Positions 1 through 64,000 of a stretch of DNA of 64,000 bases are shown here, one piece after another. The position numbers and the translations under genes were made by a program. The notes under the pieces are model-generated. The model was not told where the DNA came from. It saw only the letters and a program-made list of their open reading frames with translations, and did not search any database. Position 1 is the stretch's first letter; each line of letters starts with the position of its first letter. The stretch lies in NCBI GenBank assembly GCA_002753465.1, contig PEAF01000004.1, positions 474 to 64,473 on the forward strand, given 5' to 3'. The stretch is from Candidatus Omnitrophota bacterium. GTDB taxonomy: Bacteria > Omnitrophota > Gorgyraeia > Zapsychrales > Fredricksoniimonadaceae.

Positions 1-1
1 G

Positions 2-469
2 GATGATTTTATTTATGGGTTCTGGGATTCCCATGAGCTTTGCCTCCTTAAAGGTGTTGCACGCGATGAAGTTAAAAAGGCCATTGTGGATGGCCGGAGC
101 ATTTCACTGTGTTTTCCGGAACATAATATTTATTGTTCCGGTATCGTGGGAAGCCTGATCGGTACAGCGACGGGGACTGCCTGGGCGCTCAAGCATCAGG
201 GTAAAAAGGGGCGTGTATTCCTGTTCTGTGGTGACATGTCTTCTGAAACAGGTATTTTTCACGAGGCGGTGAAGTATGCCGTGAATTTCGATCTTCCGGC
301 CGTCTTTGTCGTTTCTGACAATGGACTAAGTGTTATGACGGATACACGCGCTTCCTGGGGGTCGTCTGAGCCGTGGTTCAAAGGAACGCGCTTTGAGAGC
401 AAGATAGAATATTTTAAGTACAAGAATGGCTGGCCGCATTCAGGGCTCGGAAAGTTGATCAAGTTTTAA
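2..469 (+). CDS. TPP-dependent enzyme, PP-domain subunit (E1-alpha / transketolase N-terminal-like); 5'-truncated by the window edge
   Basis: Frame 2 is open from base 2 with no stop before the listed Met at 86. TPP-binding GD..N motif: FCGDMSSETGIFHEAVKYAVNFDLPAVFVVSDNG. Confidence 0.6.
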   Translation, partial: DDFIYGFWDSHELCLLKGVARDEVKKAIVDGRSISLCFPEHNIYCSGIVGSLIGTATGTAWALKHQGKKGRVFLFCGDMSSETGIFHEAVKYAVNFDLPAVFVVSDNGLSVMTDTRASWGSSEPWFKGTRFESKIEYFKYKNGWPHSGLGKLIKF

Positions 470-470
470 A

Positions 471-1007
471 ATGAAATACTTCGATGAACTCAAACGCACC
501 ATGGAATGGCTCGCCGGGAACCCGAAGGTGATCTTCGTGGGTCAGACGGCGGGCGTGCCGGGTACTTTCATGTATCAGACCTTGCGTGATGTTCCCAAGG
601 AAAAAGCCATTGAATTTCCCGTTAATGAAAGTTTTCAGATGCAGTTCACGCTGGGGCTGGCATTGGGAGGATATATTCCCGTCAGCATTTATCCGCGGCA
701 GAATTTCCTGCTTCTGGCAGCGGGGGATATGGCTAATATGGTTGACAAATTCAAGGACCTGACATGTGGCCAGGTCAGCCCGCGCATGATCATCCGTGTG
801 GCCGTGGGACCGGATAAGCCGGTACATCCGGGGCATCAGCATATCGGTAACTATGCCGAGGCTTTTCGCGCCATGTTCCATGAGATCGAGGTCGTGGAAC
901 TCAATGAGCCGGGTGATATTTTTCCCGCGTATGAGCAGGCGCTCATGCGTCCTGACCCCAAACCCATGCTCCTTATTGAGCACGGCAATTATTATAACGA
1001 CAAATAA
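471..1007 (+). CDS. TPP-dependent enzyme, Pyr-domain subunit (E1-beta / transketolase-like)
   Basis: PVNESFQMQFTLGLALGG resembles the catalytic-Glu Pyr-domain motif of E1-beta. Only a 1-nt gap separates it from the upstream PP-domain partner. Confidence 0.6.
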   Translation: MKYFDELKRTMEWLAGNPKVIFVGQTAGVPGTFMYQTLRDVPKEKAIEFPVNESFQMQFTLGLALGGYIPVSIYPRQNFLLLAAGDMANMVDKFKDLTCGQVSPRMIIRVAVGPDKPVHPGHQHIGNYAEAFRAMFHEIEVVELNEPGDIFPAYEQALMRPDPKPMLLIEHGNYYNDK

Positions 1008-1933
1008 TGAAACTGACACCGCAGACAAAGATCGTAATCGTAGGCAACGGGGATATCAGTGAGGTTTCCCTGAGGCATCATTTTACGGCCAACGGCTTTC
1101 TGCAGGTTTATCCGGAAAAAGCATTTGATCCTTTGCATAGCGGTAGTACGCGGGATTTCTTTGAACGTGAGCGGCCTGACATTGTGATACTGACGTCCGT
1201 GCGATCGGGCGGAATCGGGGTCAATCAGGAAAAACCGGCCGAGTTCATTCATGACAATCTTATGGCGCAGATGAATGTTATCGATACTTCTTATCGTGCG
1301 GGCGTTAAGAAACTTTTATTCCTTGCTGCATCTTGCGTTTATCCCAAACAATGCCCGCAGCCGATCAAGGAAGAATATTTTTTGACAGGGGCTATGGAGT
1401 CTTCCAGTCTGGCTTACTCAACGGCCAAAGCGGCAGGCGTTGTGATGTGCCAGGCCTATCACCGTCAGTACGGGTTTAATGCGATCGTTGCCGTGCCGGC
1501 CACGGTCTATGGGCCCGGGGGACACGCCAACATTGAAGAAGCGCATGTGCTGGGGGCCTTGATCGGAAAATTTGACCGCGCCGTACGTGAAGGTGTTCCT
1601 GCTGTCGGGTTGTGGGGGACGGGTGAGCCTAAACGCGAATTCATTTTCGGGAATGATCTGGCCGCAGCATGTGTTTTTCTGCTGGAAGACTATGATGATG
1701 AGGGCATTATCAATATAGGCCGCAGTGAGGAAATATCGATCAAGGAATTAGCCAGGATCGTCGCGGATGCGGCCGGGTTTAAGGGTGATATTATCTGGGA
1801 TGCCACCAAGCCTGACGGTACGATGCGCAAGCTTCTTGATACATCCCACCTGAGGTCCATGGGGTGGATGGCCAAAATGCCGTTAAGGGAAGGCATAGTC
1901 AAGACTTTTGCGGCGTTACGTCATGGCCGCTAG
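1007..1933 (+). CDS. GDP-L-fucose synthase / GDP-L-colitose synthase (Fcl/ColC) family SDR
   Basis: Colinear with recalled E. coli Fcl: LLFLAASCVYPK, YSTAK (YxxxK), WGTGEPKREFIFGNDLAAA, KPDGTMRKLLD. TAATG 1-nt overlap with the upstream stop. The N-terminal glycine motif is degenerate (VGNGDISEV). Confidence 0.65.
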   Translation: MKLTPQTKIVIVGNGDISEVSLRHHFTANGFLQVYPEKAFDPLHSGSTRDFFERERPDIVILTSVRSGGIGVNQEKPAEFIHDNLMAQMNVIDTSYRAGVKKLLFLAASCVYPKQCPQPIKEEYFLTGAMESSSLAYSTAKAAGVVMCQAYHRQYGFNAIVAVPATVYGPGGHANIEEAHVLGALIGKFDRAVREGVPAVGLWGTGEPKREFIFGNDLAAACVFLLEDYDDEGIINIGRSEEISIKELARIVADAAGFKGDIIWDATKPDGTMRKLLDTSHLRSMGWMAKMPLREGIVKTFAALRHGR

Positions 1934-1960
1934 ATCTTTTGAACCACGCCAGGAGAACGG

Positions 1961-3331
1961 GTGCTGCGTCTATTAAAATTTCTGCCATTTGTTCTTTTGA
2001 TATTTTACTGGGCTTATCTTGTCCGAGCCACTCAACCCCTCGTTATTTATGATGCGATCGGGTATCAGGATGCCGGCCGTCTTTTAATGGAACAAGGATG
2101 GGGTGCTTATTTCAAGGGCCTTAACCGTGAACCGCTTTTTCCGTTGATGATCTCGATCGCAATGCGCCTTGAGCACAGTGTGGGCATTGGCTATACGTAT
2201 ATTCTTAAAACCTTTCTTTTGGTCGAACTGGCTTTGGCGATGACAGGGACTTACCATCTGGCGCGATCATTGGGCGCTCGACGGTTGTGGGCGGGTATGG
2301 GTGCATTTTATCTGGGGATGTCCCCGGCCATTCTTAACAGTACGCTGTGGTTGTGGTCGGAAGCAGCTATTTATCCCTTTGTTGTTTGGGGCGTTATCTG
2401 GATGATCCGTACCTGGCGTGAAATGAAACGTGCATGCCGGGTCGATCGCCTTGCCGGGCATGCGGCGCTGACAGCGACGTTGTTTATCCTGGCGGCGATG
2501 GTCAAGGCGCCGGTGGCTACCGTGTTTGTCGCGTTGCTCTTGCCGTTTTATGCGGCGGTTGTCCATGGCTTTTGGGTAAAGGATGGACGCGGTGCACTAA
2601 GGGCGGTTTTTGTCAGTGCGATTTGCCTTTTGATGATGGGCGCGTATGTTGAGAATTATAAATTCCTGAATTGGCGCGGTAATGGTCATTACGCGATCAC
2701 CAACCGGGCTGATCTGGCGCTTTTTGGCAATACGGTGCGGCGGCTGGATCCGGAGGCGTTAAAAAGGATCCCCGAAGCGGTTTTGTCTGTTCCCAGGCTT
2801 GTGATATGTGAGCGTTATTACGGGCGCTCATGCGGTTATTGGGGGTATGCTACATCTGATAATATTAATGAGCAGTATGCTCAGAAATTGGCCGCCCGGG
2901 GATTTTCTGATATTCAGCGGCAAGAGTTCTTTTTCAGTACGGCATTCCGCCTGATGCGGGAACATCCTTTTCAGGAAGCCTTCTTTTCTGTCATTGAGGG
3001 CATGAAAATGTTCTTTTGGGAGAACAGGCTGTTTTTCGTGAAGTACCCCGATTGGCTGGTGCGGGTCTATTCTCATAATGTGTTGGTTTTAACGCTGTGT
3101 TTTTCGGGGGCTGTTTTGAGTTTGATCGCATTATGCCGCGCGATATTTCTGGCGGTGCGCCGGCGCTTGATGCCGCAGGTATTCGCTGTACTTTTTGTAG
3201 GCTGTTTTATAGGTTCATATGCTTTGTTTTTTGTTGATATCCGGTATGGGTTCCCGTTAGCGCCCGTCTTTATAGCCATGATCGCGGCCATAGGCGTCAG
3301 GGAACATAATGAAAAAGGGGAATGGGCATGA
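1961..3331 (+). CDS. Polytopic membrane protein, GT-C (ArnT/PMT-like) glycosyltransferase candidate
   Basis: GTG start and many hydrophobic segments. An early loop NREPLFPLMISI resembles the ArnT/PMT_2 family. Sits in a glycan cluster. Confidence 0.45.
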   Translation: MLRLLKFLPFVLLIFYWAYLVRATQPLVIYDAIGYQDAGRLLMEQGWGAYFKGLNREPLFPLMISIAMRLEHSVGIGYTYILKTFLLVELALAMTGTYHLARSLGARRLWAGMGAFYLGMSPAILNSTLWLWSEAAIYPFVVWGVIWMIRTWREMKRACRVDRLAGHAALTATLFILAAMVKAPVATVFVALLLPFYAAVVHGFWVKDGRGALRAVFVSAICLLMMGAYVENYKFLNWRGNGHYAITNRADLALFGNTVRRLDPEALKRIPEAVLSVPRLVICERYYGRSCGYWGYATSDNINEQYAQKLAARGFSDIQRQEFFFSTAFRLMREHPFQEAFFSVIEGMKMFFWENRLFFVKYPDWLVRVYSHNVLVLTLCFSGAVLSLIALCRAIFLAVRRRLMPQVFAVLFVGCFIGSYALFFVDIRYGFPLAPVFIAMIAAIGVREHNEKGEWA

Positions 3332-4260
3332 AGATATTAGTGACAGGGGGAGCAGGGTATTTGGGGTCAGTCATGGTGCCGCGTCTTTTAGAAGCCGGGC
3401 ATGAGGTTGTCGTGATCGATAATTTTATGTATAACCAGACGCCTCTTTTGGAAGTTTGTCATCATGATAAGCTGACCATCATGCGCGGGGATGCACGCGA
3501 TAAAGGTCTTGTGGGCAAGGTTTTAAAGAACATGGATGCGGTTTTCCCATTGGCATGTCTGACGGGGGCTCCGTTATGCGCGAAAGACCCTGTGGGCGCG
3601 CAGACGGTATTACTCGATGCCGTGAAAATGATCGTTGATATGTCTTCCAAGGATCAGCGTATCATATTCCCGACGACCAACAGCGGTTATGGGTTGGGGG
3701 AGAAGGGTAAATTCTGTACGGAGGAAACGCCCTTGCGGCCTATTTCTTTATACGGACGTCTTAAGGTCGATGCCGAGAAAGTCGTTCTGGACAGCGGGCA
3801 CGGGATCACCTTGCGCCTGGCCACGGCTTTCGGTTCAAGCCCGCGCATGCGCCTTGACCTTCTGGTGAATGATTTTACGTACCGCGCGGTCAATGACCGC
3901 TTCATTGTCCTTTTTGAAGCGCATTTTAAACGGAACTTTATCCATACGCGTGATGTGGCCAAGGCCTTCATGTATAGTCTGGAGCATTTCGATCAAATGA
4001 AGAATGAGCCGTACAATGTGGGGCTTTCCGACGCTAATCTAAGCAAGATGGAGCTGTGCGAACAGATCAAGAAACATGTTCCTGATTTTTATTTTGTTGA
4101 GGCAGCCGTGGGCGAGGACCCGGACAAGCGTGATTACATTGTTTCAAATGAGAAGATCGAGCGCGCCGGCTATAAGCCTGATGTGTCTTTATCGGGCGGG
4201 ATCAAAGAACTTGTGAAAGCGTATCAGATCCTTAAGCGTAATCAATTCGCTAATGTTTAA
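3322..4260 (+). CDS. NAD-dependent epimerase/dehydratase (extended SDR)
   Basis: KILVTGGAGYLGS Rossmann motif and YGRLK (YxxxK). Alternative ATG at 3328. Confidence 0.7.
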   Translation: MGMKILVTGGAGYLGSVMVPRLLEAGHEVVVIDNFMYNQTPLLEVCHHDKLTIMRGDARDKGLVGKVLKNMDAVFPLACLTGAPLCAKDPVGAQTVLLDAVKMIVDMSSKDQRIIFPTTNSGYGLGEKGKFCTEETPLRPISLYGRLKVDAEKVVLDSGHGITLRLATAFGSSPRMRLDLLVNDFTYRAVNDRFIVLFEAHFKRNFIHTRDVAKAFMYSLEHFDQMKNEPYNVGLSDANLSKMELCEQIKKHVPDFYFVEAAVGEDPDKRDYIVSNEKIERAGYKPDVSLSGGIKELVKAYQILKRNQFANV

Positions 4261-4276
4261 CCGGGGTTAATTTCCT

Positions 4277-5275
4277 ATGATCATCAGCCGAACACCGTTC
4301 CGTATTTCATTTTTCGGCGGCGGCACCGATTATCCGGCCTGGTTCAAGGATAATCCAGGTGCGGTCCTGGCGACCAGCATTGATAAGTACTGTTATATTA
4401 CAGCGCGTTATCTGCCGCCTTTTTTCGATCATCGTTCACGCATCATTTATTCCAAAATGGAACATGTGCAGACGGTGGATGAGATCAATCATCCGGCGGT
4501 ACGCGAAACACTGCGTTTTTTGAATATTCATCAGGGCATTGAGATCCATCATGACGGCGACCTCCCGGCGCGCACCGGGCTTGGGTCAAGCTCGGCGTTC
4601 ACGGTAGGGCTTTTGAATTCTCTTTATGCGCTTAAAGGGATCATGCCCACCAAGGAGCAGTTGGCGCGTGAGGCGATCCATATTGAGCAGGATATGATCA
4701 GGGAGAATGTCGGGTGTCAGGACCAGGTCCTCGCGGCCCATGGCGGGTTCAATTACATTGAATTCGGCGGGGATGGGCATTTGAGTGTGCGTAAGATCAC
4801 GGTAACGAAAGAGAATCTTGCTGTGCTGCACAGCCACATGATGCTTTTTTTCACCGGGTTCTCGCGTACGGCCTCCGAGATCGCGGTGCATCAGATCCAG
4901 AATATCCCCAAGCGCAAGAAGGAACTTACAGCCATGCAGGCAATGGTCATGGAGGCGGTCAGGGCCTTGAATGCCTGCGACTGGGAGAAGTTCGGTGAAC
5001 TTTTGCATGAGAGCTGGCTGTTAAAGCGAACGCTGTCTGATAAGATCACGACGGGACATATTGACGGCATCTATGAACGCGCGCTGAAAGCAGGCGCTCT
5101 GGGGGGCAAGTTGCTGGGGGCTGGCGGCGGTGGCTTTGTATTGATCTATGCCAGGCCGGACCAGAAAGAAGCGGTACGTGCCGCCCTAAGTGATCTTCTG
5201 GAAATACCTTTCAAGTTTGAAACTCTGGGCAGCCAGATCATTTTTTATCAACCTAACAGCGGTGTGGTGGTTTAA
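4277..5275 (+). CDS. hddA: GHMP kinase, D-glycero-alpha-D-manno-heptose-7-phosphate kinase-like
   Basis: N-terminal RTPFRISFFGGGTDYP and GHMP motif PARTGLGSSSAF. Directly followed by a nucleotidyltransferase, as in hddA-hddC pairs. Confidence 0.7.
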   Translation: MIISRTPFRISFFGGGTDYPAWFKDNPGAVLATSIDKYCYITARYLPPFFDHRSRIIYSKMEHVQTVDEINHPAVRETLRFLNIHQGIEIHHDGDLPARTGLGSSSAFTVGLLNSLYALKGIMPTKEQLAREAIHIEQDMIRENVGCQDQVLAAHGGFNYIEFGGDGHLSVRKITVTKENLAVLHSHMMLFFTGFSRTASEIAVHQIQNIPKRKKELTAMQAMVMEAVRALNACDWEKFGELLHESWLLKRTLSDKITTGHIDGIYERALKAGALGGKLLGAGGGGFVLIYARPDQKEAVRAALSDLLEIPFKFETLGSQIIFYQPNSGVVV

Positions 5276-5977
5276 ATGAAAGCAGATTTTCTTATTCTTT
5301 GCGGCGGGCTTGGAACGCGCTTGCGTGCCGTGACGGGCGATACACCCAAGGTGATGGCTGAGGTGCAGGGCGAGCCATTCCTTGATTTTTTGTTACGTTA
5401 TCTCATCAAACAGGGGGCCCAGCGTATTATTTTATGCGCTGGGTATAAGGCCGAATCGATCGCGGCGCATTACAAGGCCAAGTTCAGTCAGGTCGAGATC
5501 CATTTTTCGGTCGAGAATGAGCCGCTGGGCACGGGGGGTGCGCTTAAGAATGCGGCATCCTTCATTAAAAATGAGCATGTGTTCGCGCTCAACGGCGATT
5601 GTTTTACGCCGGTTAAATACGCCAAACTTCTGGCGTTCCATCAAAAACATCAGGCTCACGCCACTTTGACGGCCGTCCGTGTTGACGGCAATAAAGATTT
5701 CGGGACCATTGTCAGCAACGATAAGCTTGAGATCGTGGCGTTCAAAGAGAAATTCGTGACGGATGAAGTGCAGTACATCAATGCCGGCGTTTATTGTTTC
5801 AATAAAGATGTTTTTGATCTCATGCCGACAGGGAAGTTCTCGATCGAGTATAATTTCTTTCCGAAGATGATCGGTAAGAAGTTTATGTCCTATCAAGTGG
5901 ACGCGCCTTTTATTGATATTGGGACGCCAGAACGTTTTGAGTGGGCCAAGGCGCATTTGAATGAGATGCTTGATTGA
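5276..5977 (+). CDS. hddC: Sugar-1-phosphate nucleotidyltransferase, heptose-1-phosphate guanylyltransferase-like
   Basis: LILCGGLGTRLR G-loop. Starts 1 nt after the hddA stop. Confidence 0.65.
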   Translation: MKADFLILCGGLGTRLRAVTGDTPKVMAEVQGEPFLDFLLRYLIKQGAQRIILCAGYKAESIAAHYKAKFSQVEIHFSVENEPLGTGGALKNAASFIKNEHVFALNGDCFTPVKYAKLLAFHQKHQAHATLTAVRVDGNKDFGTIVSNDKLEIVAFKEKFVTDEVQYINAGVYCFNKDVFDLMPTGKFSIEYNFFPKMIGKKFMSYQVDAPFIDIGTPERFEWAKAHLNEMLD

Positions 5978-6120
5978 TTCGCCAAGCTATAGCCCTTGTT
6001 CATGCCCTGTGGCTCAGACAGTCCTCGCGCATCCATTTTTGAAGAATGTTGAATGAGGAAGGAAAATGGATGGCTGCGGAACTCGCCCTTAGGGCATGAA
6101 CGGCGGGCTGCTTGTCGAAT
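5978..6120 (+). repeat. Structured intergenic repeat, copy 1 (long imperfect hairpin)
   Basis: ttcgccaagctatagcccttgttcatgccctgtggctcagacagtcctcgcgcatcc...ggatggctgcggaactcgcccttagggcatgaacggcgggctgcttgtcgaat. Near-identical to 50254-50400 and 53523-53676. Confidence 0.9.
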
Positions 6121-6139
6121 CTTAAATGCAGGTTAAAAT

Positions 6140-7309
6140 ATGAAAATACAAGAAGGCCAGGAGTCAAAAAAGGCGGGGTACAGGGTTCCTTTCGGGACCG
6201 TGTCGATCACGCCCAAAGCGCGCAAACTTATTAACGAAGCCCTGGATACCGGTTGGGTGACCAAGGGGAAATATGTTAAAGAGTTCGAGGATAAGTTCGC
6301 GGCTCTTTTCGGTGTAAAACATGGCATTGCTGTTTCAAGCGGAACGGATGCCGATGCTTTGGCTTGTGCGGCTTTATATGATCTTGGCGCTCGGCGCGGC
6401 GATGAGGTCCTGGTGCCCTCGCTGTCTTTCATAGCGACGGGCAATTCTGTATTTCAGGCTGGCTTGACACCGGTCTTTGTGGATGTTGATCGCACAACGC
6501 TTAACATTGATCCACTTAAGATCGAGGCGAAGATCACACCCAGGACCCGCGCGATCATGCCGGTCCATTTGATGGGTAAACCTGCGGATATGAACGCCGT
6601 AAGGATGATCGCGAAAAAACATAATCTGCGCATTATTGAAGATGCCGCTGAGGCACATGGAGCAGAGTATCATGGCGAGAAAGTCGGGGCCATGGGGGAT
6701 ATGGCCTGTTTCAGCCTTTATGCCGCGCATATTGTTACGACCATTGAAGGCGGCATGATCCTGACGGATTCCGACAAGATCGCTGAGGTTCTTAAGTCAC
6801 TACGCAATCACGGGATGACCGGAAAATTTACCTTTGAACGCATCGGGTTTTCGGCTAAAATGAACGAACTCGAAGCGGCTGTTGGGCTTGGGAACATTGA
6901 TATTTTCAATGATATCCTTTCTAAACGTCGCAGGAACATGTTGTACCTGATCGAAAAGTTCAGAAAATTCAGCAAGTTTTTTATCACACTGACAGAAGAC
7001 AGCCACGAAAAGCTCGGGCCGCATGCATTTTCGATCATTGTCCGTGAAGGTGCCGGCTTTAGTAAAGATGACCTCGTGGCGCATTTAGAAGCGAATGGGG
7101 TCGATTCGCGCAATCTGTTTTATTCCATGCCGACGCAATGTCCTAGTTATGCTTTTTTAGGGTATAAACTGGGGGATTTCCCCGAGGCTGAATTTTGCAG
7201 TGATCACGGGACCCATATCGGCATTCATCAGGATATCGGGATAGAGCAGTTGGATCATGTTGTAGTTGTAGTTGAGGGGTTTCTTAAGAAAAAAGGAGTT
7301 TCCTATTAA
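6140..7309 (+). CDS. DegT/DnrJ/EryC1 family PLP/PMP enzyme; His replaces the active-site Lys, as in ColD/E1-type sugar 3-dehydratases
   Basis: YVKEFEDKFAALFGVKHGIAVSSGTDA, GDEVLVPSLSF and EDAAEAHGA. FSLYAAHIVTTIEGG aligns to recalled ColD FSSFYSHHIATMEGG, with His where aminotransferases carry Lys. Confidence 0.75.
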   Translation: MKIQEGQESKKAGYRVPFGTVSITPKARKLINEALDTGWVTKGKYVKEFEDKFAALFGVKHGIAVSSGTDADALACAALYDLGARRGDEVLVPSLSFIATGNSVFQAGLTPVFVDVDRTTLNIDPLKIEAKITPRTRAIMPVHLMGKPADMNAVRMIAKKHNLRIIEDAAEAHGAEYHGEKVGAMGDMACFSLYAAHIVTTIEGGMILTDSDKIAEVLKSLRNHGMTGKFTFERIGFSAKMNELEAAVGLGNIDIFNDILSKRRRNMLYLIEKFRKFSKFFITLTEDSHEKLGPHAFSIIVREGAGFSKDDLVAHLEANGVDSRNLFYSMPTQCPSYAFLGYKLGDFPEAEFCSDHGTHIGIHQDIGIEQLDHVVVVVEGFLKKKGVSY

Positions 7310-7322
7310 AGATTATTTAAGA

Positions 7323-9101
7323 ATGATCTATCTGGCGCGCCGGAACTTCCAGTATCTTATCGGAGGTGTCGTGGCCATGCTGGTTTCCACGGTTTTTGAA
7401 GGGGCGCAGTTGGGAGCCATTGTTCCTTTGGCCGACCGTATTTTTAACAACAAACTTATCGTTCTTCCTAAAGGTATGCCGCCGTTTGTGATGGAGTGGG
7501 CGGAAAAGCTTAATGACCTTGACCGCAACCAGATCTTTTACGGCATTATCTTCATTATTCCGCTTTTTATTTTATTGAAGGGTGTTTGTTTTTATATTCA
7601 GGGCTACATGATGAATCAGGTGGCCCAGAAGTCCGTTGCTGATACGCGCGGCGATCTGTTCCGTAAATACCAGCAATTATCCCTGGATTTTTATAGCCAG
7701 AAGCGTCAGGGTGAACTCATGTCGCGCATCACGAATGATGCCGGGTTTATCGGCACCGCGATCTCGTATGGTTTGACGGATGTTGTCTATCAATCGTTCC
7801 TGGCTGTGATGTTCACTGTCATTGCGATCACGATCAGCTGGAAAATGGTGCTGATCGTGCTGGTTGTTTTTCCGCTGAATGCGCTGATGATCTATAGCAT
7901 CGGCAAAACGATCAAAAAGCAGTCGTTGTACTCCCAGGAGTCGATGGCTGACCTTAACTCCATACTTGCAGAAACAAATCAGGGCGTATCGATCGTTAAG
8001 GCTTTTTCACGTGAAGAGCATGAGATCGGGCGTTTTGATGAGATCAATAAGCGTTATTACAAATCTGTCGTTAAAGGTATCCGCCGTAACTTATTAATGA
8101 CGCCTGTCGCGGAACTGCTGGCCGCGATAGCGGTCGTTATCGTTTTCTGGGTGGGTGGAAAACAGGTCATGAAAGGCGATATGTCTTTTGGTGTTTTCCT
8201 GCTTTTCCTCACAGCCTTGATGAGCATTTTGCGTCCTATCAAAAAGTTGACCGCGGTGTATGGCATTATCCAGCAGGCGATTGCCTCAACGCAGCGGCTT
8301 TATGATATTTTCGACTGGAAGCCGTCTATCGTTGATTCACTGGCGGCAGTCGTGGCGCACCCTCCCGAGAAATATATCCGCTTTCATGATGTATCGTTCA
8401 AGTATGAGAAGAAGGAAGAACGCTGGATCATCAAGAATTTCTCGCATGATTTCGAGATCGGCAAGACCACGGCTTTGGTTGGTCCGACAGGTTGCGGTAA
8501 AACGACGATCATGAACATGATCTTGCGTTTCTATGATGCGGACAAGGGGGTCGTCCTTTTTGACGATCAGGATATCAAACAGGTCACGATCAATTCATTG
8601 CGCCAGCATGCCGGCCTGGTGACACAGGACATGATCCTTTTCAATGAGACCATCCGCGAGAATCTGCGTTATGGAAAACTGGATGCGACCGATCAGGAAC
8701 TTCATGAGGCAGCCCGTCAGGCACTGGCGTCCGAGTTCATTGACCGTTTGCCTAATGGATTGGATACCGTCGTGGGTGATCGCGGGTTCAAACTTTCCGG
8801 CGGACAGAAACAGCGCTTATGTATTGCGCGCGCTATTTTAAAGAATCCCAAGATCCTTCTTCTGGATGAAGCCACTTCAGCGCTGGATGCTGAAAGTGAA
8901 TATTTCGTTCAGCAGGCGCTGGATAATCTGATGAAGAACCGCACGGTCATTGTGATCGCGCACCGGCTTTCGACCATTCGCCACGCATCATGCATCATTG
9001 TGATGGATCAGGGGCGTGTGGTGCAAAAAGGCGAGCATGATGATCTTATGAAATCTTCGGAGCTTTACGCACGCCTGGCGAGTTATCATTTCAATCAATG
9101 A
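7323..9101 (+). CDS. ABC exporter, fused permease/ATPase (MsbA-like)
   Basis: Six-TM N-terminal half. Walker A GPTGCGKTT, signature LSGGQKQRLCIARA, Walker B ILLLDEATSALD. The track start at 7272 is TTG and overlaps the upstream gene; ATG 7323 is preferred. Confidence 0.8.
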   Translation: MIYLARRNFQYLIGGVVAMLVSTVFEGAQLGAIVPLADRIFNNKLIVLPKGMPPFVMEWAEKLNDLDRNQIFYGIIFIIPLFILLKGVCFYIQGYMMNQVAQKSVADTRGDLFRKYQQLSLDFYSQKRQGELMSRITNDAGFIGTAISYGLTDVVYQSFLAVMFTVIAITISWKMVLIVLVVFPLNALMIYSIGKTIKKQSLYSQESMADLNSILAETNQGVSIVKAFSREEHEIGRFDEINKRYYKSVVKGIRRNLLMTPVAELLAAIAVVIVFWVGGKQVMKGDMSFGVFLLFLTALMSILRPIKKLTAVYGIIQQAIASTQRLYDIFDWKPSIVDSLAAVVAHPPEKYIRFHDVSFKYEKKEERWIIKNFSHDFEIGKTTALVGPTGCGKTTIMNMILRFYDADKGVVLFDDQDIKQVTINSLRQHAGLVTQDMILFNETIRENLRYGKLDATDQELHEAARQALASEFIDRLPNGLDTVVGDRGFKLSGGQKQRLCIARAILKNPKILLLDEATSALDAESEYFVQQALDNLMKNRTVIVIAHRLSTIRHASCIIVMDQGRVVQKGEHDDLMKSSELYARLASYHFNQ

Positions 9102-10081
9102 AAAAGATCCTGGCCTTTAGAAATGATCGTTTCGGCGAGTTTTTGCTGAATATTCCGGCGTTCCGCGCGATCAAAGAAATTTATCCCGAGATCGAATTGC
9201 ATGTTGTGGTGGCGCCTTCGGTTGAGGGGATTGCCGGATCCGTGCCGTTCATTGATAAAGTTTTGGTGCGACCATCAGGTCCTTGTCCGTGGTGGGAAGA
9301 TATGGCCCTCATCGGCGGCTTGAGGCGTGAAAAATATGACGCGGCGGTAGTCCTTAATCCTTCCCGTGAGGCCCATCAGATCATTTTCTGGGCCCGCATA
9401 CCCGTTCGTGTTGGATACTCCCGCAAACATCATTTTCTGCTTACTAAGACGCTGGAAGACCATAAGCATCTGGGTTTACATCATGAAGTGGATAATAATT
9501 TGGACCTAGTGAAGTTGCTGGGCGCATCGACAGCAGATAAAACATTACAGTTAAATATTCCGGCGGATGTCAAAGCGGCTGTTGTTAAGAAGTTCAGCCT
9601 TGATCCGCATGAGGCTATGGTGGCCGTGCATCCATGGACAAGTGATCCTGTAAAACAATGGCCGCTGGAAAGATTCAAAGAGTTGGTTGATGGTCTGGCT
9701 AAAGACTTTCCGGGGAAGATCCTGATCATTGGAAAACCTGAGCCCTGGCATGATGAGTCTGCATTCCCCTCCCCCTTGTGGGGAGGGGTTGGGGAGGGGG
9801 GATGTTCGCGTATCATCGATTTGCGCGGAAAAACTTCTTTGCTTGAGGCCGCGGCTGCGTTGAGTTTTTGCCGTTGCCTGGCTTCCTGTGACAGCGGGCC
9901 GATGCATCTGGCCAGCGCGGTCGGCACGCCGGTTGTGGCCTTGTTCAGGAATGATATGCCAGGCAAGAACCCCAAGCGTTGGGGACCGTGGGGTGAAGGG
10001 CATATCGTTATCCAGCAGGCATCCATGGATGCGATCACGGTTGACAATGTTCTTCTTGTACTCAAAAGTAAACTCGGTTAA
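9098..10081 (+). CDS. Glycosyltransferase family 9 (heptosyltransferase-like)
   Basis: ILAFRNDRFGEFLLNIPAFRAIKE N-terminus and DSGPMHLASAVGTPVVALF C-terminal motif. ATGA overlap with the ABC gene. Confidence 0.75.
   Translation: MKKILAFRNDRFGEFLLNIPAFRAIKEIYPEIELHVVVAPSVEGIAGSVPFIDKVLVRPSGPCPWWEDMALIGGLRREKYDAAVVLNPSREAHQIIFWARIPVRVGYSRKHHFLLTKTLEDHKHLGLHHEVDNNLDLVKLLGASTADKTLQLNIPADVKAAVVKKFSLDPHEAMVAVHPWTSDPVKQWPLERFKELVDGLAKDFPGKILIIGKPEPWHDESAFPSPLWGGVGEGGCSRIIDLRGKTSLLEAAAALSFCRCLASCDSGPMHLASAVGTPVVALFRNDMPGKNPKRWGPWGEGHIVIQQASMDAITVDNVLLVLKSKLG
9766..9801. repeat. G/C-rich palindromic mini-element embedded in frame in the GT9 gene
   Basis: cccctcccc-cttgt-ggggagggg followed by ttggggagggggg. 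Encodes FPSPLWGGVGEGG in a linker region. Confidence 0.7.
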
Positions 10082-10105
10082 TTGTCGGAAATAAAGATAG
10101 AGGTT

Positions 10106-10831
10106 ATGGCTAAGCAGAATCATCTTTTAGAAAAGATCGTCAGCGTCATCGCGGGCCAGAAAAAAGGTAAAGTCCTGGATATGGGCTGTGGCGACGGCAA
10201 GACAGGCAAGCGTCTGCTGGACCTCGGTTTTGACGTCGAAGCTTGTGATATGGACAGCGAGCGGTTTGAATTCAAGGGAATTATTCCGTTTACGGCCGGG
10301 AACCTTGATCATCCCCTGCCTTATGCTGACGGGACGTTTGATTATGTGATATTCATGGAGGTCATAGAGCATATTTATAATCCCGGGTTTGTGATCTCTG
10401 AGATCAGCCGCATTCTGCGCCCTGGAGGACAGATCTTGCTCTCAACGCCCAACATCCTCAATATTGCTTCACGGTTTCGTTTTCTCTTGGAAGGAAGTTT
10501 TGATTTCTTCCGCGAGCCGACATTGGATTATGCCAAGTGTTTTCCTGTCGCTTTGCAGAATATGCATGTTGTCCCTTGGAGATATCAGGAACTTGAATAT
10601 CTGCTTTATCAGTATGATTTGGTTACGCACGATTTTCATATCGATCAAAAGAAGGTTAATTTATATCTTCCGTTACTTTTGATGAGGCCATTTTTATGGT
10701 TGCAGGCTAAGACGAAGGAATGGAATGCCAAGAAGAAGGGTAGCGTTGATTTTGCGCGGATGAACAAGATCCTGCTGTCAGATGACATGCTTTTAGGAAA
10801 ACATTTGATCATGAGAGCCGTGAAGGCATAA
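10106..10831 (+). CDS. Class I SAM-dependent methyltransferase
   Basis: VLDMGCGDGKTG motif I and FDYVIFMEVIEHI. The track start is TTG 10082; ATG 10106 is preferred. Confidence 0.7.
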   Translation: MAKQNHLLEKIVSVIAGQKKGKVLDMGCGDGKTGKRLLDLGFDVEACDMDSERFEFKGIIPFTAGNLDHPLPYADGTFDYVIFMEVIEHIYNPGFVISEISRILRPGGQILLSTPNILNIASRFRFLLEGSFDFFREPTLDYAKCFPVALQNMHVVPWRYQELEYLLYQYDLVTHDFHIDQKKVNLYLPLLLMRPFLWLQAKTKEWNAKKKGSVDFARMNKILLSDDMLLGKHLIMRAVKA

Positions 10832-10835
10832 GGGC

Positions 10836-11615
10836 ATGGATAAGATCGCTGCGGTCATTATTACTAAGAATGAAGCAACGCGTATTCGTAAGGCTTTGAC
10901 GTCAGTTCGGCCGCTTGTCGACGAGATCATTGTGGTCGACGATATGTCAACGGATGACACGTGCAAAATTGCAGCTGAAGAATTTGGAGCTAAGGTTTAC
11001 AGGCGTGATCTGAACGGTGATTTTGCGGCCCAGCGGAATTTTGGAGCGGATCAGTCCGGGTGTGAATGGATCATGTGGATGGATGCGGATGAAGAGCTGC
11101 CGGTAGAGACTGTTTCAAAGATACGGCAGGCGTTGGCGGTGTCTAAAGATGAGGTCGGATTTCAGCTACGCCGGCTCAATCATTTGTTGGGGCAGCCTAT
11201 TCGGCATGCGGGGGCCTACGAGTACGTTTGGCGTATTTATCGTAGCGATAAAGTGAGATTTCAGAAGCCAATCCATGAATGCCTGGGTATTCAGGGGGTG
11301 ACCGGTCGTATTGATGCGGATATCCTGCACTATCCTTTTGAGGCCATGACACCCATGCTCATGAAAGCTGTGACCTATGGTGAGCAGGAGGCTGAACTTT
11401 ATTGCCAGCAGCATGCGACCGTCAGCGAAAAAGAGATCCGTTATCGCCTGATGTGGAAATCGGTGAAACTGTTCTGGAAGATGTATTTTAAGAAACAAGG
11501 GTTCAAGGATGGTATGCCAGGCCTGGTCTGGTGTATTTGTAATATAATCGGGCCGCAGATCAAGTGGATCAAGATCTGGGAGAAAGCTAAGATCAAAAGG
11601 ACCTTGGTACCGTGA
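10836..11615 (+). CDS. Glycosyltransferase family 2
   Basis: AAVIITKNEATRI..EIIVVDDMSTDDT..MDADE (DxD). Confidence 0.75.
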   Translation: MDKIAAVIITKNEATRIRKALTSVRPLVDEIIVVDDMSTDDTCKIAAEEFGAKVYRRDLNGDFAAQRNFGADQSGCEWIMWMDADEELPVETVSKIRQALAVSKDEVGFQLRRLNHLLGQPIRHAGAYEYVWRIYRSDKVRFQKPIHECLGIQGVTGRIDADILHYPFEAMTPMLMKAVTYGEQEAELYCQQHATVSEKEIRYRLMWKSVKLFWKMYFKKQGFKDGMPGLVWCICNIIGPQIKWIKIWEKAKIKRTLVP

Positions 11616-12337
11616 GAGGAAAAATGATTAATAATATCAGTGCATTCACGATCAATAATCCTGTTTTTGTCAGGATCAAGAAGAAGTTCAATTGGGCTAA
11701 ATTGACCTATGAGCAGTCTGTGAAAGCCGTTTATATCAATGAGCGTATCATTGAGCTTCCTTTTGTCATTCAGGGGCTTGCCGGATTGAAGCGTGGGGGC
11801 AAGGTTTTGGATGTGGGGTGTTCGGAGAGCATCCTGCCGATGCAGTTGGCTGGCCTGGGCTATGCGGTCACGGGATTGGATTTCCGTTATTATCCTTTTC
11901 ATTTTCCCGGGCTGGGATCCTGCCAGTCTGATGCGACAAAGATGCCTTTTGAGAACGGGTCTTTTGATGCGGTGACATGTGTGTCCATGCTTGAGCATGT
12001 CGGGATCGGTCATTATGATGATCCTTGGCATGATGACTCGGGGGATACCAAGGTCATGGGGGAGATCGCACGGGTCCTTCAAAAGGATGGTTTGATTTTA
12101 TTGACAGTGCCTTTCGGTGTTCCGACACAAGGCTCGCTGCAGCGGACATATGATCCTAAGCGTCTTGAAAAGATCTTGAGTGGCTGGCGTGTTGAAGAGA
12201 AAAGATATTTTATCAATGCCCAGGATAAAGGGGCGTTGAACGATCATTGGCAGGAATGTGATGAGGCCAAAGCGGCAACGATGAATTCGGTCGATAAGAC
12301 TGTTTGTGTTTGCTTGCTCAAAGCCAGAAGGTCTTAG
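11612..12337 (+). CDS. Class I SAM-dependent methyltransferase
   Basis: VLDVGCSESILP and FENGSFDAVTCVSMLEHVG. 4-nt overlap with the upstream gene. Confidence 0.65.
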   Translation: MRGKMINNISAFTINNPVFVRIKKKFNWAKLTYEQSVKAVYINERIIELPFVIQGLAGLKRGGKVLDVGCSESILPMQLAGLGYAVTGLDFRYYPFHFPGLGSCQSDATKMPFENGSFDAVTCVSMLEHVGIGHYDDPWHDDSGDTKVMGEIARVLQKDGLILLTVPFGVPTQGSLQRTYDPKRLEKILSGWRVEEKRYFINAQDKGALNDHWQECDEAKAATMNSVDKTVCVCLLKARRS

Positions 12338-12365
12338 ATCCGGTTAATTACCCAGAGGATCCTGT

Positions 12366-13130
12366 ATGAAAGATGCTAGAGAATCGTATCGCGATTATTA
12401 TAAAGAGCAGGCCACGGCCATAGGCGGGGATGAGCGTTTTACCTGGGTCATGCAGGAGATCCTTAAAGACGTTTCCGGCAAGAAGGTCCTTGATGTCGGG
12501 TGTGGTGAGGGGACTTTACTGAGGATGTTACGCGATGCCGGCAATGAAGTGCAGGGTGTTGATGCGGCCCAGACCGGCAAAGACCTGTGTGTCAGTAAGG
12601 GGTTGCCGTGTGAGGTTGTTGATATCAGCCGCGGGGCGTTTCCTTTGGCAGATGATGCGTTTGATGTGGTCCTTTGTTTAGAGACATTAGAACATTTGGA
12701 GAATCCGTATCACTGTATCAGCGAGATCAAGCGCGTCCTGAAAAAGGGCGGGATGTTTGTGGCGAGTATCCCGAATCCCAAGAGTTTGCACGGATATATT
12801 TATCCAGGGCTTTTTGAGTTTGATAATTTCGAAGCTTTCCTTGAGCTTAACGGATTTAAAGTCACGCGTCAGGCCTGGTGGGGGCAGAACACCATGTTCA
12901 ATGGCCTGTCCCGTCGTCTGGCGGCGTGCGGGTGTACGTGGGGACAGGGGTTGGAACGGTTCATCTATTATTTGAGCCGTAAGCGCAATGCCTTTCTGCG
13001 CAATCATTGTTCAACACCCAGGGATTGGTGCTGGTCGTTGAATTTTGTATGTGTCAATGAGGTTAAACATACGGATGTTCTTCATGAGATCGCTGTAGAA
13101 ACGACGCCCAGCGATAAAAGGCGTTCTTAA
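12366..13130 (+). CDS. Class I SAM-dependent methyltransferase
   Basis: VLDVGCGEGTLLRML and FDVVLCLETLEHL. Confidence 0.7.
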   Translation: MKDARESYRDYYKEQATAIGGDERFTWVMQEILKDVSGKKVLDVGCGEGTLLRMLRDAGNEVQGVDAAQTGKDLCVSKGLPCEVVDISRGAFPLADDAFDVVLCLETLEHLENPYHCISEIKRVLKKGGMFVASIPNPKSLHGYIYPGLFEFDNFEAFLELNGFKVTRQAWWGQNTMFNGLSRRLAACGCTWGQGLERFIYYLSRKRNAFLRNHCSTPRDWCWSLNFVCVNEVKHTDVLHEIAVETTPSDKRRS

Positions 13131-13161
13131 GCATTATTCATGTGTTGTAGAGGGATATGGG

Positions 13162-14325
13162 ATGCGTATCGGATTTGATGCCAGGATATTGACAGTACCT
13201 AAATGCGGCGGAGTGGCTTATTTCGCGCGTTTGCTTAAGCATCTGCCTTTACTGGATGATAAGATCGAGCTGGTGCTTTTCCTGCCGCAAGCGATCCTGC
13301 CCGAGCATGAGCATTTCCTGCAGCATGAGCGTATCCGGCGCGTTATGGTCCCCGAAGGGGCCAAAGATCTCAGCCGTTGGCCGGCGAAGCATATGCCGCG
13401 CTTGCTGAGGGAACATAAGATCGATATTTATCATCAGCCGTTTAATGCGGATGGGGCTTTTTTCTGGTCACCGTGCCCGGTCATTGTTTCGATCCTTGAT
13501 CTTATTCCATGGGTCATCCCCGGTATTTTTCGTAAGCCATTCAAGGCGCTGCGCTATAAGTTGAGAAATATTCTCTGGGCGCATACGTCAGCAAAAGTTT
13601 TGACGATCTCTGAAGCGAGTAAACGTGACATTGTGCGCCTTTGCCGTGCACAGGCCGATAAAGTTGTCGTTACCTTATTAGGTGCTGATGATATTTATAG
13701 CGGAGTTATACCTTCGACGGAAAAGGAAGGCATCTTGAAGCGCCTTGGCCTATTCGGCAAAAAGTATGTGGTGAATATGGGCGGGTTGAACCAGTTGCGC
13801 CGTAATCCGGATTTCATCCTGGAAGGGTTCGGTCAATACCGACGCGAGACTGGTGACGATTGTTATCTGGTTTTCACGGGCAGCATTCTTAAACAGGACG
13901 GGTTCTTTGAGCGTGTTCAGGCCAAGATGGAACAGTTGGGCATTACGGAACGGGTCATTATTACGGGGTTTTTGACAAACAAGGACCTTAAAGTCGTTCT
14001 TGCAGCGTCATGTGTTTCTGTCATCACATCGCTTTATGAAGGGTTTTGCTTGCCCATGACCGAATCGTTCTGCTGTGGGGTGGCGACTATTGCCAATGAT
14101 CGCGGCTCTATTCCTGAAATTGCAGGCGATGCGGCCATTCTGGTCGATCCTACCCAGCCGCAAGTTCTGTCTCAGCAGCTTAAGGTCTTGATGACGGATG
14201 AGGGCAGGCGTGAGGAGTTAAAGCGTAAGGGTTTTGAGCGGGCTAAGCTTTTCCGCTGGGAGAATGCGGCGCAGGGAACCTTGGACGTGTATCGGGCCGT
14301 GCATGCCCGTAAGGCGGTAAGATGA
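13162..14325 (+). CDS. Glycosyltransferase family 4 (GT-B)
   Basis: MRIGFDARIL N-terminus and SLYEGFCLPMTESFCCGVATIAND (EX7E-type region). Paralogue of 15269-16414. Confidence 0.8.
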   Translation: MRIGFDARILTVPKCGGVAYFARLLKHLPLLDDKIELVLFLPQAILPEHEHFLQHERIRRVMVPEGAKDLSRWPAKHMPRLLREHKIDIYHQPFNADGAFFWSPCPVIVSILDLIPWVIPGIFRKPFKALRYKLRNILWAHTSAKVLTISEASKRDIVRLCRAQADKVVVTLLGADDIYSGVIPSTEKEGILKRLGLFGKKYVVNMGGLNQLRRNPDFILEGFGQYRRETGDDCYLVFTGSILKQDGFFERVQAKMEQLGITERVIITGFLTNKDLKVVLAASCVSVITSLYEGFCLPMTESFCCGVATIANDRGSIPEIAGDAAILVDPTQPQVLSQQLKVLMTDEGRREELKRKGFERAKLFRWENAAQGTLDVYRAVHARKAVR

Positions 14326-15272
14326 AATATCTTGTGACAGGCATTTCAGGTTTTGTCGGGGCGTACCTTTTTGACCAGCTTTCTTCCAAGGGCCATGATG
14401 TCGTCGGTGTTGATGCGTATCCTTTGTCAATGCCGCTGGCTTTATCGCGCTTTTATCAGATGTCCCTTATGGACCAAAGCGGGATCCGTGGAGTGATCGA
14501 ACAGGAAAAGCCGCAGCGCATCGTGCATCTGGCATCGGCGAGTTCCGTCGGATCAAGCTGGCAGCAACCCACGGATTGTTTTGTCAATAATACGAATATC
14601 TTTCTTAATTTGATTGAAGCCGTACGCTTGTCCGGTCTTAAATGCCGCATCCTTTCAGTGGGGTCATCGGAGGAGTACGGACCGGTAGCCGCGTCAGAAA
14701 TGCCCCTTAAGGAAATACGTCCGGCCAATCCCATGAATCCTTATGCTGTAGCGCGCGTCGCCCAGGAGAACATGTCACGCGTGTTCGCTAAAGGGTACGG
14801 GATGGATATCGTTTGTACGCGTTCATTCAATCACATTGGGCCTGGGCAGACGGACCGTTTTGTTGTCAGTTCTTTTGTGCGCCAGGCTGTCGAAGTGTCT
14901 CGCGGCCAAAGGCCTAAGATCATTTGCGGGGATCTGGATGTGGTGCGTGATTTTGTTGATGTGCGTGATGTGATCGCGGCCTATGACTGTATTCTGGATA
15001 AAGGTATTTCCGGTGAGATCTATAATGTTTGCAGTGGTCAGGGTGTGACCCTGCGCAGCATCCTTGAACGTATTTGTTCTAAAGTCGGCATACCCGCTGA
15101 TTTTCAGGTCGACCCGGCGCTTATCAGGCCGATCGACAACCCAGTGATCATCGGGGATAATACCAAGTTGTGCTCTTTAGGTTTTGCATTAGCGTATGAA
15201 GGATTAGATGCCGCGATCGATGGGATGGTCGTTTGGTGGCAGAAGAAATTAGACGAAGGGGGCAAAGGATGA
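14322..15272 (+). CDS. NAD(P)-dependent SDR, GDP-4-keto-6-deoxymannose reductase (Rmd)-like
   Basis: LVTGISGFVGAYL, YAVARV (Y..xK-like region) and GDLDVVRDFVDVRDV, typical of the Rmd/Gmd clade. Confidence 0.65.
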   Translation: MKYLVTGISGFVGAYLFDQLSSKGHDVVGVDAYPLSMPLALSRFYQMSLMDQSGIRGVIEQEKPQRIVHLASASSVGSSWQQPTDCFVNNTNIFLNLIEAVRLSGLKCRILSVGSSEEYGPVAASEMPLKEIRPANPMNPYAVARVAQENMSRVFAKGYGMDIVCTRSFNHIGPGQTDRFVVSSFVRQAVEVSRGQRPKIICGDLDVVRDFVDVRDVIAAYDCILDKGISGEIYNVCSGQGVTLRSILERICSKVGIPADFQVDPALIRPIDNPVIIGDNTKLCSLGFALAYEGLDAAIDGMVVWWQKKLDEGGKG

Positions 15273-16414
15273 GGATCGGCTTTGATGCGGCAAGCTTGAC
15301 GCGGGAGCGTTCGGGTATAGCGAATTATCTGGTCAGATTGGTGCGCCGTCTGGTCGAGATCGATGGGGACTTGCAGGTTGTCCTGTTCGCTCCGGACAAG
15401 ATCTGTGTGGATTATGATCTTTTCATCCATCATCCGCGCGTGAAGCGCGTGATCGTTGATCTGCCACGTGCCGAGCAAAAGAAATGGGTCAGGAAGTATC
15501 TTCCCAAACTGCTTAAGGAATACGATATTAATCTTTTTCATCAACCCGGTGGGCTGGACACGTCAGTTTTTCGTCCGTCATGTCCTTGCGTAGTGACAGC
15601 TCATGATATGGCGCCCTGGGTCCTTAATACGTTCAAGGATCTGCGCAAAGCTATCAGATATAAGGTGCGTACCACGCTCTGGGCGCATCAGGCCAAACGC
15701 ATTGTGACGGGCGTTGATGTCAGCCGTAATGATATTGTGCGTTTATGCCGTGTGTCAGCGGATAAGGTCATTGTTTCGCCATACGGCGCTGAGCGTGTAT
15801 ATGAAGGGGATATCACGGCGGATGAAGAGAATGATATCCTGCGCAAGTACCGGTTGCAGGGTAAGCGTTACGTTATCAATTGTTCCGGCCTGAATTTCAA
15901 ACGCCGCAATCTTGATCTGGTCCTGGACGGCTTCGCGCGTTTTCAACGGGAGGTTACCGGCGAAGTGACGCTTGTGTTCACGGGAGCGATCGCTAATGTT
16001 CAAGGCGCTTTTGACCGTGCCCAGCGCAAGATGGGCATGCTGGGCATACGCGAGCGCGTTGTAACGACGGGGTTTATGGCCGAGAAATCGCTGCAAGTAC
16101 TTTTGAATAATGCCGAAGCGGTGATCATTACCTCTTTTTGCGAGGGGTTCCCTCAATCCATGGTCGAGGCGTTCGCCTCAGGGACAGCGGTTATTGCCAC
16201 GGATCGCGGCGGTGTTCCCGAGGTCGCGGGTGAGGCGGCGGTTATTATTGACCCGTATGACCCTCAGGCATTGTCTGAGGCGCTTAAGCGTCTTACAGGC
16301 AATGAAGTCGAAAAGCATTTATATGCCGAAAAAGGCCACACACGCGCGCAGGATTTTACCTGGCAGCGTCATGCACAGGATGTAATTGCGGTTTACCGCA
16401 GTCTGGTGAAATGA
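15269..16414 (+). CDS. Glycosyltransferase family 4 (GT-B)
   Basis: MRIGFDAASL start at ATG 15269, with an ATGA overlap on the upstream stop. SFCEGFPQSMVEAFASGTAVIATD. The track start at 15233 is rejected. Confidence 0.8.
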   Translation: MRIGFDAASLTRERSGIANYLVRLVRRLVEIDGDLQVVLFAPDKICVDYDLFIHHPRVKRVIVDLPRAEQKKWVRKYLPKLLKEYDINLFHQPGGLDTSVFRPSCPCVVTAHDMAPWVLNTFKDLRKAIRYKVRTTLWAHQAKRIVTGVDVSRNDIVRLCRVSADKVIVSPYGAERVYEGDITADEENDILRKYRLQGKRYVINCSGLNFKRRNLDLVLDGFARFQREVTGEVTLVFTGAIANVQGAFDRAQRKMGMLGIRERVVTTGFMAEKSLQVLLNNAEAVIITSFCEGFPQSMVEAFASGTAVIATDRGGVPEVAGEAAVIIDPYDPQALSEALKRLTGNEVEKHLYAEKGHTRAQDFTWQRHAQDVIAVYRSLVK

Positions 16415-17478
16415 AAAAGATCCTTATCGTTAATCCCTTCGGCATCGGGGATGTTCTGTTCTCTACGCCCCTTATCGCTGCCTTGAAGGCGCAGGATCCG
16501 TCTGTGTCTATCAGCTATATCGGCAATGCGCGTACGCTCCCATTCCTAAAGAATGATCCGCGTTTAGACCATGTTTTCTCTTATGAGCGTGATGAGTTTG
16601 TTGCCGTTTATAAGCAATCACCTTGGCAGTTTCTTTTAAAGTGGAAGAAATTTGTCGAGGACATCCGTGCCGAGGGGTTTGATACGGCATATGATCTTTC
16701 GAATGGTTCTCCGGTGAGCGTGGCGTTAATGTTAGCGGGTATCCCGCAGCGCATAGGGTTTGACTATAAAGGCCGCGGGCGCTGGCTGACACAAAAGATG
16801 CCGCTTAAAGGTTATGAAGGCCGTCATGTGGCGGAGTATATTCTGGACCTGATGCGTGTCGCAGGACAGGACCCAATGACGGAGCATGGGATGTCTTTAT
16901 ATGTGGGTAAGCCGGAAGAATTTTGGGCGCAGGATTTCATGAGAAGTCATGGCCTTCTGGCAAAAGGATTCATCATGCTGTTCCCTGGGGGCGGCGCCAG
17001 TTGGGGTAAGGGCGCTGATCTGAAGCGTTGGCCGGCGCAAGGCTATGCGAAATTGGCTGAGAAAATAATTGAAAGATCAAAGTGCCCCATTATACTGATG
17101 GGGGACAAGAGCGAAGAAGGCCTTTGTAAGGCTGTTATTCCGCAGGGAAATGCTTTGGTCATTATTCTGGCAGGACAGACCAGTGTGCTTCAATCGGCGG
17201 CGCTGATGCGTCAGGCAAGATGCGTTGTCGTTAATGACGGCGGTCCGCTGCACATGGCGGTTGCCTGCGGCGCTTCGACGGTATCGATCTTCGGGCCGGT
17301 TGATCCTGCGGTGTACGGGCCGTATCCGGCAAGCGATAAGCATAAAGTAGTTGTCAAAGGTTTGGCGTGCCAGCCGTGTTACAGGAAATTCAGGATGTCC
17401 GGGTGCGGGCATCAGCGTTGTTTAAAAGATCTAACTGTTGATGATGTTCTTGAAACCATGAAGGAGTTTTTGGTATGA
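16411..17478 (+). CDS. Glycosyltransferase family 9 (heptosyltransferase-like)
   Basis: KILIVNPFGIGDVLFSTPLI and NDGGPLHMAVACGASTVSIFGP. Confidence 0.75.
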   Translation: MKKILIVNPFGIGDVLFSTPLIAALKAQDPSVSISYIGNARTLPFLKNDPRLDHVFSYERDEFVAVYKQSPWQFLLKWKKFVEDIRAEGFDTAYDLSNGSPVSVALMLAGIPQRIGFDYKGRGRWLTQKMPLKGYEGRHVAEYILDLMRVAGQDPMTEHGMSLYVGKPEEFWAQDFMRSHGLLAKGFIMLFPGGGASWGKGADLKRWPAQGYAKLAEKIIERSKCPIILMGDKSEEGLCKAVIPQGNALVIILAGQTSVLQSAALMRQARCVVVNDGGPLHMAVACGASTVSIFGPVDPAVYGPYPASDKHKVVVKGLACQPCYRKFRMSGCGHQRCLKDLTVDDVLETMKEFLV

Positions 17479-18572
17479 GCGTGCCGTTTATTGATTTTAC
17501 GGAGCAAAATAAACTTATCCGTGCCCAAGTTGACGCGGGCTTGAACAGCGTTATTGAAAAGGCATCCTTCATCATGGGGCCTGATGTTAAGAAATTTGAG
17601 GATGAGTTTGCGGCTTATTGCGGCGTCAAATACGCCGTGGGTGTGAATTCAGGGACCGATGCGCTTTATCTGGCGCTGGCCGGTTTAGGTGTCGGGCCAG
17701 GGGATGAAGTGATCCTTCCGACGTATACCTTCATTGCTACGGCGTTGTGCGCTTCCTATACAGGCGCTCAGGTCAAGTTTGTGGATATTGAAGAAGCTTC
17801 TTATAATATGGACCCCGCCAAACTGGAAAAAGTCATTACCAAGAAGACCAAGGTCATTATTCCAGTACATCTTTATGGCCAGATGGCCAACATGGATGAG
17901 ATCCTTGCCGTCGCGAATAAACATGGCATTGCGGTCCTGGAAGACTCCTGTCAGGCGCATGGCACGCGCTATAAGGGGCACAGAAGCGGTTCCATGGGTA
18001 TTGGCGGCTGTTTCAGTTTCTATCCGACCAAGGGCTTGGGCGGCTGGGGTGACGGCGGCATTGTGGTTACCAGTGATGAGAAATTAGCGCATATGGTGCA
18101 GATGTTGCGTGATTATGGACGTACGGATCGTTATGCCCATAAGTTCAAAGGTCATAATTCACGTCTGGACACGCTGCAAGCGGTTGTCTTGTCGGCTAAA
18201 TTGCCCCACCTTGATAAGTGGAATGAAATGCGTAAGGTGGTCGCAGGTTTTTACGCCAAGCATTTGGCAGGGCTTCCGGTCATTCTGCCCAAAGGTCAGG
18301 CTGATCGTGAGCATGTTTATCAGACCTATGCTATCCGTCTTAAAGACCGCGCCCGTGTGATGGATAATCTTAAAGCCAAAGGTATTACGGCCCTTATTCA
18401 TTATCCGATCCCGATCCATTTGCAGGAAGCCTATGTTGATGCCGGCTTTAAACAAGGCGATTTCCCGGTATCTGAAAAGATCTGCGACGAGATATTATCA
18501 CTGCCGATGTTCCCTCACATGACCGAAGCACAGGTCATTGAAGTAGCGCAGGCCTTGAAGGAGTCTTTTTGA
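17475..18572 (+). CDS. DegT/DnrJ/EryC1 family sugar aminotransferase (Lys-type)
   Basis: GVNSGTDALYLAL, EDSCQAHG and FSFYPTKGLGGWGDGG, with the PLP lysine present. Confidence 0.8.
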   Translation: MSVPFIDFTEQNKLIRAQVDAGLNSVIEKASFIMGPDVKKFEDEFAAYCGVKYAVGVNSGTDALYLALAGLGVGPGDEVILPTYTFIATALCASYTGAQVKFVDIEEASYNMDPAKLEKVITKKTKVIIPVHLYGQMANMDEILAVANKHGIAVLEDSCQAHGTRYKGHRSGSMGIGGCFSFYPTKGLGGWGDGGIVVTSDEKLAHMVQMLRDYGRTDRYAHKFKGHNSRLDTLQAVVLSAKLPHLDKWNEMRKVVAGFYAKHLAGLPVILPKGQADREHVYQTYAIRLKDRARVMDNLKAKGITALIHYPIPIHLQEAYVDAGFKQGDFPVSEKICDEILSLPMFPHMTEAQVIEVAQALKESF

Positions 18573-19345
18573 TGGCCAGGATCCCCATTTCCGTTGTCAT
18601 CATCGCCAAGAATGAAGAAGACAATATGGATGCGTGCATCCTTAGCGCTAAAGGTTGGGCTGACGAGATCGTTGTCGTCGATGATAATTCCACGGATGCC
18701 ACCGTTGCGATCGCTGCGAAGCATGGCGCTGTGATCTACCGGCGCACGATGGATAATGAAGGCATCCATCGTAATTGGGCCGCAGCACAGGCGAAGAACG
18801 AATGGGTTCTTTATCTGGATGCGGATGAGCGCGTGACGCCTGAATTGCAACAGGAGATCGATGCGGTATTGCCTGCGACCACGCATGTGGCTTTTGCCAT
18901 ACCATTCCGCACATATATCGGTCATCATTTTGTTAATCATTCCGGATGGTATCCGGGATCTAAAACGCGTTTTGTACGTAAGAGCAAGTTTCATTATGAG
19001 GAGGTTGCCGTGCATCCGCGCGTGTTTCATGACGGGTCCTGCGGGCATCTTACCAAAGACATTATTCATTACGGTTATCCGGATATCGCGCATTTTCTGG
19101 CCAGCCTTAACCGGCAGACAACCCTCGAAGCGCATAAATGGGTGAATACCGGGCGTAAGATGACCATGCTCATAGGTTTCTGGCGCACCATTGACCGGTT
19201 CTTCCGTTCTTATATCGGCAAAGGTGGTTGGAAGGCCGGTTTCATGGGCTTTGTTATCGCTTATTTTGCGTCGCTGTATCAGATCATGAGTTACATCAAG
19301 TATTATGAAATTATTAACGGCATTAAAGAGAAGTCAAAGCCATGA
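18569..19345 (+). CDS. Glycosyltransferase family 2
   Basis: ISVVIIAKNEEDN..EIVVVDDNSTD..LDADE. Paralogue of 10836-11615. Confidence 0.75.
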   Translation: MMARIPISVVIIAKNEEDNMDACILSAKGWADEIVVVDDNSTDATVAIAAKHGAVIYRRTMDNEGIHRNWAAAQAKNEWVLYLDADERVTPELQQEIDAVLPATTHVAFAIPFRTYIGHHFVNHSGWYPGSKTRFVRKSKFHYEEVAVHPRVFHDGSCGHLTKDIIHYGYPDIAHFLASLNRQTTLEAHKWVNTGRKMTMLIGFWRTIDRFFRSYIGKGGWKAGFMGFVIAYFASLYQIMSYIKYYEIINGIKEKSKP

Positions 19346-19941
19346 AAGTTGTTTTTCTCGACCGAGACGGCGTCATCAATGAATTCCCGGGTAATGGCCT
19401 TTACGTGACTAAGGTCAAGGATTTTCATTTCATTCCCCGCGTTTTCGATGCGCTTAACATGCTGACCAATGCCGGGTATCACATTTTTATTATTTCCAAT
19501 CAGGCGGGGGTCGGTAAGGGTGTTTACAGTTTGCGTAAGCTTGAGCTTATTACAGCGCATATGCTTAAGGGCATTAAAGATGCCGGTGCGCGCGTGACTG
19601 ACGTCCTGTATTGTACCTGCAAATCTTCCGACGGTTGTAATTGCCGCAAGCCGCGTATCGGCAATGTGCTTAAAGCCCTGGAGTCGATCGATAAGACAGC
19701 GGCAGATGCCGGGCACACGTATTTTGTTGGTGACACCGAGACGGACATCAAGGCGGGAAAAAATGCCGGATGTCAGACGATTTTTGCGCTTTCCGGTCGG
19801 GAAGACCGTGATTATATGAAGCATTGGGATGTTAGGCCTGATTTCATTGTGGAGGACCTTTATGAAGCCGCAAAACTCATCATCGCCCAAGATCCTGGTG
19901 ATCCACGCGACCGCCGGCGCCGGTCATCGAAAAGCCGCTGA
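19342..19941 (+). CDS. gmhB: D-glycero-D-manno-heptose 1,7-bisphosphate phosphatase (HAD-IIIA)
   Basis: FLDRDGVIN (DxD), SNQAGVGKG, CTC..CNCRKP zinc-site-like Cys, GDTETDIKAG. The 3' end overlaps the next gene by about 80 nt. Confidence 0.7.
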   Translation: MKVVFLDRDGVINEFPGNGLYVTKVKDFHFIPRVFDALNMLTNAGYHIFIISNQAGVGKGVYSLRKLELITAHMLKGIKDAGARVTDVLYCTCKSSDGCNCRKPRIGNVLKALESIDKTAADAGHTYFVGDTETDIKAGKNAGCQTIFALSGREDRDYMKHWDVRPDFIVEDLYEAAKLIIAQDPGDPRDRRRRSSKSR

Positions 19942-20971
19942 AGCTATTCATCACGGCTTGATCGCCCGTCAGGTCGCAGGCGCAGCTATCATTGACGCGC
20001 TGGATTACACCTCGCCGTTTTTCCGTTTCGGTTACAGTAAAGGCTATGAGTTCATGGTCGGTGAAATGCCAACGTTCTGGGCGGCGTTCTTTGCGTTGAC
20101 CGATCAGACGTGGTTCCTGCCTGTTTTCCGTACGGTGCGCCGCATTTATAATGGCGTTAATACCGCACCCCTTGAGAAGTTCCTTAAGCAGGAAAAGTTC
20201 GACCGCATTGTCATTACGCATTTTCTTTCGGCTGAGGTTTGCGGATATTTGAAGCGCACAGGACAGATCGCGTCAAAGCTTGTGGTTGTTGTGACAGATT
20301 TTGATGTGCACAAGATATGGCTTATCGATGGGGTTGATGAGTATTGTGTGGCCAGTGAGTATACGAAAAAGCGTTTGATGGCGCTGGGCGTTGAGGCCAG
20401 CCGCATTACGGTTACGGGCATTCCGCTCGATGAGAAATTTACCAAGGCGCGTGATAAAAAAGCAACGCGCAAGAAGCTGGGTCTGGACCCCGATGCGTTC
20501 ACGGTCCTGATATCAACAAGCTCCTTCGGGTTCGGACCTATTGAACAATTGGCGGAATATCTACAGCAGCTGCAATTGATCGTTATTTGCGGCAATAACA
20601 GGGAATTGCGTCAGCGGATGGAAGCCAAGGCTAATCCCCGGCACAAGATCTGTGCGTTTGTTGATAATATGGAAGAAATGCTGACAGCCTCCGATGTGAT
20701 GGTCACCAAGCCCGGCGGGCTTTCTGTTACCGAGGCGCTGGCTAATAATTTACCCATGGTCTTTTTCAGCGCTATCCCGGGGCAGGAAGCCGGTAATGTA
20801 CGCGTTTTAGCGGCCAATGGTATCGGGTTAAGCGGTATGCCGCTCAGGGACCTTGCTTCTGAAGTGTTGGGACTTTCAGCCTCTCCAGCCGCGCTGAATG
20901 CCGCCCGTGAAAAGACCAAGGCACTGGCTAAGCCTAATTCTGTCGGGGATATTATTTCCCGTCTTGTGTGA
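19862..20971 (+). CDS. Glycosyltransferase family 28 (MGDG-synthase / MurG-like)
   Basis: KILVIHATAGAGHRKAAEAI and MVTKPGGLSVTEALANNLPMV. GGAGGA Shine-Dalgarno 5 nt before ATG 19862; the track start at 19829 is rejected. Confidence 0.65.
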   Translation: MKPQNSSSPKILVIHATAGAGHRKAAEAIHHGLIARQVAGAAIIDALDYTSPFFRFGYSKGYEFMVGEMPTFWAAFFALTDQTWFLPVFRTVRRIYNGVNTAPLEKFLKQEKFDRIVITHFLSAEVCGYLKRTGQIASKLVVVVTDFDVHKIWLIDGVDEYCVASEYTKKRLMALGVEASRITVTGIPLDEKFTKARDKKATRKKLGLDPDAFTVLISTSSFGFGPIEQLAEYLQQLQLIVICGNNRELRQRMEAKANPRHKICAFVDNMEEMLTASDVMVTKPGGLSVTEALANNLPMVFFSAIPGQEAGNVRVLAANGIGLSGMPLRDLASEVLGLSASPAALNAAREKTKALAKPNSVGDIISRLV

Positions 20972-20978
20972 TGCCTGT

Positions 20979-22631
20979 ATGAATCCTTCTATTGCCCAGG
21001 TTGTCGTCGGAGTTCCTGTCGACGGCCCGTTTGATTATCTTATCCCTGAAGATCTTCTGCCGCGGGCCGTGGCCGGGGCGCGCGTACTGGTCCGTTTCGC
21101 CGGTAAGAAGCGTGTCGGGATTATTGTCAAACTTTTGGATATGTCTGCACATCAGGGCGTTTTGAGCACTCTCATCAAGGTGCTCGATGACCGACCTGTT
21201 TTTTCACCAGCTTTCTTAAAACTCGCTGATTCTTTTGCGGCCCGGTTTGCCTGTACGGCGGGTGAGGCCTTAGAGCTTTTTTTACCCGCGTATTTAAGGG
21301 GTAATAAAAAGTTCGAGGCACCTGCCTTCGGATCTACCTTGAACCAGCCCAAATTTGAACTTATTTTCGATCGCGGGCAAAGTAAACGCTGGGATATCCT
21401 TCTGCCGCGCATTGCCAGGACGTTGAACGACGGTAAGGGCGTGCTGGTACTTTTGCCGGAAAGCTCCCGTTGCCATGATGTGCTGCCTAAATTAGGCCCG
21501 CTGATCAAGGCTAATGAGCGTGTTTTATTTTCACATGGGACGGATAAAGAAGAATATACGCGCTGGTTAAGCATTCGTTCCGGGGCGGTCAGGCTGGCGG
21601 TCGGGTTCATTTCAGCCGCTTTTGCACCTGTCAAAGATCTGGCGCTCATCGTTATTATGGACGAGGAGAGTTCTTTTTACCGGAACGATCAGTCGCCCTT
21701 TTACCATGCCCGCGAAGTTGCTTTTGAACGGGCGCGGCTGGAAGGGTGTGATGTGGTCTGTGTCTCAAGCGCGCCATCGGTGGAAATGTGGCAGCGGGTG
21801 CAGGATAAAGAGGTGGCGTTAATCTATTTGGAGGAGCCTCTCGCGGGTGTGAAGTTCCTCGATCTTTCTAATTTTAAAATGAAGAAAGGTACATTTGTTT
21901 CTTTGGGTCTGAGGCATCATATTGAAGCCATGATGAAAGAGAAACGCACAGTGTTGCTTTATATTCAGGCGGCGCGCGGGGTGGCTGGGGTTATGGATGA
22001 GGTCAAAAAGCATTTCCCCGGGGCTGTTGTGGCGGGATATGATAAAGCTTCATCGGCGCTGCCGGTTCATTTTGATGTTCTGGTGGCCACACAGGCGATC
22101 TTCAGATATCGCGCCACGTTAAAAGTTAATTTGACGGCGGTCCTGGATATCGACTGGGAACTTCATAAACATGATTACCAGGCGTCGCACAGCGCCTTTG
22201 CTTTTCTGGCGCATTTAAGGCAGATGACCCTGGAACATGTTCTATGCCAGACGCGCAATGCGGCCGATCCTTTATTGCATGTCCTGGCATCGGATAATGC
22301 CGATGATTTTTATCACCATGAGGCTGCGTTGAGGCGCGAGATGGGCTTGCCGCCGTTCCAGGCCTTGGTGAGCATTGTTGTGCGTTCCGCTGATCCCGAG
22401 CTGGCTTGCAACCAGGCTAAAAACTTGTATGATGTTTTGACATCAAAGGATTTGAAGGATGTGATCATCCTTGAGCCTCAAGAGGACCGTACGGCGATCA
22501 TGCGCGGCAAGTTCCGTCACTGCGTTTCGTTGCACGGGCCTGACAGGGGGCTTTTGGTAAGCCAGGTTAAAGATGTTCTTAAGATGTTCCGACCCAAAAA
22601 GGACACGGTCGTTACCGTGAGCGTTGAATGA
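20979..22631 (+). CDS. priA: PriA-like primosomal protein with degenerate helicase motifs and no Cys-rich zinc region
   Basis: N-terminus VVVGVPVDGPFDYLIPE..RVLVRFAGKKRVGIIV matches the PriA 3'-DNA-binding domain. priA-fmt synteny. Walker A and B, motif VI and the zinc fingers are not conserved (see findings). Confidence 0.6.
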   Translation: MNPSIAQVVVGVPVDGPFDYLIPEDLLPRAVAGARVLVRFAGKKRVGIIVKLLDMSAHQGVLSTLIKVLDDRPVFSPAFLKLADSFAARFACTAGEALELFLPAYLRGNKKFEAPAFGSTLNQPKFELIFDRGQSKRWDILLPRIARTLNDGKGVLVLLPESSRCHDVLPKLGPLIKANERVLFSHGTDKEEYTRWLSIRSGAVRLAVGFISAAFAPVKDLALIVIMDEESSFYRNDQSPFYHAREVAFERARLEGCDVVCVSSAPSVEMWQRVQDKEVALIYLEEPLAGVKFLDLSNFKMKKGTFVSLGLRHHIEAMMKEKRTVLLYIQAARGVAGVMDEVKKHFPGAVVAGYDKASSALPVHFDVLVATQAIFRYRATLKVNLTAVLDIDWELHKHDYQASHSAFAFLAHLRQMTLEHVLCQTRNAADPLLHVLASDNADDFYHHEAALRREMGLPPFQALVSIVVRSADPELACNQAKNLYDVLTSKDLKDVIILEPQEDRTAIMRGKFRHCVSLHGPDRGLLVSQVKDVLKMFRPKKDTVVTVSVE

Positions 22632-23557
22632 GGATCGTTTTTTTCGGTTGTGATGATTTTGCGGCGGTCAATCTGACGCATTTGATCGACCGGGGGCATC
22701 GGGTGGTGGGACTTGTGACACAGCCTGATAAACCCAAGGGCCGCGGCTTGCATTGCGGTTATTCGCCGACCAAGCAGATCGCCTTTGCGCACGGCATCGC
22801 CGTATTCCAGCCGGAAACATTGAAAGATCCCGTTCTGGTCGATAAATTGCGCTGGTTCCATGCCGATATTTTCGTGGTCATTGCCTACGGCAAGTTTTTG
22901 CCGCAGGAGGTTCTGGATTTGCCCAAACATTTTTGTATCAATGTGCATGCGTCGCTTCTTCCTAAATATAGAGGCGCGGCTCCGATCAACTGGGCCATTA
23001 TTCACGGGGAAACCGAAACGGGCGTGACTATCATGAAGATGGACGCCGGTATGGATACAGGTGCTATTATTGCGCAGTGCGCCTGTCCTGTGCCGGATGA
23101 AATGACATCCGCTGAATTGCGGCGTGATCTGGCGGGTATGGGGGCAGATCTTTTATCCGATAGTCTGCGCCGGATCAAATCCGGTGATTTTACTGTTACG
23201 CCTCAGGATCATGCCTTGGCCAGCCGTGCGCCCAAAATGCACAAAGACCTCGGGCACATTCATTGGCAGACGACGGCGAAAGAGATCCATGATCTGGTAC
23301 GCGGCGTCCAACCGTGGCCGGGGGCGTTCACTTTCTGGCGTGGTAATCGTCTGAAGGTATTGGAGGCGCAGGCATCTGAGGCCCAACTCAAGGGTAAGCC
23401 GGGTGAGATCGTAGAACTTCATAAAGACGGTTTTTATGTTCAAGCGGGAGATCGTGCTGTTTTGGTCAAGCGTGTGCTTCCTGCCAATTCCCACGCAATG
23501 GATGCCAGGGCTTTTCTGGCGGGGCATAAGCTGATGATAGGTGAAATCCTGGGTTGA
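22628..23557 (+). CDS. fmt: Methionyl-tRNA formyltransferase
   Basis: MRIVFFGCDDFA, QPDKPKGRG and NVHASLLPKYRGAAPINWAI. Confidence 0.9.
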   Translation: MRIVFFGCDDFAAVNLTHLIDRGHRVVGLVTQPDKPKGRGLHCGYSPTKQIAFAHGIAVFQPETLKDPVLVDKLRWFHADIFVVIAYGKFLPQEVLDLPKHFCINVHASLLPKYRGAAPINWAIIHGETETGVTIMKMDAGMDTGAIIAQCACPVPDEMTSAELRRDLAGMGADLLSDSLRRIKSGDFTVTPQDHALASRAPKMHKDLGHIHWQTTAKEIHDLVRGVQPWPGAFTFWRGNRLKVLEAQASEAQLKGKPGEIVELHKDGFYVQAGDRAVLVKRVLPANSHAMDARAFLAGHKLMIGEILG

Positions 23558-23575
23558 TCACCGGAAAGGATATTT

Positions 23576-24724
23576 ATGCCTGTTTTTCTCATCATGATTT
23601 TTGTTGTATTATTTACGTTGGTAGCCATGGTCGCTGTGGCATCATCCCTACAGGCGCTTCAGGTAAGCGGCTCTTTTAAGGGGCTGTTTGGCTTCAGGGG
23701 TAATGTGCTGGGTTTTAATGACGGGATCATTGACGCGGACGGGAAGAGTGTCCAGCTTCAATATCATGCCGGCAGCAAAAATAATCCATCGCGTCTTCAG
23801 CTTTCATGGACAGGCGATTTTTTTGCCAATGCGCTCTTACGTCATGAAACAGCGGCCGATCGTTTCGGTAAAAACATAGGCCTTAATGATGAAGCACAGA
23901 CGTATGACCCTTCTTTTGACAGCGAGGTTTATATCGAGTGCGAGGATCAGGATTTTGTCCGGCAATGCCTGATATCAAAAGATGTGAAAGACCAGCTGAA
24001 GACCCTGCTTCAGGATTTCACAACGCTGGAGATCAAGGGGAGCCAGTGCTGTCTGGTGAAAACGCCGTGCCCTAACGTGAATATTTTTACGCAGGACCGG
24101 CTGACCGCGGCCGCTAAAACGCTGGTTTTATTTGCCGCAGGGATCCCCCGGCCTCAACCCGGGCAGACATCATCTACACCTGTAACAGATCAAGTCCGCG
24201 CCTCATCAGGCTTCTTATCCGGAGCCGGTGTCCTGACGATCATCGTCGGCATTGGTTTGCTGATATGGGGACTTGTAGGTTTTGCGCCGATTTATCCGGG
24301 GAAGATATTGGTTCTTGCATTAAAACTAAGCCTTCCTCTTTTTTTGATCTTCATGTTCTATGTATATAGTCAGGTCAAAGGTTTTTCGAATGCTTTGACG
24401 GTTCTGACAGGCGCTTTCTTTTCTTCATTAATAGGGTTGCCGCTTTTGCTATGGGGCGGACTGACCGTGGTGAACGGGGCGCAGGATGTTTCAGCGCCGA
24501 CTAAGCATGCCACATCCGTGGTCAGTAAATACATTTCCCATTCGAAGAACAGCACATCCTACAATATTACTGTGAGCGGGTGGGATGATAACCGCTCAAC
24601 ATATTCGTTCACTGTCCCAAGTTATGAATATAACCGTATTAACTTTGCGGATCCCTGCGTGATCACAACCAGAGACGGTTTGTTCAGTTTTACCTGGGTT
24701 TCAGCCAGGAAATGCGGGCGTTGA
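23576..24724 (+). CDS. Hypothetical membrane protein
   Basis: N-terminal TM segment, a soluble middle region, then four or more TM segments. No recognised motif. Confidence 0.5.
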   Translation: MPVFLIMIFVVLFTLVAMVAVASSLQALQVSGSFKGLFGFRGNVLGFNDGIIDADGKSVQLQYHAGSKNNPSRLQLSWTGDFFANALLRHETAADRFGKNIGLNDEAQTYDPSFDSEVYIECEDQDFVRQCLISKDVKDQLKTLLQDFTTLEIKGSQCCLVKTPCPNVNIFTQDRLTAAAKTLVLFAAGIPRPQPGQTSSTPVTDQVRASSGFLSGAGVLTIIVGIGLLIWGLVGFAPIYPGKILVLALKLSLPLFLIFMFYVYSQVKGFSNALTVLTGAFFSSLIGLPLLLWGGLTVVNGAQDVSAPTKHATSVVSKYISHSKNSTSYNITVSGWDDNRSTYSFTVPSYEYNRINFADPCVITTRDGLFSFTWVSARKCGR

Positions 24725-24800
24725 TTTATTTAGTGGCGTTTTGGACGGTACGGGTGTAAAATTAGAGAAATTGGAGAAATAAATAACCAGGAGGCAAAGT

Positions 24801-25508
24801 ATGAGGAAGATTTTGGCAGCAATGGTCGTTCTTCTTGTTGTTTTTGTGGGCGTTGCCCGCGCTGAAGTCAAGCCGATCCAGTTGTCGGTATTCGCTCCTA
24901 CGCAGATGGTGCCGGAAGCTGATTCGATACGGGGGCTTCGTTTGAATTTGTTCTATACGGTTAACCAGGATATGACAGGCTTAAGCTGGAGTTTTTTGGG
25001 TGTGAACAGGACTAAGGGTAACGTTATGGGTGTTGAATTCGGTCTGGGCAACTGGACAGATGGCGACTTTTTCGGATGGCAGCCGGCTTTTGTCAGCCGT
25101 ACGGGCAAGCGTTTCGTGGGTTGGCAGGGTGGTATTGTCGCTGTGACCGAGGGTGATTTTACCGGTCTTCAGTCAGGCATGGTCACGTGGACAGAAGGTT
25201 ATTTTCATGGATGGCAGGATGGTTGGGTTAATTTTACCAGAGGGCGTTTTATCGGTTTTCAGAGCGGTCTGGTGAACGTTACTGAGGGTAAGGTCAGCGG
25301 TCTTCAGTTAGCCGCCGTTAATTGGTCTGAGGGTTCGGTTAAAGGTGTTCAGGCAGGTTTGTTCAATTACTCGGCCGAAGTGCATGGACTTCAGCTCGGC
25401 TTTGGTAACGTGACCAAATCGCTGGACGGTGTGCAGATCGGTTTGGGAAATTATAACGGTAAGAAAGAGCCGTTCGAATTTTTACCTTTTGTTAACTGGT
25501 CGTTCTAA
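24801..25508 (+). CDS. Secreted repeat protein (~15-aa GxQ/N.T.G periodicity)
   Basis: AGGAGG Shine-Dalgarno and signal peptide MRKILAAMVVLLVVFVGVARA. Tandem units such as SGMVTWTEGYFHGWQ / SGLVNVTEGKVSGLQ / LAAVNWSEGSVKGVQ. C-terminal FVNWSF. Confidence 0.6.
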   Translation: MRKILAAMVVLLVVFVGVARAEVKPIQLSVFAPTQMVPEADSIRGLRLNLFYTVNQDMTGLSWSFLGVNRTKGNVMGVEFGLGNWTDGDFFGWQPAFVSRTGKRFVGWQGGIVAVTEGDFTGLQSGMVTWTEGYFHGWQDGWVNFTRGRFIGFQSGLVNVTEGKVSGLQLAAVNWSEGSVKGVQAGLFNYSAEVHGLQLGFGNVTKSLDGVQIGLGNYNGKKEPFEFLPFVNWSF

Positions 25509-25530
25509 GATAAACTGGTGTCGATCCTGA

Positions 25531-25572
25531 CTCCTGCCGGATCAATCATGCTCCGGCAGGAGTTTATTTTTT
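25531..25572 (+). terminator. Rho-independent terminator
   Basis: ctcctgccgg-(12 nt)-ccggcaggag followed by tttatttttt. Confidence 0.75.
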
Positions 25573-25581
25573 GACTACATT

Positions 25582-27279
25582 ATGATCCAAAACATTTTTC
25601 TTACGGCTTTATTATCACTGATCGCCCTTCGTCTGGGTATCTGGAAGCTTTTTCCGGCGATGGAGTTCTCGATCAAGGATGAATTTTCAAATATGATCAT
25701 CGCCGGGTTGATCTTTGCCGTGGCCCTGGCTTTTTACGGTTTGAAGTGTATTCGCCGTGAAGCGTTGGGCCGCAGCGGGTTCGAAGGGCCGTTAGCACTT
25801 TTACTCATCGCCGCGGCCGTGTCTATGCCATGGACGGCGGATGTGTCATCCAGTGTCAGCGCGATGATCGTTTTGGTGGCGTACATACTGTTTTTTCATA
25901 TGCTTTTTGAAACGCTGCTCTATGCACGATCAAGGCAGATATTCCTGTGGTTTTTTGCCGCATGTTCTCTTGTCGTCGCGCTCATTGGCATTAACGATAT
26001 CATTTATTTGAGCAGTGTCCCGGCGCAGGAAATAGAGAATGCCCGGCTCACCAATGAAAGCCTTTATTATATTCTGATCAATAAACGTGCCTGCTCGCTT
26101 TTGGGTTGGCCTAATGTCCTGGCAGGATTCCTGATGCTGGGGATGCCTGTTGCGGCAGGGCTTTTTGTGATCGCAAGGCAGTGGGCGTTAAAGGTGTTGT
26201 GCATTATCAGTGCCGCCGTCATGTTGACCGCCTTTTTCTTTACCTACTCTTTTCTGGGCTGGAGTGTGTTCTTGTTCACGGCCACTATCATGGTTTTTAT
26301 TCTATGGCGTTCCGGATTTTTAAGGATCCCCCCTAAAATGGGCCCATGGGTGATGGCAGGGATCTTTCTGTTGATGGTGTTATTCTCGGTCGTTGTGATC
26401 AGGAAGAATTTCGCCTCGTCGATCTCGCCGCGTAAAGAGTATGCGCGTGTTGTCGCATCCGTGATCACCGAGCACCCCTGGCGCGGCGTTGGTTTCGGGG
26501 CGTATCGTGCCGCTTCGCTTAAGTTTGTCGATAACCGCGAAGGCCTCACAGGTTTTGCGCATAACGCTTATCTTCAGATCTGGGCTGAGGCAGGGATCGC
26601 GGCCTTGATTGCCGTCATTTGGTTGCTTTTTTTGATGGCCAGGGGATCGTGGCGGGCATGGCTGGCTCCGGGGGAGCGTGATCACAAGCTCATGCTGGCG
26701 GTTGTCGTGTGGGGTATGCTGGCTTTTCTGATCGATAATCTGAACAGTTTTACCATGCTTAAACCTAACAGCTCATTCTTTTTCTGGACGTGGCTGGCGG
26801 TTGTTGCCAGCTTTATTTACCGTACGCCTCCGGTTTGTGCGCGTTGGCTGGCATTGGCTTTTCTGCCGGTTTGTATTGTCGGGATATTCTTGTCGGCACG
26901 CTGCGCAGGGTATTTAAATTGGTTGCAAAAAAGCGTTCAGGCGGTCAATGCCGGCCAGCTTAAGGAAGGGCGCGCGGCGATGGCACATGGCCAAGCGCTT
27001 AATCCGCTGGACGTCAGGGTATGGACAGCGCTGGGTATGTCATATTTGCAGGAATTTCAACGTACGCAAGAGAGGTCTGCCTTGGAAAGAGCGCAGGCTG
27101 CCTTTGAGCGGGCCGCGAAGATCGCACCGAATTTCTACCACAGTTTCTTGATCTTAAGCCGTATCCACGCATTTAAGGGGGATATGCTGCAGGCCTCAGC
27201 GTTGCAGCAGAGGGCCATAGCTATTTCTCCATATGAAACACAGCGTGACCTGTTATTGTCCCAGGGTGCACAGCGGTGA
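25582..27279 (+). CDS. O-antigen ligase (Wzy_C) family membrane protein with C-terminal TPR repeats
   Basis: Ten or more TM segments, FAHNAYLQIWAEAGI motif, and a TPR-like tail (ALNPLDVRVWTALGMSYLQ..). Confidence 0.65.
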   Translation: MIQNIFLTALLSLIALRLGIWKLFPAMEFSIKDEFSNMIIAGLIFAVALAFYGLKCIRREALGRSGFEGPLALLLIAAAVSMPWTADVSSSVSAMIVLVAYILFFHMLFETLLYARSRQIFLWFFAACSLVVALIGINDIIYLSSVPAQEIENARLTNESLYYILINKRACSLLGWPNVLAGFLMLGMPVAAGLFVIARQWALKVLCIISAAVMLTAFFFTYSFLGWSVFLFTATIMVFILWRSGFLRIPPKMGPWVMAGIFLLMVLFSVVVIRKNFASSISPRKEYARVVASVITEHPWRGVGFGAYRAASLKFVDNREGLTGFAHNAYLQIWAEAGIAALIAVIWLLFLMARGSWRAWLAPGERDHKLMLAVVVWGMLAFLIDNLNSFTMLKPNSSFFFWTWLAVVASFIYRTPPVCARWLALAFLPVCIVGIFLSARCAGYLNWLQKSVQAVNAGQLKEGRAAMAHGQALNPLDVRVWTALGMSYLQEFQRTQERSALERAQAAFERAAKIAPNFYHSFLILSRIHAFKGDMLQASALQQRAIAISPYETQRDLLLSQGAQR

Positions 27280-27379
27280 TAAAATACGCGTAAAAATCCA
27301 CTTGCGCGATAAGATTTTCTTGTTAATATAACTCGGATTTAGCGGTCATTCTGTATAAGAAAATCAAAGGAAAGTGTGT

Positions 27380-29125
27380 ATGGAATACAACATCAGAGAT
27401 AACAAGATCATCCTTAATATCCACGACCGTATTTGTGAGACGGAAGAGGAGATCCTTTCGAGCGAGCTTTTTGAAGGCGTGGTGACCTCAGCCATCAAGA
27501 AATTGACCAAACGCCGCTCGATCTTACTGGATGTTTTCGGTAAGAAGGATGTTGTTAAGGAGGATGTTGATCATTTGATCGAAACACTTAAAGTCCTTAA
27601 GAAAGTACCTGCGGCTCAGGCTGTAAAGATATTGCCAACGGCCAGTGTTCTTTTAAGTGATCCGGCGCGGTTCAATGATTTCATTGAATATCTTTATAAT
27701 TACTGGCGCAGTTTTGACCGGTTCATTATTTCTGATTCCCAGGGGCGTTCATGGGACCGGATGCCATATCGCACGTTCAATGCCACCATCGGCCAATTGA
27801 CCAATCTGGTGCGCAGCATGTACCGTGACATTCAGGAAAATGTGACGGGGCAGCATCCGCGCATTTACCGTCAGGTAGCGGCCGGGGCCGAGGTTTCGAC
27901 CATCGCCGTCAGTAAGGACGTGCCGTTCAAGAGCCAGGAGTATATGGCGCTCAACAGCGTCCCCATGATGCGCCAGATGCTCATTTATCCGCCGCTCATC
28001 CTTAATCCTCCGATGAATAAGCGCGGCGGACGTTTCGAGCGCGTGATGGAAAATCCGCTGAAAGGCATCGAGTTCAACAAGCGTGAATGGTTGTGTTATC
28101 CGGCCAAGGTCGGGGAACTTATTATCCTCATTTATTTTCATCATAGTGTGGCGGAGCTTGGGCATGCGCTATGTAATCTTTTTGAAATGGCGGATGATGC
28201 CGATCTTGACCGCGCGCCGGATGCGGTGTACGCCTATGGTGTTCCAGAAGCAGCGTTGGAGCGTTTCGGTTCAAGCCAGATCTTTTTTGATGATGAAAAA
28301 GCCGGCATGCTGGTGGGTGCTGTGCCGCTGAAGCCGGAATTCGGTTATTTCGGGTATTTGAAGAAAATGGTCCTGACTTTGCATAATGTCATCATGATGA
28401 AACGCGGTGTTCTGCCATTCCATGGTGCTTTGGTGCGTATCATCCTTAAGGGGGACCTCGACCGTACTTTACTTTTTATCGGTGATACGGGCGCCGGAAA
28501 ATCCGAGACGCTAGAAGCCTTGCGCTCTTTCGGTGAGGAGATCATTCAGGACCTTATTATTATCGCGGATGACATGGGCTCTATTCAAGTTAAGGATAAA
28601 ACTGTTCTCGGGTATGGCACCGAGATCGGCGCTTTCTTGAGGCTGGATGATCTGCAACCCGGGTACGCGCTGGGTCAGATCGACCGTGCGATCATCATGA
28701 ACGCGAATCAGGTCAATGCCCGTATTATCATCCCTGTGACAACATTTGATCAGGTTGTTAAAGGCGAAGAGATCGACTTTGTATTTTATGCGAACAATTA
28801 CGATGCGATCGATGACGATCATCCCGTCATTCAGCGTTTTGCGGACGCCGAGAGCGCTTTGAACGTTTTCCGTGAGGGAACGTCCATGAGTAAGGGCACC
28901 ACCACATCGACAGGCCTTACGCATTCCTATTTTGCTAACGTGTTTGGTCCCGCGCAATACAAGGATATGCACGAACCTTTGGCCAAGAAATATTTTGAGG
29001 ATTTCTTCAAGCACGATGTCTTTGTGGGGCAGGTGCGTACACGCCTCGGGCTTGCCGGCTGGGAGCGTAAAGGGCCTGAAGAGGCGGCAAAAGAACTGCT
29101 CAGGGTCATTCAGCAGAAGGTGTAA
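27380..29125 (+). CDS. HprK/PEPCK-superfamily P-loop kinase-like protein with an unknown ~350-aa N-terminal region
   Basis: GVLPFHGALVRI..LLFIGDTGAGKSETLEAL..IIIADDMGSI..GTEIGAFLRL parallels HprK (GxSGxGKSE, ADD) and PEPCK (GLSGTGKTT, GDDEH). ATG 27380 is preferred over GTG 27374. Confidence 0.5.
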   Translation: MEYNIRDNKIILNIHDRICETEEEILSSELFEGVVTSAIKKLTKRRSILLDVFGKKDVVKEDVDHLIETLKVLKKVPAAQAVKILPTASVLLSDPARFNDFIEYLYNYWRSFDRFIISDSQGRSWDRMPYRTFNATIGQLTNLVRSMYRDIQENVTGQHPRIYRQVAAGAEVSTIAVSKDVPFKSQEYMALNSVPMMRQMLIYPPLILNPPMNKRGGRFERVMENPLKGIEFNKREWLCYPAKVGELIILIYFHHSVAELGHALCNLFEMADDADLDRAPDAVYAYGVPEAALERFGSSQIFFDDEKAGMLVGAVPLKPEFGYFGYLKKMVLTLHNVIMMKRGVLPFHGALVRIILKGDLDRTLLFIGDTGAGKSETLEALRSFGEEIIQDLIIIADDMGSIQVKDKTVLGYGTEIGAFLRLDDLQPGYALGQIDRAIIMNANQVNARIIIPVTTFDQVVKGEEIDFVFYANNYDAIDDDHPVIQRFADAESALNVFREGTSMSKGTTTSTGLTHSYFANVFGPAQYKDMHEPLAKKYFEDFFKHDVFVGQVRTRLGLAGWERKGPEEAAKELLRVIQQKV

Positions 29126-29128
29126 GTT

Positions 29129-29761
29129 TTGAGACACTCCTATCGACAAAAATATTGGAAGGGTGTGATACTGTTCATACTTTTCCTTGTAATAGGAGGG
29201 TATATGTTACCCATAACGGATGTATTAGCCGCAGATATCAAGAAGGCGGTTTTCGCCGGCGGGTGTTTTTGGTGTATGCAGCCTTCTTTTGATCGAGTTC
29301 AGGGCGTGATGGCAACAACGGTCGGTTACACCGGCGGGCATGATGCTAATCCTACGTATGAAGAAGTTTCATCGGGCACTACCGGGCATGTTGAGGCGAT
29401 AGAGGTTGTGTATGATCCTGCTAAGGTAACATACGAAAAATTGCTCGATACGTTCTGGAAAAGTATTGATCCTACGGATATTGACGGGCAGTTCGCTGAT
29501 CAGGGCTCACAGTATAAATCAGTTATTTTTTATCAAAATGAAGATGAACGTCAGAAGGCGCAGTTATCCCGTGATGCTTTAGGCGCGTCGGGGCGTTTTG
29601 ACATCCCCATTGTCACTCAGATCCTTCCTGCCAAACCATTTTATCCCGCTGAAGAGTATCACCAGCATTACTATTTGAAGAATGTCCTGCATTACAACAC
29701 TTATAAGAAGGGCTCAGGGCGCGAAGGCTTCCTTGAACGTACGTGGGGAGCTGCAAAGTAG
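29129..29761 (+). CDS. msrA: Peptide-methionine (S)-S-oxide reductase
   Basis: AVFAGGCFWCMQPSF and GYTGG. TTG 29129 gives an N-terminal TM anchor. Alternative ATG 29204 sits behind GGAGGG. Confidence 0.85.
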   Translation: MRHSYRQKYWKGVILFILFLVIGGYMLPITDVLAADIKKAVFAGGCFWCMQPSFDRVQGVMATTVGYTGGHDANPTYEEVSSGTTGHVEAIEVVYDPAKVTYEKLLDTFWKSIDPTDIDGQFADQGSQYKSVIFYQNEDERQKAQLSRDALGASGRFDIPIVTQILPAKPFYPAEEYHQHYYLKNVLHYNTYKKGSGREGFLERTWGAAK

Positions 29762-29806
29762 GTTCGTGCCGATGCGTCGGAATAAGCACTCATTTCTCGT
29801 TTTGTC

Positions 29807-29835
29807 TTGATAAAAACTTCTAATATTCTTATACT
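29807..29835 (+). promoter_or_regulatory. Sigma70-type promoter candidate
   Basis: TTGATA-17 nt-TATACT, about 28 nt upstream of the SPFH gene start. Confidence 0.45.
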
Positions 29836-29862
29836 TGTTGAAGTTCCGGCAAAGGAGAAAAC

Positions 29863-30921
29863 ATGCATAATGAAATTCGCGATAAACTGAACGAACATTT
29901 TAATTTTAATTGGGAGAACTTTAATATGAATAAGGGTTCAGCTTTTTTTCTAGGGGCGATCATCATTGTCATGATGGCGTTCTGGATGTTCGTCGGGATC
30001 GTCGATATCAAGCCGACCGAAGTGGGCGTTGAAATTGATAAGGTTCAGGGCAAGGTCATGGAAATGCCGCGCGGCGTCGGTTATCACGTTTTTAATAAAG
30101 TTTCGACCGATATTGTTGTTTATAACGTAGCGGCCCGGGCTTTTCCGGGGGATGTGATGAAAAGCGAGAATAGCGATAATTACAGCCTTGACCTTAAGAC
30201 GAATGACGGACAGAACATCCGCGTTGATCTGACGGTGCTTTATGCGTTGAAGCCTAATGAGGTGCCGGCGCTGCATCAGACGATCGGGTCAAATTACGAA
30301 GATCAGATCCTGTTGCCGCAGATCCGTTCGGAAGCACGCATTGCTATCGGTAGCTATGCGGCTGAAGAGATCTATAGCGGTAAGGTGCGTGATGCGATCC
30401 AGAAAGAGATCGCCACCCGTTTGCAGAACGCGGTAGCCAAGTTCCCGGCCATTCAGATCCAGGATGCGCTTATCCGTCATTTTGCATTCAGCGTTGAATT
30501 TGAACGTGCCATCGAGCAGAAAAAGCTGGCAGCGCAGCAGGTAGAAATTAACAAGAACCGGGCGATGGCGCAGGAAGAAGAATCCAAGCGTATGGAAGCT
30601 GAAGCGCGCGGCGGTAAGTTAAGGGCCATTCAGGATGCCGAAGGGCGTGCGCAGTCAGCCAAGATCGAGGCCGATGCCGAGCGTTATAAACTTGAGCAGG
30701 AAGCATTGGGTAAGCTGGCTAATTATAAAGCTGATGCCGAGGGTAAGAAGCTCCAGGCGGATGCTTTGGGCGGTGGACAAAATGTAGTCGCGCTCAAGTT
30801 TGCCGAGAATATTTCTGACAAGTTCCGCATTTTTGCTGTGCCAATCGGACAAAATTCGACAAGTTTGATGGACCTTAGCGGTATTATGAAGGGCATGTTC
30901 ACGCAGGCGGCAAAAGAATAG
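29863..30921 (+). CDS. SPFH/Band-7 (prohibitin/flotillin-like) membrane protein
   Basis: N-terminal TM segment, an SPFH core, and a coiled Ala/Glu/Gln-rich tail (KKLAAQQVEINKNRAMAQEEESKRMEAEARG). AAGGAG Shine-Dalgarno. Confidence 0.8.
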   Translation: MHNEIRDKLNEHFNFNWENFNMNKGSAFFLGAIIIVMMAFWMFVGIVDIKPTEVGVEIDKVQGKVMEMPRGVGYHVFNKVSTDIVVYNVAARAFPGDVMKSENSDNYSLDLKTNDGQNIRVDLTVLYALKPNEVPALHQTIGSNYEDQILLPQIRSEARIAIGSYAAEEIYSGKVRDAIQKEIATRLQNAVAKFPAIQIQDALIRHFAFSVEFERAIEQKKLAAQQVEINKNRAMAQEEESKRMEAEARGGKLRAIQDAEGRAQSAKIEADAERYKLEQEALGKLANYKADAEGKKLQADALGGGQNVVALKFAENISDKFRIFAVPIGQNSTSLMDLSGIMKGMFTQAAKE

Positions 30922-30930
30922 GAGGCCGGT

Positions 30931-31032
30931 ATGGTATCATTTCTAGAGACAGCGGTTTTATTGCAGGCGATCATCATCGGATTTCTTTTGTTCAAGGTTT
31001 TAGAAATACAGAAGAAAAAGGATGAAAAATAA
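30931..31032 (+). CDS. 33-aa single-TM mini-protein (not in the ORF track)
   Basis: AGGAGG 5 nt before the ATG. MVSFLETAVLLQAIIIGFLLFKVLEIQKKKDEK. Lies between the SPFH stop and a terminator. Confidence 0.45.
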   Translation: MVSFLETAVLLQAIIIGFLLFKVLEIQKKKDEK

Positions 31033-31049
31033 GCGTTAATTTATTTGGG

Positions 31050-31089
31050 AAAGCCCTCTGAGGACCGATATCTTCAGGGGGCTTTTTTA
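31050..31089 (+). terminator. Rho-independent terminator
   Basis: aaagccctctgagg-(loop)-cttcagggggcttt followed by tttt. Confidence 0.65.
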
Positions 31090-31156
31090 TGGGGACATGT
31101 ACCATTAATCCGCGAAGCGAATTTGGCACGTGTCCCCATAACTATAGGACTATTTT

Positions 31157-32020
31157 ATGTGGCTGGTTTTATCATTTCTCACAGCGATCTTTACTTCAGC
31201 TCAGGATATCATTTCCAAGCGTGTGTCCACACGCGTGAGCCCTTATGTGACAACCTGGGCGGTCAGTTTCTTCTCGATCCCTTTTTCCGCCGTACTGCTT
31301 TTCTGGGAGAAACCGGCGGTTCACGACCCGGTGTTCTGGGTAGCGCTGGCCGCAACGACCGTAACGCTGACCACAGCGTCAGTTTATTTCTTTAAAGCTA
31401 TTGAAGCGTCTGATCTGACGTTAAGTATCCCGCTGCTCAGTTTTACGCCGCTCATGCTTTTAGTGACCTCACCGCTGATCGTGGGGGAGTTCCCCAAGCC
31501 TTTGGGAATCGTTGGCATGGTCCTGACCGTGCTGGGATGTTATATCCTGTTTTATCATCCCGATCAGGAGGACATTCTGGCGCCTTTCAGGCGCTTGATC
31601 AAGGCGCGCGGCAGCCGGTACATGCTCATTGTGGCCATTCTCTACAGCATAGGCGCCAATGTCGACAAGCTGGGTATGAAGGCGTCATCGCCTTTGTTGT
31701 GGAGCCTATCGCTGAACAGTGCCGTTTCTGTTGTCGCGGCCATCTTGATGCTGGTTAAGGTCAGGCAGCCGCTGCGCCAGATCAAGCCGGTGTGGGGGTG
31801 GCTGGTCCTTTTAGGCTTTTTCATGGCCCTGAGTTTCTTTGTTCAGATGCATGCTTTAAAGATCGCCATTGTGCCGTATGTGATCGCGGTCAAGCGTACG
31901 AGCATTATCCTGACAGCCCTCTGGGGCGTATGGTTCCTGAAAGAGAAGGGCGGGCGCGAAAGGCTTCTGGCCGTGCTCCTTATGGTGGCCGGCGTTTTCA
32001 TCATATCTTTTGCGCATTAA
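31157..32020 (+). CDS. EamA/DMT-family transporter
   Basis: Ten-TM profile with a two-fold EamA-like architecture. Confidence 0.7.
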   Translation: MWLVLSFLTAIFTSAQDIISKRVSTRVSPYVTTWAVSFFSIPFSAVLLFWEKPAVHDPVFWVALAATTVTLTTASVYFFKAIEASDLTLSIPLLSFTPLMLLVTSPLIVGEFPKPLGIVGMVLTVLGCYILFYHPDQEDILAPFRRLIKARGSRYMLIVAILYSIGANVDKLGMKASSPLLWSLSLNSAVSVVAAILMLVKVRQPLRQIKPVWGWLVLLGFFMALSFFVQMHALKIAIVPYVIAVKRTSIILTALWGVWFLKEKGGRERLLAVLLMVAGVFIISFAH

Positions 32021-32077
32021 CCCGATAATTCCTTATTCTCGTATTGATATTTTCCGGGTACAGTTATACAATAAATC

Positions 32078-32584
32078 ATGCTTTTACATCATGATAAAGA
32101 TACGGCCTTGAAGCTAAAGAAATTGTTCGCCGTGGAATGGGTGATGTTCTGGCTTTTTGGGTTGTTCTGGGCGGCCGCGATGTTCCTTCCGCTTTTCTTG
32201 ACAGGGTCATTTGAAAATAAACAGCAGATACCGCAAAGCCTGCTGATCATGTTCGGGCTTTATTTGATGTATTTGGTTGTGCGCTGTGTTCATTGGCTTG
32301 GCCAAAGTCTTTTTAAAGCCTATTTGCATTCTAATTTATTTTTCAAGAGCGAGTTCGAAAAGGTTGCCGCTGACGAATGGTTCAGGTTTGTAGTCCTGGC
32401 GATCTTTTGGTCCATGATCATGGCGTTCCCGATGTATGCGGCGGGGTTCTTTGTCGATCGTTTCGCATGGCCGGTGGCATTGGCGATACTTTTGGGACCG
32501 TATGCGGGGTATCTTTGCTTGCGGCTCGGGCTTTTTTTGATTCAATCGTTCTTTTGGGCTTTTGGTGAAGGGCTTAAGAAGTAA
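32078..32584 (+). CDS. Hypothetical membrane protein
   Basis: Four hydrophobic segments and no recognised motif. Confidence 0.45.
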   Translation: MLLHHDKDTALKLKKLFAVEWVMFWLFGLFWAAAMFLPLFLTGSFENKQQIPQSLLIMFGLYLMYLVVRCVHWLGQSLFKAYLHSNLFFKSEFEKVAADEWFRFVVLAIFWSMIMAFPMYAAGFFVDRFAWPVALAILLGPYAGYLCLRLGLFLIQSFFWAFGEGLKK

Positions 32585-32610
32585 AATAAACGTTATACAA
32601 AGGGGGGAAT

Positions 32611-33291
32611 ATGGGTGGTTGGAATCAGATCGTGATCGTTCCGCTGACGAACATGCTCAATACAGTAGCGGTTTATTTGCCGTTTTTATTCGGCGCCATG
32701 ATCATTTTGCTCATTGGATGGATCATTGCTAAAACGATTGCCAGCGTTGTTCAGCAGGTCTTAGAGAGACTTAAGTTCAATGAGCTCTCGGCGCAGATCG
32801 GACTGACGGACATCCTCAATAAAGGCGGCTTAAGCCTTTCTCCGGCAGCATTGCTCTCTTCATTTGTTTATTGGGTCCTTTTCATTGTAGTGCTCGCCAC
32901 GACCATGCAGGCCATCGGCCTCGAAGTGGCGGCCAAGTTACTTGAGCGGGTGATGGGTTATGTACCTAACGTTGTTTCCGCTGTTTTCGTGGTCGTTGTG
33001 GGTATGTTCCTGGCGAATCTGGTGACAGGCATTGTGAAGGCCGCGGCCAATAATGCCAAGCTCGCCCGCGCTGAACTGCTGGCCAGTATCGCTAAAGGCG
33101 GCATCCTGATCTTTACCGCTGTGAGCGCCCTTGAACAGTTGAATATCGCGACATTCTTTGTTACAACCACATTCCAGATCTTCTTTGCGGCGGTTTGTCT
33201 GGCGCTCGCCCTGGCTTTTGGCATCGGCGGCAAAGACCTGGCGGCCAGGATCCTTTGGGATTTCTATAATCAGCAGAATGAGAAGAAGTAA
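32611..33291 (+). CDS. Conserved-TM-helix-repeat membrane protein (mechanosensitive-channel-associated family)
   Basis: The N-terminus VAVYLPFLFGAMIILLIGWIIAKTIASVV and the repeated TM pattern resemble the TM_helix repeat family. Confidence 0.55.
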   Translation: MGGWNQIVIVPLTNMLNTVAVYLPFLFGAMIILLIGWIIAKTIASVVQQVLERLKFNELSAQIGLTDILNKGGLSLSPAALLSSFVYWVLFIVVLATTMQAIGLEVAAKLLERVMGYVPNVVSAVFVVVVGMFLANLVTGIVKAAANNAKLARAELLASIAKGGILIFTAVSALEQLNIATFFVTTTFQIFFAAVCLALALAFGIGGKDLAARILWDFYNQQNEKK

Positions 33292-35293
33292 TACCTTGAT
33301 CGAGTTGTTTTTGGGAAAGCGCAGGGGGTTCATTGCCTCCTGCGCTTTTTTATTGGGAGTGATATCTGTTGCTTCCCAGGTTATTCTTATACGTGAATTG
33401 ATGAGCGTTTTCAGCGGGAATGAGCTGGTGTTCGTTGTTGTGCTGGGAGTGTGGCTTGTGGGTGTGGCGCTCGGAAGTTTTCTGTTGCGCGCTTCCTCAT
33501 GGATATGGGTGACAGGGCTTTTCTTGGCATCGTTGGTTGTATTGCCGGTAACGATCCTGGCGGTAAGATCCTTCAGGGCTCTTTTGGGTATCCCTATGGG
33601 AAGCTTAACGGATATCGGACGCGTTGTTGCGGTAAGCAGCGTTCTTATTTTGCCGGTAGCCGTTATTCTGGGCGGTCTTTTTGCTGTCCTGGCACGTTTA
33701 AGCGAGGATGCTTCCGGTATATACGGGAAGGAAGCCGCTGGGTTTACTGTGGGCGGTATTTTGATGGCGTTGATCTTTATGGTGCCGTTGCCAGCTGACC
33801 TTAACCAGCGCACGTCCATGATCGCGTGGCAGGGGTATGAGCTTATAGCACAGGAACAATCACCTTATGGCCATCTGATGGTCATTGAGCGCGGCGGGCA
33901 ACGCAGCCTTATTGAAAATGGCCGGCATCTTTTCACAGCGCAGGATGACCTTTCCGCTGAAGAGGTGCAGGTGCCGCTTTTAGTGCACCCCAACCCCAAG
34001 GATGTTTTTCTTGTCGGCGGGGGTTTTTCCGAAGCAGGGTCTCAAATGCTCAAGCATCCTTTGGAGCGCCTGGATTACGCCGAACTTGACCCCGTCGCCC
34101 TGCGCCTTGAAAAAGCTTTCTTTACATCTCACCTGGATATGCGGATCCATTTGAATGCAGGTGATCCCAGGCGTATCCTGGCCCGACAGGCCAGGCGTTA
34201 TGATGTGATCGTGATCAATGCCGGGGATCCTGTGAGTTTGCTTTCAGCACGGTTATTTACACGTGAATTTTATGACGAGGCACGTCGTCACTTGATGCCG
34301 GGTGGTATTTTAAGCATCACCATGGGCTTGTCAGAAGATTATGTGAATCCTCAAGGCAAAGCGTATGCTTCCAGTGTTTATGCGACTTTGTTATCTGTTT
34401 TTAAGGACGTTCAGGTGGTTTCGGGTGAGCGCATGGTGTGGTTGGCGTCCGATAAGAGGTATCATTTAAGCAGTGAGTTATTGACGGCGCGTTTGCACGA
34501 GCGGGGCATCGTTACCAAGTTTATTCAGGGGCATTATCTGAAGGACCGGATGGCGCCATGGCGCATCGCGGAGGTTTACGCCTGGCTTGATCCCTCCGCC
34601 GCGATATCAACCGATGATAAGCCTGTTGCAGCTGTTCGCGCGCTGGCATTTTTAACAACGCGGACAGGGTCGGCTTTCTCAACATGTGTAGAAGTTTTTG
34701 AGCGATACGGATTTTGGTTATGGACGGTGATCCCGGCCATGGCGTTGGCTGGCTTTTTCGGTCGCGGCATGGTTGGCGCTCCTTTATGGGGGATGGGGGT
34801 TGTCGGGTTTACTCAGATGGCGTTTCAAGTTGCCGTCATATTGAGCGTGCAGGCTGTTTTTGGACATGCGTATGCGATGGTCGGTGTTTTGACAGCAGGG
34901 TTCATGTTCGGGGTATTTATGGGGACACATTTATTTAAACACGTTTTGAAAGACAGCCTTGTGCCGGCGGGCCTGTTGGCGCAGACCCTGCTGGCAGGCA
35001 CGTTCATGGCTTGTTGGACGTGGTGGCCACAGGGGTTTTACTTTTTTCCTGTTGTAGCGGGTGTTTTCGGCGGCGGTTTATTCAGGGCTTATACGGCCAT
35101 CGCCGGTGAGGGTCGCGCGGGGGTTGTTTATGCCGCTGACCTTATCGGCGCGGCGGCGGGGGCTTTTCTTGTCGGACTTTTCCTGGTCCCTTTATGGGGG
35201 ATCACAGCAACCATGCTTTTTGTCGCGGCATTTAACGCGGCGATGTATTTGGGTGCGCGGTCTTACCCTGGTAAGGTATCGGCGCTTTTATAG
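33278..35293 (+). CDS. Membrane-fused spermidine-synthase-like (polyamine aminopropyltransferase fold) protein
   Basis: N- and C-terminal TM bundles flank SPYGHLMVIE..VFLVGGGFSEAG..YDVIVINAGDP. ATG 33278 is preferred; the track start at 33158 lies inside the upstream gene. Confidence 0.65.
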   Translation: MRRSNTLIELFLGKRRGFIASCAFLLGVISVASQVILIRELMSVFSGNELVFVVVLGVWLVGVALGSFLLRASSWIWVTGLFLASLVVLPVTILAVRSFRALLGIPMGSLTDIGRVVAVSSVLILPVAVILGGLFAVLARLSEDASGIYGKEAAGFTVGGILMALIFMVPLPADLNQRTSMIAWQGYELIAQEQSPYGHLMVIERGGQRSLIENGRHLFTAQDDLSAEEVQVPLLVHPNPKDVFLVGGGFSEAGSQMLKHPLERLDYAELDPVALRLEKAFFTSHLDMRIHLNAGDPRRILARQARRYDVIVINAGDPVSLLSARLFTREFYDEARRHLMPGGILSITMGLSEDYVNPQGKAYASSVYATLLSVFKDVQVVSGERMVWLASDKRYHLSSELLTARLHERGIVTKFIQGHYLKDRMAPWRIAEVYAWLDPSAAISTDDKPVAAVRALAFLTTRTGSAFSTCVEVFERYGFWLWTVIPAMALAGFFGRGMVGAPLWGMGVVGFTQMAFQVAVILSVQAVFGHAYAMVGVLTAGFMFGVFMGTHLFKHVLKDSLVPAGLLAQTLLAGTFMACWTWWPQGFYFFPVVAGVFGGGLFRAYTAIAGEGRAGVVYAADLIGAAAGAFLVGLFLVPLWGITATMLFVAAFNAAMYLGARSYPGKVSALL

Positions 35294-35408
35294 AATTTGG
35301 CCTCGGTCAGTCTGCCGGGCGCCGTCTCGCCGGATAATGGTTTTATCCATTTTAGGATAAATATCCCCGCCATAGCTGTCAGGCATGTTTTTAGGAAATC
35401 ACGTCTAT

Positions 35409-36383
35409 TCATGACCATATCCCCGGGATTTTTGTGCCGCAGTATTCACAGGCGCCATCCTTGAGATGGTTTTCGATCACATCATAGCCTTCACGCCGTA
35501 TCAATATCTTGCCGTCATGAGGGCAGTAGGTGTGATTGCCTGGATGCCCGGGGACATTGCCGATATAAATGAATTTCATGCCTTCGGACTTGGCTATATC
35601 CCAGGCACGGTTAAGGGTTTCCAGCGGGGTTGGCGGCAGATCGTTTAATTGGTACATCGGAGAGAACCTTGAAAAATGCAGCGGCGTGTCCGGCCCCACG
35701 TTGTCTTTCACCCAGCGTACCAAAGCCAGGATATCTTTATCGCTGTCATTCCACGTCGGGACGACCAAGTTGCACAGCTCGAGCCACACGCCCTGTTTCT
35801 TGATGGTCGTGATGGTGTCCAGCACCGGCTTTAAATGGGCTTTGCACATTTTGATATAGAAATCATCGGTCATGCCTTTGAGGTCGATCTTAATGGCGTC
35901 GGCCACCTGGCATAATTCAATGAGCGGCTTTTGCTCGATATATCCGCCGGAAACCAGTATGTTGAGGATGCCGTTTCTTTTGGCGCTCACGCAGGTGTCA
36001 TAGGTGTATTCGTAAAACACAACGGGATCTGAATAGGTGTAGGCAATGCTGCGGCATTGATGCCGCTTGGCCTGCCGGACGACTTCATCGGGCGGCATGT
36101 CGATATGTTCTGCTTTTTCGGGGGGTGTCTGGGATATTTGCCAGTTCTGACAGTAAAGGCAGTGCAGGTTGCATCCTGCGGTGGCCAGTGAAAAGGCTGT
36201 TGAGCCGGGAAGTATGTGGAAGAACGGTTTTTTTTCGATCGGGTCCACGTGTACGGTGCAGGGCGTCCCATAGACAAGAGAGAAAAGCTTTCCGTCGACA
36301 TTGGTGCGGACACGGCAATCGCCGCGCTGTCCTTCAGCAAGCTTGCAATGTCTCGGGCAAAGGGTGCATTCGACTTTATTCAT
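35409..36383 (-). CDS. AmmeMemoRadiSam-system-type radical SAM enzyme
   Basis: CTLCPRHCKLAEGQRGDCRVR N-terminal Cys cluster. CNLHCLYCQNW (CX3CX2C). PFL-activase-like length. Confidence 0.75.
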   Translation of the reverse strand: MNKVECTLCPRHCKLAEGQRGDCRVRTNVDGKLFSLVYGTPCTVHVDPIEKKPFFHILPGSTAFSLATAGCNLHCLYCQNWQISQTPPEKAEHIDMPPDEVVRQAKRHQCRSIAYTYSDPVVFYEYTYDTCVSAKRNGILNILVSGGYIEQKPLIELCQVADAIKIDLKGMTDDFYIKMCKAHLKPVLDTITTIKKQGVWLELCNLVVPTWNDSDKDILALVRWVKDNVGPDTPLHFSRFSPMYQLNDLPPTPLETLNRAWDIAKSEGMKFIYIGNVPGHPGNHTYCPHDGKILIRREGYDVIENHLKDGACEYCGTKIPGIWS

Positions 36384-36583
36384 GGGGCACTTTTCCAGTA
36401 TTTCCCCTCGTGCAGGGGTAGTTTCATGTCCATGATCTTTTGACGTGCTTCACCCGGCTTCAGGGTGTCGGCAGATGATAGGCCGGCAGTACTTATATTA
36501 TCAGTTATGATCGACCCCAGCAAGAACAGGGAACACAGCATAATGGCCATAAAAAGACGGTCATGTTTAGTCATGGAAGCCAC
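36380..36583 (-). CDS. 67-aa membrane-anchored mini-protein
   Basis: ATGA overlap with the downstream radical SAM start. Overlaps the upstream stop by 17 nt, or by 8 nt if the start is the internal Met (MTKHD...) at 36574. Hydrophobic LFMAIMLCSLFLLGSII. Confidence 0.45.
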   Translation of the reverse strand: MASMTKHDRLFMAIMLCSLFLLGSIITDNISTAGLSSADTLKPGEARQKIMDMKLPLHEGKYWKSAP

Positions 36584-37754
36584 CTTTGATCATGAGCGCA
36601 TTGACAGGGCAGGCGCGCAGGCATTTAGCACAGTTGATACATTCTGCCATATCGATGGCGGGAATGCCTTTTTTATCAGAGGTGATCGCTTCTGTGGGGC
36701 AGATCCTGGCACAGTCGCCGCAGCCATTACAGGTGGAACGAGGTTTTATTTTGAAAAAGCTGAAGACTGCAGCGAGCCCTGTCAGGGCGCCGACAGGGCA
36801 GAGGTACTTGCACCAGAACCGGTAGTTGAATATGGCGAGCACGAGCATGAAAGCCAGAAAAGCCCAGGCAAGTTTACTGCCATGCCCGGCAAAGAGGGTG
36901 ATGAAGGGTTCAATATTGGCAATAGCGCCAGAGTTTAGGTATAGAGCGAGGCTCATGAGGATCAAAAGTAAAATGTATTTAATGAGACGGCTGTATTTAT
37001 CGATGACCGGCGTGATGACGGGGGTTGTATCGGCACGCCGGGATTTGAACATGAATAATATTTCCTGGATAGACGCGAAAGGGCACAAGCTGCCGCAGTA
37101 GACCCTTCCGATAAGGAATGCACTGAGGATGCCTATGATCAGGAACATCCACCATAAAGTGTTTTGACTGAAGTCCGGCGCTTTGCCCAGGCCTGCCTGA
37201 GTGATCTGGAGGATCGAAAGCATGGAGTGATTGATGATACCGAAATAAAAGGTACTGCCGATCATTACTGCCCAGCGCAGGGGGTTGTGACGATAGCAGA
37301 AGGCGATGGTGGCTGCAACTATAAGGAGTAAGGGGAGGATAATATACTCAATATTTAAAGCTGGTATTCTTTCTTCCTGTTGAGGCGTTTTGAGGATCAA
37401 GGCGCGCTCTTTACGTACACCCTCGGTGATGGCGTCACTGGTGATCGTTGCTCCTGAGATCGCATCGATGTCTCTCCCAAGGATAAGCTGGTTTTCACGG
37501 GGCTTTCCGATGAAGCGGGCCAGGAAGTCTTCAAGCCGGCCGACATAAGAAGGTGTTTCATCGTGTTGCGTGACTTGCAGGGATGTGATCGTACCATTAT
37601 CAGTAAGCTCCATGGTCATGTGAATCGGGCCGCCGTAGCCATAAGCTGTGAAAGCCGGCGGGGCTGCTAACTGGGGACGGCTCGTCCATAGGCCAGCGGC
37701 AAACAGTGTGCAACATAGAGTGGTTGCAATAAAGTAAAAACGCGGGTTGAACAT
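36567..37754 (-). CDS. FMN-binding-domain / NapH-NosR-like polyferredoxin membrane protein
   Basis: Flavinylation-type motif DAISGATITS. TM-embedded CGSLCPFASIQE and FWCKYLCPVGAL. C-terminal CNGCGDCARICP and CINCAKCLRACP. Confidence 0.7.
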   Translation of the reverse strand: MFNPRFYFIATTLCCTLFAAGLWTSRPQLAAPPAFTAYGYGGPIHMTMELTDNGTITSLQVTQHDETPSYVGRLEDFLARFIGKPRENQLILGRDIDAISGATITSDAITEGVRKERALILKTPQQEERIPALNIEYIILPLLLIVAATIAFCYRHNPLRWAVMIGSTFYFGIINHSMLSILQITQAGLGKAPDFSQNTLWWMFLIIGILSAFLIGRVYCGSLCPFASIQEILFMFKSRRADTTPVITPVIDKYSRLIKYILLLILMSLALYLNSGAIANIEPFITLFAGHGSKLAWAFLAFMLVLAIFNYRFWCKYLCPVGALTGLAAVFSFFKIKPRSTCNGCGDCARICPTEAITSDKKGIPAIDMAECINCAKCLRACPVNALMIKGGFHD

Positions 37755-37905
37755 AGTGTTTTATTCTATAACAGAGTTTGTAAAATGTCATAGTCAATTA
37801 TATGCAGTAGCTGGCTGCGTAGTGTCCATTTATCAGAAATACCTTGAGCACAGCGTCTTTTCTTATAATATTATCTTATATGTTCAAGAAAGGTCCGCTC
37901 GCGTG

Positions 37906-39069
37906 ATGAAGAGGCTGATGCATTTGTTGGGTTCCGCCGCATTTACGGCCGTGATCAGCACGGTCCTGATCGGGTTCTTTATTATATCTACATCGACTGA
38001 AGCCATGCATGGCAGCGTATTGTCGCAGGAGATCTTTTATAATGCCTGGTGGTTCGACCTGTTGGTTTCTTTATTATGGGTCAATATCTTCTTTTCCATC
38101 GTTGTGCGATGGCCGTTGTGCTGGCGGCAGACCGGATTTCTGATCACGCATGTCGGTATCCTGGGCATACTTTCCGGCGCTTTCATTATAAAATATTTCG
38201 TCGTTGACGGGCAATTGATGGTCGCTGAGGGGCAGAGGGTAGATTATTTTAAGCGCTCCGGCAAGATGCTGGCACGTACAGATAAGAAGGTTCCGTTTTG
38301 TCCTTTGGCCGTGAAAGGGCCTGTTAAGCTCCCTGCCCCTATCCTGAAGGTGATGGATAAAGAGGGCAAGGAATTACTGAGCTATACACTTGCCGTCGGG
38401 GATATCCCTGTAAAGATCAATATTCCGCAGACGGCATTTGAGATCGATGGACTGGCTTTTTATCCTTATGCTGCGGTTCAAGGCAAGGGTGTGCTGGTCA
38501 ATGATCCGGCAGGGCGCATGCCTAATCCGGCTGTGTCGTTTGACCTGATCGACAGCAAAGGGTTCGCTGTGCATCAGTTTGCATTTGCATTTTTCCCTGA
38601 TTTTAGTGCGATGCATCCCTCAGAGGAAAAGGGTGTGTCGGACCTGACGTTCCGTCTGGAAGCGGGAAAGCCTGAGGATTATACTGCATCCTCGGCTATG
38701 CCTGGTGGGGCCGCTGATCTTGCGCGGACAGATCGTTCGGAAGAGCTACCTTTTTCGCTGATGCTGAAAGATTTCCGTAAGATCGATTATCCTGGCACAA
38801 TGGAGGCGGCTGCTTTTGAGAGTGATGTTGTCCTGGAGGATAAAAAGAGCGGTGTAATGCTGGAGAAGACCATCAGCATGAACCATCCGCTGACGTATCA
38901 GGGTTACAAGATCTTTCAGATGTCGTATATTGATGACGGGGTCCACGGAAAAAGTTCCGTATTCACGGTGGCAAAAAATCCCGGGATACCGGTCGTATAT
39001 TTTAGTTCGTTTATAGCCTGCCTGGGTGCTTTATGGCAGTTTTATGGAAAAAGGTCTGAGGAGACATGA
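37906..39069 (+). CDS. ccsB: System II cytochrome c biogenesis protein (ResB/CcsB-like)
   Basis: N-terminal TM pair, a large periplasmic domain and a C-terminal TM segment (PGIPVVYFSSFIACLGALW). Precedes ccsA with a 4-nt overlap. The track start at 37747 is rejected. Confidence 0.6.
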   Translation: MKRLMHLLGSAAFTAVISTVLIGFFIISTSTEAMHGSVLSQEIFYNAWWFDLLVSLLWVNIFFSIVVRWPLCWRQTGFLITHVGILGILSGAFIIKYFVVDGQLMVAEGQRVDYFKRSGKMLARTDKKVPFCPLAVKGPVKLPAPILKVMDKEGKELLSYTLAVGDIPVKINIPQTAFEIDGLAFYPYAAVQGKGVLVNDPAGRMPNPAVSFDLIDSKGFAVHQFAFAFFPDFSAMHPSEEKGVSDLTFRLEAGKPEDYTASSAMPGGAADLARTDRSEELPFSLMLKDFRKIDYPGTMEAAAFESDVVLEDKKSGVMLEKTISMNHPLTYQGYKIFQMSYIDDGVHGKSSVFTVAKNPGIPVVYFSSFIACLGALWQFYGKRSEET

Positions 39070-40637
39070 TGAAAACAATATTGATCCTTGCTTTGGTATT
39101 CATGGGGTTTGTGGCGCCCGTCAGTGCGTCGCAGGTTGCAGGTTCCGTTGCTGTTGGTTTGATCCCCATTCAGCATGGCGGGCGCATCAAGCCTTTTGCC
39201 GCGTTTGCCCACGAACTTGTTCAGTCAATAACCGGCAAAGCCCGGTGGCAGGGATCTCCGGCGGTCGATGTGATCATGAGCCGTTTAGCCAGGCCCGAGC
39301 AATTTCTGGATGTCCCTTTCATCAGGATCGATCATCCCGGCTTAAAAGAAGCGCTGGGCATTCTATCGGAGAAGAAAAGCGTCTCGTACCATGAGCTGCA
39401 ACCAGTATTTAAGACCCTTGAGTCGATCGTGGCGCAAGCTTCGGTGAAGCGGCAGAAGGAAGAGAGGCTCTCTGCCCTTGAACAGCAGGCGGATATTCTT
39501 TATGAGCGTCTTGCTACAGTTGATCGCCTGAGCCGTGGAGAAATGATCACCGTTATGCCTGTTCCCGGCAAGACGGCATGGGCATCTCCTTTTACAAGCA
39601 ATATGGTTCAATCCAAATATTTCCTTCAACTTGTTAAAAATTATGCCGATAAAGACCCAAAAATTGTGACTCAGGTTGACCTTTGGATCGCATCCGTCGT
39701 GCCTTCACTGGAAAAAGACGGCTGGGAGAAGGTTAAAATGGAAGGCATCTATTATGCGATGGAGCCATTTTATTATGCCGGGATATTGTATCTTATCGGG
39801 TTTATCCTCTTAGTCTTTTCCGGATTGCGGATGCCGGATGCCGGATGCCTAGCGCTGTTCATCGGGTTTGTCTTCCATACGGCCGGGCTCCTGTTAAGAA
39901 CATATATTCTGTCGAGGCCGCCTGTCGCTAATATGTATGAGACCATGATCTTCATGGATTGGGTCCTTATGATCTGTGTCGGATGTTATGCGATCTTTCA
40001 GAAGCGTCGATCATTCTTGTCGAGCGGCGCGCTGGCAAGCGTCCTGGTGATGCTTTATGCGAATCTGCTCCCGGTTAGTAGCTCATTGGACGTCCTTTCT
40101 CCGGTTTTGCGCAGCAGTTATTGGTTAATGATCCATGTCATGACGATCATGGCCAGTTATAGTTTTTTTACGTTAGCCATGGCGATTTCTCACCGGTATT
40201 TATTTCTGGCAGCAACAGGGAAGCTGACGGCCGATGAGGACAAAGGGTCCGCGCTGGCCATTTACCGGATTTTGCAGGCGGGTTTGATCGCTTTAGGTGC
40301 GGGGACGATCTTGGGCGGCGTATGGGCCAATGAGACCTGGGGCCGGTTCTGGGGCTGGGACCCTAAAGAAACATGGGCGTTCATTACGTTTTTGGGGTAT
40401 ATGGCGATTTTGCACTTGCGTTACAGCCGTAAGCTTACGAATTGGGGTTTAGCGGTGGCCAGCCTTTTGGGATTCCTTCTGGTCCTGATGACATGGTATG
40501 GCGTGAATTTTGTCCTGGGGCGCGGCTTGCATAGTTATGGTGCAGGGTCGGGTGGTTTGGAATGGATCATGTTATTTTTGGTATTGGAGGCAGGATTCCT
40601 GGGTGGTATGATTTATTTAAGAAAGAGGAGGGGATAA
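39066..40637 (+). CDS. ccsA: System II cytochrome c biogenesis protein CcsA/ResC with an N-terminal periplasmic extension
   Basis: WWD motif WGRFWGWDPKETWAF and conserved His-bearing TM helices. Confidence 0.8.
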   Translation: MMKTILILALVFMGFVAPVSASQVAGSVAVGLIPIQHGGRIKPFAAFAHELVQSITGKARWQGSPAVDVIMSRLARPEQFLDVPFIRIDHPGLKEALGILSEKKSVSYHELQPVFKTLESIVAQASVKRQKEERLSALEQQADILYERLATVDRLSRGEMITVMPVPGKTAWASPFTSNMVQSKYFLQLVKNYADKDPKIVTQVDLWIASVVPSLEKDGWEKVKMEGIYYAMEPFYYAGILYLIGFILLVFSGLRMPDAGCLALFIGFVFHTAGLLLRTYILSRPPVANMYETMIFMDWVLMICVGCYAIFQKRRSFLSSGALASVLVMLYANLLPVSSSLDVLSPVLRSSYWLMIHVMTIMASYSFFTLAMAISHRYLFLAATGKLTADEDKGSALAIYRILQAGLIALGAGTILGGVWANETWGRFWGWDPKETWAFITFLGYMAILHLRYSRKLTNWGLAVASLLGFLLVLMTWYGVNFVLGRGLHSYGAGSGGLEWIMLFLVLEAGFLGGMIYLRKRRG

Positions 40638-40639
40638 CA

Positions 40640-40951
40640 ATGTTGAACATTGACCGACGCAAGGTTTTAATTTTGACCAGTGTTTTCATGCTGACGTCTT
40701 TGGGTGCTGTGCAAGCCACCCCTAAACAAAGGAAATTGTATAAAGAGGTGTTCCCGGATTCAAATCCTAAGTGCGCCTATTGTCATGATCTGGATAAGCC
40801 CAGGAAAGACGGGGAAAAGCTGTCTATGAATGATTATGGGATGGCGATCATAAAAGCGGCGCAAGATGCCCGGGAGACTAAAGACATGGAAGCCGTGCCT
40901 GTTGCTGAAACCTATAAAAAAGTAGGTCAAGTTGAAGATTTCAAGAAGTAA
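40640..40951 (+). CDS. Periplasmic monohaem c-type cytochrome
   Basis: Signal peptide MLNIDRRKVLILTSVFMLTSLGAVQA and a single CAYCH motif. Confidence 0.65.
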   Translation: MLNIDRRKVLILTSVFMLTSLGAVQATPKQRKLYKEVFPDSNPKCAYCHDLDKPRKDGEKLSMNDYGMAIIKAAQDARETKDMEAVPVAETYKKVGQVEDFKK

Positions 40952-41690
40952 AGTAGCTCTTCTTATAATTGGCGTAGCCGTATTTTTCATTGCGGGGATC
41001 ACGTATGCCTCCAGTGCCGGTAAGGCTCCTGTGACCGCGATCAAGGGTGCTACCTATGTCGGTTTGGAGACCTGTACGGCCTGTCACCGGAAAGAGGGAC
41101 GGGTTTATCCGGCGTCTTTGCACGCGAGGCTTGCGACCAGAGATGCTGATCAGGCTCAGGATTGTGAGATATGCCACGGTGCCGGCAGCATACACGCCGA
41201 TGACCCGAGGAAAAAAGGGAGTATCATCAATCCACGCAAGGATCCTGAGATCTGCCTGAGTTGCCATCAGGAAAAGCGCATGGAAGCCAAGTTGCCGTTC
41301 AGGCATCCGGTCCTGGAAGGCAAGATGGGTTGTACGGATTGTCATGAACCGCACGGAGCGGATCTCGTCGCCGGCGGAGCGTCCATGGAAAGTATGAATG
41401 AGGTTTGTTTCAAGTGTCATAAAGACCAGCAGGGCCCGGTGGTTTATGAGCATGCGGCCATGCGCGAAGGTTGCACAGAATGCCATAAGGTGCATGGTTC
41501 TATTTATGACAAAATGCTTAAGACCAGGGATGCCAATCTGTGTTTGCGTTGTCATGTGCAGGCTAATTTTCCTACAATCGGAGGGGGCGCGCATACGTCT
41601 AATTCGAGGATACCCCAGGGTGTATGTTTTTATGCCGGATGTCATACGGCGGTGCACGGGTCTAATTTTGATAAAACGCTGCGCTACTAA
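40932..41690 (+). CDS. Periplasmic multihaem c-type cytochrome (7 CXXCH + 1 CX4CH)
   Basis: CTACH, CEICH, CLSCH, CTDCH, CFKCH, CTECH, CLRCH, then CFYAGCH..HGSN. TTG start and signal-anchor KVALLIIGVAVFFIAG. Confidence 0.8.
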   Translation: MKISRSKVALLIIGVAVFFIAGITYASSAGKAPVTAIKGATYVGLETCTACHRKEGRVYPASLHARLATRDADQAQDCEICHGAGSIHADDPRKKGSIINPRKDPEICLSCHQEKRMEAKLPFRHPVLEGKMGCTDCHEPHGADLVAGGASMESMNEVCFKCHKDQQGPVVYEHAAMREGCTECHKVHGSIYDKMLKTRDANLCLRCHVQANFPTIGGGAHTSNSRIPQGVCFYAGCHTAVHGSNFDKTLRY

Positions 41691-41726
41691 GAGGGTGAGC
41701 ACATAGCACATATTTCTTTTAAACAC

Positions 41727-43817
41727 ATGCTCGGGCGTATTTTTTGCGGCGGTTGTATCTTCGTAGCCGGTGTTGCCGCGGCATCTGCTGAAAGTAAGGC
41801 GTCTGTCGAAATCACGCCTGCGGTCAAGGTTGTTGAGGTCAAAGGGGATGTTGCCAAATTCCGGGCCATCAGCGGTCAGAATGATCAGGGTTCTTCCGGC
41901 TTCAAGGATATTTCCATAGAGAGCGATATAAGCAAGGGTACCCGCATTACGATGAAGGGTGGCTATTTGCCGGAGGAGAATGATAATAACGGTACGGTCT
42001 TGATCACCCAAGATGATGTCGGGTTTATCCGGATGGATTACAATGCGCTGCGCCGGTATTACATGAATCAAGGGGGATATTATCCTTTTACGACGGCAGG
42101 CCTTCAGGTCATCCGCCTGACGCAGGATCTGAACATGGATATTGATAAGTTCAGTTTTGAGCTCGGCAACGGCACGCCGGATGATTCCACCCTCAGTGTG
42201 CAATATGATCGCAGGACTAAAAAGGGCATCAAGAACCGTTTGACCTGGGGAGGCGTTGTTTCGGGTTTGGCGACCAAATCGACGGCGCCGTCTTACAGTG
42301 AGCATGATGAAACAACCGACACGGTAACAGTTAAAAATAAATTTCAGGCCATGGGATTCACGGTTAAGGGTGCCCAGCAGTACGAATTCTTTCAGTCCAA
42401 TAAGAGCCGCACCGAGCAATGGTACAACGCTGCCATGGACACGCCTGCCAGTACGAATAAGAAAAGAGTGCAGTCGGACGACACACAGGCCAAGTCGTTA
42501 TCGACAACGCTTTTAGCGGATAAGTGGTCGCTGAATGACAAGACTTATCTGGCGGTTGGTTCGCGTTATTCGCACAACAGGACAAGTCAAATTGAGGTGC
42601 AGCGTGAGTATCAGGTTGATGGTACGCCGTGGGCCTATAGCCGTCCATATATTAAAGACGGGGGGGCCGATAACTTCGAGGATAAGTACACGTTGACGGG
42701 GAATTTGCTGTCCAATTTAAGCGACCGGTTGACATTTGGCACGAAGTTCAAGACTGATATGACATCTATCCGTGCGGCATCGACCCAGGGGGCTGATTGC
42801 GGCCCGGCGGATACGGTCTGTTCTTCTATCGCGGCTGCAGGTGTGTCGCCGGACGGTGTTGCCAATTATTACTATGATGGCTCGACTGAGAATAAGATCA
42901 TGGCAACGGCAGGCAGCTTCTCACTCAAGTACAGCGGCATTCCCAAGACCAGCCTTTATACCGACCTTGACCTGACGCATGAACGCAATTGGCTGTCTCT
43001 GGCCCGTATAGCTTATTTGGGGCAGGACGCTTCGTTGGCTACCAATACATCCGGGGATGCGTATCATGATATTATTAATCGCACAGCCGATATTACCAGC
43101 ACCGTCGGTGCGCGATTTACGCCGGTAAAGAATGTCACGACGACCGTAGAGTATAAGAATGGCGGTAAGAATGACAAGCTCGACAGGATCATTTACTCAA
43201 GTGATAGCGAAGCATACTTGAATACTTTACGCACGCGAAAAGAGGAGGTGGCCTCGCGGATCGCGTGGAAGCCTGTGAAGTGGTTCGAGAATTCATTTCG
43301 TTACAAGACGATAGGAAAAACATACAAGACCCAATATGCAGCCTTGGATATGGTCAAAAGCCAGCAGATGGAGCGGGATTATATTTATGATGTGACACTG
43401 ATCCCGACGGATGCGTTGATGTTCAATGTTGCTTATTTATTGCAACTTTATAAAACGTCGACTCCGGCCGCCCAGATGCAGACCGCAACCTATTTGCCGG
43501 CAACGACCGCGAATGTACATACATGGTCAGCAGGGATCAGTTATGCCCCGGTTCAGACGTTAAGCTTTTTCAATTCCTATGAATATTCCAGGGCCAAGAA
43601 CGCCAATAACGATTACATAGGTGATACAGGGACGGCCTTCTTATACGCGCCTGATAATGAATGGTACAATACCAGTCTGGGCGTTACGTGGTCGCCCAGG
43701 AAGTATTTGACCATTGAACCGCGCTATACCTATTATGGTTTTCGTTCGTACCAGTCTGTCGATACGGGCAATTATACGGCGCAGGCCTTATGGCTTGATG
43801 TTAATGTGATCTGGTAA
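41727..43817 (+). CDS. Outer-membrane beta-barrel protein, MtrB/PioB/OmbB-type porin candidate
   Basis: Signal peptide ..VAGVAAASA/ES. A ~670-aa mature chain rich in Tyr/Thr/Asn/Gly alternation. C-terminal ..LWLDVNVIW (aromatic terminus). Lies 36 nt after the multihaem cytochrome. Confidence 0.6.
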   Translation: MLGRIFCGGCIFVAGVAAASAESKASVEITPAVKVVEVKGDVAKFRAISGQNDQGSSGFKDISIESDISKGTRITMKGGYLPEENDNNGTVLITQDDVGFIRMDYNALRRYYMNQGGYYPFTTAGLQVIRLTQDLNMDIDKFSFELGNGTPDDSTLSVQYDRRTKKGIKNRLTWGGVVSGLATKSTAPSYSEHDETTDTVTVKNKFQAMGFTVKGAQQYEFFQSNKSRTEQWYNAAMDTPASTNKKRVQSDDTQAKSLSTTLLADKWSLNDKTYLAVGSRYSHNRTSQIEVQREYQVDGTPWAYSRPYIKDGGADNFEDKYTLTGNLLSNLSDRLTFGTKFKTDMTSIRAASTQGADCGPADTVCSSIAAAGVSPDGVANYYYDGSTENKIMATAGSFSLKYSGIPKTSLYTDLDLTHERNWLSLARIAYLGQDASLATNTSGDAYHDIINRTADITSTVGARFTPVKNVTTTVEYKNGGKNDKLDRIIYSSDSEAYLNTLRTRKEEVASRIAWKPVKWFENSFRYKTIGKTYKTQYAALDMVKSQQMERDYIYDVTLIPTDALMFNVAYLLQLYKTSTPAAQMQTATYLPATTANVHTWSAGISYAPVQTLSFFNSYEYSRAKNANNDYIGDTGTAFLYAPDNEWYNTSLGVTWSPRKYLTIEPRYTYYGFRSYQSVDTGNYTAQALWLDVNVIW

Positions 43818-43905
43818 CAACAGATACGGCATCGCTAAACGCCCTGGGCCGGAATCGATAAAAATTCTTGATTCGTTTATCCTTAGCATCCGCAGGATTA
43901 TTTTC

Positions 43906-43934
43906 TTGCAGAATACCGCTCTTCTCCATATAAT
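43906..43934 (+). promoter_or_regulatory. Sigma70-type promoter candidate for the hydrogenase operon
   Basis: TTGCAG-17 nt-TATAAT, about 77 nt upstream of ATG 44011. Confidence 0.5.
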
Positions 43935-44010
43935 CAGCCAATTCATAAGGGTCAGGAAGTTCATCCGAATAGTCCCGACTTAACCCGCATTAAACATCAG
44001 GAGTTTGTTT

Positions 44011-44487
44011 ATGGTCGTTGAAACCTTAAAAGACGACGTAAAAGCCGTTATTGAGCGTTGGAAGGATAAAGAGGGTAACCTCATCATGATCCTTCATGAT
44101 ATTCAGGACCGTTACGGGTATGTTCCGCGTGAGGCCGCGCTTGAAGTGTCGCGTCAGGCAGATATGCCGCTGGCGCGCATTTATGAGGTTCTTACGTTCT
44201 ACAATTATTTCAAGCTGACGCCTCCCGGCAAATTCACTATTTCGGTCTGTTTGGGTACGGCGTGTTATTTGAAGGGAGCTCCGGCTTTGATCGAGGAGAT
44301 CCGCCGTTTGCTTCAGGTGGATGAAGGGCATACGACCAAGGACGGTTTATTTCATCTGCAGATCGTCCGTTGCCTGGGTTGTTGCGGCTTGGCGCCGGTG
44401 ATCACGGTAGGGCACAAGGTTTACAGCGCGGTCAAGAGGACCGATGTGATGGGTATCATTGCCGAACATAAGACCGTTGAAGCTTAA
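44011..44487 (+). CDS. hydC: [FeFe]-hydrogenase NuoE-like [2Fe-2S] subunit (HydC/HndA)
   Basis: SVCLGTACYLKG and RCLGCCGLAP Cys pattern. AGGAG Shine-Dalgarno 8 nt before ATG 44011. Confidence 0.85.
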   Translation: MVVETLKDDVKAVIERWKDKEGNLIMILHDIQDRYGYVPREAALEVSRQADMPLARIYEVLTFYNYFKLTPPGKFTISVCLGTACYLKGAPALIEEIRRLLQVDEGHTTKDGLFHLQIVRCLGCCGLAPVITVGHKVYSAVKRTDVMGIIAEHKTVEA

Positions 44488-44530
44488 ATCGGCTGCGTGC
44501 GTTCGGCGTTAATTATTGAGGAGGGCCGTT

Positions 44531-44872
44531 ATGGCTATGACCAGGGAAGAATTAAATAAATTAAAATCAGCAGCGCAGTCCAATCCACCCAGGAACTGGA
44601 TCCGCGTGGGCTATAGCACATGCGGTGTGGCGGCGGGTGCCAAAGAAGTTCTTGATGTTCTCAACGAAGAGATCAAGGCGCACAACATGGATGTGATCGT
44701 CAAGAAATGCGGCTGTGTCGGGCTTTGCTCGGCCGAACCGCTGGTTGAGGTCAATATCGAAGGCGCCCCGCGCGTATTCTACGGCAAGGTCAATAAGGAC
44801 GTGGCCCGCAGGATCGTCGATGAACATGTTTGCCAGAAGAAGCTTGTTGAGAACCATATTTACGAGATCTAA
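44531..44872 (+). CDS. Thioredoxin-like [2Fe-2S] ferredoxin (HndB-like)
   Basis: GYSTCGVAAGA..KKCGCVGLCSAEP. GAGGAGG Shine-Dalgarno before ATG 44531. Confidence 0.7.
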   Translation: MAMTREELNKLKSAAQSNPPRNWIRVGYSTCGVAAGAKEVLDVLNEEIKAHNMDVIVKKCGCVGLCSAEPLVEVNIEGAPRVFYGKVNKDVARRIVDEHVCQKKLVENHIYEI

Positions 44873-44896
44873 CCCCGGATTAATAAGGAAAAAGAT

Positions 44897-46630
44897 ATGA
44901 AACGGATCCTTCTTCAAGATACCAATGGCAGCCTTAAAAAGGAATTACGTGATTTTCACGTGGCCTTTAGCAGTTACCTGCGGGATAACAACCTCGTGGA
45001 CAAGGCCCAGGTCGTTCTTGTGTCTGATATCGGCGTGTATAACAAGGGTATTGTGGCCAAGGTGCTGCCGGAAGGCTTCATTTATGTTAATTTGAACAGT
45101 GCCAATATTGCCGAGATCGTTGACAAGACCGTGGTCAAGGGTGAAAAGATCGATGCTTTGTCTTTTGAGAAAAAGAATAAGCAGATGCGTTTGGTCCTGC
45201 GCAATTGCGGTATCGTTGATCCTGAGAGCATTGAAGAGTATATCGCTGCTGATGGTTACCAGGGGCTGGCCAATGCCCTGGCCATGGGGCCTGAAAAGGT
45301 CATTGAGGAAATGAAGAAGTCAGGCTTGCGCGGCCGCGGCGGCGCAGGTTTCCCGACATGGATGAAATGGAATATCACCCGCGGCGTGAAGGGCGATGAG
45401 AAATATATTATCTGTAATGGCGATGAAGGCGACCCGGGCGCCTATATGGACCGTTCGGTGCTTGAGGGCGATCCTCATTCTGTCATTGAAGGTCTTATGA
45501 TCGGCGGCTTTGCGGTCGGTGCCAAGCACGGTATTTTCTATATTCGTGCTGAATATCCGCTGGCGGTTGAGCGTATCCAGAAAGCTATCGATGTGTGCCG
45601 CAGTAAGGGCATTATCGGCCAGAATATTTTCGGTTCCGGCTTTGATTTTGATGTTGAGATCCGCCTGGGTGCAGGCGCTTTCGTGTGCGGCGAAGAGACG
45701 GCGCTGATCGCGTCCGTTGAAGGGTTGCGCGGCTATCCGCGCCCGCGTCCGCCGTTCCCATCGGTCAAGGGCGTATGGGGCAAGCCTACGGTCATCAACA
45801 ATGTTGAGACGTTAGCCAATATTCCTTATATCCTGTTTAAAGGCGGTGCTGAATTCGGCAAGGTCGGCACCGAAGGTTCCAAGGGGACCAAGGTTTTCGC
45901 TCTCACCGGCAAGGTCAAGAATTCAGGTTTGGTCGAAGTCCCCATGGGTACAACGCTGCGCGAGATCGTTTTCGATATCGGCGGCGGCGTCCTTAACAAT
46001 CACGCCATCAAGGCGATCCAGACCGGCGGTCCGTCGGGCGGCATGATCCCGTCGCAGTTTTTTGATACGGCTGTGGAATATGAAAGCCTGCAGAAGCTCG
46101 GCTCCATCATGGGATCGGGCGGCATGATCGTTATGGATGAGTTCGATTGCATGATCGATATCTCCAAGTTCTATCTGGGTTTTTGCGTGGATGAGTCCTG
46201 CGGCAAGTGCGCGCCGTGCCGTATCGGCGGGACGCAGATGCTGGCGATCCTTAAAAAGATCTCCGAAGGCAAGGGTGAGCCCGAGGATATGGTCAAGCTC
46301 AATCAGATCGCCCAGGCGATGCAGAAGGCTTCCTTGTGCGGGTTGGGTCAGACAGCGGCGAATCCTGTTCTCTCGACCATGAAGTATTTTGAAGATGAAT
46401 ATAAAGCGCACGTCATTGATAAGAAATGCCCGTCCTGCAAGTGCCCGAGCCTTGTAGTGTACAGCATCAATAAGGAACGCTGCACGGGTTGCAGTTTGTG
46501 CGCACGTAACTGTCCGGTCAATGCCATTTCAGGTGACCGTCAGAGCAAGTACACGGTCGATACGGCCAAGTGCATCGGGTGTGCGAACTGTTATGAAGCA
46601 TGTAAATTCAACGCGATTGTGCGTCAATAG
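44897..46630 (+). CDS. hydB: [FeFe]-hydrogenase NuoF-like flavoprotein subunit (HydB/HndC)
   Basis: GLRGRGGAGFPT, ESCGKCAPCR, and two C-terminal CxxCxxCxxxCP motifs (CTGCSLCARNCP, CIGCANCYEAC). Confidence 0.9.
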   Translation: MKRILLQDTNGSLKKELRDFHVAFSSYLRDNNLVDKAQVVLVSDIGVYNKGIVAKVLPEGFIYVNLNSANIAEIVDKTVVKGEKIDALSFEKKNKQMRLVLRNCGIVDPESIEEYIAADGYQGLANALAMGPEKVIEEMKKSGLRGRGGAGFPTWMKWNITRGVKGDEKYIICNGDEGDPGAYMDRSVLEGDPHSVIEGLMIGGFAVGAKHGIFYIRAEYPLAVERIQKAIDVCRSKGIIGQNIFGSGFDFDVEIRLGAGAFVCGEETALIASVEGLRGYPRPRPPFPSVKGVWGKPTVINNVETLANIPYILFKGGAEFGKVGTEGSKGTKVFALTGKVKNSGLVEVPMGTTLREIVFDIGGGVLNNHAIKAIQTGGPSGGMIPSQFFDTAVEYESLQKLGSIMGSGGMIVMDEFDCMIDISKFYLGFCVDESCGKCAPCRIGGTQMLAILKKISEGKGEPEDMVKLNQIAQAMQKASLCGLGQTAANPVLSTMKYFEDEYKAHVIDKKCPSCKCPSLVVYSINKERCTGCSLCARNCPVNAISGDRQSKYTVDTAKCIGCANCYEACKFNAIVRQ

Positions 46631-46641
46631 GAGTGAATCCA

Positions 46642-48402
46642 ATGTCGACGGTAACTAAGATCAAAGCCATTATCAACGGGATCCCTGTCGAGGTCGATCA
46701 GGGCGCCACGATCCTTGAGGCGGCGCATAAAGCCCAGGTCAATATCCCGACACTTTGCAAACATCCTGACCTGGTTGCTTCGGCAGGTTGCGGTATTTGC
46801 ATTGTGAAGATCAAGAATAATCGCAAGATGCTGCGCGCATGTTGTACGCCTCTTGAGGAAGGCATGGATATCATGACCCATGACCCCGAGATCGTACAGA
46901 CCCGCCGTACGGTGCTTGAGCTCATCCTTTCCAATCACCCGACGGATTGCCTGGTGTGCGGACGCAACAACGACTGCGAATTGCAGAAGATCTGTGCTGA
47001 ATTCGGTATCCGTGATGACCGTTTTGAGCGTATCCTTCCTAATATCCCGGTTGATAGTTCGACCAAGACGATCATTTTGGAGCCGAGAAAATGCATCAAG
47101 TGCAGCCGGTGCATCGATGCGTGCCAGAACATGCAGGATGTATGGGCGCTTTCATATGTGGATCGCGGGTTTAAAACGCGCATGGCACCTTCCGGCGACA
47201 TCAAGCTGGCGGAATCCCCGTGCGTGCGTTGCGGCCAGTGTGCGGCGCATTGCCCGACGGGCGCTATTTGCGAGAATGACGAGACCCAGAAGGTGTGGCA
47301 GCTCTTGCAGGATCCGGATAAGCATTGCGTGGTGCAGATCGCACCCGCGGTGCGTGTGGCGGTAGGTGAAGGGTTTGGTTATCCTGTCGGAACGAATTTG
47401 ACCAAGAAGCTTTATGCCTTGTTGCGCCGCCTTGGTTTCAAGGCCGTATTTGATACTAACTTCGGCGCTGATTTGACGATCATGGAAGAAGGCACGGAAT
47501 TTGTAGAGCGTTTTGTCAACAAAAAGGGCCCTTTACCGCTGATCACCAGCTGCTGCCCGGCGTGGGTTGATTATCTTGAGAAGTATTATGGTGATACCAT
47601 TAGCCTTTTCTCATCGGCTAAGAGTCCGCATGAGATGGTGGGTGCTTTGGCCAAGACGTATTACGCGCAGAAAAAGAATATCGATCCTTCCAAGATGAAG
47701 GTCATTTCCATTATGCCGTGCACGGCCAAGAAGTATGAGATCTCACGTACCGAAGAAATGTCAGCTTCCGGTTTTCAGGATGTTGACGTATCGTTGACGA
47801 CCCGTGAGCTCATTCGCATGATCAAACAGGCTGGTATTGACTTCAAGCAGCTTCCTGATGAAGATGCGGATCTTATGCTGGGTGATTATGCAGGGGCAGG
47901 CACGATCTTTGGTGCGACGGGTGGTGTTATGGAAGCGGCTCTGCGTACAGCTTACTTTGCCATTACGGGTGAGAATTTGAAGGATGTGAATTTCACGGCT
48001 GTGCGTGGTTTACAGGGTGTTAAAGAAACGACGATCAATATCAAGGGTACGGATGTTAAGATCGCGGTGGCGCATGGTTTGAAGAATGTAAAATATGTTA
48101 TGGATAAGGTACGCGATGCGCTTAAGAACAATCAGCCGCCTCCGTATCATTTCATTGAGGTTATGGCATGTCCCGGCGGTTGTGTTGGCGGCGGCGGTCA
48201 GCCGTATATGGTGACCGATGATATCCGCAAGCAGCGCGCGAAGGGTCTTTATGAAGAGGACGCCAACCTGCCGCATCGCTGTTCGCATGAGAATCCGTAT
48301 GTTGCACAATTATACAAGGATTTTCTGGAGAAGCCGTTGTCACATAAGTCGCACAAGCTTCTTCATACGAAGTACGTTTCACGTCCGTTGTATACGCGCT
48401 AA
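46642..48402 (+). CDS. hydA: [FeFe]-hydrogenase catalytic subunit, multi-cluster (group A, bifurcating-type architecture)
   Basis: N-terminal 2Fe-2S and 4Fe-4S Cys motifs. H-cluster motifs TSCCPAW, MPCTAKKYE and EVMACPGGCVGGGGQP. Confidence 0.9.
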   Translation: MSTVTKIKAIINGIPVEVDQGATILEAAHKAQVNIPTLCKHPDLVASAGCGICIVKIKNNRKMLRACCTPLEEGMDIMTHDPEIVQTRRTVLELILSNHPTDCLVCGRNNDCELQKICAEFGIRDDRFERILPNIPVDSSTKTIILEPRKCIKCSRCIDACQNMQDVWALSYVDRGFKTRMAPSGDIKLAESPCVRCGQCAAHCPTGAICENDETQKVWQLLQDPDKHCVVQIAPAVRVAVGEGFGYPVGTNLTKKLYALLRRLGFKAVFDTNFGADLTIMEEGTEFVERFVNKKGPLPLITSCCPAWVDYLEKYYGDTISLFSSAKSPHEMVGALAKTYYAQKKNIDPSKMKVISIMPCTAKKYEISRTEEMSASGFQDVDVSLTTRELIRMIKQAGIDFKQLPDEDADLMLGDYAGAGTIFGATGGVMEAALRTAYFAITGENLKDVNFTAVRGLQGVKETTINIKGTDVKIAVAHGLKNVKYVMDKVRDALKNNQPPPYHFIEVMACPGGCVGGGGQPYMVTDDIRKQRAKGLYEEDANLPHRCSHENPYVAQLYKDFLEKPLSHKSHKLLHTKYVSRPLYTR

Positions 48403-48511
48403 CGGGTGGTCCTGATCCGTCGGGGGTTGACCCGGGCGGTGAGGGAAATAAAAATTAAGTGTCTGCGGTAAGGGCAAGGCCTGAAACCAAGGGAAGTGAC
48501 AATAAGATCAC

Positions 48512-48556
48512 ACAGCCCCGGTTTTATGCTTTGCATAAGATCGGGGCTGTTTGTTT
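48512..48556 (+). terminator. Rho-independent terminator after hydA
   Basis: acagccccg-(loop with nested ttatgc/gcataa)-cggggctgt followed by ttgttt. Confidence 0.7.
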
Positions 48557-48557
48557 A

Positions 48558-48602
48558 GCGGGTCCTGGCACTGTCGTGATGCCCTTGCCGTCTTTCGAAG
48601 TC
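48558..48602. repeat. Inverted-repeat arm A (partner 50415-50459)
   Basis: gcgggtcctggcactgtcgtgatgcccttgccgtctttcgaagtc. Its reverse complement matches arm B at 40 of 45 positions (hand alignment). Confidence 0.85.
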
Positions 48603-48631
48603 GGATGGCTAAATACATAAGGGGAATTGAT

Positions 48632-48880
48632 ATGAGCAAACGTTTAGGTTTTGTAGGTATTATCATAGAAAATCGTGTTAAGGCAGCACCATTGGTGAAC
48701 AAGATCCTTTCTGAGTATGGCGATGAGATCGTGGCCCGGGTCGGCTTGCCGTATAAAGAGCGTCATTGCAGCGTTATTACGCTGACGGTCGATATGACAA
48801 CCGATGAACTGGGCGCATTGACGGGTAAGCTGGGTGCAGTTGAGGGCGTGATGGTCAGATCGGCATTAGCCAAGGCATAA
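48632..48880 (+). CDS. TM1266-like ACT-fold protein (putative iron-only hydrogenase system regulator family)
   Basis: MSKRLGFVGIIIENRVKAAPLVNKILSEYGDEIVARVGLPY.. About 82 aa, sitting in front of aspA and the hyd maturases as in Thermotoga/Clostridia clusters. The track start at 48551 lies in the terminator. Confidence 0.65.
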   Translation: MSKRLGFVGIIIENRVKAAPLVNKILSEYGDEIVARVGLPYKERHCSVITLTVDMTTDELGALTGKLGAVEGVMVRSALAKA

Positions 48881-48882
48881 AT

Positions 48883-50253
48883 ATGGAATTTCGCACAGAA
48901 CATGACATGTTGGGTGAGAAGAATATTCCGCTGAAAGCTTATTGGGGCATTCATACGCAACGTGCATTGGAGAATTTCCCTTTGTATTCTGGTGTTGTGT
49001 CGTTGCCACTGATGAAAGCCATGGCCATGGTCAAGAAAGCCTGTGCGCTGGCGAATAAGGACTTGGGATATTTAACACCTGAGAAAGCTTCAGTCGTTAT
49101 AAGTGTGTGCGATGAGATCATGGCTGGCAAGTTGAATGACCAGTTTCCCCTGGATGCACTGCAGGGCGGGGCGGGGACATCGACGAACATGAATTTGAAT
49201 GAGGTCATCGCCAATCGCGGCCTCGAGATCATGGGGCGCGCCAGGGGTGATTATGCGGCGCTCCATCCTTTGGAGGATGCGAATCTACATCAATCGACCA
49301 ATGATGTTTATCCGACGGCGCTGAAGGTGGCTTTAATCCTGGGTGTTAGGTCTTTAAGCGAGACAACAGCGCTGCTGCAAGGTGCTTTTCAGCGTAAGGA
49401 AAAAGAATTCGCCGGTATCATCAAGTTGGGGCGTACCGAGATGCAGGATGCCGTGCCGATCACCTTAGGCGCTGAGTTTTCCGGCATGGCTGAAGCGGTT
49501 TCGAGAGACCGCTGGAGAACGTTTAAATGTGAGGAGCGCTTACGGGTGGTTAATATTGGCGGCACAGCCGTGGGGACAGGGCTTGGTGCGCCGCGTGATT
49601 ACATTTTTCTGGTCATTGAGAAGTTGCGTGAGGTTACAGGGCTTGGTGTTTGCCGGGCTGAGAATATGATGGGCGATACGGCGCATGCGGATACGTTCGT
49701 TGAGGTGTCAGGGATACTCAAGGCGCATGCCGTCAATATCCTGAAGATCTCGAATGACTTGCGCTTGATGAATATGCTGGGTGAAATTGTGTTGCCATCG
49801 GTGCAGGCTGGCTCATCGATCATGCCGGGCAAAGTTAATCCTGTGATATTAGAGGCAGTGTCGCAGGCCGGCCTTAAAGTGATCGCGCAGGACGGTCTTG
49901 TAACGCAAGCGGCATCGCGCGGCACCGGGCAGATCATTGAATTCATGCCGCTATTGGCGGATGCGCTTTTAGGGGCGGTTGATCTTTTGGTCAAGGCGGA
50001 TGGGATGCTGACAGCACATATCGATGGGATCAAAGCGGATGAAGATCGCTGCCGGCATTATGTTGACAGAAGCCGGACGCTCATTACGGCGTTTGTTCCT
50101 GTGGTGGGGTATGACCGTTGTCAGGCCTTGCTGAAAGAATTTGATGATATTAAGGAAGATAATTTGCGTGCGTTCCTTAACCGGAGGTTGGGTGTGGAGA
50201 TTGTCAATAAAACATTGGCGCCGCATAATCTTGTCGGATTAGGACATAGATAA
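48883..50253 (+). CDS. aspA: Aspartate ammonia-lyase (class II fumarase/aspartase family)
   Basis: TEHDMLGEKNIPLKAYWGIHTQRALENFP and signature GSSIMPGKVNP. Confidence 0.8.
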   Translation: MEFRTEHDMLGEKNIPLKAYWGIHTQRALENFPLYSGVVSLPLMKAMAMVKKACALANKDLGYLTPEKASVVISVCDEIMAGKLNDQFPLDALQGGAGTSTNMNLNEVIANRGLEIMGRARGDYAALHPLEDANLHQSTNDVYPTALKVALILGVRSLSETTALLQGAFQRKEKEFAGIIKLGRTEMQDAVPITLGAEFSGMAEAVSRDRWRTFKCEERLRVVNIGGTAVGTGLGAPRDYIFLVIEKLREVTGLGVCRAENMMGDTAHADTFVEVSGILKAHAVNILKISNDLRLMNMLGEIVLPSVQAGSSIMPGKVNPVILEAVSQAGLKVIAQDGLVTQAASRGTGQIIEFMPLLADALLGAVDLLVKADGMLTAHIDGIKADEDRCRHYVDRSRTLITAFVPVVGYDRCQALLKEFDDIKEDNLRAFLNRRLGVEIVNKTLAPHNLVGLGHR

Positions 50254-50400
50254 TGATTCGCCAAGCTTTGGCCCTCGTTCATGCCCTGTGGCTCAGACAG
50301 TCCTCGCGCATCCGCTTTTGAAGGATGTTGAATGAGGAAGGAACGCGGATGGCTGCGGAACTCGCCCTTAGGGCATTGAACTTCGGGCCGCTTGTTGAAT
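50254..50400 (+). repeat. Structured intergenic repeat, copy 2
   Basis: tgattcgccaagctttggccctcgttcatgccctgtggctcagacagtcctcgcgcatccgc...gcggatggctgcggaactcgcccttagggcattgaacttcgggccgcttgttgaat. Confidence 0.9.
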
Positions 50401-50414
50401 GAAATACGCGAGAC

Positions 50415-50459
50415 GCCTTCGAAAGACGACAAGGGCATCACGACGGCGGCAGGACCCGC
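50415..50459. repeat. Inverted-repeat arm B (partner 48558-48602)
   Basis: gccttcgaaagacgacaagggcatcacgacggcggcaggacccgc. Sits in a ~66-nt insert that copy 2 carries relative to copy 3. Confidence 0.85.
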
Positions 50460-50489
50460 GAAGCGACTGTGAAGGATGAGAGGAATATT

Positions 50490-51749
50490 ATGGATAAAAC
50501 ACCAAAATCATTAAGGCTTCAGATCGGCATTTTCGGCCGGACCAATGTGGGCAAGTCAAGTTTGCTTAACATGGTCGCGGGGCAGGACGTGGCCATTACA
50601 TCCGCTGTGGCTGGGACGACGACAGATGTGGTGGAGAAGGCCATGGAACTGCTGCCATTAGGCCCCGTGATGTTCCTGGATACGGCAGGGCTTGATGATG
50701 ATTCTCTCCTGGGGGAAAAGCGTATTGAGCGCACACGGCGCGCGCTGGACCGCTGTGATATTGCTTTGTTAGTCGTTGAGCCCGGGATCTGGGGGGTATG
50801 CGAAGTGCAGTTTGCTGAAGAGCTTAAGGCTAAAAAGAAGCCACTGATCATTGTTATTAATAAGGCGGACATAAAGTCGATCGCTGATGATTTCATGCAA
50901 GTTCTTCAAGCGATAACAGATAAGGTTATCGTTGGTTCAAGCGTCGTCACGGCCCAGCGCGAAGCATTTTTACAGGCGTTCAAGCTTTGCCTGATCCAGA
51001 CCTGTCCGGAGGATTTTTTAAGACCGCCGACGCTATTGGGGGATCTTGTTCCCGCTGGTGGCGTGGCCGTTCTGGTCGTGCCGATCGATCTGCAGGCGCC
51101 GAAGGGGCGACTCATACTGCCGCAGGTGCAGGCGATCCGTGACGGACTGGATAATGATGCTGTTGTAGCGGTTGTTAAGGAGCGTGAGTATGCGGCGTTC
51201 CTGCAGAATCTAAAAAGTAAGCCTGCGGTGGTTGTGTGCGACTCACAGGTGGTAATGAAAATGGTCGCAGATACGCCCTTGGATGTGAAATGCACGACAT
51301 TCTCGATTCTTTTCGCGCGATACAAGGGCGATCTGGTCGAGATGGCCAAAGGTGCGGCGCATATTGAAGCGCTCAAACCGGGGGATAAGGTCCTGATCGC
51401 GGAAAGTTGTTCACATCATGCGGCTGAAGATGATATCGGACGGGTCAAGATCCCGCGCTGGCTGCGTCAATATGTCGGCGGTGATCTGGTGGTCGATCAT
51501 TTTGCGGGACGTGATTATCCCAAGGACCTTGAACAGTACAAACTTATTGTGCACTGCGGTTCGTGTATGTTAACGCGTGGTGAGATGTTGTGGCGTATCC
51601 ATCAGGCCAAAGAAAGAGGAGTACCGATTACAAATTATGGCGTCGGGATATCTTTAGTTCAGGGTGTATTGAAACGTGTTCTTTCGCCATTTCCGGCGGC
51701 GTTGGATGCGTTTGAAAAAGAAGTAGCTCAGGTAATTTCCGCGCTATAG
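50490..51749 (+). CDS. hydF: [FeFe]-hydrogenase maturation GTPase
   Basis: GRTNVGKSSLLN G1 motif. C-terminal cluster motif ESCSHH...HCGSC. The track start is GTG 50469. Confidence 0.9.
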   Translation: MDKTPKSLRLQIGIFGRTNVGKSSLLNMVAGQDVAITSAVAGTTTDVVEKAMELLPLGPVMFLDTAGLDDDSLLGEKRIERTRRALDRCDIALLVVEPGIWGVCEVQFAEELKAKKKPLIIVINKADIKSIADDFMQVLQAITDKVIVGSSVVTAQREAFLQAFKLCLIQTCPEDFLRPPTLLGDLVPAGGVAVLVVPIDLQAPKGRLILPQVQAIRDGLDNDAVVAVVKEREYAAFLQNLKSKPAVVVCDSQVVMKMVADTPLDVKCTTFSILFARYKGDLVEMAKGAAHIEALKPGDKVLIAESCSHHAAEDDIGRVKIPRWLRQYVGGDLVVDHFAGRDYPKDLEQYKLIVHCGSCMLTRGEMLWRIHQAKERGVPITNYGVGISLVQGVLKRVLSPFPAALDAFEKEVAQVISAL

Positions 51750-51844
51750 GCTTTGGCAAAGGATTCCGGCTCAGGAGCGCCCGTCCTTTTTGGGATGGAA
51801 ATGCGGGTGGAAGGACGTCCGCAATTCGCCGTCATCCTTTTGCC
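51749..51844 (+). repeat. Diverged fourth member of the structured repeat family
   Basis: ggcaaaggat..ccggctcag..gcgcccgtcc-tttttgggatggaaatgcgggtggaa-ggacgtccgc..aattcgcc..atccttttgcc. Same architecture, with the stems replaced by different complementary sequences. Confidence 0.65.
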
Positions 51845-51972
51845 TGCAGCCTGCGCGGATTAAACGCTTTCCTGATTTAAAGCTGAAGGCATGCCGCAGA
51901 TGCGAGTTTGGAAACCAAGCTTTCAACAATGTTCTTTAGAAAAAGCTGTTTCCACTGTCTGAGCAGCCAGGT

Positions 51973-53520
51973 ATGCCGAAAGCTTTAGAAATCAGGAAAG
52001 ATAAACAAGTTAGAGGTGGTCATATGAATAAAGCGACAGGATTGAATGGATGGGCTGGTCAGCGGATCAAGCCGGATCAGATAACGAAGTACATGGACCA
52101 GGGCCGTGATTTTATTAATGACGGCGATATTGAAGCTAAGCTCGCGGCGTTCTCGGGTGAGCCTGAACCGGCGCAGGTGCGCGCTATTCTGGCTAAATCT
52201 ATGGCCGTTAAGGACCTTTCGCTCGATGAGGTGGCGATCCTTATCAGGGTCAATGACAAGAAGATGCTTGAGGAAATGCGTCAGACCGCGTTGGCCCTCA
52301 AGATCAAGATCTATGACAATCGTATTGTGACCTTCGCGCCCTTTTATTTAGGTAATTATTGCGTGAACAGATGCGCGTATTGCGGGTTCAATAACGATAA
52401 TACGGCAGCGACACGCACAGTACTAGATACAGATGCTATCCGCCGGGAAATTGCGGTCCTCGCGGGAGAGATTGGGCACAAGCGCCTTATTGCGGTCTAT
52501 GGCGAGCATCCAAAGAATGATGTTGATTATGTGATCGAAAGCCTTAAAACGATCTATTCGGTCAAGGTCAAGACCAAGAACGGCACAGGAGCAATCCGAC
52601 GGGTCAATGTTAACGCACCTCCTTTTTCTATTGAGGACCTCAAGAAGATCAATGAGGCGGGCATCGGTACGTATCAGGTTTTTCAGGAGACCTATCATAA
52701 AGAGACCTATGCCAAGATGCATCCGGCAAATACGATCAAAGGCGATTATAACTGGCGCTTGTACAGCATGCATCGCGCCATGGAGGCGGGCATTGATGAT
52801 GTCGGTATCGGCGCGCTTTTTGGGCTTTATGACTGGCGTTTTGAACTGATGTCACTTGTTTGCCACACCCAGGCGCTTGAAAAGCGCATGGGCATTGGCG
52901 CGCATACGATCTCATTCCCGCGCGTGGTACCGGCGCTTAATTCCGTGATCACGCCAGACTGGCCGTATCTTGTTTCTGATGATGATTTTAAGAAGATCAT
53001 GATGATCATCCGTCTGGCCGTGCCTTACACCGGCATGATCGTGACGGCGCGCGAAAAGGCCGAGATACGTAACGAGGCTGTCTTGATGGGCATCACCCAG
53101 ATGGACGCATCATCGCGCATTGCTGTCGGTGGGTATTCTGATTGTGTGACCGCCCAGAAGGAGGACAAACAGCAGTTTATTTTGGGGGATACACGTTCTT
53201 TGGATGAACTTATCCGTGATCTGGCGCAGATGGGCTTTATCACATCTTTTTGCACCGCGGGCTATCGTTGCGGACGTACCGGCAAATGCATCATGGATCT
53301 TTTAAGAAGCGGCACCGAGGGGAAGTTCTGCAAGCTTAATGCCGTGCTCACATTTCAGGAATGGCTGGATGATTTTGCCACAGAGGACACACGACGCCTG
53401 GCGCAGCCGCTCATCGACCGTGAGGTCGCTGAGATCAAGGCCAAGAATCCGCAGACGCTGGATATCTTTATGAATTATTATGAGCGGGTGAAGAAGGGTG
53501 AGAGGGATCTTTATTTATAA
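51973..53520 (+). CDS. hydG: [FeFe]-hydrogenase maturation radical SAM tyrosine lyase
   Basis: CVNRCAYCGF (CX3CX2C) and a C-terminal Cys region FCTAGYRCGRTGKC..FC. Alternative ATG 52024 sits behind AGAGGTGG. Confidence 0.88.
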   Translation: MPKALEIRKDKQVRGGHMNKATGLNGWAGQRIKPDQITKYMDQGRDFINDGDIEAKLAAFSGEPEPAQVRAILAKSMAVKDLSLDEVAILIRVNDKKMLEEMRQTALALKIKIYDNRIVTFAPFYLGNYCVNRCAYCGFNNDNTAATRTVLDTDAIRREIAVLAGEIGHKRLIAVYGEHPKNDVDYVIESLKTIYSVKVKTKNGTGAIRRVNVNAPPFSIEDLKKINEAGIGTYQVFQETYHKETYAKMHPANTIKGDYNWRLYSMHRAMEAGIDDVGIGALFGLYDWRFELMSLVCHTQALEKRMGIGAHTISFPRVVPALNSVITPDWPYLVSDDDFKKIMMIIRLAVPYTGMIVTAREKAEIRNEAVLMGITQMDASSRIAVGGYSDCVTAQKEDKQQFILGDTRSLDELIRDLAQMGFITSFCTAGYRCGRTGKCIMDLLRSGTEGKFCKLNAVLTFQEWLDDFATEDTRRLAQPLIDREVAEIKAKNPQTLDIFMNYYERVKKGERDLYL

Positions 53521-53522
53521 CA

Positions 53523-53676
53523 ATCTCGACAAGCTTTGGCCCTCGTTCATGCCCTGTGGCTCAGACAGTCCTCGCGCATCCGTTTCTTCAGGATTTTGAG
53601 GGCGGAGGAAGAAAACGGATGGCTGTGGAACTCGCCCTTAGGGCATTGAACTTCGGGCCGCTTGTTGGCTGTGAAG
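53523..53676 (+). repeat. Structured intergenic repeat, copy 3
   Basis: ctcgacaagctttggccctcgttcatgccctgtggctcagacagtcctcgcgcatccgtttcttc...gaagaaaacggatggctgtggaactcgcccttagggcattgaacttcgggccgcttgttggc. Confidence 0.9.
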
Positions 53677-53727
53677 GATGTAAGGAGGCATGCTGATGGC
53701 GAACAATTGGCGTGGAGGAATGTGGTT

Positions 53728-54720
53728 ATGAATCGTGATGAGATCATTGAGAATCTGATGACAGACAGACCGGCGGCGCTGTTTGGCGAGGCGGACCGCG
53801 TGCGCCGTTTGCATGTGGGCAATGCCGTGCATCTGCGCGGGCTCATTGAATTCTCCAATGTCTGCGGACGTGATTGCATTTATTGTGGTATACGCCGTTC
53901 AAATCATGGTGTGGCCCGGTACAAGATGTCCACGGGCGAGATCTTTGACGCCGCAGCTTACGCGGTGGGCCTGGGGTTTAAAAGTTTGGTTCTTCAGTCG
54001 GGTGAGAGCGGTCAATATTCAACTGATGAGATGGTTGCGCTTATCGGCCGTATCAAGCAAGCGTTCGGTGTAGCGATCACGCTTTCCATGGGAGAGAAAA
54101 CGCGCGTGGAATATGCTGCGCTTAGGCAGGCTGGTGCTGACCGTTACCTTTTGCGCTTTGAAACATCCTGTGAGAAGCTTTTTATTAAGCTCAAACCAGA
54201 TTCAGTTTACGCCGATCGGATCCAATGCCTGAGCTGGCTGCGTGAGGTGGGGTTTCAGGTCGGGTCTGGCATTATGGTCGGGCTTCCCGGGCAGACTGAA
54301 GAGATGATCGCCGATGATATTCTTCTCATGCGTGAGCTTGATCTGGACATGGTGGGTTTTGGCCCTTTTATTCCTGACCCTAATACGCCGCTAAAAGGTG
54401 TCGGAGGCGGGTCACTGGGGCTTACGTTACGCACCTTGGCGCTTATCCGTATCGTGATGCGTAATGTGCACATCCCAGCTACCACGGCCATGGGAACGAT
54501 CGATCCTAATGGGCGCCAAAGAGCCCTCGAAGTGGGTGCGAATGTCTTGATGCCCAATGTTACCCCGACACGATACCGCGAAATGTACCAGCTCTATCCC
54601 AATAAGCCGGGGCTTAAGCAGGCGCCCAGTGATACGTTCGAGACCTTGCGCGCTTTGGTTCATTCGGTAGGGCGTACGGTCGCCACAGATCCCGGGCATA
54701 GCCTTAAACGGTCGGCGTAG
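53728..54720 (+). CDS. hydE: [FeFe]-hydrogenase maturation radical SAM enzyme
   Basis: HLRGLIEFSNVCGRDCIYCGIRR. GGAGGA 8 nt before ATG 53728. The track start, TTG 53662, lies inside the repeat. Confidence 0.88.
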   Translation: MNRDEIIENLMTDRPAALFGEADRVRRLHVGNAVHLRGLIEFSNVCGRDCIYCGIRRSNHGVARYKMSTGEIFDAAAYAVGLGFKSLVLQSGESGQYSTDEMVALIGRIKQAFGVAITLSMGEKTRVEYAALRQAGADRYLLRFETSCEKLFIKLKPDSVYADRIQCLSWLREVGFQVGSGIMVGLPGQTEEMIADDILLMRELDLDMVGFGPFIPDPNTPLKGVGGGSLGLTLRTLALIRIVMRNVHIPATTAMGTIDPNGRQRALEVGANVLMPNVTPTRYREMYQLYPNKPGLKQAPSDTFETLRALVHSVGRTVATDPGHSLKRSA

Positions 54721-54733
54721 TCATGTTTTGGCA

Positions 54734-54761
54734 TTGACAGGGCAGGACTTTCAGTTATATT
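54734..54761 (+). promoter_or_regulatory. Sigma70-type promoter candidate upstream of rex
   Basis: TTGACA-16 nt-TATATT. Confidence 0.45.
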
Positions 54762-54819
54762 AGAGAAACTTTTATCGAGAAGATTATATCGATACTTTTA
54801 TCTCTAACCCTGGTCCCCG

Positions 54820-55461
54820 GTGCTTTTCGTGTCTAAAGATCCCGTCGTATCTCGCTCCACATTGAAAAGATTGCCCCTGTACCTTCATTTGCTTGAGGCG
54901 CTTTTGGCTCAGGGCGTTGAGTGTGTTTCATCGACGCAGCTTGCCCGGGAGTTTAATTTTAATCCGACCCAGGTGCGCAAGGACCTTGAGGTGACCGGCG
55001 AAGTGGGTAAGGCGCGCGTCGGCTTTCGTGTGGCCGGCCTTGTGGTGCGTATCCGTGACTTTTTGGGATGGAACAGCACGCATGACGCTGTTTTGGTCGG
55101 TGTCGGCAATATGGGAAAAGCGCTTTTAGGGTATAAGGACTTCGAGAAGTACGGTCTCAACATAGTCGCTGCTTTCGACAAGGATGTGCGCAAGGTGGGG
55201 GCAACGACATTTGACCGTGAAGTTTTGCCGTTGGCACAATTGCCTAAATTTATCAAGCGCACTAAGGTCCATATCGGCATTTTAACCGTCCCGGCGCGTG
55301 AGGCACAGCCGGTGGTCGATCTTATGCTGGCTGCCGGTATTAAGGCCATATGGAACTTTGCGCCAGCCCCGCTGCGTATCCCTGCGGGTGTTATCCTTGA
55401 AAATGCCCGTTTGACCCAAAGCCTTGCCGTCCTAACAAGTCATCTTACCCATCAAAATTAA
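54820..55461 (+). CDS. rex: Redox-sensing transcriptional repressor Rex
   Basis: RSTLKRLPLYLHLLE..VSSTQLA..NPTQVRKDL winged helix, and the VLVGVGNMGKALLGY Rossmann motif. Confidence 0.85.
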   Translation: MLFVSKDPVVSRSTLKRLPLYLHLLEALLAQGVECVSSTQLAREFNFNPTQVRKDLEVTGEVGKARVGFRVAGLVVRIRDFLGWNSTHDAVLVGVGNMGKALLGYKDFEKYGLNIVAAFDKDVRKVGATTFDREVLPLAQLPKFIKRTKVHIGILTVPAREAQPVVDLMLAAGIKAIWNFAPAPLRIPAGVILENARLTQSLAVLTSHLTHQN

Positions 55462-55605
55462 CCGCCACAGGCAGAAAACCGTTGACATTTTTAGACCGCC
55501 AGGGCTAATATAGGCTCCTTCGGGAATGAAAACTATTTATTCTTTGAAAGTGATATTTTTTCCGTTGTCGACGATAAAAAAACCTCAAAATCACCGAAAA
55601 AGCGC

Positions 55606-55633
55606 TTGACAATTCATGCTGATGAGATACTAT
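55606..55633 (+). promoter_or_regulatory. Sigma70-type promoter candidate for the nrd operon
   Basis: TTGACA-16 nt-TACTAT. A second TTGACA-18 nt-TAATAT lies around 55481-55510. Confidence 0.4.
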
Positions 55634-55673
55634 ATCTAGTGCCTGACCGGAGCTCTAACAACTATAAGTTGTT
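55627..55673. promoter_or_regulatory. Tandem NrdR-box candidates
   Basis: Box 1 atACTATATCTAGTgc matches about 13/16 of the recalled acaCwAtATaTwgtgt consensus. Box 2 AACAACT-ata-AGTTGTT is a perfect 7-bp inverted repeat. Centres are 30.5 bp apart, overlapping the -10 element. Confidence 0.5.
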
Positions 55674-55725
55674 TTTTCCGGCAGGTTTTCGTCTTTTCTT
55701 ATTCTTTAACATTCTTTAACGTGCA

Positions 55726-56535
55726 GTGCGAATGGCTTTGATGCTCCAACCTCAATTCAAGTATATTTATGGCCCCGTTCATTCCTGGAGAATGGGGATG
55801 TCCTTAGGTCTGGATCCTATCTCAACGCATAAAAAAGTTTGTAGTTTTAATTGCACGTATTGTCAGCTCGGTTGTGCGGAGCAGGCAGATGCTATAGCAG
55901 GCCGCCAGGTTTTCGTGGCAACATCTGACCTTATTGAAGAGATCAAATTGCTTGAGTCTGAGGTCAGGATCGATTATTTGACGTTCTCCGGTAATGGTGA
56001 GCCAACGTTGGCGGCTAATTTAGGGGAGATGATCACTGCCGTGCGCAGCGTTCGTCCCGAGAAAGTCGCCGTCATAACCAACGGTACACTGTTAGGCCGT
56101 AAGGATGTTCAGGCTGATCTTAAGGGCGTCGATCTGGTGTTAGTGAAGCTTGAGGCGGCTGACGAGCGTGTTTTTCAAGCGCTTAATCGTCCGGCGGCAG
56201 GGATCACCTGGCGATCAACGCTAGACGGCATCAAGGCATTTAAAGGGACCTTTAAAGGACGTTTTGCGCTGCAGATCATGTTCGTTGAAGCGAATAAGGC
56301 GCAGGCCTCCAAGTTGGCCGCGCTGGCGCGTGAGATCGGCGCGGATGAGATCCAACTGAATACGCCGTTACGGCCTAATGCCGAAAAACCTTTGTCGTTG
56401 CTGGAAATGACAGCTATTAAAGATCAGTTCGCGGGCCTTAATGTCCGCATGGTCTATGAAGAGGAAAAGAAGGATTATCACCCGTTCGACGATCAGCAAA
56501 CGATCCGTCGGCATGGACAATATAAACAGGCATAG
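55726..56535 (+). CDS. Radical SAM protein (COG0731-like, YGPV..R.G.SLG family)
   Basis: YIYGPVHSWRMGMSLGLDP and CSFNCTYCQLG (CX3CX2C). Start uncertain (GTG 55726, ATG 55732 or ATG 55741). Confidence 0.7.
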   Translation: MRMALMLQPQFKYIYGPVHSWRMGMSLGLDPISTHKKVCSFNCTYCQLGCAEQADAIAGRQVFVATSDLIEEIKLLESEVRIDYLTFSGNGEPTLAANLGEMITAVRSVRPEKVAVITNGTLLGRKDVQADLKGVDLVLVKLEAADERVFQALNRPAAGITWRSTLDGIKAFKGTFKGRFALQIMFVEANKAQASKLAALAREIGADEIQLNTPLRPNAEKPLSLLEMTAIKDQFAGLNVRMVYEEEKKDYHPFDDQQTIRRHGQYKQA

Positions 56536-56564
56536 ATTTTATAAATACTAACAGGGAGAGAACA

Positions 56565-58694
56565 GTGTACACGACAGAATTATTCGACAAGGTCATCAAA
56601 AGGAACGGGGCGGAAGAAACCTTTGAACCGGTGAAGATCACCAAGGCGCTTCAAAAGGCGGGTGAGGTAACAGGTGAGTTCGGTGAAGATGTCGCGCAGA
56701 AACTGACCATCCGTGTGTTGAACCTGGCGCTTCAGCTCTATTCCAAGCGTTTGCCGACCGTCGAAGGCCTTCAGGATATCGTTGAAGAAGTTCTGATCAC
56801 ATCGCCGTATAAGAAGACAGCCAAAGCGTATATTATTTATCGTGATCAGCATTCCCGTATGCGTGAGATCGCGTCCATGTTCAACGTTGATCTTGTCGAG
56901 AAGTATCTTTCCCGCAAGGATTGGAAGGTCAACGAGAATTCCAATATGGCGTATTCCCTCCAGGGTTTGAACCATTATATCTCGTCGGAAATTTCCCAGG
57001 CATACTGGCTCAATAAGGTTTATCCTCTGGAAGTCCGCGAGGCGCACACCAATGGAGACCTTCATATCCATGACCTGGGCAGCATCAGCGTTTATTGCGT
57101 AGGGTGGGACCTTTATGATCTTTTGCTTCAGGGTTTTCAGGGTGCTTCAGGCAAGGCCGAATCACGCCCTGCCAAGCATTTCCGTTCAGCGTTGGGGCAG
57201 GTCGTGAATTTCTTCTATACGCTTCAGGGTGAGGCGGCGGGTGCGCAGGCATTTTCGAATTTCGATACGCTCTTGGCACCATTCATCCGTTATGACGGTC
57301 TGACTTATAAAGATGTGCGTCAGGCCCTGCAGGAGTTCCTGTTCAACGTTAACGTTCCGACGCGTGTCGGTTTTCAGACACCGTTCACGAATGTCACGCT
57401 GGATGTCCGTGTGCCCACGTATTATAAAGAAAAGGGTGTTCTCATCGGCGGTCAGATCCAGGATCAGGTTTACGGCGATTTCCAGAAGGAAATGGACATG
57501 TTCAACAAGGCCTTCCTCGAGGTTATGATCGAGGGTGATGCCAAGGGCCGTGTTTTTACGTTCCCGATCCCGACGTACAACATTACCAAGGATTTTGATT
57601 GGGATAATGTTGAATTGAACCCGCTGTGGGATATGGCCGGCAAATATGGCATTCCGTATTTTACCAACTACATCAATTCCGACATGAGCCCTGACGATGC
57701 ACGCAGCATGTGCTGCCGTCTGCGTATCGATAACCGTGAGCTTAGCTTGCGCGGCGGCGGTTTATTCGGCGCGGCCCCGTTGACAGGTTCGATCGGTGTT
57801 GTGACTATCAATATGCCGCGTTTAGGGTATGCCTGCAAGAATGAAGAAACATTCTTCGCCGAGCTTGAGCATCAGATGATCCTGGCCAAAGAAAGCCTTG
57901 AGATCAAGCGTAAAGGGCTTGAAGTACTGACGGATGATAATTTGTATCCTTACATGCAGTTCTATCTGCGTGATATGAAAAAGCGTTTCGGGAAATACTG
58001 GAAGAATCACTTCTCGACGATCGGTTTGGTCGGCATGAATGAGTGCTGTTTGAATTTCCTGGGGGAGAATATCACAACGCCCAAGGGCAAGAAGTTCGCG
58101 GAAGATACACTGGATTTCATGCGTAAAGTGCTCTTGAAGTTCCAGGAGGAAACAGGCAATAATTACAACCTTGAAGCCACACCGGCTGAAGGCGTTTCTT
58201 ACCGCCTGGCGCGCATGGACAAGGATATGTATCCTGAGCTCAAGCGTGACTGCCCGAATGAAACAGCGGGCGGTGAGCCGTTTTATTCCAACTCGACGCA
58301 TGTTCCGGTACATCACACGGATGATATTTTCCAGTTGTTCGATCATCAGGATTCATTGCAGACGCGTTATACCGGCGGTACGGTCATTCATGTATTTGTC
58401 GGCGAGCGCATCGAGAATACGGAATCGGTCAAGAATTTCGTCCGGACGGTGTGTGAAAAATACAGCCTGCCGTATTTCACGCTGTCACCGACATTCAGTG
58501 TCTGTCCGTCGTGCGGGTATATCACGGGAGAGCATAAGCACTGCACCAAGTGCGGCGCCGAGTGTGAGGTGTATTCGCGTATCGTTGGATATTTACGCCC
58601 TGTTAACCAGTGGAACAAGGGTAAGAAATCCGAATTCCTTCAGAGAAAGACCTTTAGCATATGCTCATCGGGGGCTTGCTCAAATTCTCTCTGA
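56565..58694 (+). CDS. nrdD: Anaerobic ribonucleoside-triphosphate reductase (class III)
   Basis: N-terminal ATP-cone VIKRNGAEETFEPVKITKAL. C-terminal zinc ribbon CPSCGY..CTKCG and glycyl-radical motif SRIVGYLRPV. Confidence 0.9.
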   Translation: MYTTELFDKVIKRNGAEETFEPVKITKALQKAGEVTGEFGEDVAQKLTIRVLNLALQLYSKRLPTVEGLQDIVEEVLITSPYKKTAKAYIIYRDQHSRMREIASMFNVDLVEKYLSRKDWKVNENSNMAYSLQGLNHYISSEISQAYWLNKVYPLEVREAHTNGDLHIHDLGSISVYCVGWDLYDLLLQGFQGASGKAESRPAKHFRSALGQVVNFFYTLQGEAAGAQAFSNFDTLLAPFIRYDGLTYKDVRQALQEFLFNVNVPTRVGFQTPFTNVTLDVRVPTYYKEKGVLIGGQIQDQVYGDFQKEMDMFNKAFLEVMIEGDAKGRVFTFPIPTYNITKDFDWDNVELNPLWDMAGKYGIPYFTNYINSDMSPDDARSMCCRLRIDNRELSLRGGGLFGAAPLTGSIGVVTINMPRLGYACKNEETFFAELEHQMILAKESLEIKRKGLEVLTDDNLYPYMQFYLRDMKKRFGKYWKNHFSTIGLVGMNECCLNFLGENITTPKGKKFAEDTLDFMRKVLLKFQEETGNNYNLEATPAEGVSYRLARMDKDMYPELKRDCPNETAGGEPFYSNSTHVPVHHTDDIFQLFDHQDSLQTRYTGGTVIHVFVGERIENTESVKNFVRTVCEKYSLPYFTLSPTFSVCPSCGYITGEHKHCTKCGAECEVYSRIVGYLRPVNQWNKGKKSEFLQRKTFSICSSGACSNSL

Positions 58695-59353
58695 TCGATT
58701 ATCCGGGCAAGGTGGCGGCGGTAATTTTCACCCAGGGGTGCAATTACCGCTGCCCCTTTTGCCATAATCCCGCGCTGGTCCTGCCGGAGTTGTTCACCGC
58801 ATCGATCGATGTCGCTGAGGTCATGGCGTTCCTGCACAAACGCCGGGGCCAGTTGCAGGGCATCGTCATTACCGGCGGAGAACCCACCCTTCACCCTGAC
58901 CTTAAAGAGTTCATCCGTACGATCAAACAGATGGGCTTCCTTGTCAAATTAGATACCAATGGTTCACGCCAGGATGTCCTTAAGGATATTCTGTCCGAAA
59001 AACTTGTCGACTACGTCGCCATGGATATCAAGTCATCGCTCGAAGGATATTGTAAGGCTTCCGGCGTGGCAGTCGACTTGGAGAGTGTTAAAGCATCTAT
59101 TGCTCTTATCAAAGCGTCGGGTGTAGACTATTCATTCAGGACCACGGCCGTTAGAAATTTTGTTTCACCGGAAGATCTGAAGGCCATTGGGGTCCTTTTG
59201 GATAATCCGTTGAGGTATAAACTTCAGCGCGGCAATTTGAGCGGTAAGGTTTTGGATCCCGGCATTCAGGATGGCCCGCATGATTTCTCTGACGATGAAT
59301 GGGCTGCGATGCAAAATGTCTATGCCGGCATTGAACGCAAATTGAAAGAATAA
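58661..59353 (+). CDS. nrdG: Anaerobic RNR activating radical SAM protein
   Basis: FSLIDYPGKVAAVIFTQGCNYRCPFCHNP. Overlaps the nrdD 3' end by 34 nt. Confidence 0.85.
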   Translation: MLIGGLLKFSLIDYPGKVAAVIFTQGCNYRCPFCHNPALVLPELFTASIDVAEVMAFLHKRRGQLQGIVITGGEPTLHPDLKEFIRTIKQMGFLVKLDTNGSRQDVLKDILSEKLVDYVAMDIKSSLEGYCKASGVAVDLESVKASIALIKASGVDYSFRTTAVRNFVSPEDLKAIGVLLDNPLRYKLQRGNLSGKVLDPGIQDGPHDFSDDEWAAMQNVYAGIERKLKE

Positions 59354-59366
59354 CCAAGGAGTTCTT

Positions 59367-59984
59367 ATGAAAGTATTGATCGTGCAGTATTTGCCTGGCG
59401 GGGAAAGTTCTAATACTAAAAAACTTTTAGATGCTGCCCTGGCTGTTCTCAAAAGCGGTAAAGCCGATATTGAAACACTCGATCTTGTGAAAGACCTTCC
59501 GGATTTCTTTACCCCTGAGCGTATTGGTGTTTATTATGAGCGTAATTACGGTGGCCAGCAGGTTTCAGTGCAGAAAATGGGGTATATGGCCAAGATGGAC
59601 CGTATGGCCGCGCAATTAAAAGCCGCTGATATGCTTATTCTTGCCGCACCGATGTACAATTTTTCTCAACCGGCAGCCGTAAAGGCATGGTTTGATTCAG
59701 TGATGCAAAAAGGCGTGACGTGGGACCTTAATCCTGGCGTTGGTTATGTGGGGTTGTTGAAGGGGAAAAAAGCGCTCTTTTTATCGACCAGCGGCGGGCA
59801 GTATGAGGCGGGTCACCCGTATGAGCATTGCATAAGCCTGACGAAGGTCCATTTGGGATTTATGGGATTTGAGACGGAAACTGTCACAGCGGGTGGGATC
59901 AATCAGTTCCCTGATAAGGCGGCAGGGGCGATCGCACAGGCTCAGGCCAAAATCAGGGATGTGCTTGGCAAATGGATCAATTGA
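59367..59984 (+). CDS. azoR: FMN-dependent NADH-azoreductase / flavodoxin-like quinone reductase
   Basis: MKVLIVQYLPGGESSNTKKL, AADMLILAAPMYNFSQPAAVKAWFD and GKKALFLSTSGG. Confidence 0.7.
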   Translation: MKVLIVQYLPGGESSNTKKLLDAALAVLKSGKADIETLDLVKDLPDFFTPERIGVYYERNYGGQQVSVQKMGYMAKMDRMAAQLKAADMLILAAPMYNFSQPAAVKAWFDSVMQKGVTWDLNPGVGYVGLLKGKKALFLSTSGGQYEAGHPYEHCISLTKVHLGFMGFETETVTAGGINQFPDKAAGAIAQAQAKIRDVLGKWIN

Positions 59985-60002
59985 ACCATAAGTAATTTGT
60001 AT

Positions 60003-60031
60003 TTGACATCAAAATAGGGCGGCAGTAAACT
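60003..60031 (+). promoter_or_regulatory. Sigma70-type promoter candidate
   Basis: TTGACA-17 nt-TAAACT. Confidence 0.4.
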
Positions 60032-60114
60032 AACGGCTAATGTTTGTTGATACTGGGATGTCCTTCACGGTTTCTTTGTGAATTCTAATAAAATGTTGGA
60101 AAGGAAAGTGTTCG

Positions 60115-60621
60115 ATGAGAAAGTTTGCTATGGGGGTTATTTTAGCCGCAGGGATGATCGTTACGTTTAATGCTTCTTCGGTGTTTGCCCAGGAGAATAC
60201 GGATGATAAATTTTCGTTCGGTAAGGTTGTAAGCGTCACGAGCGCATCGATCGTTGTTAAAGAATATGATTTTGCTAAAGATGCTGATGTCGAAATGACT
60301 TATGCGGTTACAGCCGAAACAGAGTTAGGTAATGTTAATGCCGTTACAGATCTCGTGGCCAATGACGATGTCGTCATTGATTATGCTGACAAAGACAGTA
60401 AGCGCGTTGTTTTGACGCTTGTTAAAGAAGATAAGGGTGCAGAAGCTCCGGCAGCTGGTGAAGCGACAGAGCAGGCTCCGGCAGCGCCGGCAGCAGAGGC
60501 AGCTCCTGCGGAGGCTGCAGCGCCGGCAGCAGAGGCAGCTCCTGCGGAGGCTGTAGCGCCCGAAGCCCCCGTAGCTCCTAAGGCGTCAGTTAACGCCGAA
60601 GCTGCTCCGGTTCAGCCATAA
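60115..60621 (+). CDS. Secreted protein with an Ala/Pro/Glu-rich C-terminal tail
   Basis: Signal peptide MRKFAMGVILAAGMIVTFNASSVFA. Tail APAAPAAEAAPAEAAAPAAEAAPAEAVAPEAP. Confidence 0.55.
   Translation: MRKFAMGVILAAGMIVTFNASSVFAQENTDDKFSFGKVVSVTSASIVVKEYDFAKDADVEMTYAVTAETELGNVNAVTDLVANDDVVIDYADKDSKRVVLTLVKEDKGAEAPAAGEATEQAPAAPAAEAAPAEAAAPAAEAAPAEAVAPEAPVAPKASVNAEAAPVQP
60481..60552 (+). repeat. Perfect 36-bp tandem duplication inside the Ala/Pro/Glu tail
   Basis: gcagcgccggcagcagaggcagctcctgcggaggct occurs twice back to back (60481-60516 and 60517-60552). Confidence 0.85.
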
Positions 60622-60685
60622 TTCTCTAAGTGAGTAAGTCCCTTAAATGGGAGAGTAGAAACAAGACACAACGAAAGAGACTCAA

Positions 60686-60928
60686 ATGAACAAGGGTAAA
60701 GTGAAGTGGTTTGATCGGAAGAAGGGGTATGGTTTTATCACTACAGCTGAAGGCAAGGATGTTTACGTGCATTACAGTGGCATTCAGGCCGATGGATTCA
60801 AGTACCTCGTTGATGGAGAGGAAGTTGAATTCGAAGTCCAGGAAGATTCACGCGGTCCTAAGGCCGTGAATGTGGTTCGTCTTAATCCGCCGCCTGAGAA
60901 GCCGCGCGGTAATCGTCAAGACGCTTAA
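60686..60928 (+). CDS. Cold-shock domain protein with a short basic C-terminal extension
   Basis: KGKVKWFDRKKGYGFI (RNP1-like) and DVYVHYS (RNP2-like). Confidence 0.9.
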   Translation: MNKGKVKWFDRKKGYGFITTAEGKDVYVHYSGIQADGFKYLVDGEEVEFEVQEDSRGPKAVNVVRLNPPPEKPRGNRQDA

Positions 60929-60951
60929 GTAGTAGCTTTAGAAATACTTAG

Positions 60952-60993
60952 AAGGGATGAAGGGCCTAATGGTTCTTCATCCCTTTTCTTTTT
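60952..60993 (+). terminator. Rho-independent terminator
   Basis: aagggatgaag-(loop)-cttcatccctt followed by ttctttttt-type T-run. Confidence 0.7.
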
Positions 60994-61111
60994 ACATTCC
61001 CTGTTTTGGCATTTCCTTTAGTAATAGTTTATATTTATATATGTGGTTTTAGTCATTCAAAGAGATATATGTAAGATCGGCGTGTGCAATGTTCCAATGT
61101 TAAAGGGTATT

Positions 61112-64000
61112 ATGCGTAAGATCCTGGTATTTATTATTTTAGCGACTTTTATCACGAATGTTTTCGTGCCGCCATCTTGTGCCCAGATACTGATGTCACA
61201 TCCGGGGGAAATGGTGGCTTTAAGCCAGACCTTCCGGCCGTCCCTGTTGACGGGCGTGAAGATCTATGCCCATGATCCGTTCCGGATTGATTTTATTATG
61301 GACAGGGGGGACGAGGGCAAGAGTGTCGATGCGAATCGTCTTGTTAAATATTTTCTTGCGTCTTTAGCTGTTCCTGAAAAAGACCTATGGGTCAATTTGT
61401 CGCCCTATGAGAAAGATCGCATTGTACCTGCAGCCTTTGGCCAGACTGAAATGGGGCGGGATCTTTTAGCACAGGATTATTTTCTAAAGCAGCTGACAGC
61501 GAGTTTAATGTACCCCGAGGGTGATTTAGGCAAGAAGTTTTGGTCTGAAGTTTACCGCCAGGCGCAGGCTAAATTCGGAACAACGGATATTCCTGTCGAT
61601 ACGTTTAATAAGGTCTGGATCACACCAGCTAAGGTTGAGGTTTTTGAGAATAAGGGTGTGGCGTATGTGGTCGATGCAAAATTAAAGGTGATGCTGGAAG
61701 CGGATTATGTATCGATGGGCAATACGGTGGGTGTAGGGGAGGACCTTGTGTCCTCACCAAAAAGGGCGGACATAAAGTCCGCCCCTACACAAAACATGAC
61801 ACAGGCGCTTATCCGTCAGATCATTCTTCCTGCACTGGAAAAAGAAGTTAACGAAGGAAAAAGTTTTACTCAACTCCGTCAGGTTTATAACTCACTGATC
61901 CTGGCCACATGGTTCAAACGAAAAGTAATTCAATCCGACCTGTGGCGAAATTATGCCGACCAGAATAAAGTCGTCGGGATAAATATTGCCGACCCGCAGG
62001 AATCAGGGAAGATCTGGGTGAAGTACGTCGAAGCGTTCAAGAAAGGCGCTTATAATTTTATCAAGGAAGAGAAGGATGCGGCTTCGGGTGACGTTGTGCC
62101 GCGTAAATATTTCTCCGGCGGGTTTGATATGGCGCAGGTAGGCTCATTGATGAGCATTGTCAAAAAGATCGAACCCAAAAAGATGGCGGCACAAGGCCAT
62201 GCCGATAATATGCTGGTCAATATTAAGATCATGCCGTATTCAGTTAAGCCCCAAAAGCGTACGGCCTCCGCTGGGGATATGGCGCAGCAGCAGGCCTATG
62301 CCATCTTGCGGAGGGCTGAAAATGCCTACCGCAACATTTATCAGGAACCTGAGTTGTTTGATCTATTGCCTGGGAGTAAGTTTAATCAGGGCAAGCAGAC
62401 ATTTTCATTGGTTGAGAATGTTCGCGAAGCGATTTATAAAGGGCTGGTTAATCTTGCGAAGATATCCGAACAAAGGACCGCAGATGCCGATCTGCTTAAA
62501 TGTTTCTTCGGGATAAGTGGTTCGTTAAATTATTTGCGTGAACGTGATGGGACGGTTTATTGGGACGGCGTGAACGATCTGGATATTATCATTTCTTTGC
62601 CGTATCCATTGTCAGACAGCAGCAAGAATGTCATTACACAGGAAATATCCAAAGTTTTGGAAGGTCAGGGAATAAATATTTCTTATCATGCGGTTTTTCT
62701 AGATACGTTTGGTTCTGGTTACCGTAACAATATAGATTGGTTGTATGCTAACTTTTCAGACACCACGTATTTCAGGCTGGATAACAAGGCTCCGCTTAAG
62801 AAGGCTTTTGATGTTTTGAACTACGGCAGGCTTGTGTTGCAGCAGTACGCTGAAATTTACGCGGGGATGGACAAGTATGTATCTTGGCACAGGTTGAGTG
62901 ATACGGCATCGCTGATGAAGGTTTTGAAACGCATCCTTGTTTTAGCCAGGCTGCGTGGTGATATGGAAATGGAGGCAGAGCTCTTCGATCTTATTAAGAA
63001 AGTGATCAAGGGGCAGGTTGATATTTCAACGGATGAATTTATCAAGAAAGTAGAGCAATATAAATCAAACGTCAGGCCGCACTTTAAAAGAGATGATGGT
63101 TCGTTGCATGCGCATTCGTATGTTCATGGGAAAAACATTTGGGATAGGGCTCAAACTTCTTTAATCGTGAACGAAGATATCTCCTTGGATTCTGAAAAAG
63201 CACAGACTTTAACCGGAGCACTGGCTGACCCAGAGTTAAGGTCGATCCCAGAATCCCAACGCCTTAAGATGATCGCCAAGGCTGGATTGGCGGCATTAAC
63301 AGCCGAAGAAGTTGCCCAACTAAATGAAATTATTCCGCAGTTTGATTGGAGGACCGCATCGTTGGTTCCTTGGACGGAGTGTGTAAGGGACGATCAAATG
63401 CAGCCAGTTCCCGAGAGTGAGAATCAGGTTGTTTATTGGGATAATTTGACGGCGGCGAGACGGGAATTCCTGGGGATGATCGTAAAGTTTGCATTGAAAC
63501 AGATCCCTGATGTTGAGGCATTCCGGAAGATACTGGAGGGGATTCATAAAAAGGTTTTGATCCACCGTGATGGCAGGGTTTACAGATCGGCTGACAATTT
63601 TGATATGAAGGAGGATGTGGCTAAAGGGTGGGCGGGAGTATTGATCAAGGAAGATATTAATTCTGCCAGGGTGCAGGAGTTATTTCAGTATTTTCAGCGG
63701 CTTGTTGATTTTGGGTTAACGCGCCCCAAGCTTGTGGCATGGATAGGGCAGGTTGGATTGATCTATCATAAGTTGATCTGGCAGAATTTGTTTTATTATG
63801 GCAATAATTCAATGGCGATGGACATTAACAATGGATTCTTGCGGTTTTTTCTTCCGTTGGGTATTTCCCATAATGAACTTGATCAGAAGGCACGCCGGTC
63901 ATCTGTTATCGATCCAAGGTTCATACCTGATTATGTGGCAAGGGTAAAGAGGACCAATTGGCGCGTCCCTTTTTATTTGGAGCAGACCATGGATCAGGCG
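61112..64000 (+). CDS. Large secreted protein of unknown function, 3'-truncated by the window edge (>963 aa)
   Basis: My translation from ATG 61112 stays open to base 64000 (2889 nt, 963 codons). Signal peptide MRKILVFIILATFITNVFVPPSCA. Absent from the ORF track, presumably because no stop lies in the window. Confidence 0.7.
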   Translation, partial: MRKILVFIILATFITNVFVPPSCAQILMSHPGEMVALSQTFRPSLLTGVKIYAHDPFRIDFIMDRGDEGKSVDANRLVKYFLASLAVPEKDLWVNLSPYEKDRIVPAAFGQTEMGRDLLAQDYFLKQLTASLMYPEGDLGKKFWSEVYRQAQAKFGTTDIPVDTFNKVWITPAKVEVFENKGVAYVVDAKLKVMLEADYVSMGNTVGVGEDLVSSPKRADIKSAPTQNMTQALIRQIILPALEKEVNEGKSFTQLRQVYNSLILATWFKRKVIQSDLWRNYADQNKVVGINIADPQESGKIWVKYVEAFKKGAYNFIKEEKDAASGDVVPRKYFSGGFDMAQVGSLMSIVKKIEPKKMAAQGHADNMLVNIKIMPYSVKPQKRTASAGDMAQQQAYAILRRAENAYRNIYQEPELFDLLPGSKFNQGKQTFSLVENVREAIYKGLVNLAKISEQRTADADLLKCFFGISGSLNYLRERDGTVYWDGVNDLDIIISLPYPLSDSSKNVITQEISKVLEGQGINISYHAVFLDTFGSGYRNNIDWLYANFSDTTYFRLDNKAPLKKAFDVLNYGRLVLQQYAEIYAGMDKYVSWHRLSDTASLMKVLKRILVLARLRGDMEMEAELFDLIKKVIKGQVDISTDEFIKKVEQYKSNVRPHFKRDDGSLHAHSYVHGKNIWDRAQTSLIVNEDISLDSEKAQTLTGALADPELRSIPESQRLKMIAKAGLAALTAEEVAQLNEIIPQFDWRTASLVPWTECVRDDQMQPVPESENQVVYWDNLTAARREFLGMIVKFALKQIPDVEAFRKILEGIHKKVLIHRDGRVYRSADNFDMKEDVAKGWAGVLIKEDINSARVQELFQYFQRLVDFGLTRPKLVAWIGQVGLIYHKLIWQNLFYYGNNSMAMDINNGFLRFFLPLGISHNELDQKARRSSVIDPRFIPDYVARVKRTNWRVPFYLEQTMDQA
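61731..61790. repeat. Compound palindromic mini-element embedded in frame in the large ORF
   Basis: gtgtaggggaggac-cttgt-gtcctc-accaaaaa-gggcggac-ataaa-gtccgcccctacac. Two hairpins flanked by gtgtagggg / cccctacac. Encodes GVGEDLVSSPKRADIKSAPT. Confidence 0.7.

Follow-up and report, generated by a model that had tools for sequence, protein, structure and literature searches.

REPINs are doublets of REP sequences that form hairpins and are thought to be mobilized by RAYT tyrosine transposases, and a given REP family is mostly restricted to one genus or species. ERIC (IRU) and Correia (CREE/NEMIS) elements are 100–160-bp imperfect-palindrome repeats of transcribed intergenic regions; those of the Correia type end in conserved inverted repeats of 26 bp and show a TA duplication. 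The attC sites are folded single-stranded hairpins with conserved structure, variable sequence, important unpaired bases and strand-specific folding, in which the outer R''/R' boxes (RYYYAAC/GTTRRRY) are conserved and mutually complementary. REPINs conserve terminal REP 25-mers with GTAG or CGTC tags (PMC3733652), and their centre varies.

The locus compared here with these systems lies in a 64,000-nt stretch of a Candidatus Omnitrophota genome (the window; assembly GCA_002753465.1, contig PEAF01000004.1, positions 474–64,473), where hydF (50490–51749, plus strand; HydF_dimer and HydF_tetramer domains) and hydG (52024–53520, plus strand; radical SAM and BATS) are separated by a 275-nt spacer. 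A sequence-only reading had seen in this spacer a diverged fourth copy of a hairpin and, from its retained loops and exchanged stems, had argued for a functional structured RNA rather than a mobile element. We consider it likely that the flagged segment is instead the centre of one copy of a dispersed, non-coding mobile hairpin repeat and not a hyd regulatory RNA. The spacer is made up of two elements, c4 and c5, which belong to a large family of ~100–150-nt intergenic hairpins. This repeat is REPIN/MITE-like: its structure is selected and its covariation is real, yet it marks no hyd riboregulator.

The letters at 51749–51844 are identical to those originally quoted and the flagged segment is real, but c4 is bigger than noted. 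As delimited by the covariance model R1 (43.3 bits, E = 5e-9) and by arm duplex energy, it spans 51739–51858 on the plus strand, and its outermost stem, CCGCGC/GCGCGG, overlaps the final hydF codons and the stop codon. A second stem, AGGCU/AGCCU, is followed by a third, GGCAAAGGAU/AUCC(U)UUUGCC and then GGC/GCC, by a shortened 5' loop strand (UCAGGA) from which ACAGUCCUC is gone, by the inner stem GCG-CC-CGUCC/GGACG-UC-CGC with its purine-rich apical loop of 26 nt, and by the 3' loop strand AAUUC. The outer arms are complementary far above chance, forming a duplex of −30.2 kcal/mol that was reached in 0 of 2000 shuffles. That the outer stem had been replaced and still paired holds for the 10–11-bp middle stem (P2), the sole stem wholly replaced; the inner stem, described as unrelated to that of copies 1–3, differs from it by one compensated pair (CAUCC/GGAUG versus CGUCC/GGACG), and GCGC is common to both. 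The unpaired blocks said to be retained, GGCTCAG and AAYTCGCC, are present at all four sites, a pattern matched 4 times in the window against 0.11 expected, but the c4 core is altered: it reads GCUCAGGAG ... AAUUCGC, as opposed to the intact GCUCARACAGU ... AACUCGC, so that ACAGUCCUC is missing and AAUUCGC replaces AACUCGC, both within the family's otherwise most conserved part. The likeness of the apical loops proved only compositional, as ~40% of shuffles match the c1–c3 loop scores and 8% that of the loop in L001, a locus on another MAG.

R1 is an A-type model built from copies 1–3 and the L001 copy only, and its score establishes c4 as a homologue of copies 1–3, the next non-family match in the window reaching 20 bits. 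The same order of blocks is common to all of them: a left flank GCUAUAG, GGCUCAG, GCGC..UCC/GGA.G and AAYUCGCC. A window scan with the family-wide model R2 leaves c4 unreported at E < 1, with c1, c2, c3 and c5 scoring 60–79 bits, so that c4 is classed as a degenerate A-type relative on R1 evidence only. With its replaced yet complementary stem c4 is no recent copy, as originally argued; it is older than c1–c3, A-type-related and damaged in its core. The loss of ACAGUCCUC from the loop and the silence of the family-wide model make c4 look like a relic, probably an immobile one given that loss and the C→U change in the loop, and comparable lesions, AAUUCGC among them, are found in other decayed family copies. 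Folded as RNA, the plus strand of c4 is 13.8 kcal/mol worse in the proposed architecture than in its minimum free energy (MFE) structure (−44.2 versus −58.0), while the MFE structure of the minus strand (−56.9) takes the family architecture.

The four copies counted originally are an undercount, since a fifth, c5, sits in the same spacer on the minus strand (51871–51996; R2 63.9 bits, E = 4e-17; 23.4 bits with the A-type model R1). It represents a second subfamily (B-type) and is intact in its minus-strand core (GCUCAGACAGU ... AAACUCGC), with arms cctgattt/aaatcagg, aaagct/agcttt and ggcatacc/ggcatgcc and an upper stem GGAAAC/GUUUCC. The two elements lie tail-to-tail, the same A/B arrangement being present in L001, and the hydG start codon is found 28 nt downstream of c5. 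The other three are young A-type copies on the plus strand, near-identical to one another. Copy c1 (5975–6120; R1 155 bits, R2 79 bits) resides at a locus unrelated to hyd, with an NTP-transferase gene on one side and that of a DegT-type aminotransferase on the other, and contains in its left end the stop codon of the upstream gene; c2 (50254–50400; R1 162 bits, R2 66 bits) occupies the lyase–hydF spacer, right behind the Lyase_1 stop codon; and c3 (53522–53665; R1 151 bits, also detected by R2) starts in the hydG–hydE spacer, 2 nt past the hydG stop, a spacer that has a copy in L003 as well. Weak R1 or R2 matches at 25713–25774, 59202–59268 and 61731–61790 were set aside as chance: they score low, none of them comes up with both models, and that at 59202–59268, at least, falls inside a long ORF. 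The possibility that the arms were pre-existing host hairpins, into whose loops the element had inserted, was likewise rejected, as neither the A-type arms nor those of c4 occur by themselves anywhere in the window.

A pattern scan of metagenomes returned 79 matches with complementary arms, in which the invariance of the core is partly by construction because the sampling pattern fixes it; R2, run on the pattern-scan loci, gave 96 matches at E ≤ 0.01, mostly of 45–98 bits. Viral contigs searched as a control yielded 0 matches to the strict pattern and 48 to a relaxed one, all at R2 scores of 24 bits or less, and we therefore conclude that the family is not phage-borne; BLAST of a plasmid collection with a nested double element as query returned chance matches only. 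Members share a lower stem of ~24 bp (median arm length 24 nt, IQR 22–28), free in sequence and co-varying, and a conserved asymmetric internal loop, GCUCARACAGU/AACUCGC, bounded by a G-C/C-G clamp. On the strand of the sequence-only reading UCARACAGU faces AACUC in this loop, and on the complement GAGUU faces ACUGUYUGA. The upper hairpin is variable across the family, and the subfamilies, of which the A- and B-types coexist in the window, differ in arms and termini and bear no tag; when 58 arm classes are compared, their termini yield no consensus. In alignment A3, which was fitted to the model, 93% of cells are paired versus 62% after shuffling and 40–47% in slid controls, and both partners vary in 37 of the 40 pairs. 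Of 1708 aligned arm positions, 1585 are Watson-Crick. The covariation reported originally is thus real, and selection clearly maintains the hairpin throughout the family.

The loci belong to Omnitrophota and beyond, with a Krumholzibacteriota-like gene adjoining L064 and a Clostridia-like neighbour gene in L072, and at least two phyla share this core, probably three if the Clostridia-like contigs are counted. Rfam 15 gave no match at gathering level in the window. In a lenient search the sole match to the window elements was a glutamine riboswitch on c2 (18 bits, E = 1.7), seen on neither c1 nor c3 and rejected for the lack of its CGUUCA/GAACG pairing in both; 14 further diverse loci produced three weak sub-threshold matches, of which one, to mir-147 (22.6 bits, E = 1.4), coincides in part with the L050 element and recurs in none of the other 13 loci. 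Literature searches with the core words retrieved unrelated primer matches only, and those combining Omnitrophota with repeat terms nothing specific. Without an Rfam match, and without a literature match to its core, the family appears undescribed. Hammerhead and other small ribozymes, the k-turn, loop E/sarcin-ricin, boxA/nut, SRP domain IV, the IHF site and attC R-boxes were considered and dropped for a resemblance of a few bases at most or a clear mismatch to the consensus.

Among described systems the family shares with REPINs and REP-BIMEs a non-coding, intergenic and multicopy nature, inverted pairs and clusters, and subfamilies that coexist per genome, as well as parts kept solely as a hairpin and not as sequence (PMC3337134). 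As expected of REP/REPIN elements, the whole element forms a hairpin with compensated changes and is not accompanied by a target-site duplication. In contrast to REPINs, however, the element conserves an asymmetric internal loop while its ends vary and bear no tag, and the core, unlike REP families, spans phyla. ERIC and Correia elements are similar in size, are likewise imperfect palindromes found within operons near stop codons in both orientations, and can form mRNA hairpins, but the present family has neither the conserved terminus nor the duplication of the Correia type, a comparison of properties, literature and Rfam absence only. With integron attC sites it has in common a definition by a folded single-strand hairpin of conserved structure and variable sequence, unpaired bases of functional importance and strand-specific folding, whereas its two conserved blocks are internal and non-complementary, its copies stand outside cassette arrays in no fixed orientation, and Rfam reports no attC match. 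Finally, MITEs of DDE transposases resemble it in being small, non-coding, dispersed, nested and patchy, with near-identical young copies such as c1–c3, but its members have no terminal inverted-repeat consensus in common, their target-site duplications do not exceed the background, and 0.85 Mb of loci yielded no parent insertion sequence.

The two strands of the element are not equivalent. Transition mismatches in the outer arms comprise 41 A·C versus 10 G·U when similar arms are collapsed, A·C exceeding G·U in 23 arm clusters and the reverse holding in 5, and 60 of 79 members fold better as the complementary strand; inner stems display no strand asymmetry (14 versus 12), and both orientations still give long hairpins. 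Because G·T and tandem G·A pairs are stable in single-stranded DNA too, the mismatch asymmetry cannot separate RNA from single-stranded DNA.

Comparison of the hyd clusters across related genomes bears directly on the origin of the spacer. Seven relatives (L002, L003, L004, L005, L128, L129 and the P0010 contig) have a hydF and a hydG that overlap or are separated by 2 nt, and it is this overlap that leaves them without a spacer; HydF identity to the relatives without it is 76–87%. The hydF–hydG spacer of L127, 84 nt long, is unrelated, and no family element was detected by R2 in the hyd loci L004, L005, L127, L128 and L129, or by R1 and R2 in that of L002. The element is thus not conserved in related hydF–hydG spacers, and its absence from relatives is the observation that the sequence-only reading had itself named as refuting its proposal. 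The window spacer arose by the insertion of two elements and is not ancestral. The final ~8 hydF codons (VAQVISAL*) are unlike those of relatives, and the last codons and stop fall within the c4 outer stem, which suggests that insertion of c4 and c5 replaced the hydF C-terminus and broke the hydF–hydG overlap; in the hyd mRNA the two would be generic stable intercistronic hairpins at most.

Elsewhere the family behaves as mobile DNA. Its neighbours are mostly unrelated housekeeping genes, and an all-versus-all BLAST of 821 flanking ORFs, taken from crude ORF calls, revealed no recurrent neighbour apart from the hyd genes of L094 and L113. These two independent scan loci, orthologous to each other, are hyd clusters in which two family copies each lie around the lyase gene. 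Copies are wedged between co-directional genes, often beginning 0–25 nt past a stop codon, in the same orientation as the flanking genes in 17 cases and opposite in 12, and at the orthologous lyase–hydF site the element of L113 is flipped with respect to that of L094. A second copy occurs in ~10 of ~85 loci, copies nested inside one another are always inverted, and near-identical copies appear at unrelated loci and on two other MAG contigs (L001 and L003), with presence patchy even between close relatives. Flanking direct repeats, inspected for target-site duplications, are distributed close to the shuffled control; a search for autonomous copies (core halves and complementary arms 0.2–8 kb apart) retrieved none but a nested double, and in the 0.85 Mb of loci no parent insertion sequence and no gene flanked by a split copy were found. 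Absent in relatives, dispersed, nested, flipped, present in both orientations and damaged in c4, the element runs counter to the original preference for a functional structured RNA over a mobile one.

For such a repeat the most likely mechanism would be mobilization in trans via a single-stranded hairpin intermediate, in which the internal loop may be the recognition site for the mobilizing enzyme; the strand-asymmetric mismatches of the outer arms and the better folding of the complementary strand are in line with such an intermediate. The process would be akin to REPIN/RAYT or to IS200/IS605-type HUH tyrosine transposition, which, like the family, lacks inverted-repeat consensus ends and target duplications; since no transposase, RAYT or other mobilizing gene was found beside any copy in the fetched loci, the mechanism is proposed by analogy only. 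If only copies, or master lineages, that retain the hairpin and loop go on propagating, the stems would co-vary for that reason, and subfamilies would consequently differ in stem sequence and not in architecture.

Several features count against the mobile-repeat reading. Conservation of an internal loop rather than of the ends fits neither classical MITEs nor REP/REPIN; the 19-nt core kept across phyla is unusual for such repeats and could also be explained by a motif, RNA or protein-binding, that serves the host; the strand asymmetry is confined to the outer arms; and family elements are commoner in hyd maturation clusters (the window, L003, L094 and L113) than we would expect. It is possible, though we hold this only tentatively, that the family constitutes an undescribed cross-phylum class of structured mobile elements, characterized by a 9-nt/5-nt loop as sole conserved sequence, G-C clamps and a roughly measured lower stem (~24 bp), in which the loop would be an enzyme recognition or active site or a catalytic or protein-binding RNA motif. 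Were this so, the always-inverted nested doubles and the flipping in situ would be consequences of single-strand-specific mobilization.

The original proposal amounts to a structured RNA that acts in cis within the polycistronic hyd transcript, whether as riboregulator, as attenuator or as processing signal, and is selected for hydF, hydG or hydE control. In its favour, hyd maturation spacers contain four of the five copies in the window, L003 has its copy between hydG and hydE, those of L094 and L113 flank the lyase gene beside hydF, and the structure co-varies. We nevertheless regard it as very improbable and largely refuted already, given the seven relatives without the spacer, the hyd loci of L002, L127, L128 and L129 without the element, the unrelated genes next to c1 and most metagenome copies, the antisense position of c5, the inversion between the L094 and L113 orthologues against an overall orientation of 17:12, the 13.8 kcal/mol by which the family-like fold of c4 lies above the mRNA-strand MFE, and a promoter and terminator scan of 50150–53800 that detected no enrichment. 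The probability that c4 is an unrelated hairpin sharing two short blocks by chance is practically nil: the nonsignificant apical-loop likeness and the R2 miss are in line with it, but it is refuted at an R1 E-value of 5e-9 over a background maximum of ~20 bits, and the pattern count, the common order of all blocks and the placement of c4 beside another family member as in L001 speak against it as well.

An element acting at the RNA level, either as a multicopy small RNA or through a loop that binds a conserved protein or forms a new self-cleaving ribozyme carried on repeats, would account for an 11+8-nt loop constant across phyla between two helices free to vary, for the strong covariation, for a strand-asymmetric G·U tolerance with one better-folding strand and for the minimal versions L115 and L102, which keep only arms, loop and a short capped helix; moreover, on direct reading the GCGAGUU/ACUGUYUGAGC strand can form tandem sheared G·A pairs (5'-CGAG/5'-UGAG). 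Yet the copies, most of them within operons, are oriented at random to transcription units, the 50150–53800 scan showed no promoter or terminator enrichment, Rfam offers no ribozyme or RNA family even at E ≤ 5–10, inner stems lack strand asymmetry, and the mismatch asymmetry does not tell RNA from single-stranded DNA, all of which renders this explanation distinctly unlikely. Domestication as generic hairpins that act in either orientation, protecting upstream mRNA against 3' exonucleases or adjusting differential operon expression as with REP/BIME and ERIC elements, we judge unlikely too, but it can coexist with a mobile repeat. Tight placement between co-directional genes, often 0–25 nt after the stop, the long hairpins formed in both orientations and the filling of the same spacers by other palindromic repeats (GTAG-type hairpins in L002, a different repeat in L003) agree with such a role, which would leave the cross-phylum conservation of a specific asymmetric loop, the strand-asymmetric mismatches and the patchy presence in close relatives unexplained.

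For the hyd operon a mobile hairpin repeat means a mostly negative outcome, the spacer being insertional clutter and not a conserved regulator, and provides a clean case in which covariation-backed structure need not mean regulatory RNA. Because dispersed hairpin repeats give strong compensatory signals, motif-discovery pipelines and R-scape-style tests have to be controlled for orientation, synteny and copy number. What sets the family apart from REP, REPIN and MITE elements is that its conserved part is an internal loop common to at least two phyla, probably three, and the 19-nt core together with R2 offers a concrete handle toward the enzyme or factor that recognizes it.

The genes flanking c4, the repeat copy in the hydF|hydG spacer of the window, are as first named (hydF, 50490-51749; hydG, 52024-53520), and the bases originally quoted for it (51749-51844) are an exact reading of the sequence. 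Also present are a Lyase_1 gene (48883-50253) and hydE (53662-54720), and an [FeFe]-hydrogenase cluster of NuoE/NuoF-like type lies upstream of these four genes. A search pattern assembled from the blocks quoted in the sequence-only reading matched four times across the whole window, against 0.11 matches expected by chance, namely at c4 (near 51768) and at the A-type copies c1 (near 6011), c2 (near 50290) and c3 (near 53558), which are ~93% identical to each other over some 130 nt and share an exact 26-mer that the species-representative genome collection contains only once, in a MAG of Omnitrophota (L001). As a non-circular test, a covariance model (R1) seeded only with c1-c3 and the L001 copy was run unfiltered over the whole window and aligned c4 end to end at 43.3 bits (E 5e-9), the best non-family score being 20 bits, and the outer-arm pairing of c4 (-30.2 kcal/mol) was matched by none of 2000 shuffles. 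The model score and arm pairing thus bear out the proposal that c4 is a genuine relative of copies 1-3 with a replaced, still complementary stem.

Several details of that description change upon closer comparison. The element is larger than first delimited, covering 51739-51858, and its outermost stem, CCGCGC/GCGCGG, takes in the final hydF codons and the stop codon. Stems unrelated to those of copies 1-3 had been reported, which holds for the wholly replaced 10-11-bp middle stem but not for the inner one, where CAUCC/GGAUG and CGUCC/GGACG (c4) differ by one compensated pair. The apical loop, described as retained, resembles those of c1-c3 in composition only, with ~40% of shuffles reaching the alignment scores, and the common architecture is adopted by the minimum-energy fold of the minus strand, whereas on the plus strand it is 13.8 kcal/mol worse than the RNA's minimum-energy fold. 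Finally, the same R1 search recovered a fifth copy overlooked in the original count of four: c5 (51871-51996, minus strand; hit at 51877-51994, 23 bits), a B-type member with an intact core that lies tail to tail with c4 in the same spacer, carries the blocks GCUCAGACAGU and AAACUCGC, and has stems that differ yet again. The order of an A-type copy followed by an inverted B-type one is repeated in L001 (369-485, plus; 529-657, minus) around an unrelated junction sequence. At their left ends, c1 and c2 carry or abut upstream stop codons (TGATTGATTCG, TAATGATTCG); a weak glutamine riboswitch match on c2 (50274-50349; 18.4 bits, E 1.7), due to CGUUCA...GAAGGAACGC and absent from c1 and c3, was judged to be chance.

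To place c4 among its relatives' loci, we collected hyd regions via HydF homologues. hydF and hydG overlap in L002, in L004 and L005 (by 4 nt), in the P0010 contig, and in L128 and L129, lie 2 nt apart in L003, and are separated by an unrelated 84-nt spacer in L127, with HydF identities to the window protein of 87% (L002-L005), 80% (L127), 78% (P0010), 77% (L128) and 76% (L129). The 275-nt window spacer, made of c4 and c5, is therefore a lineage-specific insertion, and the view of c4 as a conserved hydF|hydG element falls with the lack of any such spacer in these relatives. The window HydF departs from its relatives after EKE (…EKEVAQVISAL-stop vs …EKEKRIL-stop in L003), the divergence (51725-51749) beginning exactly at the start of the inserted element, whose outer stem provides the stop codon. 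For the operon this means that the hydF-hydG mRNA gains two stable hairpins, that hydF ends in a new C-terminus and that the gene overlap is lost, effects that we regard as incidental. The only family element among the HydF-fetched loci is an A-type copy in the L003 hydG|hydE spacer, matching the position of c3, and none is found in the hyd loci of L002, L004, L005, L127, L128 or L129, the outcome that the sequence-only reading had itself named as refuting. Other repeats occupy some of these spacers: L002, the closest relative and one without the family, has ~32-nt GTAG-type REP-like hairpins (TAGAGACG..CGTCTCTA; 5577-5610 and 8530-8561) in lyase|hydF and hydG|hydE, the positions of c2 and c3, and a different ~40-nt repeat (ggctttaaaag.acc.caaggcctacgcaaagcagtaat; 9892-9932 and 12911-12951) sits in both spacers of L003, beside the A-type copy.

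The family itself was sampled by a metagenome scan with the pattern GCTCARACAGT..TTTT..AACTCGC, which returned at least 120 stretches, 79 among the matches listed having complementary flanking arms. The pattern fixes the core, so the sample is selected on core sequence; left unspecified were the arms and, in many copies, the stretches that follow ACAGU (CCUCGC...) and precede AACUCGC (...GCUGCGG), and the CCUCGC/GCUGCGG extension is common to a large subfamily though outside the pattern. In general a member consists, 5' to 3' on the strand of the sequence-only reading, of the 5' arm, GC, UCARACAGU, a variable upper hairpin that can be as small as a capped 6-7-bp helix (L115, L102), (R)AACUC, GC and the 3' arm. 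The outer arms vary little in length (median 24 nt, IQR 22-28, 10th-90th percentile 21-37; 52 arm classes from L006-L125), as though the internal loop set the point from which they are measured. The hairpin is under selection and its stem covariation is real at the family level: in a 42-copy alignment fitted with, and leaning towards, R1, 93.3% of cells are paired, compared with 61.7% in column shuffles and 39-47% with slid partners, 37 of 40 pairs are changed on both sides, and arms aligned model-free are 93% Watson-Crick. Members appear to fall in different phyla, each placed through one neighbouring gene: L064 (72% G+C) adjoins a gene whose product matches proteins of Krumholzibacteriota at 80% identity, L072, of a termite-gut-type subfamily, adjoins one whose nearest named relatives are from Oscillospiraceae (68% identity), and window-type copies sit in Omnitrophota. 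No Rfam 15 family matched the window or 14 diverse loci at gathering or lenient thresholds, and the core words are absent from the searchable literature.

Members score 45-98 bits with R2, a family-wide model seeded with 38 diverse sequences, and none of the 48 matches that the pattern made by chance in viral contigs exceeds 24 bits; in the window R2 reports c1, c2, c3 and c5 at 60-79 bits and gives no report of c4 at E<1. Compared with A-type copies, c4 lacks ACAGUCCUC, its matching GCUGCGG is shortened, and its loop reads AAUUCGC rather than the family's AACUCGC. Comparable decay occurs in copies found by model rather than pattern (AAUUCGC in L094, minus strand; ACAUCC in L123; ACAACC in L102), and no second c4-like copy was found in 0.85 Mb of loci searched. 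c4 is thus a degenerate member of the hairpin-repeat family, best read as an old copy of an A-type-related lineage that kept a good hairpin and whose putative recognition loop is broken. Its wholesale middle-stem change fits the general family pattern, exemplified by L051 and L031, which have near-identical centres and compensated arms differing at about half of positions, as would be expected if the stem sequence of master lineages drifts under pairing constraint and every burst copies the current master.

The family is dispersed and patchy, orientation-free and nestable. Its neighbours are unrelated and ordinary (genes for sugar nucleotide enzymes, a tRNA-binding protein, UPF0047, an ABC permease, GH65, acetolactate-synthase-like proteins and methyltransferases), none recurring except hyd genes in two loci, and relative to co-directional flanking genes, taken as simple ORF calls, 17 elements have the same and 12 the opposite orientation. 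Second copies in about one-eighth of loci and five copies in the 64 kb of the window imply tens of copies per genome. In several loci the upper hairpin of one copy houses a second, complete copy, invariably in opposite orientation (L097 1661-1898, L102 4948-5181, L104 6901-7163, L038 345-585, grouped with L074/L121, L052 388-627 and L037 134-367), generating ~240-nt hairpins with two mirror-image internal loops (z-score -11 in L097). Furthermore, the orthologous lyase-hydF regions L113 and L094, whose HydF is only 56% identical to that of the window, each carry two copies, at matching positions; the one upstream of the lyase gene is in the same orientation in both, whereas the lyase|hydF element is inverted (2170-2276 vs 2057-2163), which points to in-situ flipping or re-insertion. 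Neither target-site duplication nor terminal consensus was detected at family ends, nor any split copy flanking a gene. Dispersal, orientation, nesting, flipping and ends all characterize DNA that moves or recombines rather than a cis-regulatory RNA tied to one strand. Recurrence in hyd clusters (window, L003, L094/L113) exceeds our random-sampling expectation and may reflect a hot spot or the sampling of related lineages.

Wobble tolerance is strand-asymmetric. Transition mismatches in the outer arms, read on the core strand, comprise 59 A.C and 16 G.U (41 and 10 after similar arms are collapsed, with A.C in excess in 23 arm clusters and G.U in 5), and the A.C excess corresponds to wobble pairs on the complement, 5'-GCGAGUU...ACUGUYUGAGC-3'; inner stems have no such asymmetry (14 vs 12). 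In 60 of 79 members the complementary strand folds at the lower energy, and its loop, read directly, can begin with tandem G.A pairs set in a Y-GA-R context. Wobble asymmetry and folding energies together indicate that selection sees the single-stranded form of one particular strand, in c1-c4 the one antisense to the hyd genes. Since DNA, too, accommodates stable G.T and tandem G.A pairs, the asymmetry does not discriminate RNA from single-stranded DNA.

A riboregulator of hyd expression is contradicted by the absence of the spacer in relatives, by variable orientation and by dispersion among unrelated genes. The family may, with lower probability, act at the RNA level as a protein-binding motif or new ribozyme, and it is chiefly this prospect that makes it of interest; against such a role stand the lack of promoters and the fact that copies within operons are oriented at random. 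A generic hairpin beneficial to the host is compatible with mobility, and the two can coexist. We consider it likely that the family is a mobile hairpin repeat of which c4 is a relic with no hyd-specific role. The nearest mechanistic analogues are REPIN/RAYT and IS200/IS605, which would suggest non-autonomous transposition via a single-stranded hairpin whose internal loop is recognized by a putative trans-acting enzyme; a specific HUH-type route, suggested by this analogy, is rather doubtful, and no mobilizing gene was seen in the 64 kb of source genome or the fetched loci. Flipping and near-perfect arms could alternatively arise from recombination or template switching between arms.

Among known elements, REPINs and intergenic hairpin repeats of the ERIC/Correia type come closest to the way the family works. 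REPINs also form hairpins, and conservation of their spacer is limited to the hairpin fold (PMC3337134). The present family, however, has neither the GTAG/CGTC-tagged terminal REP units of REPINs nor the conserved terminal inverted repeats and target duplication of Correia elements, and its conserved part is internal and common to at least two phyla, probably three. Elsewhere in the window, four 36-nt tandem units, two of them identical (GCAGCGCCGGCAGCAGAGGCAGCTCCTGCGGAGGCT), at 60442-60588 are probably an Ala/Pro/Glu-rich coding repeat.
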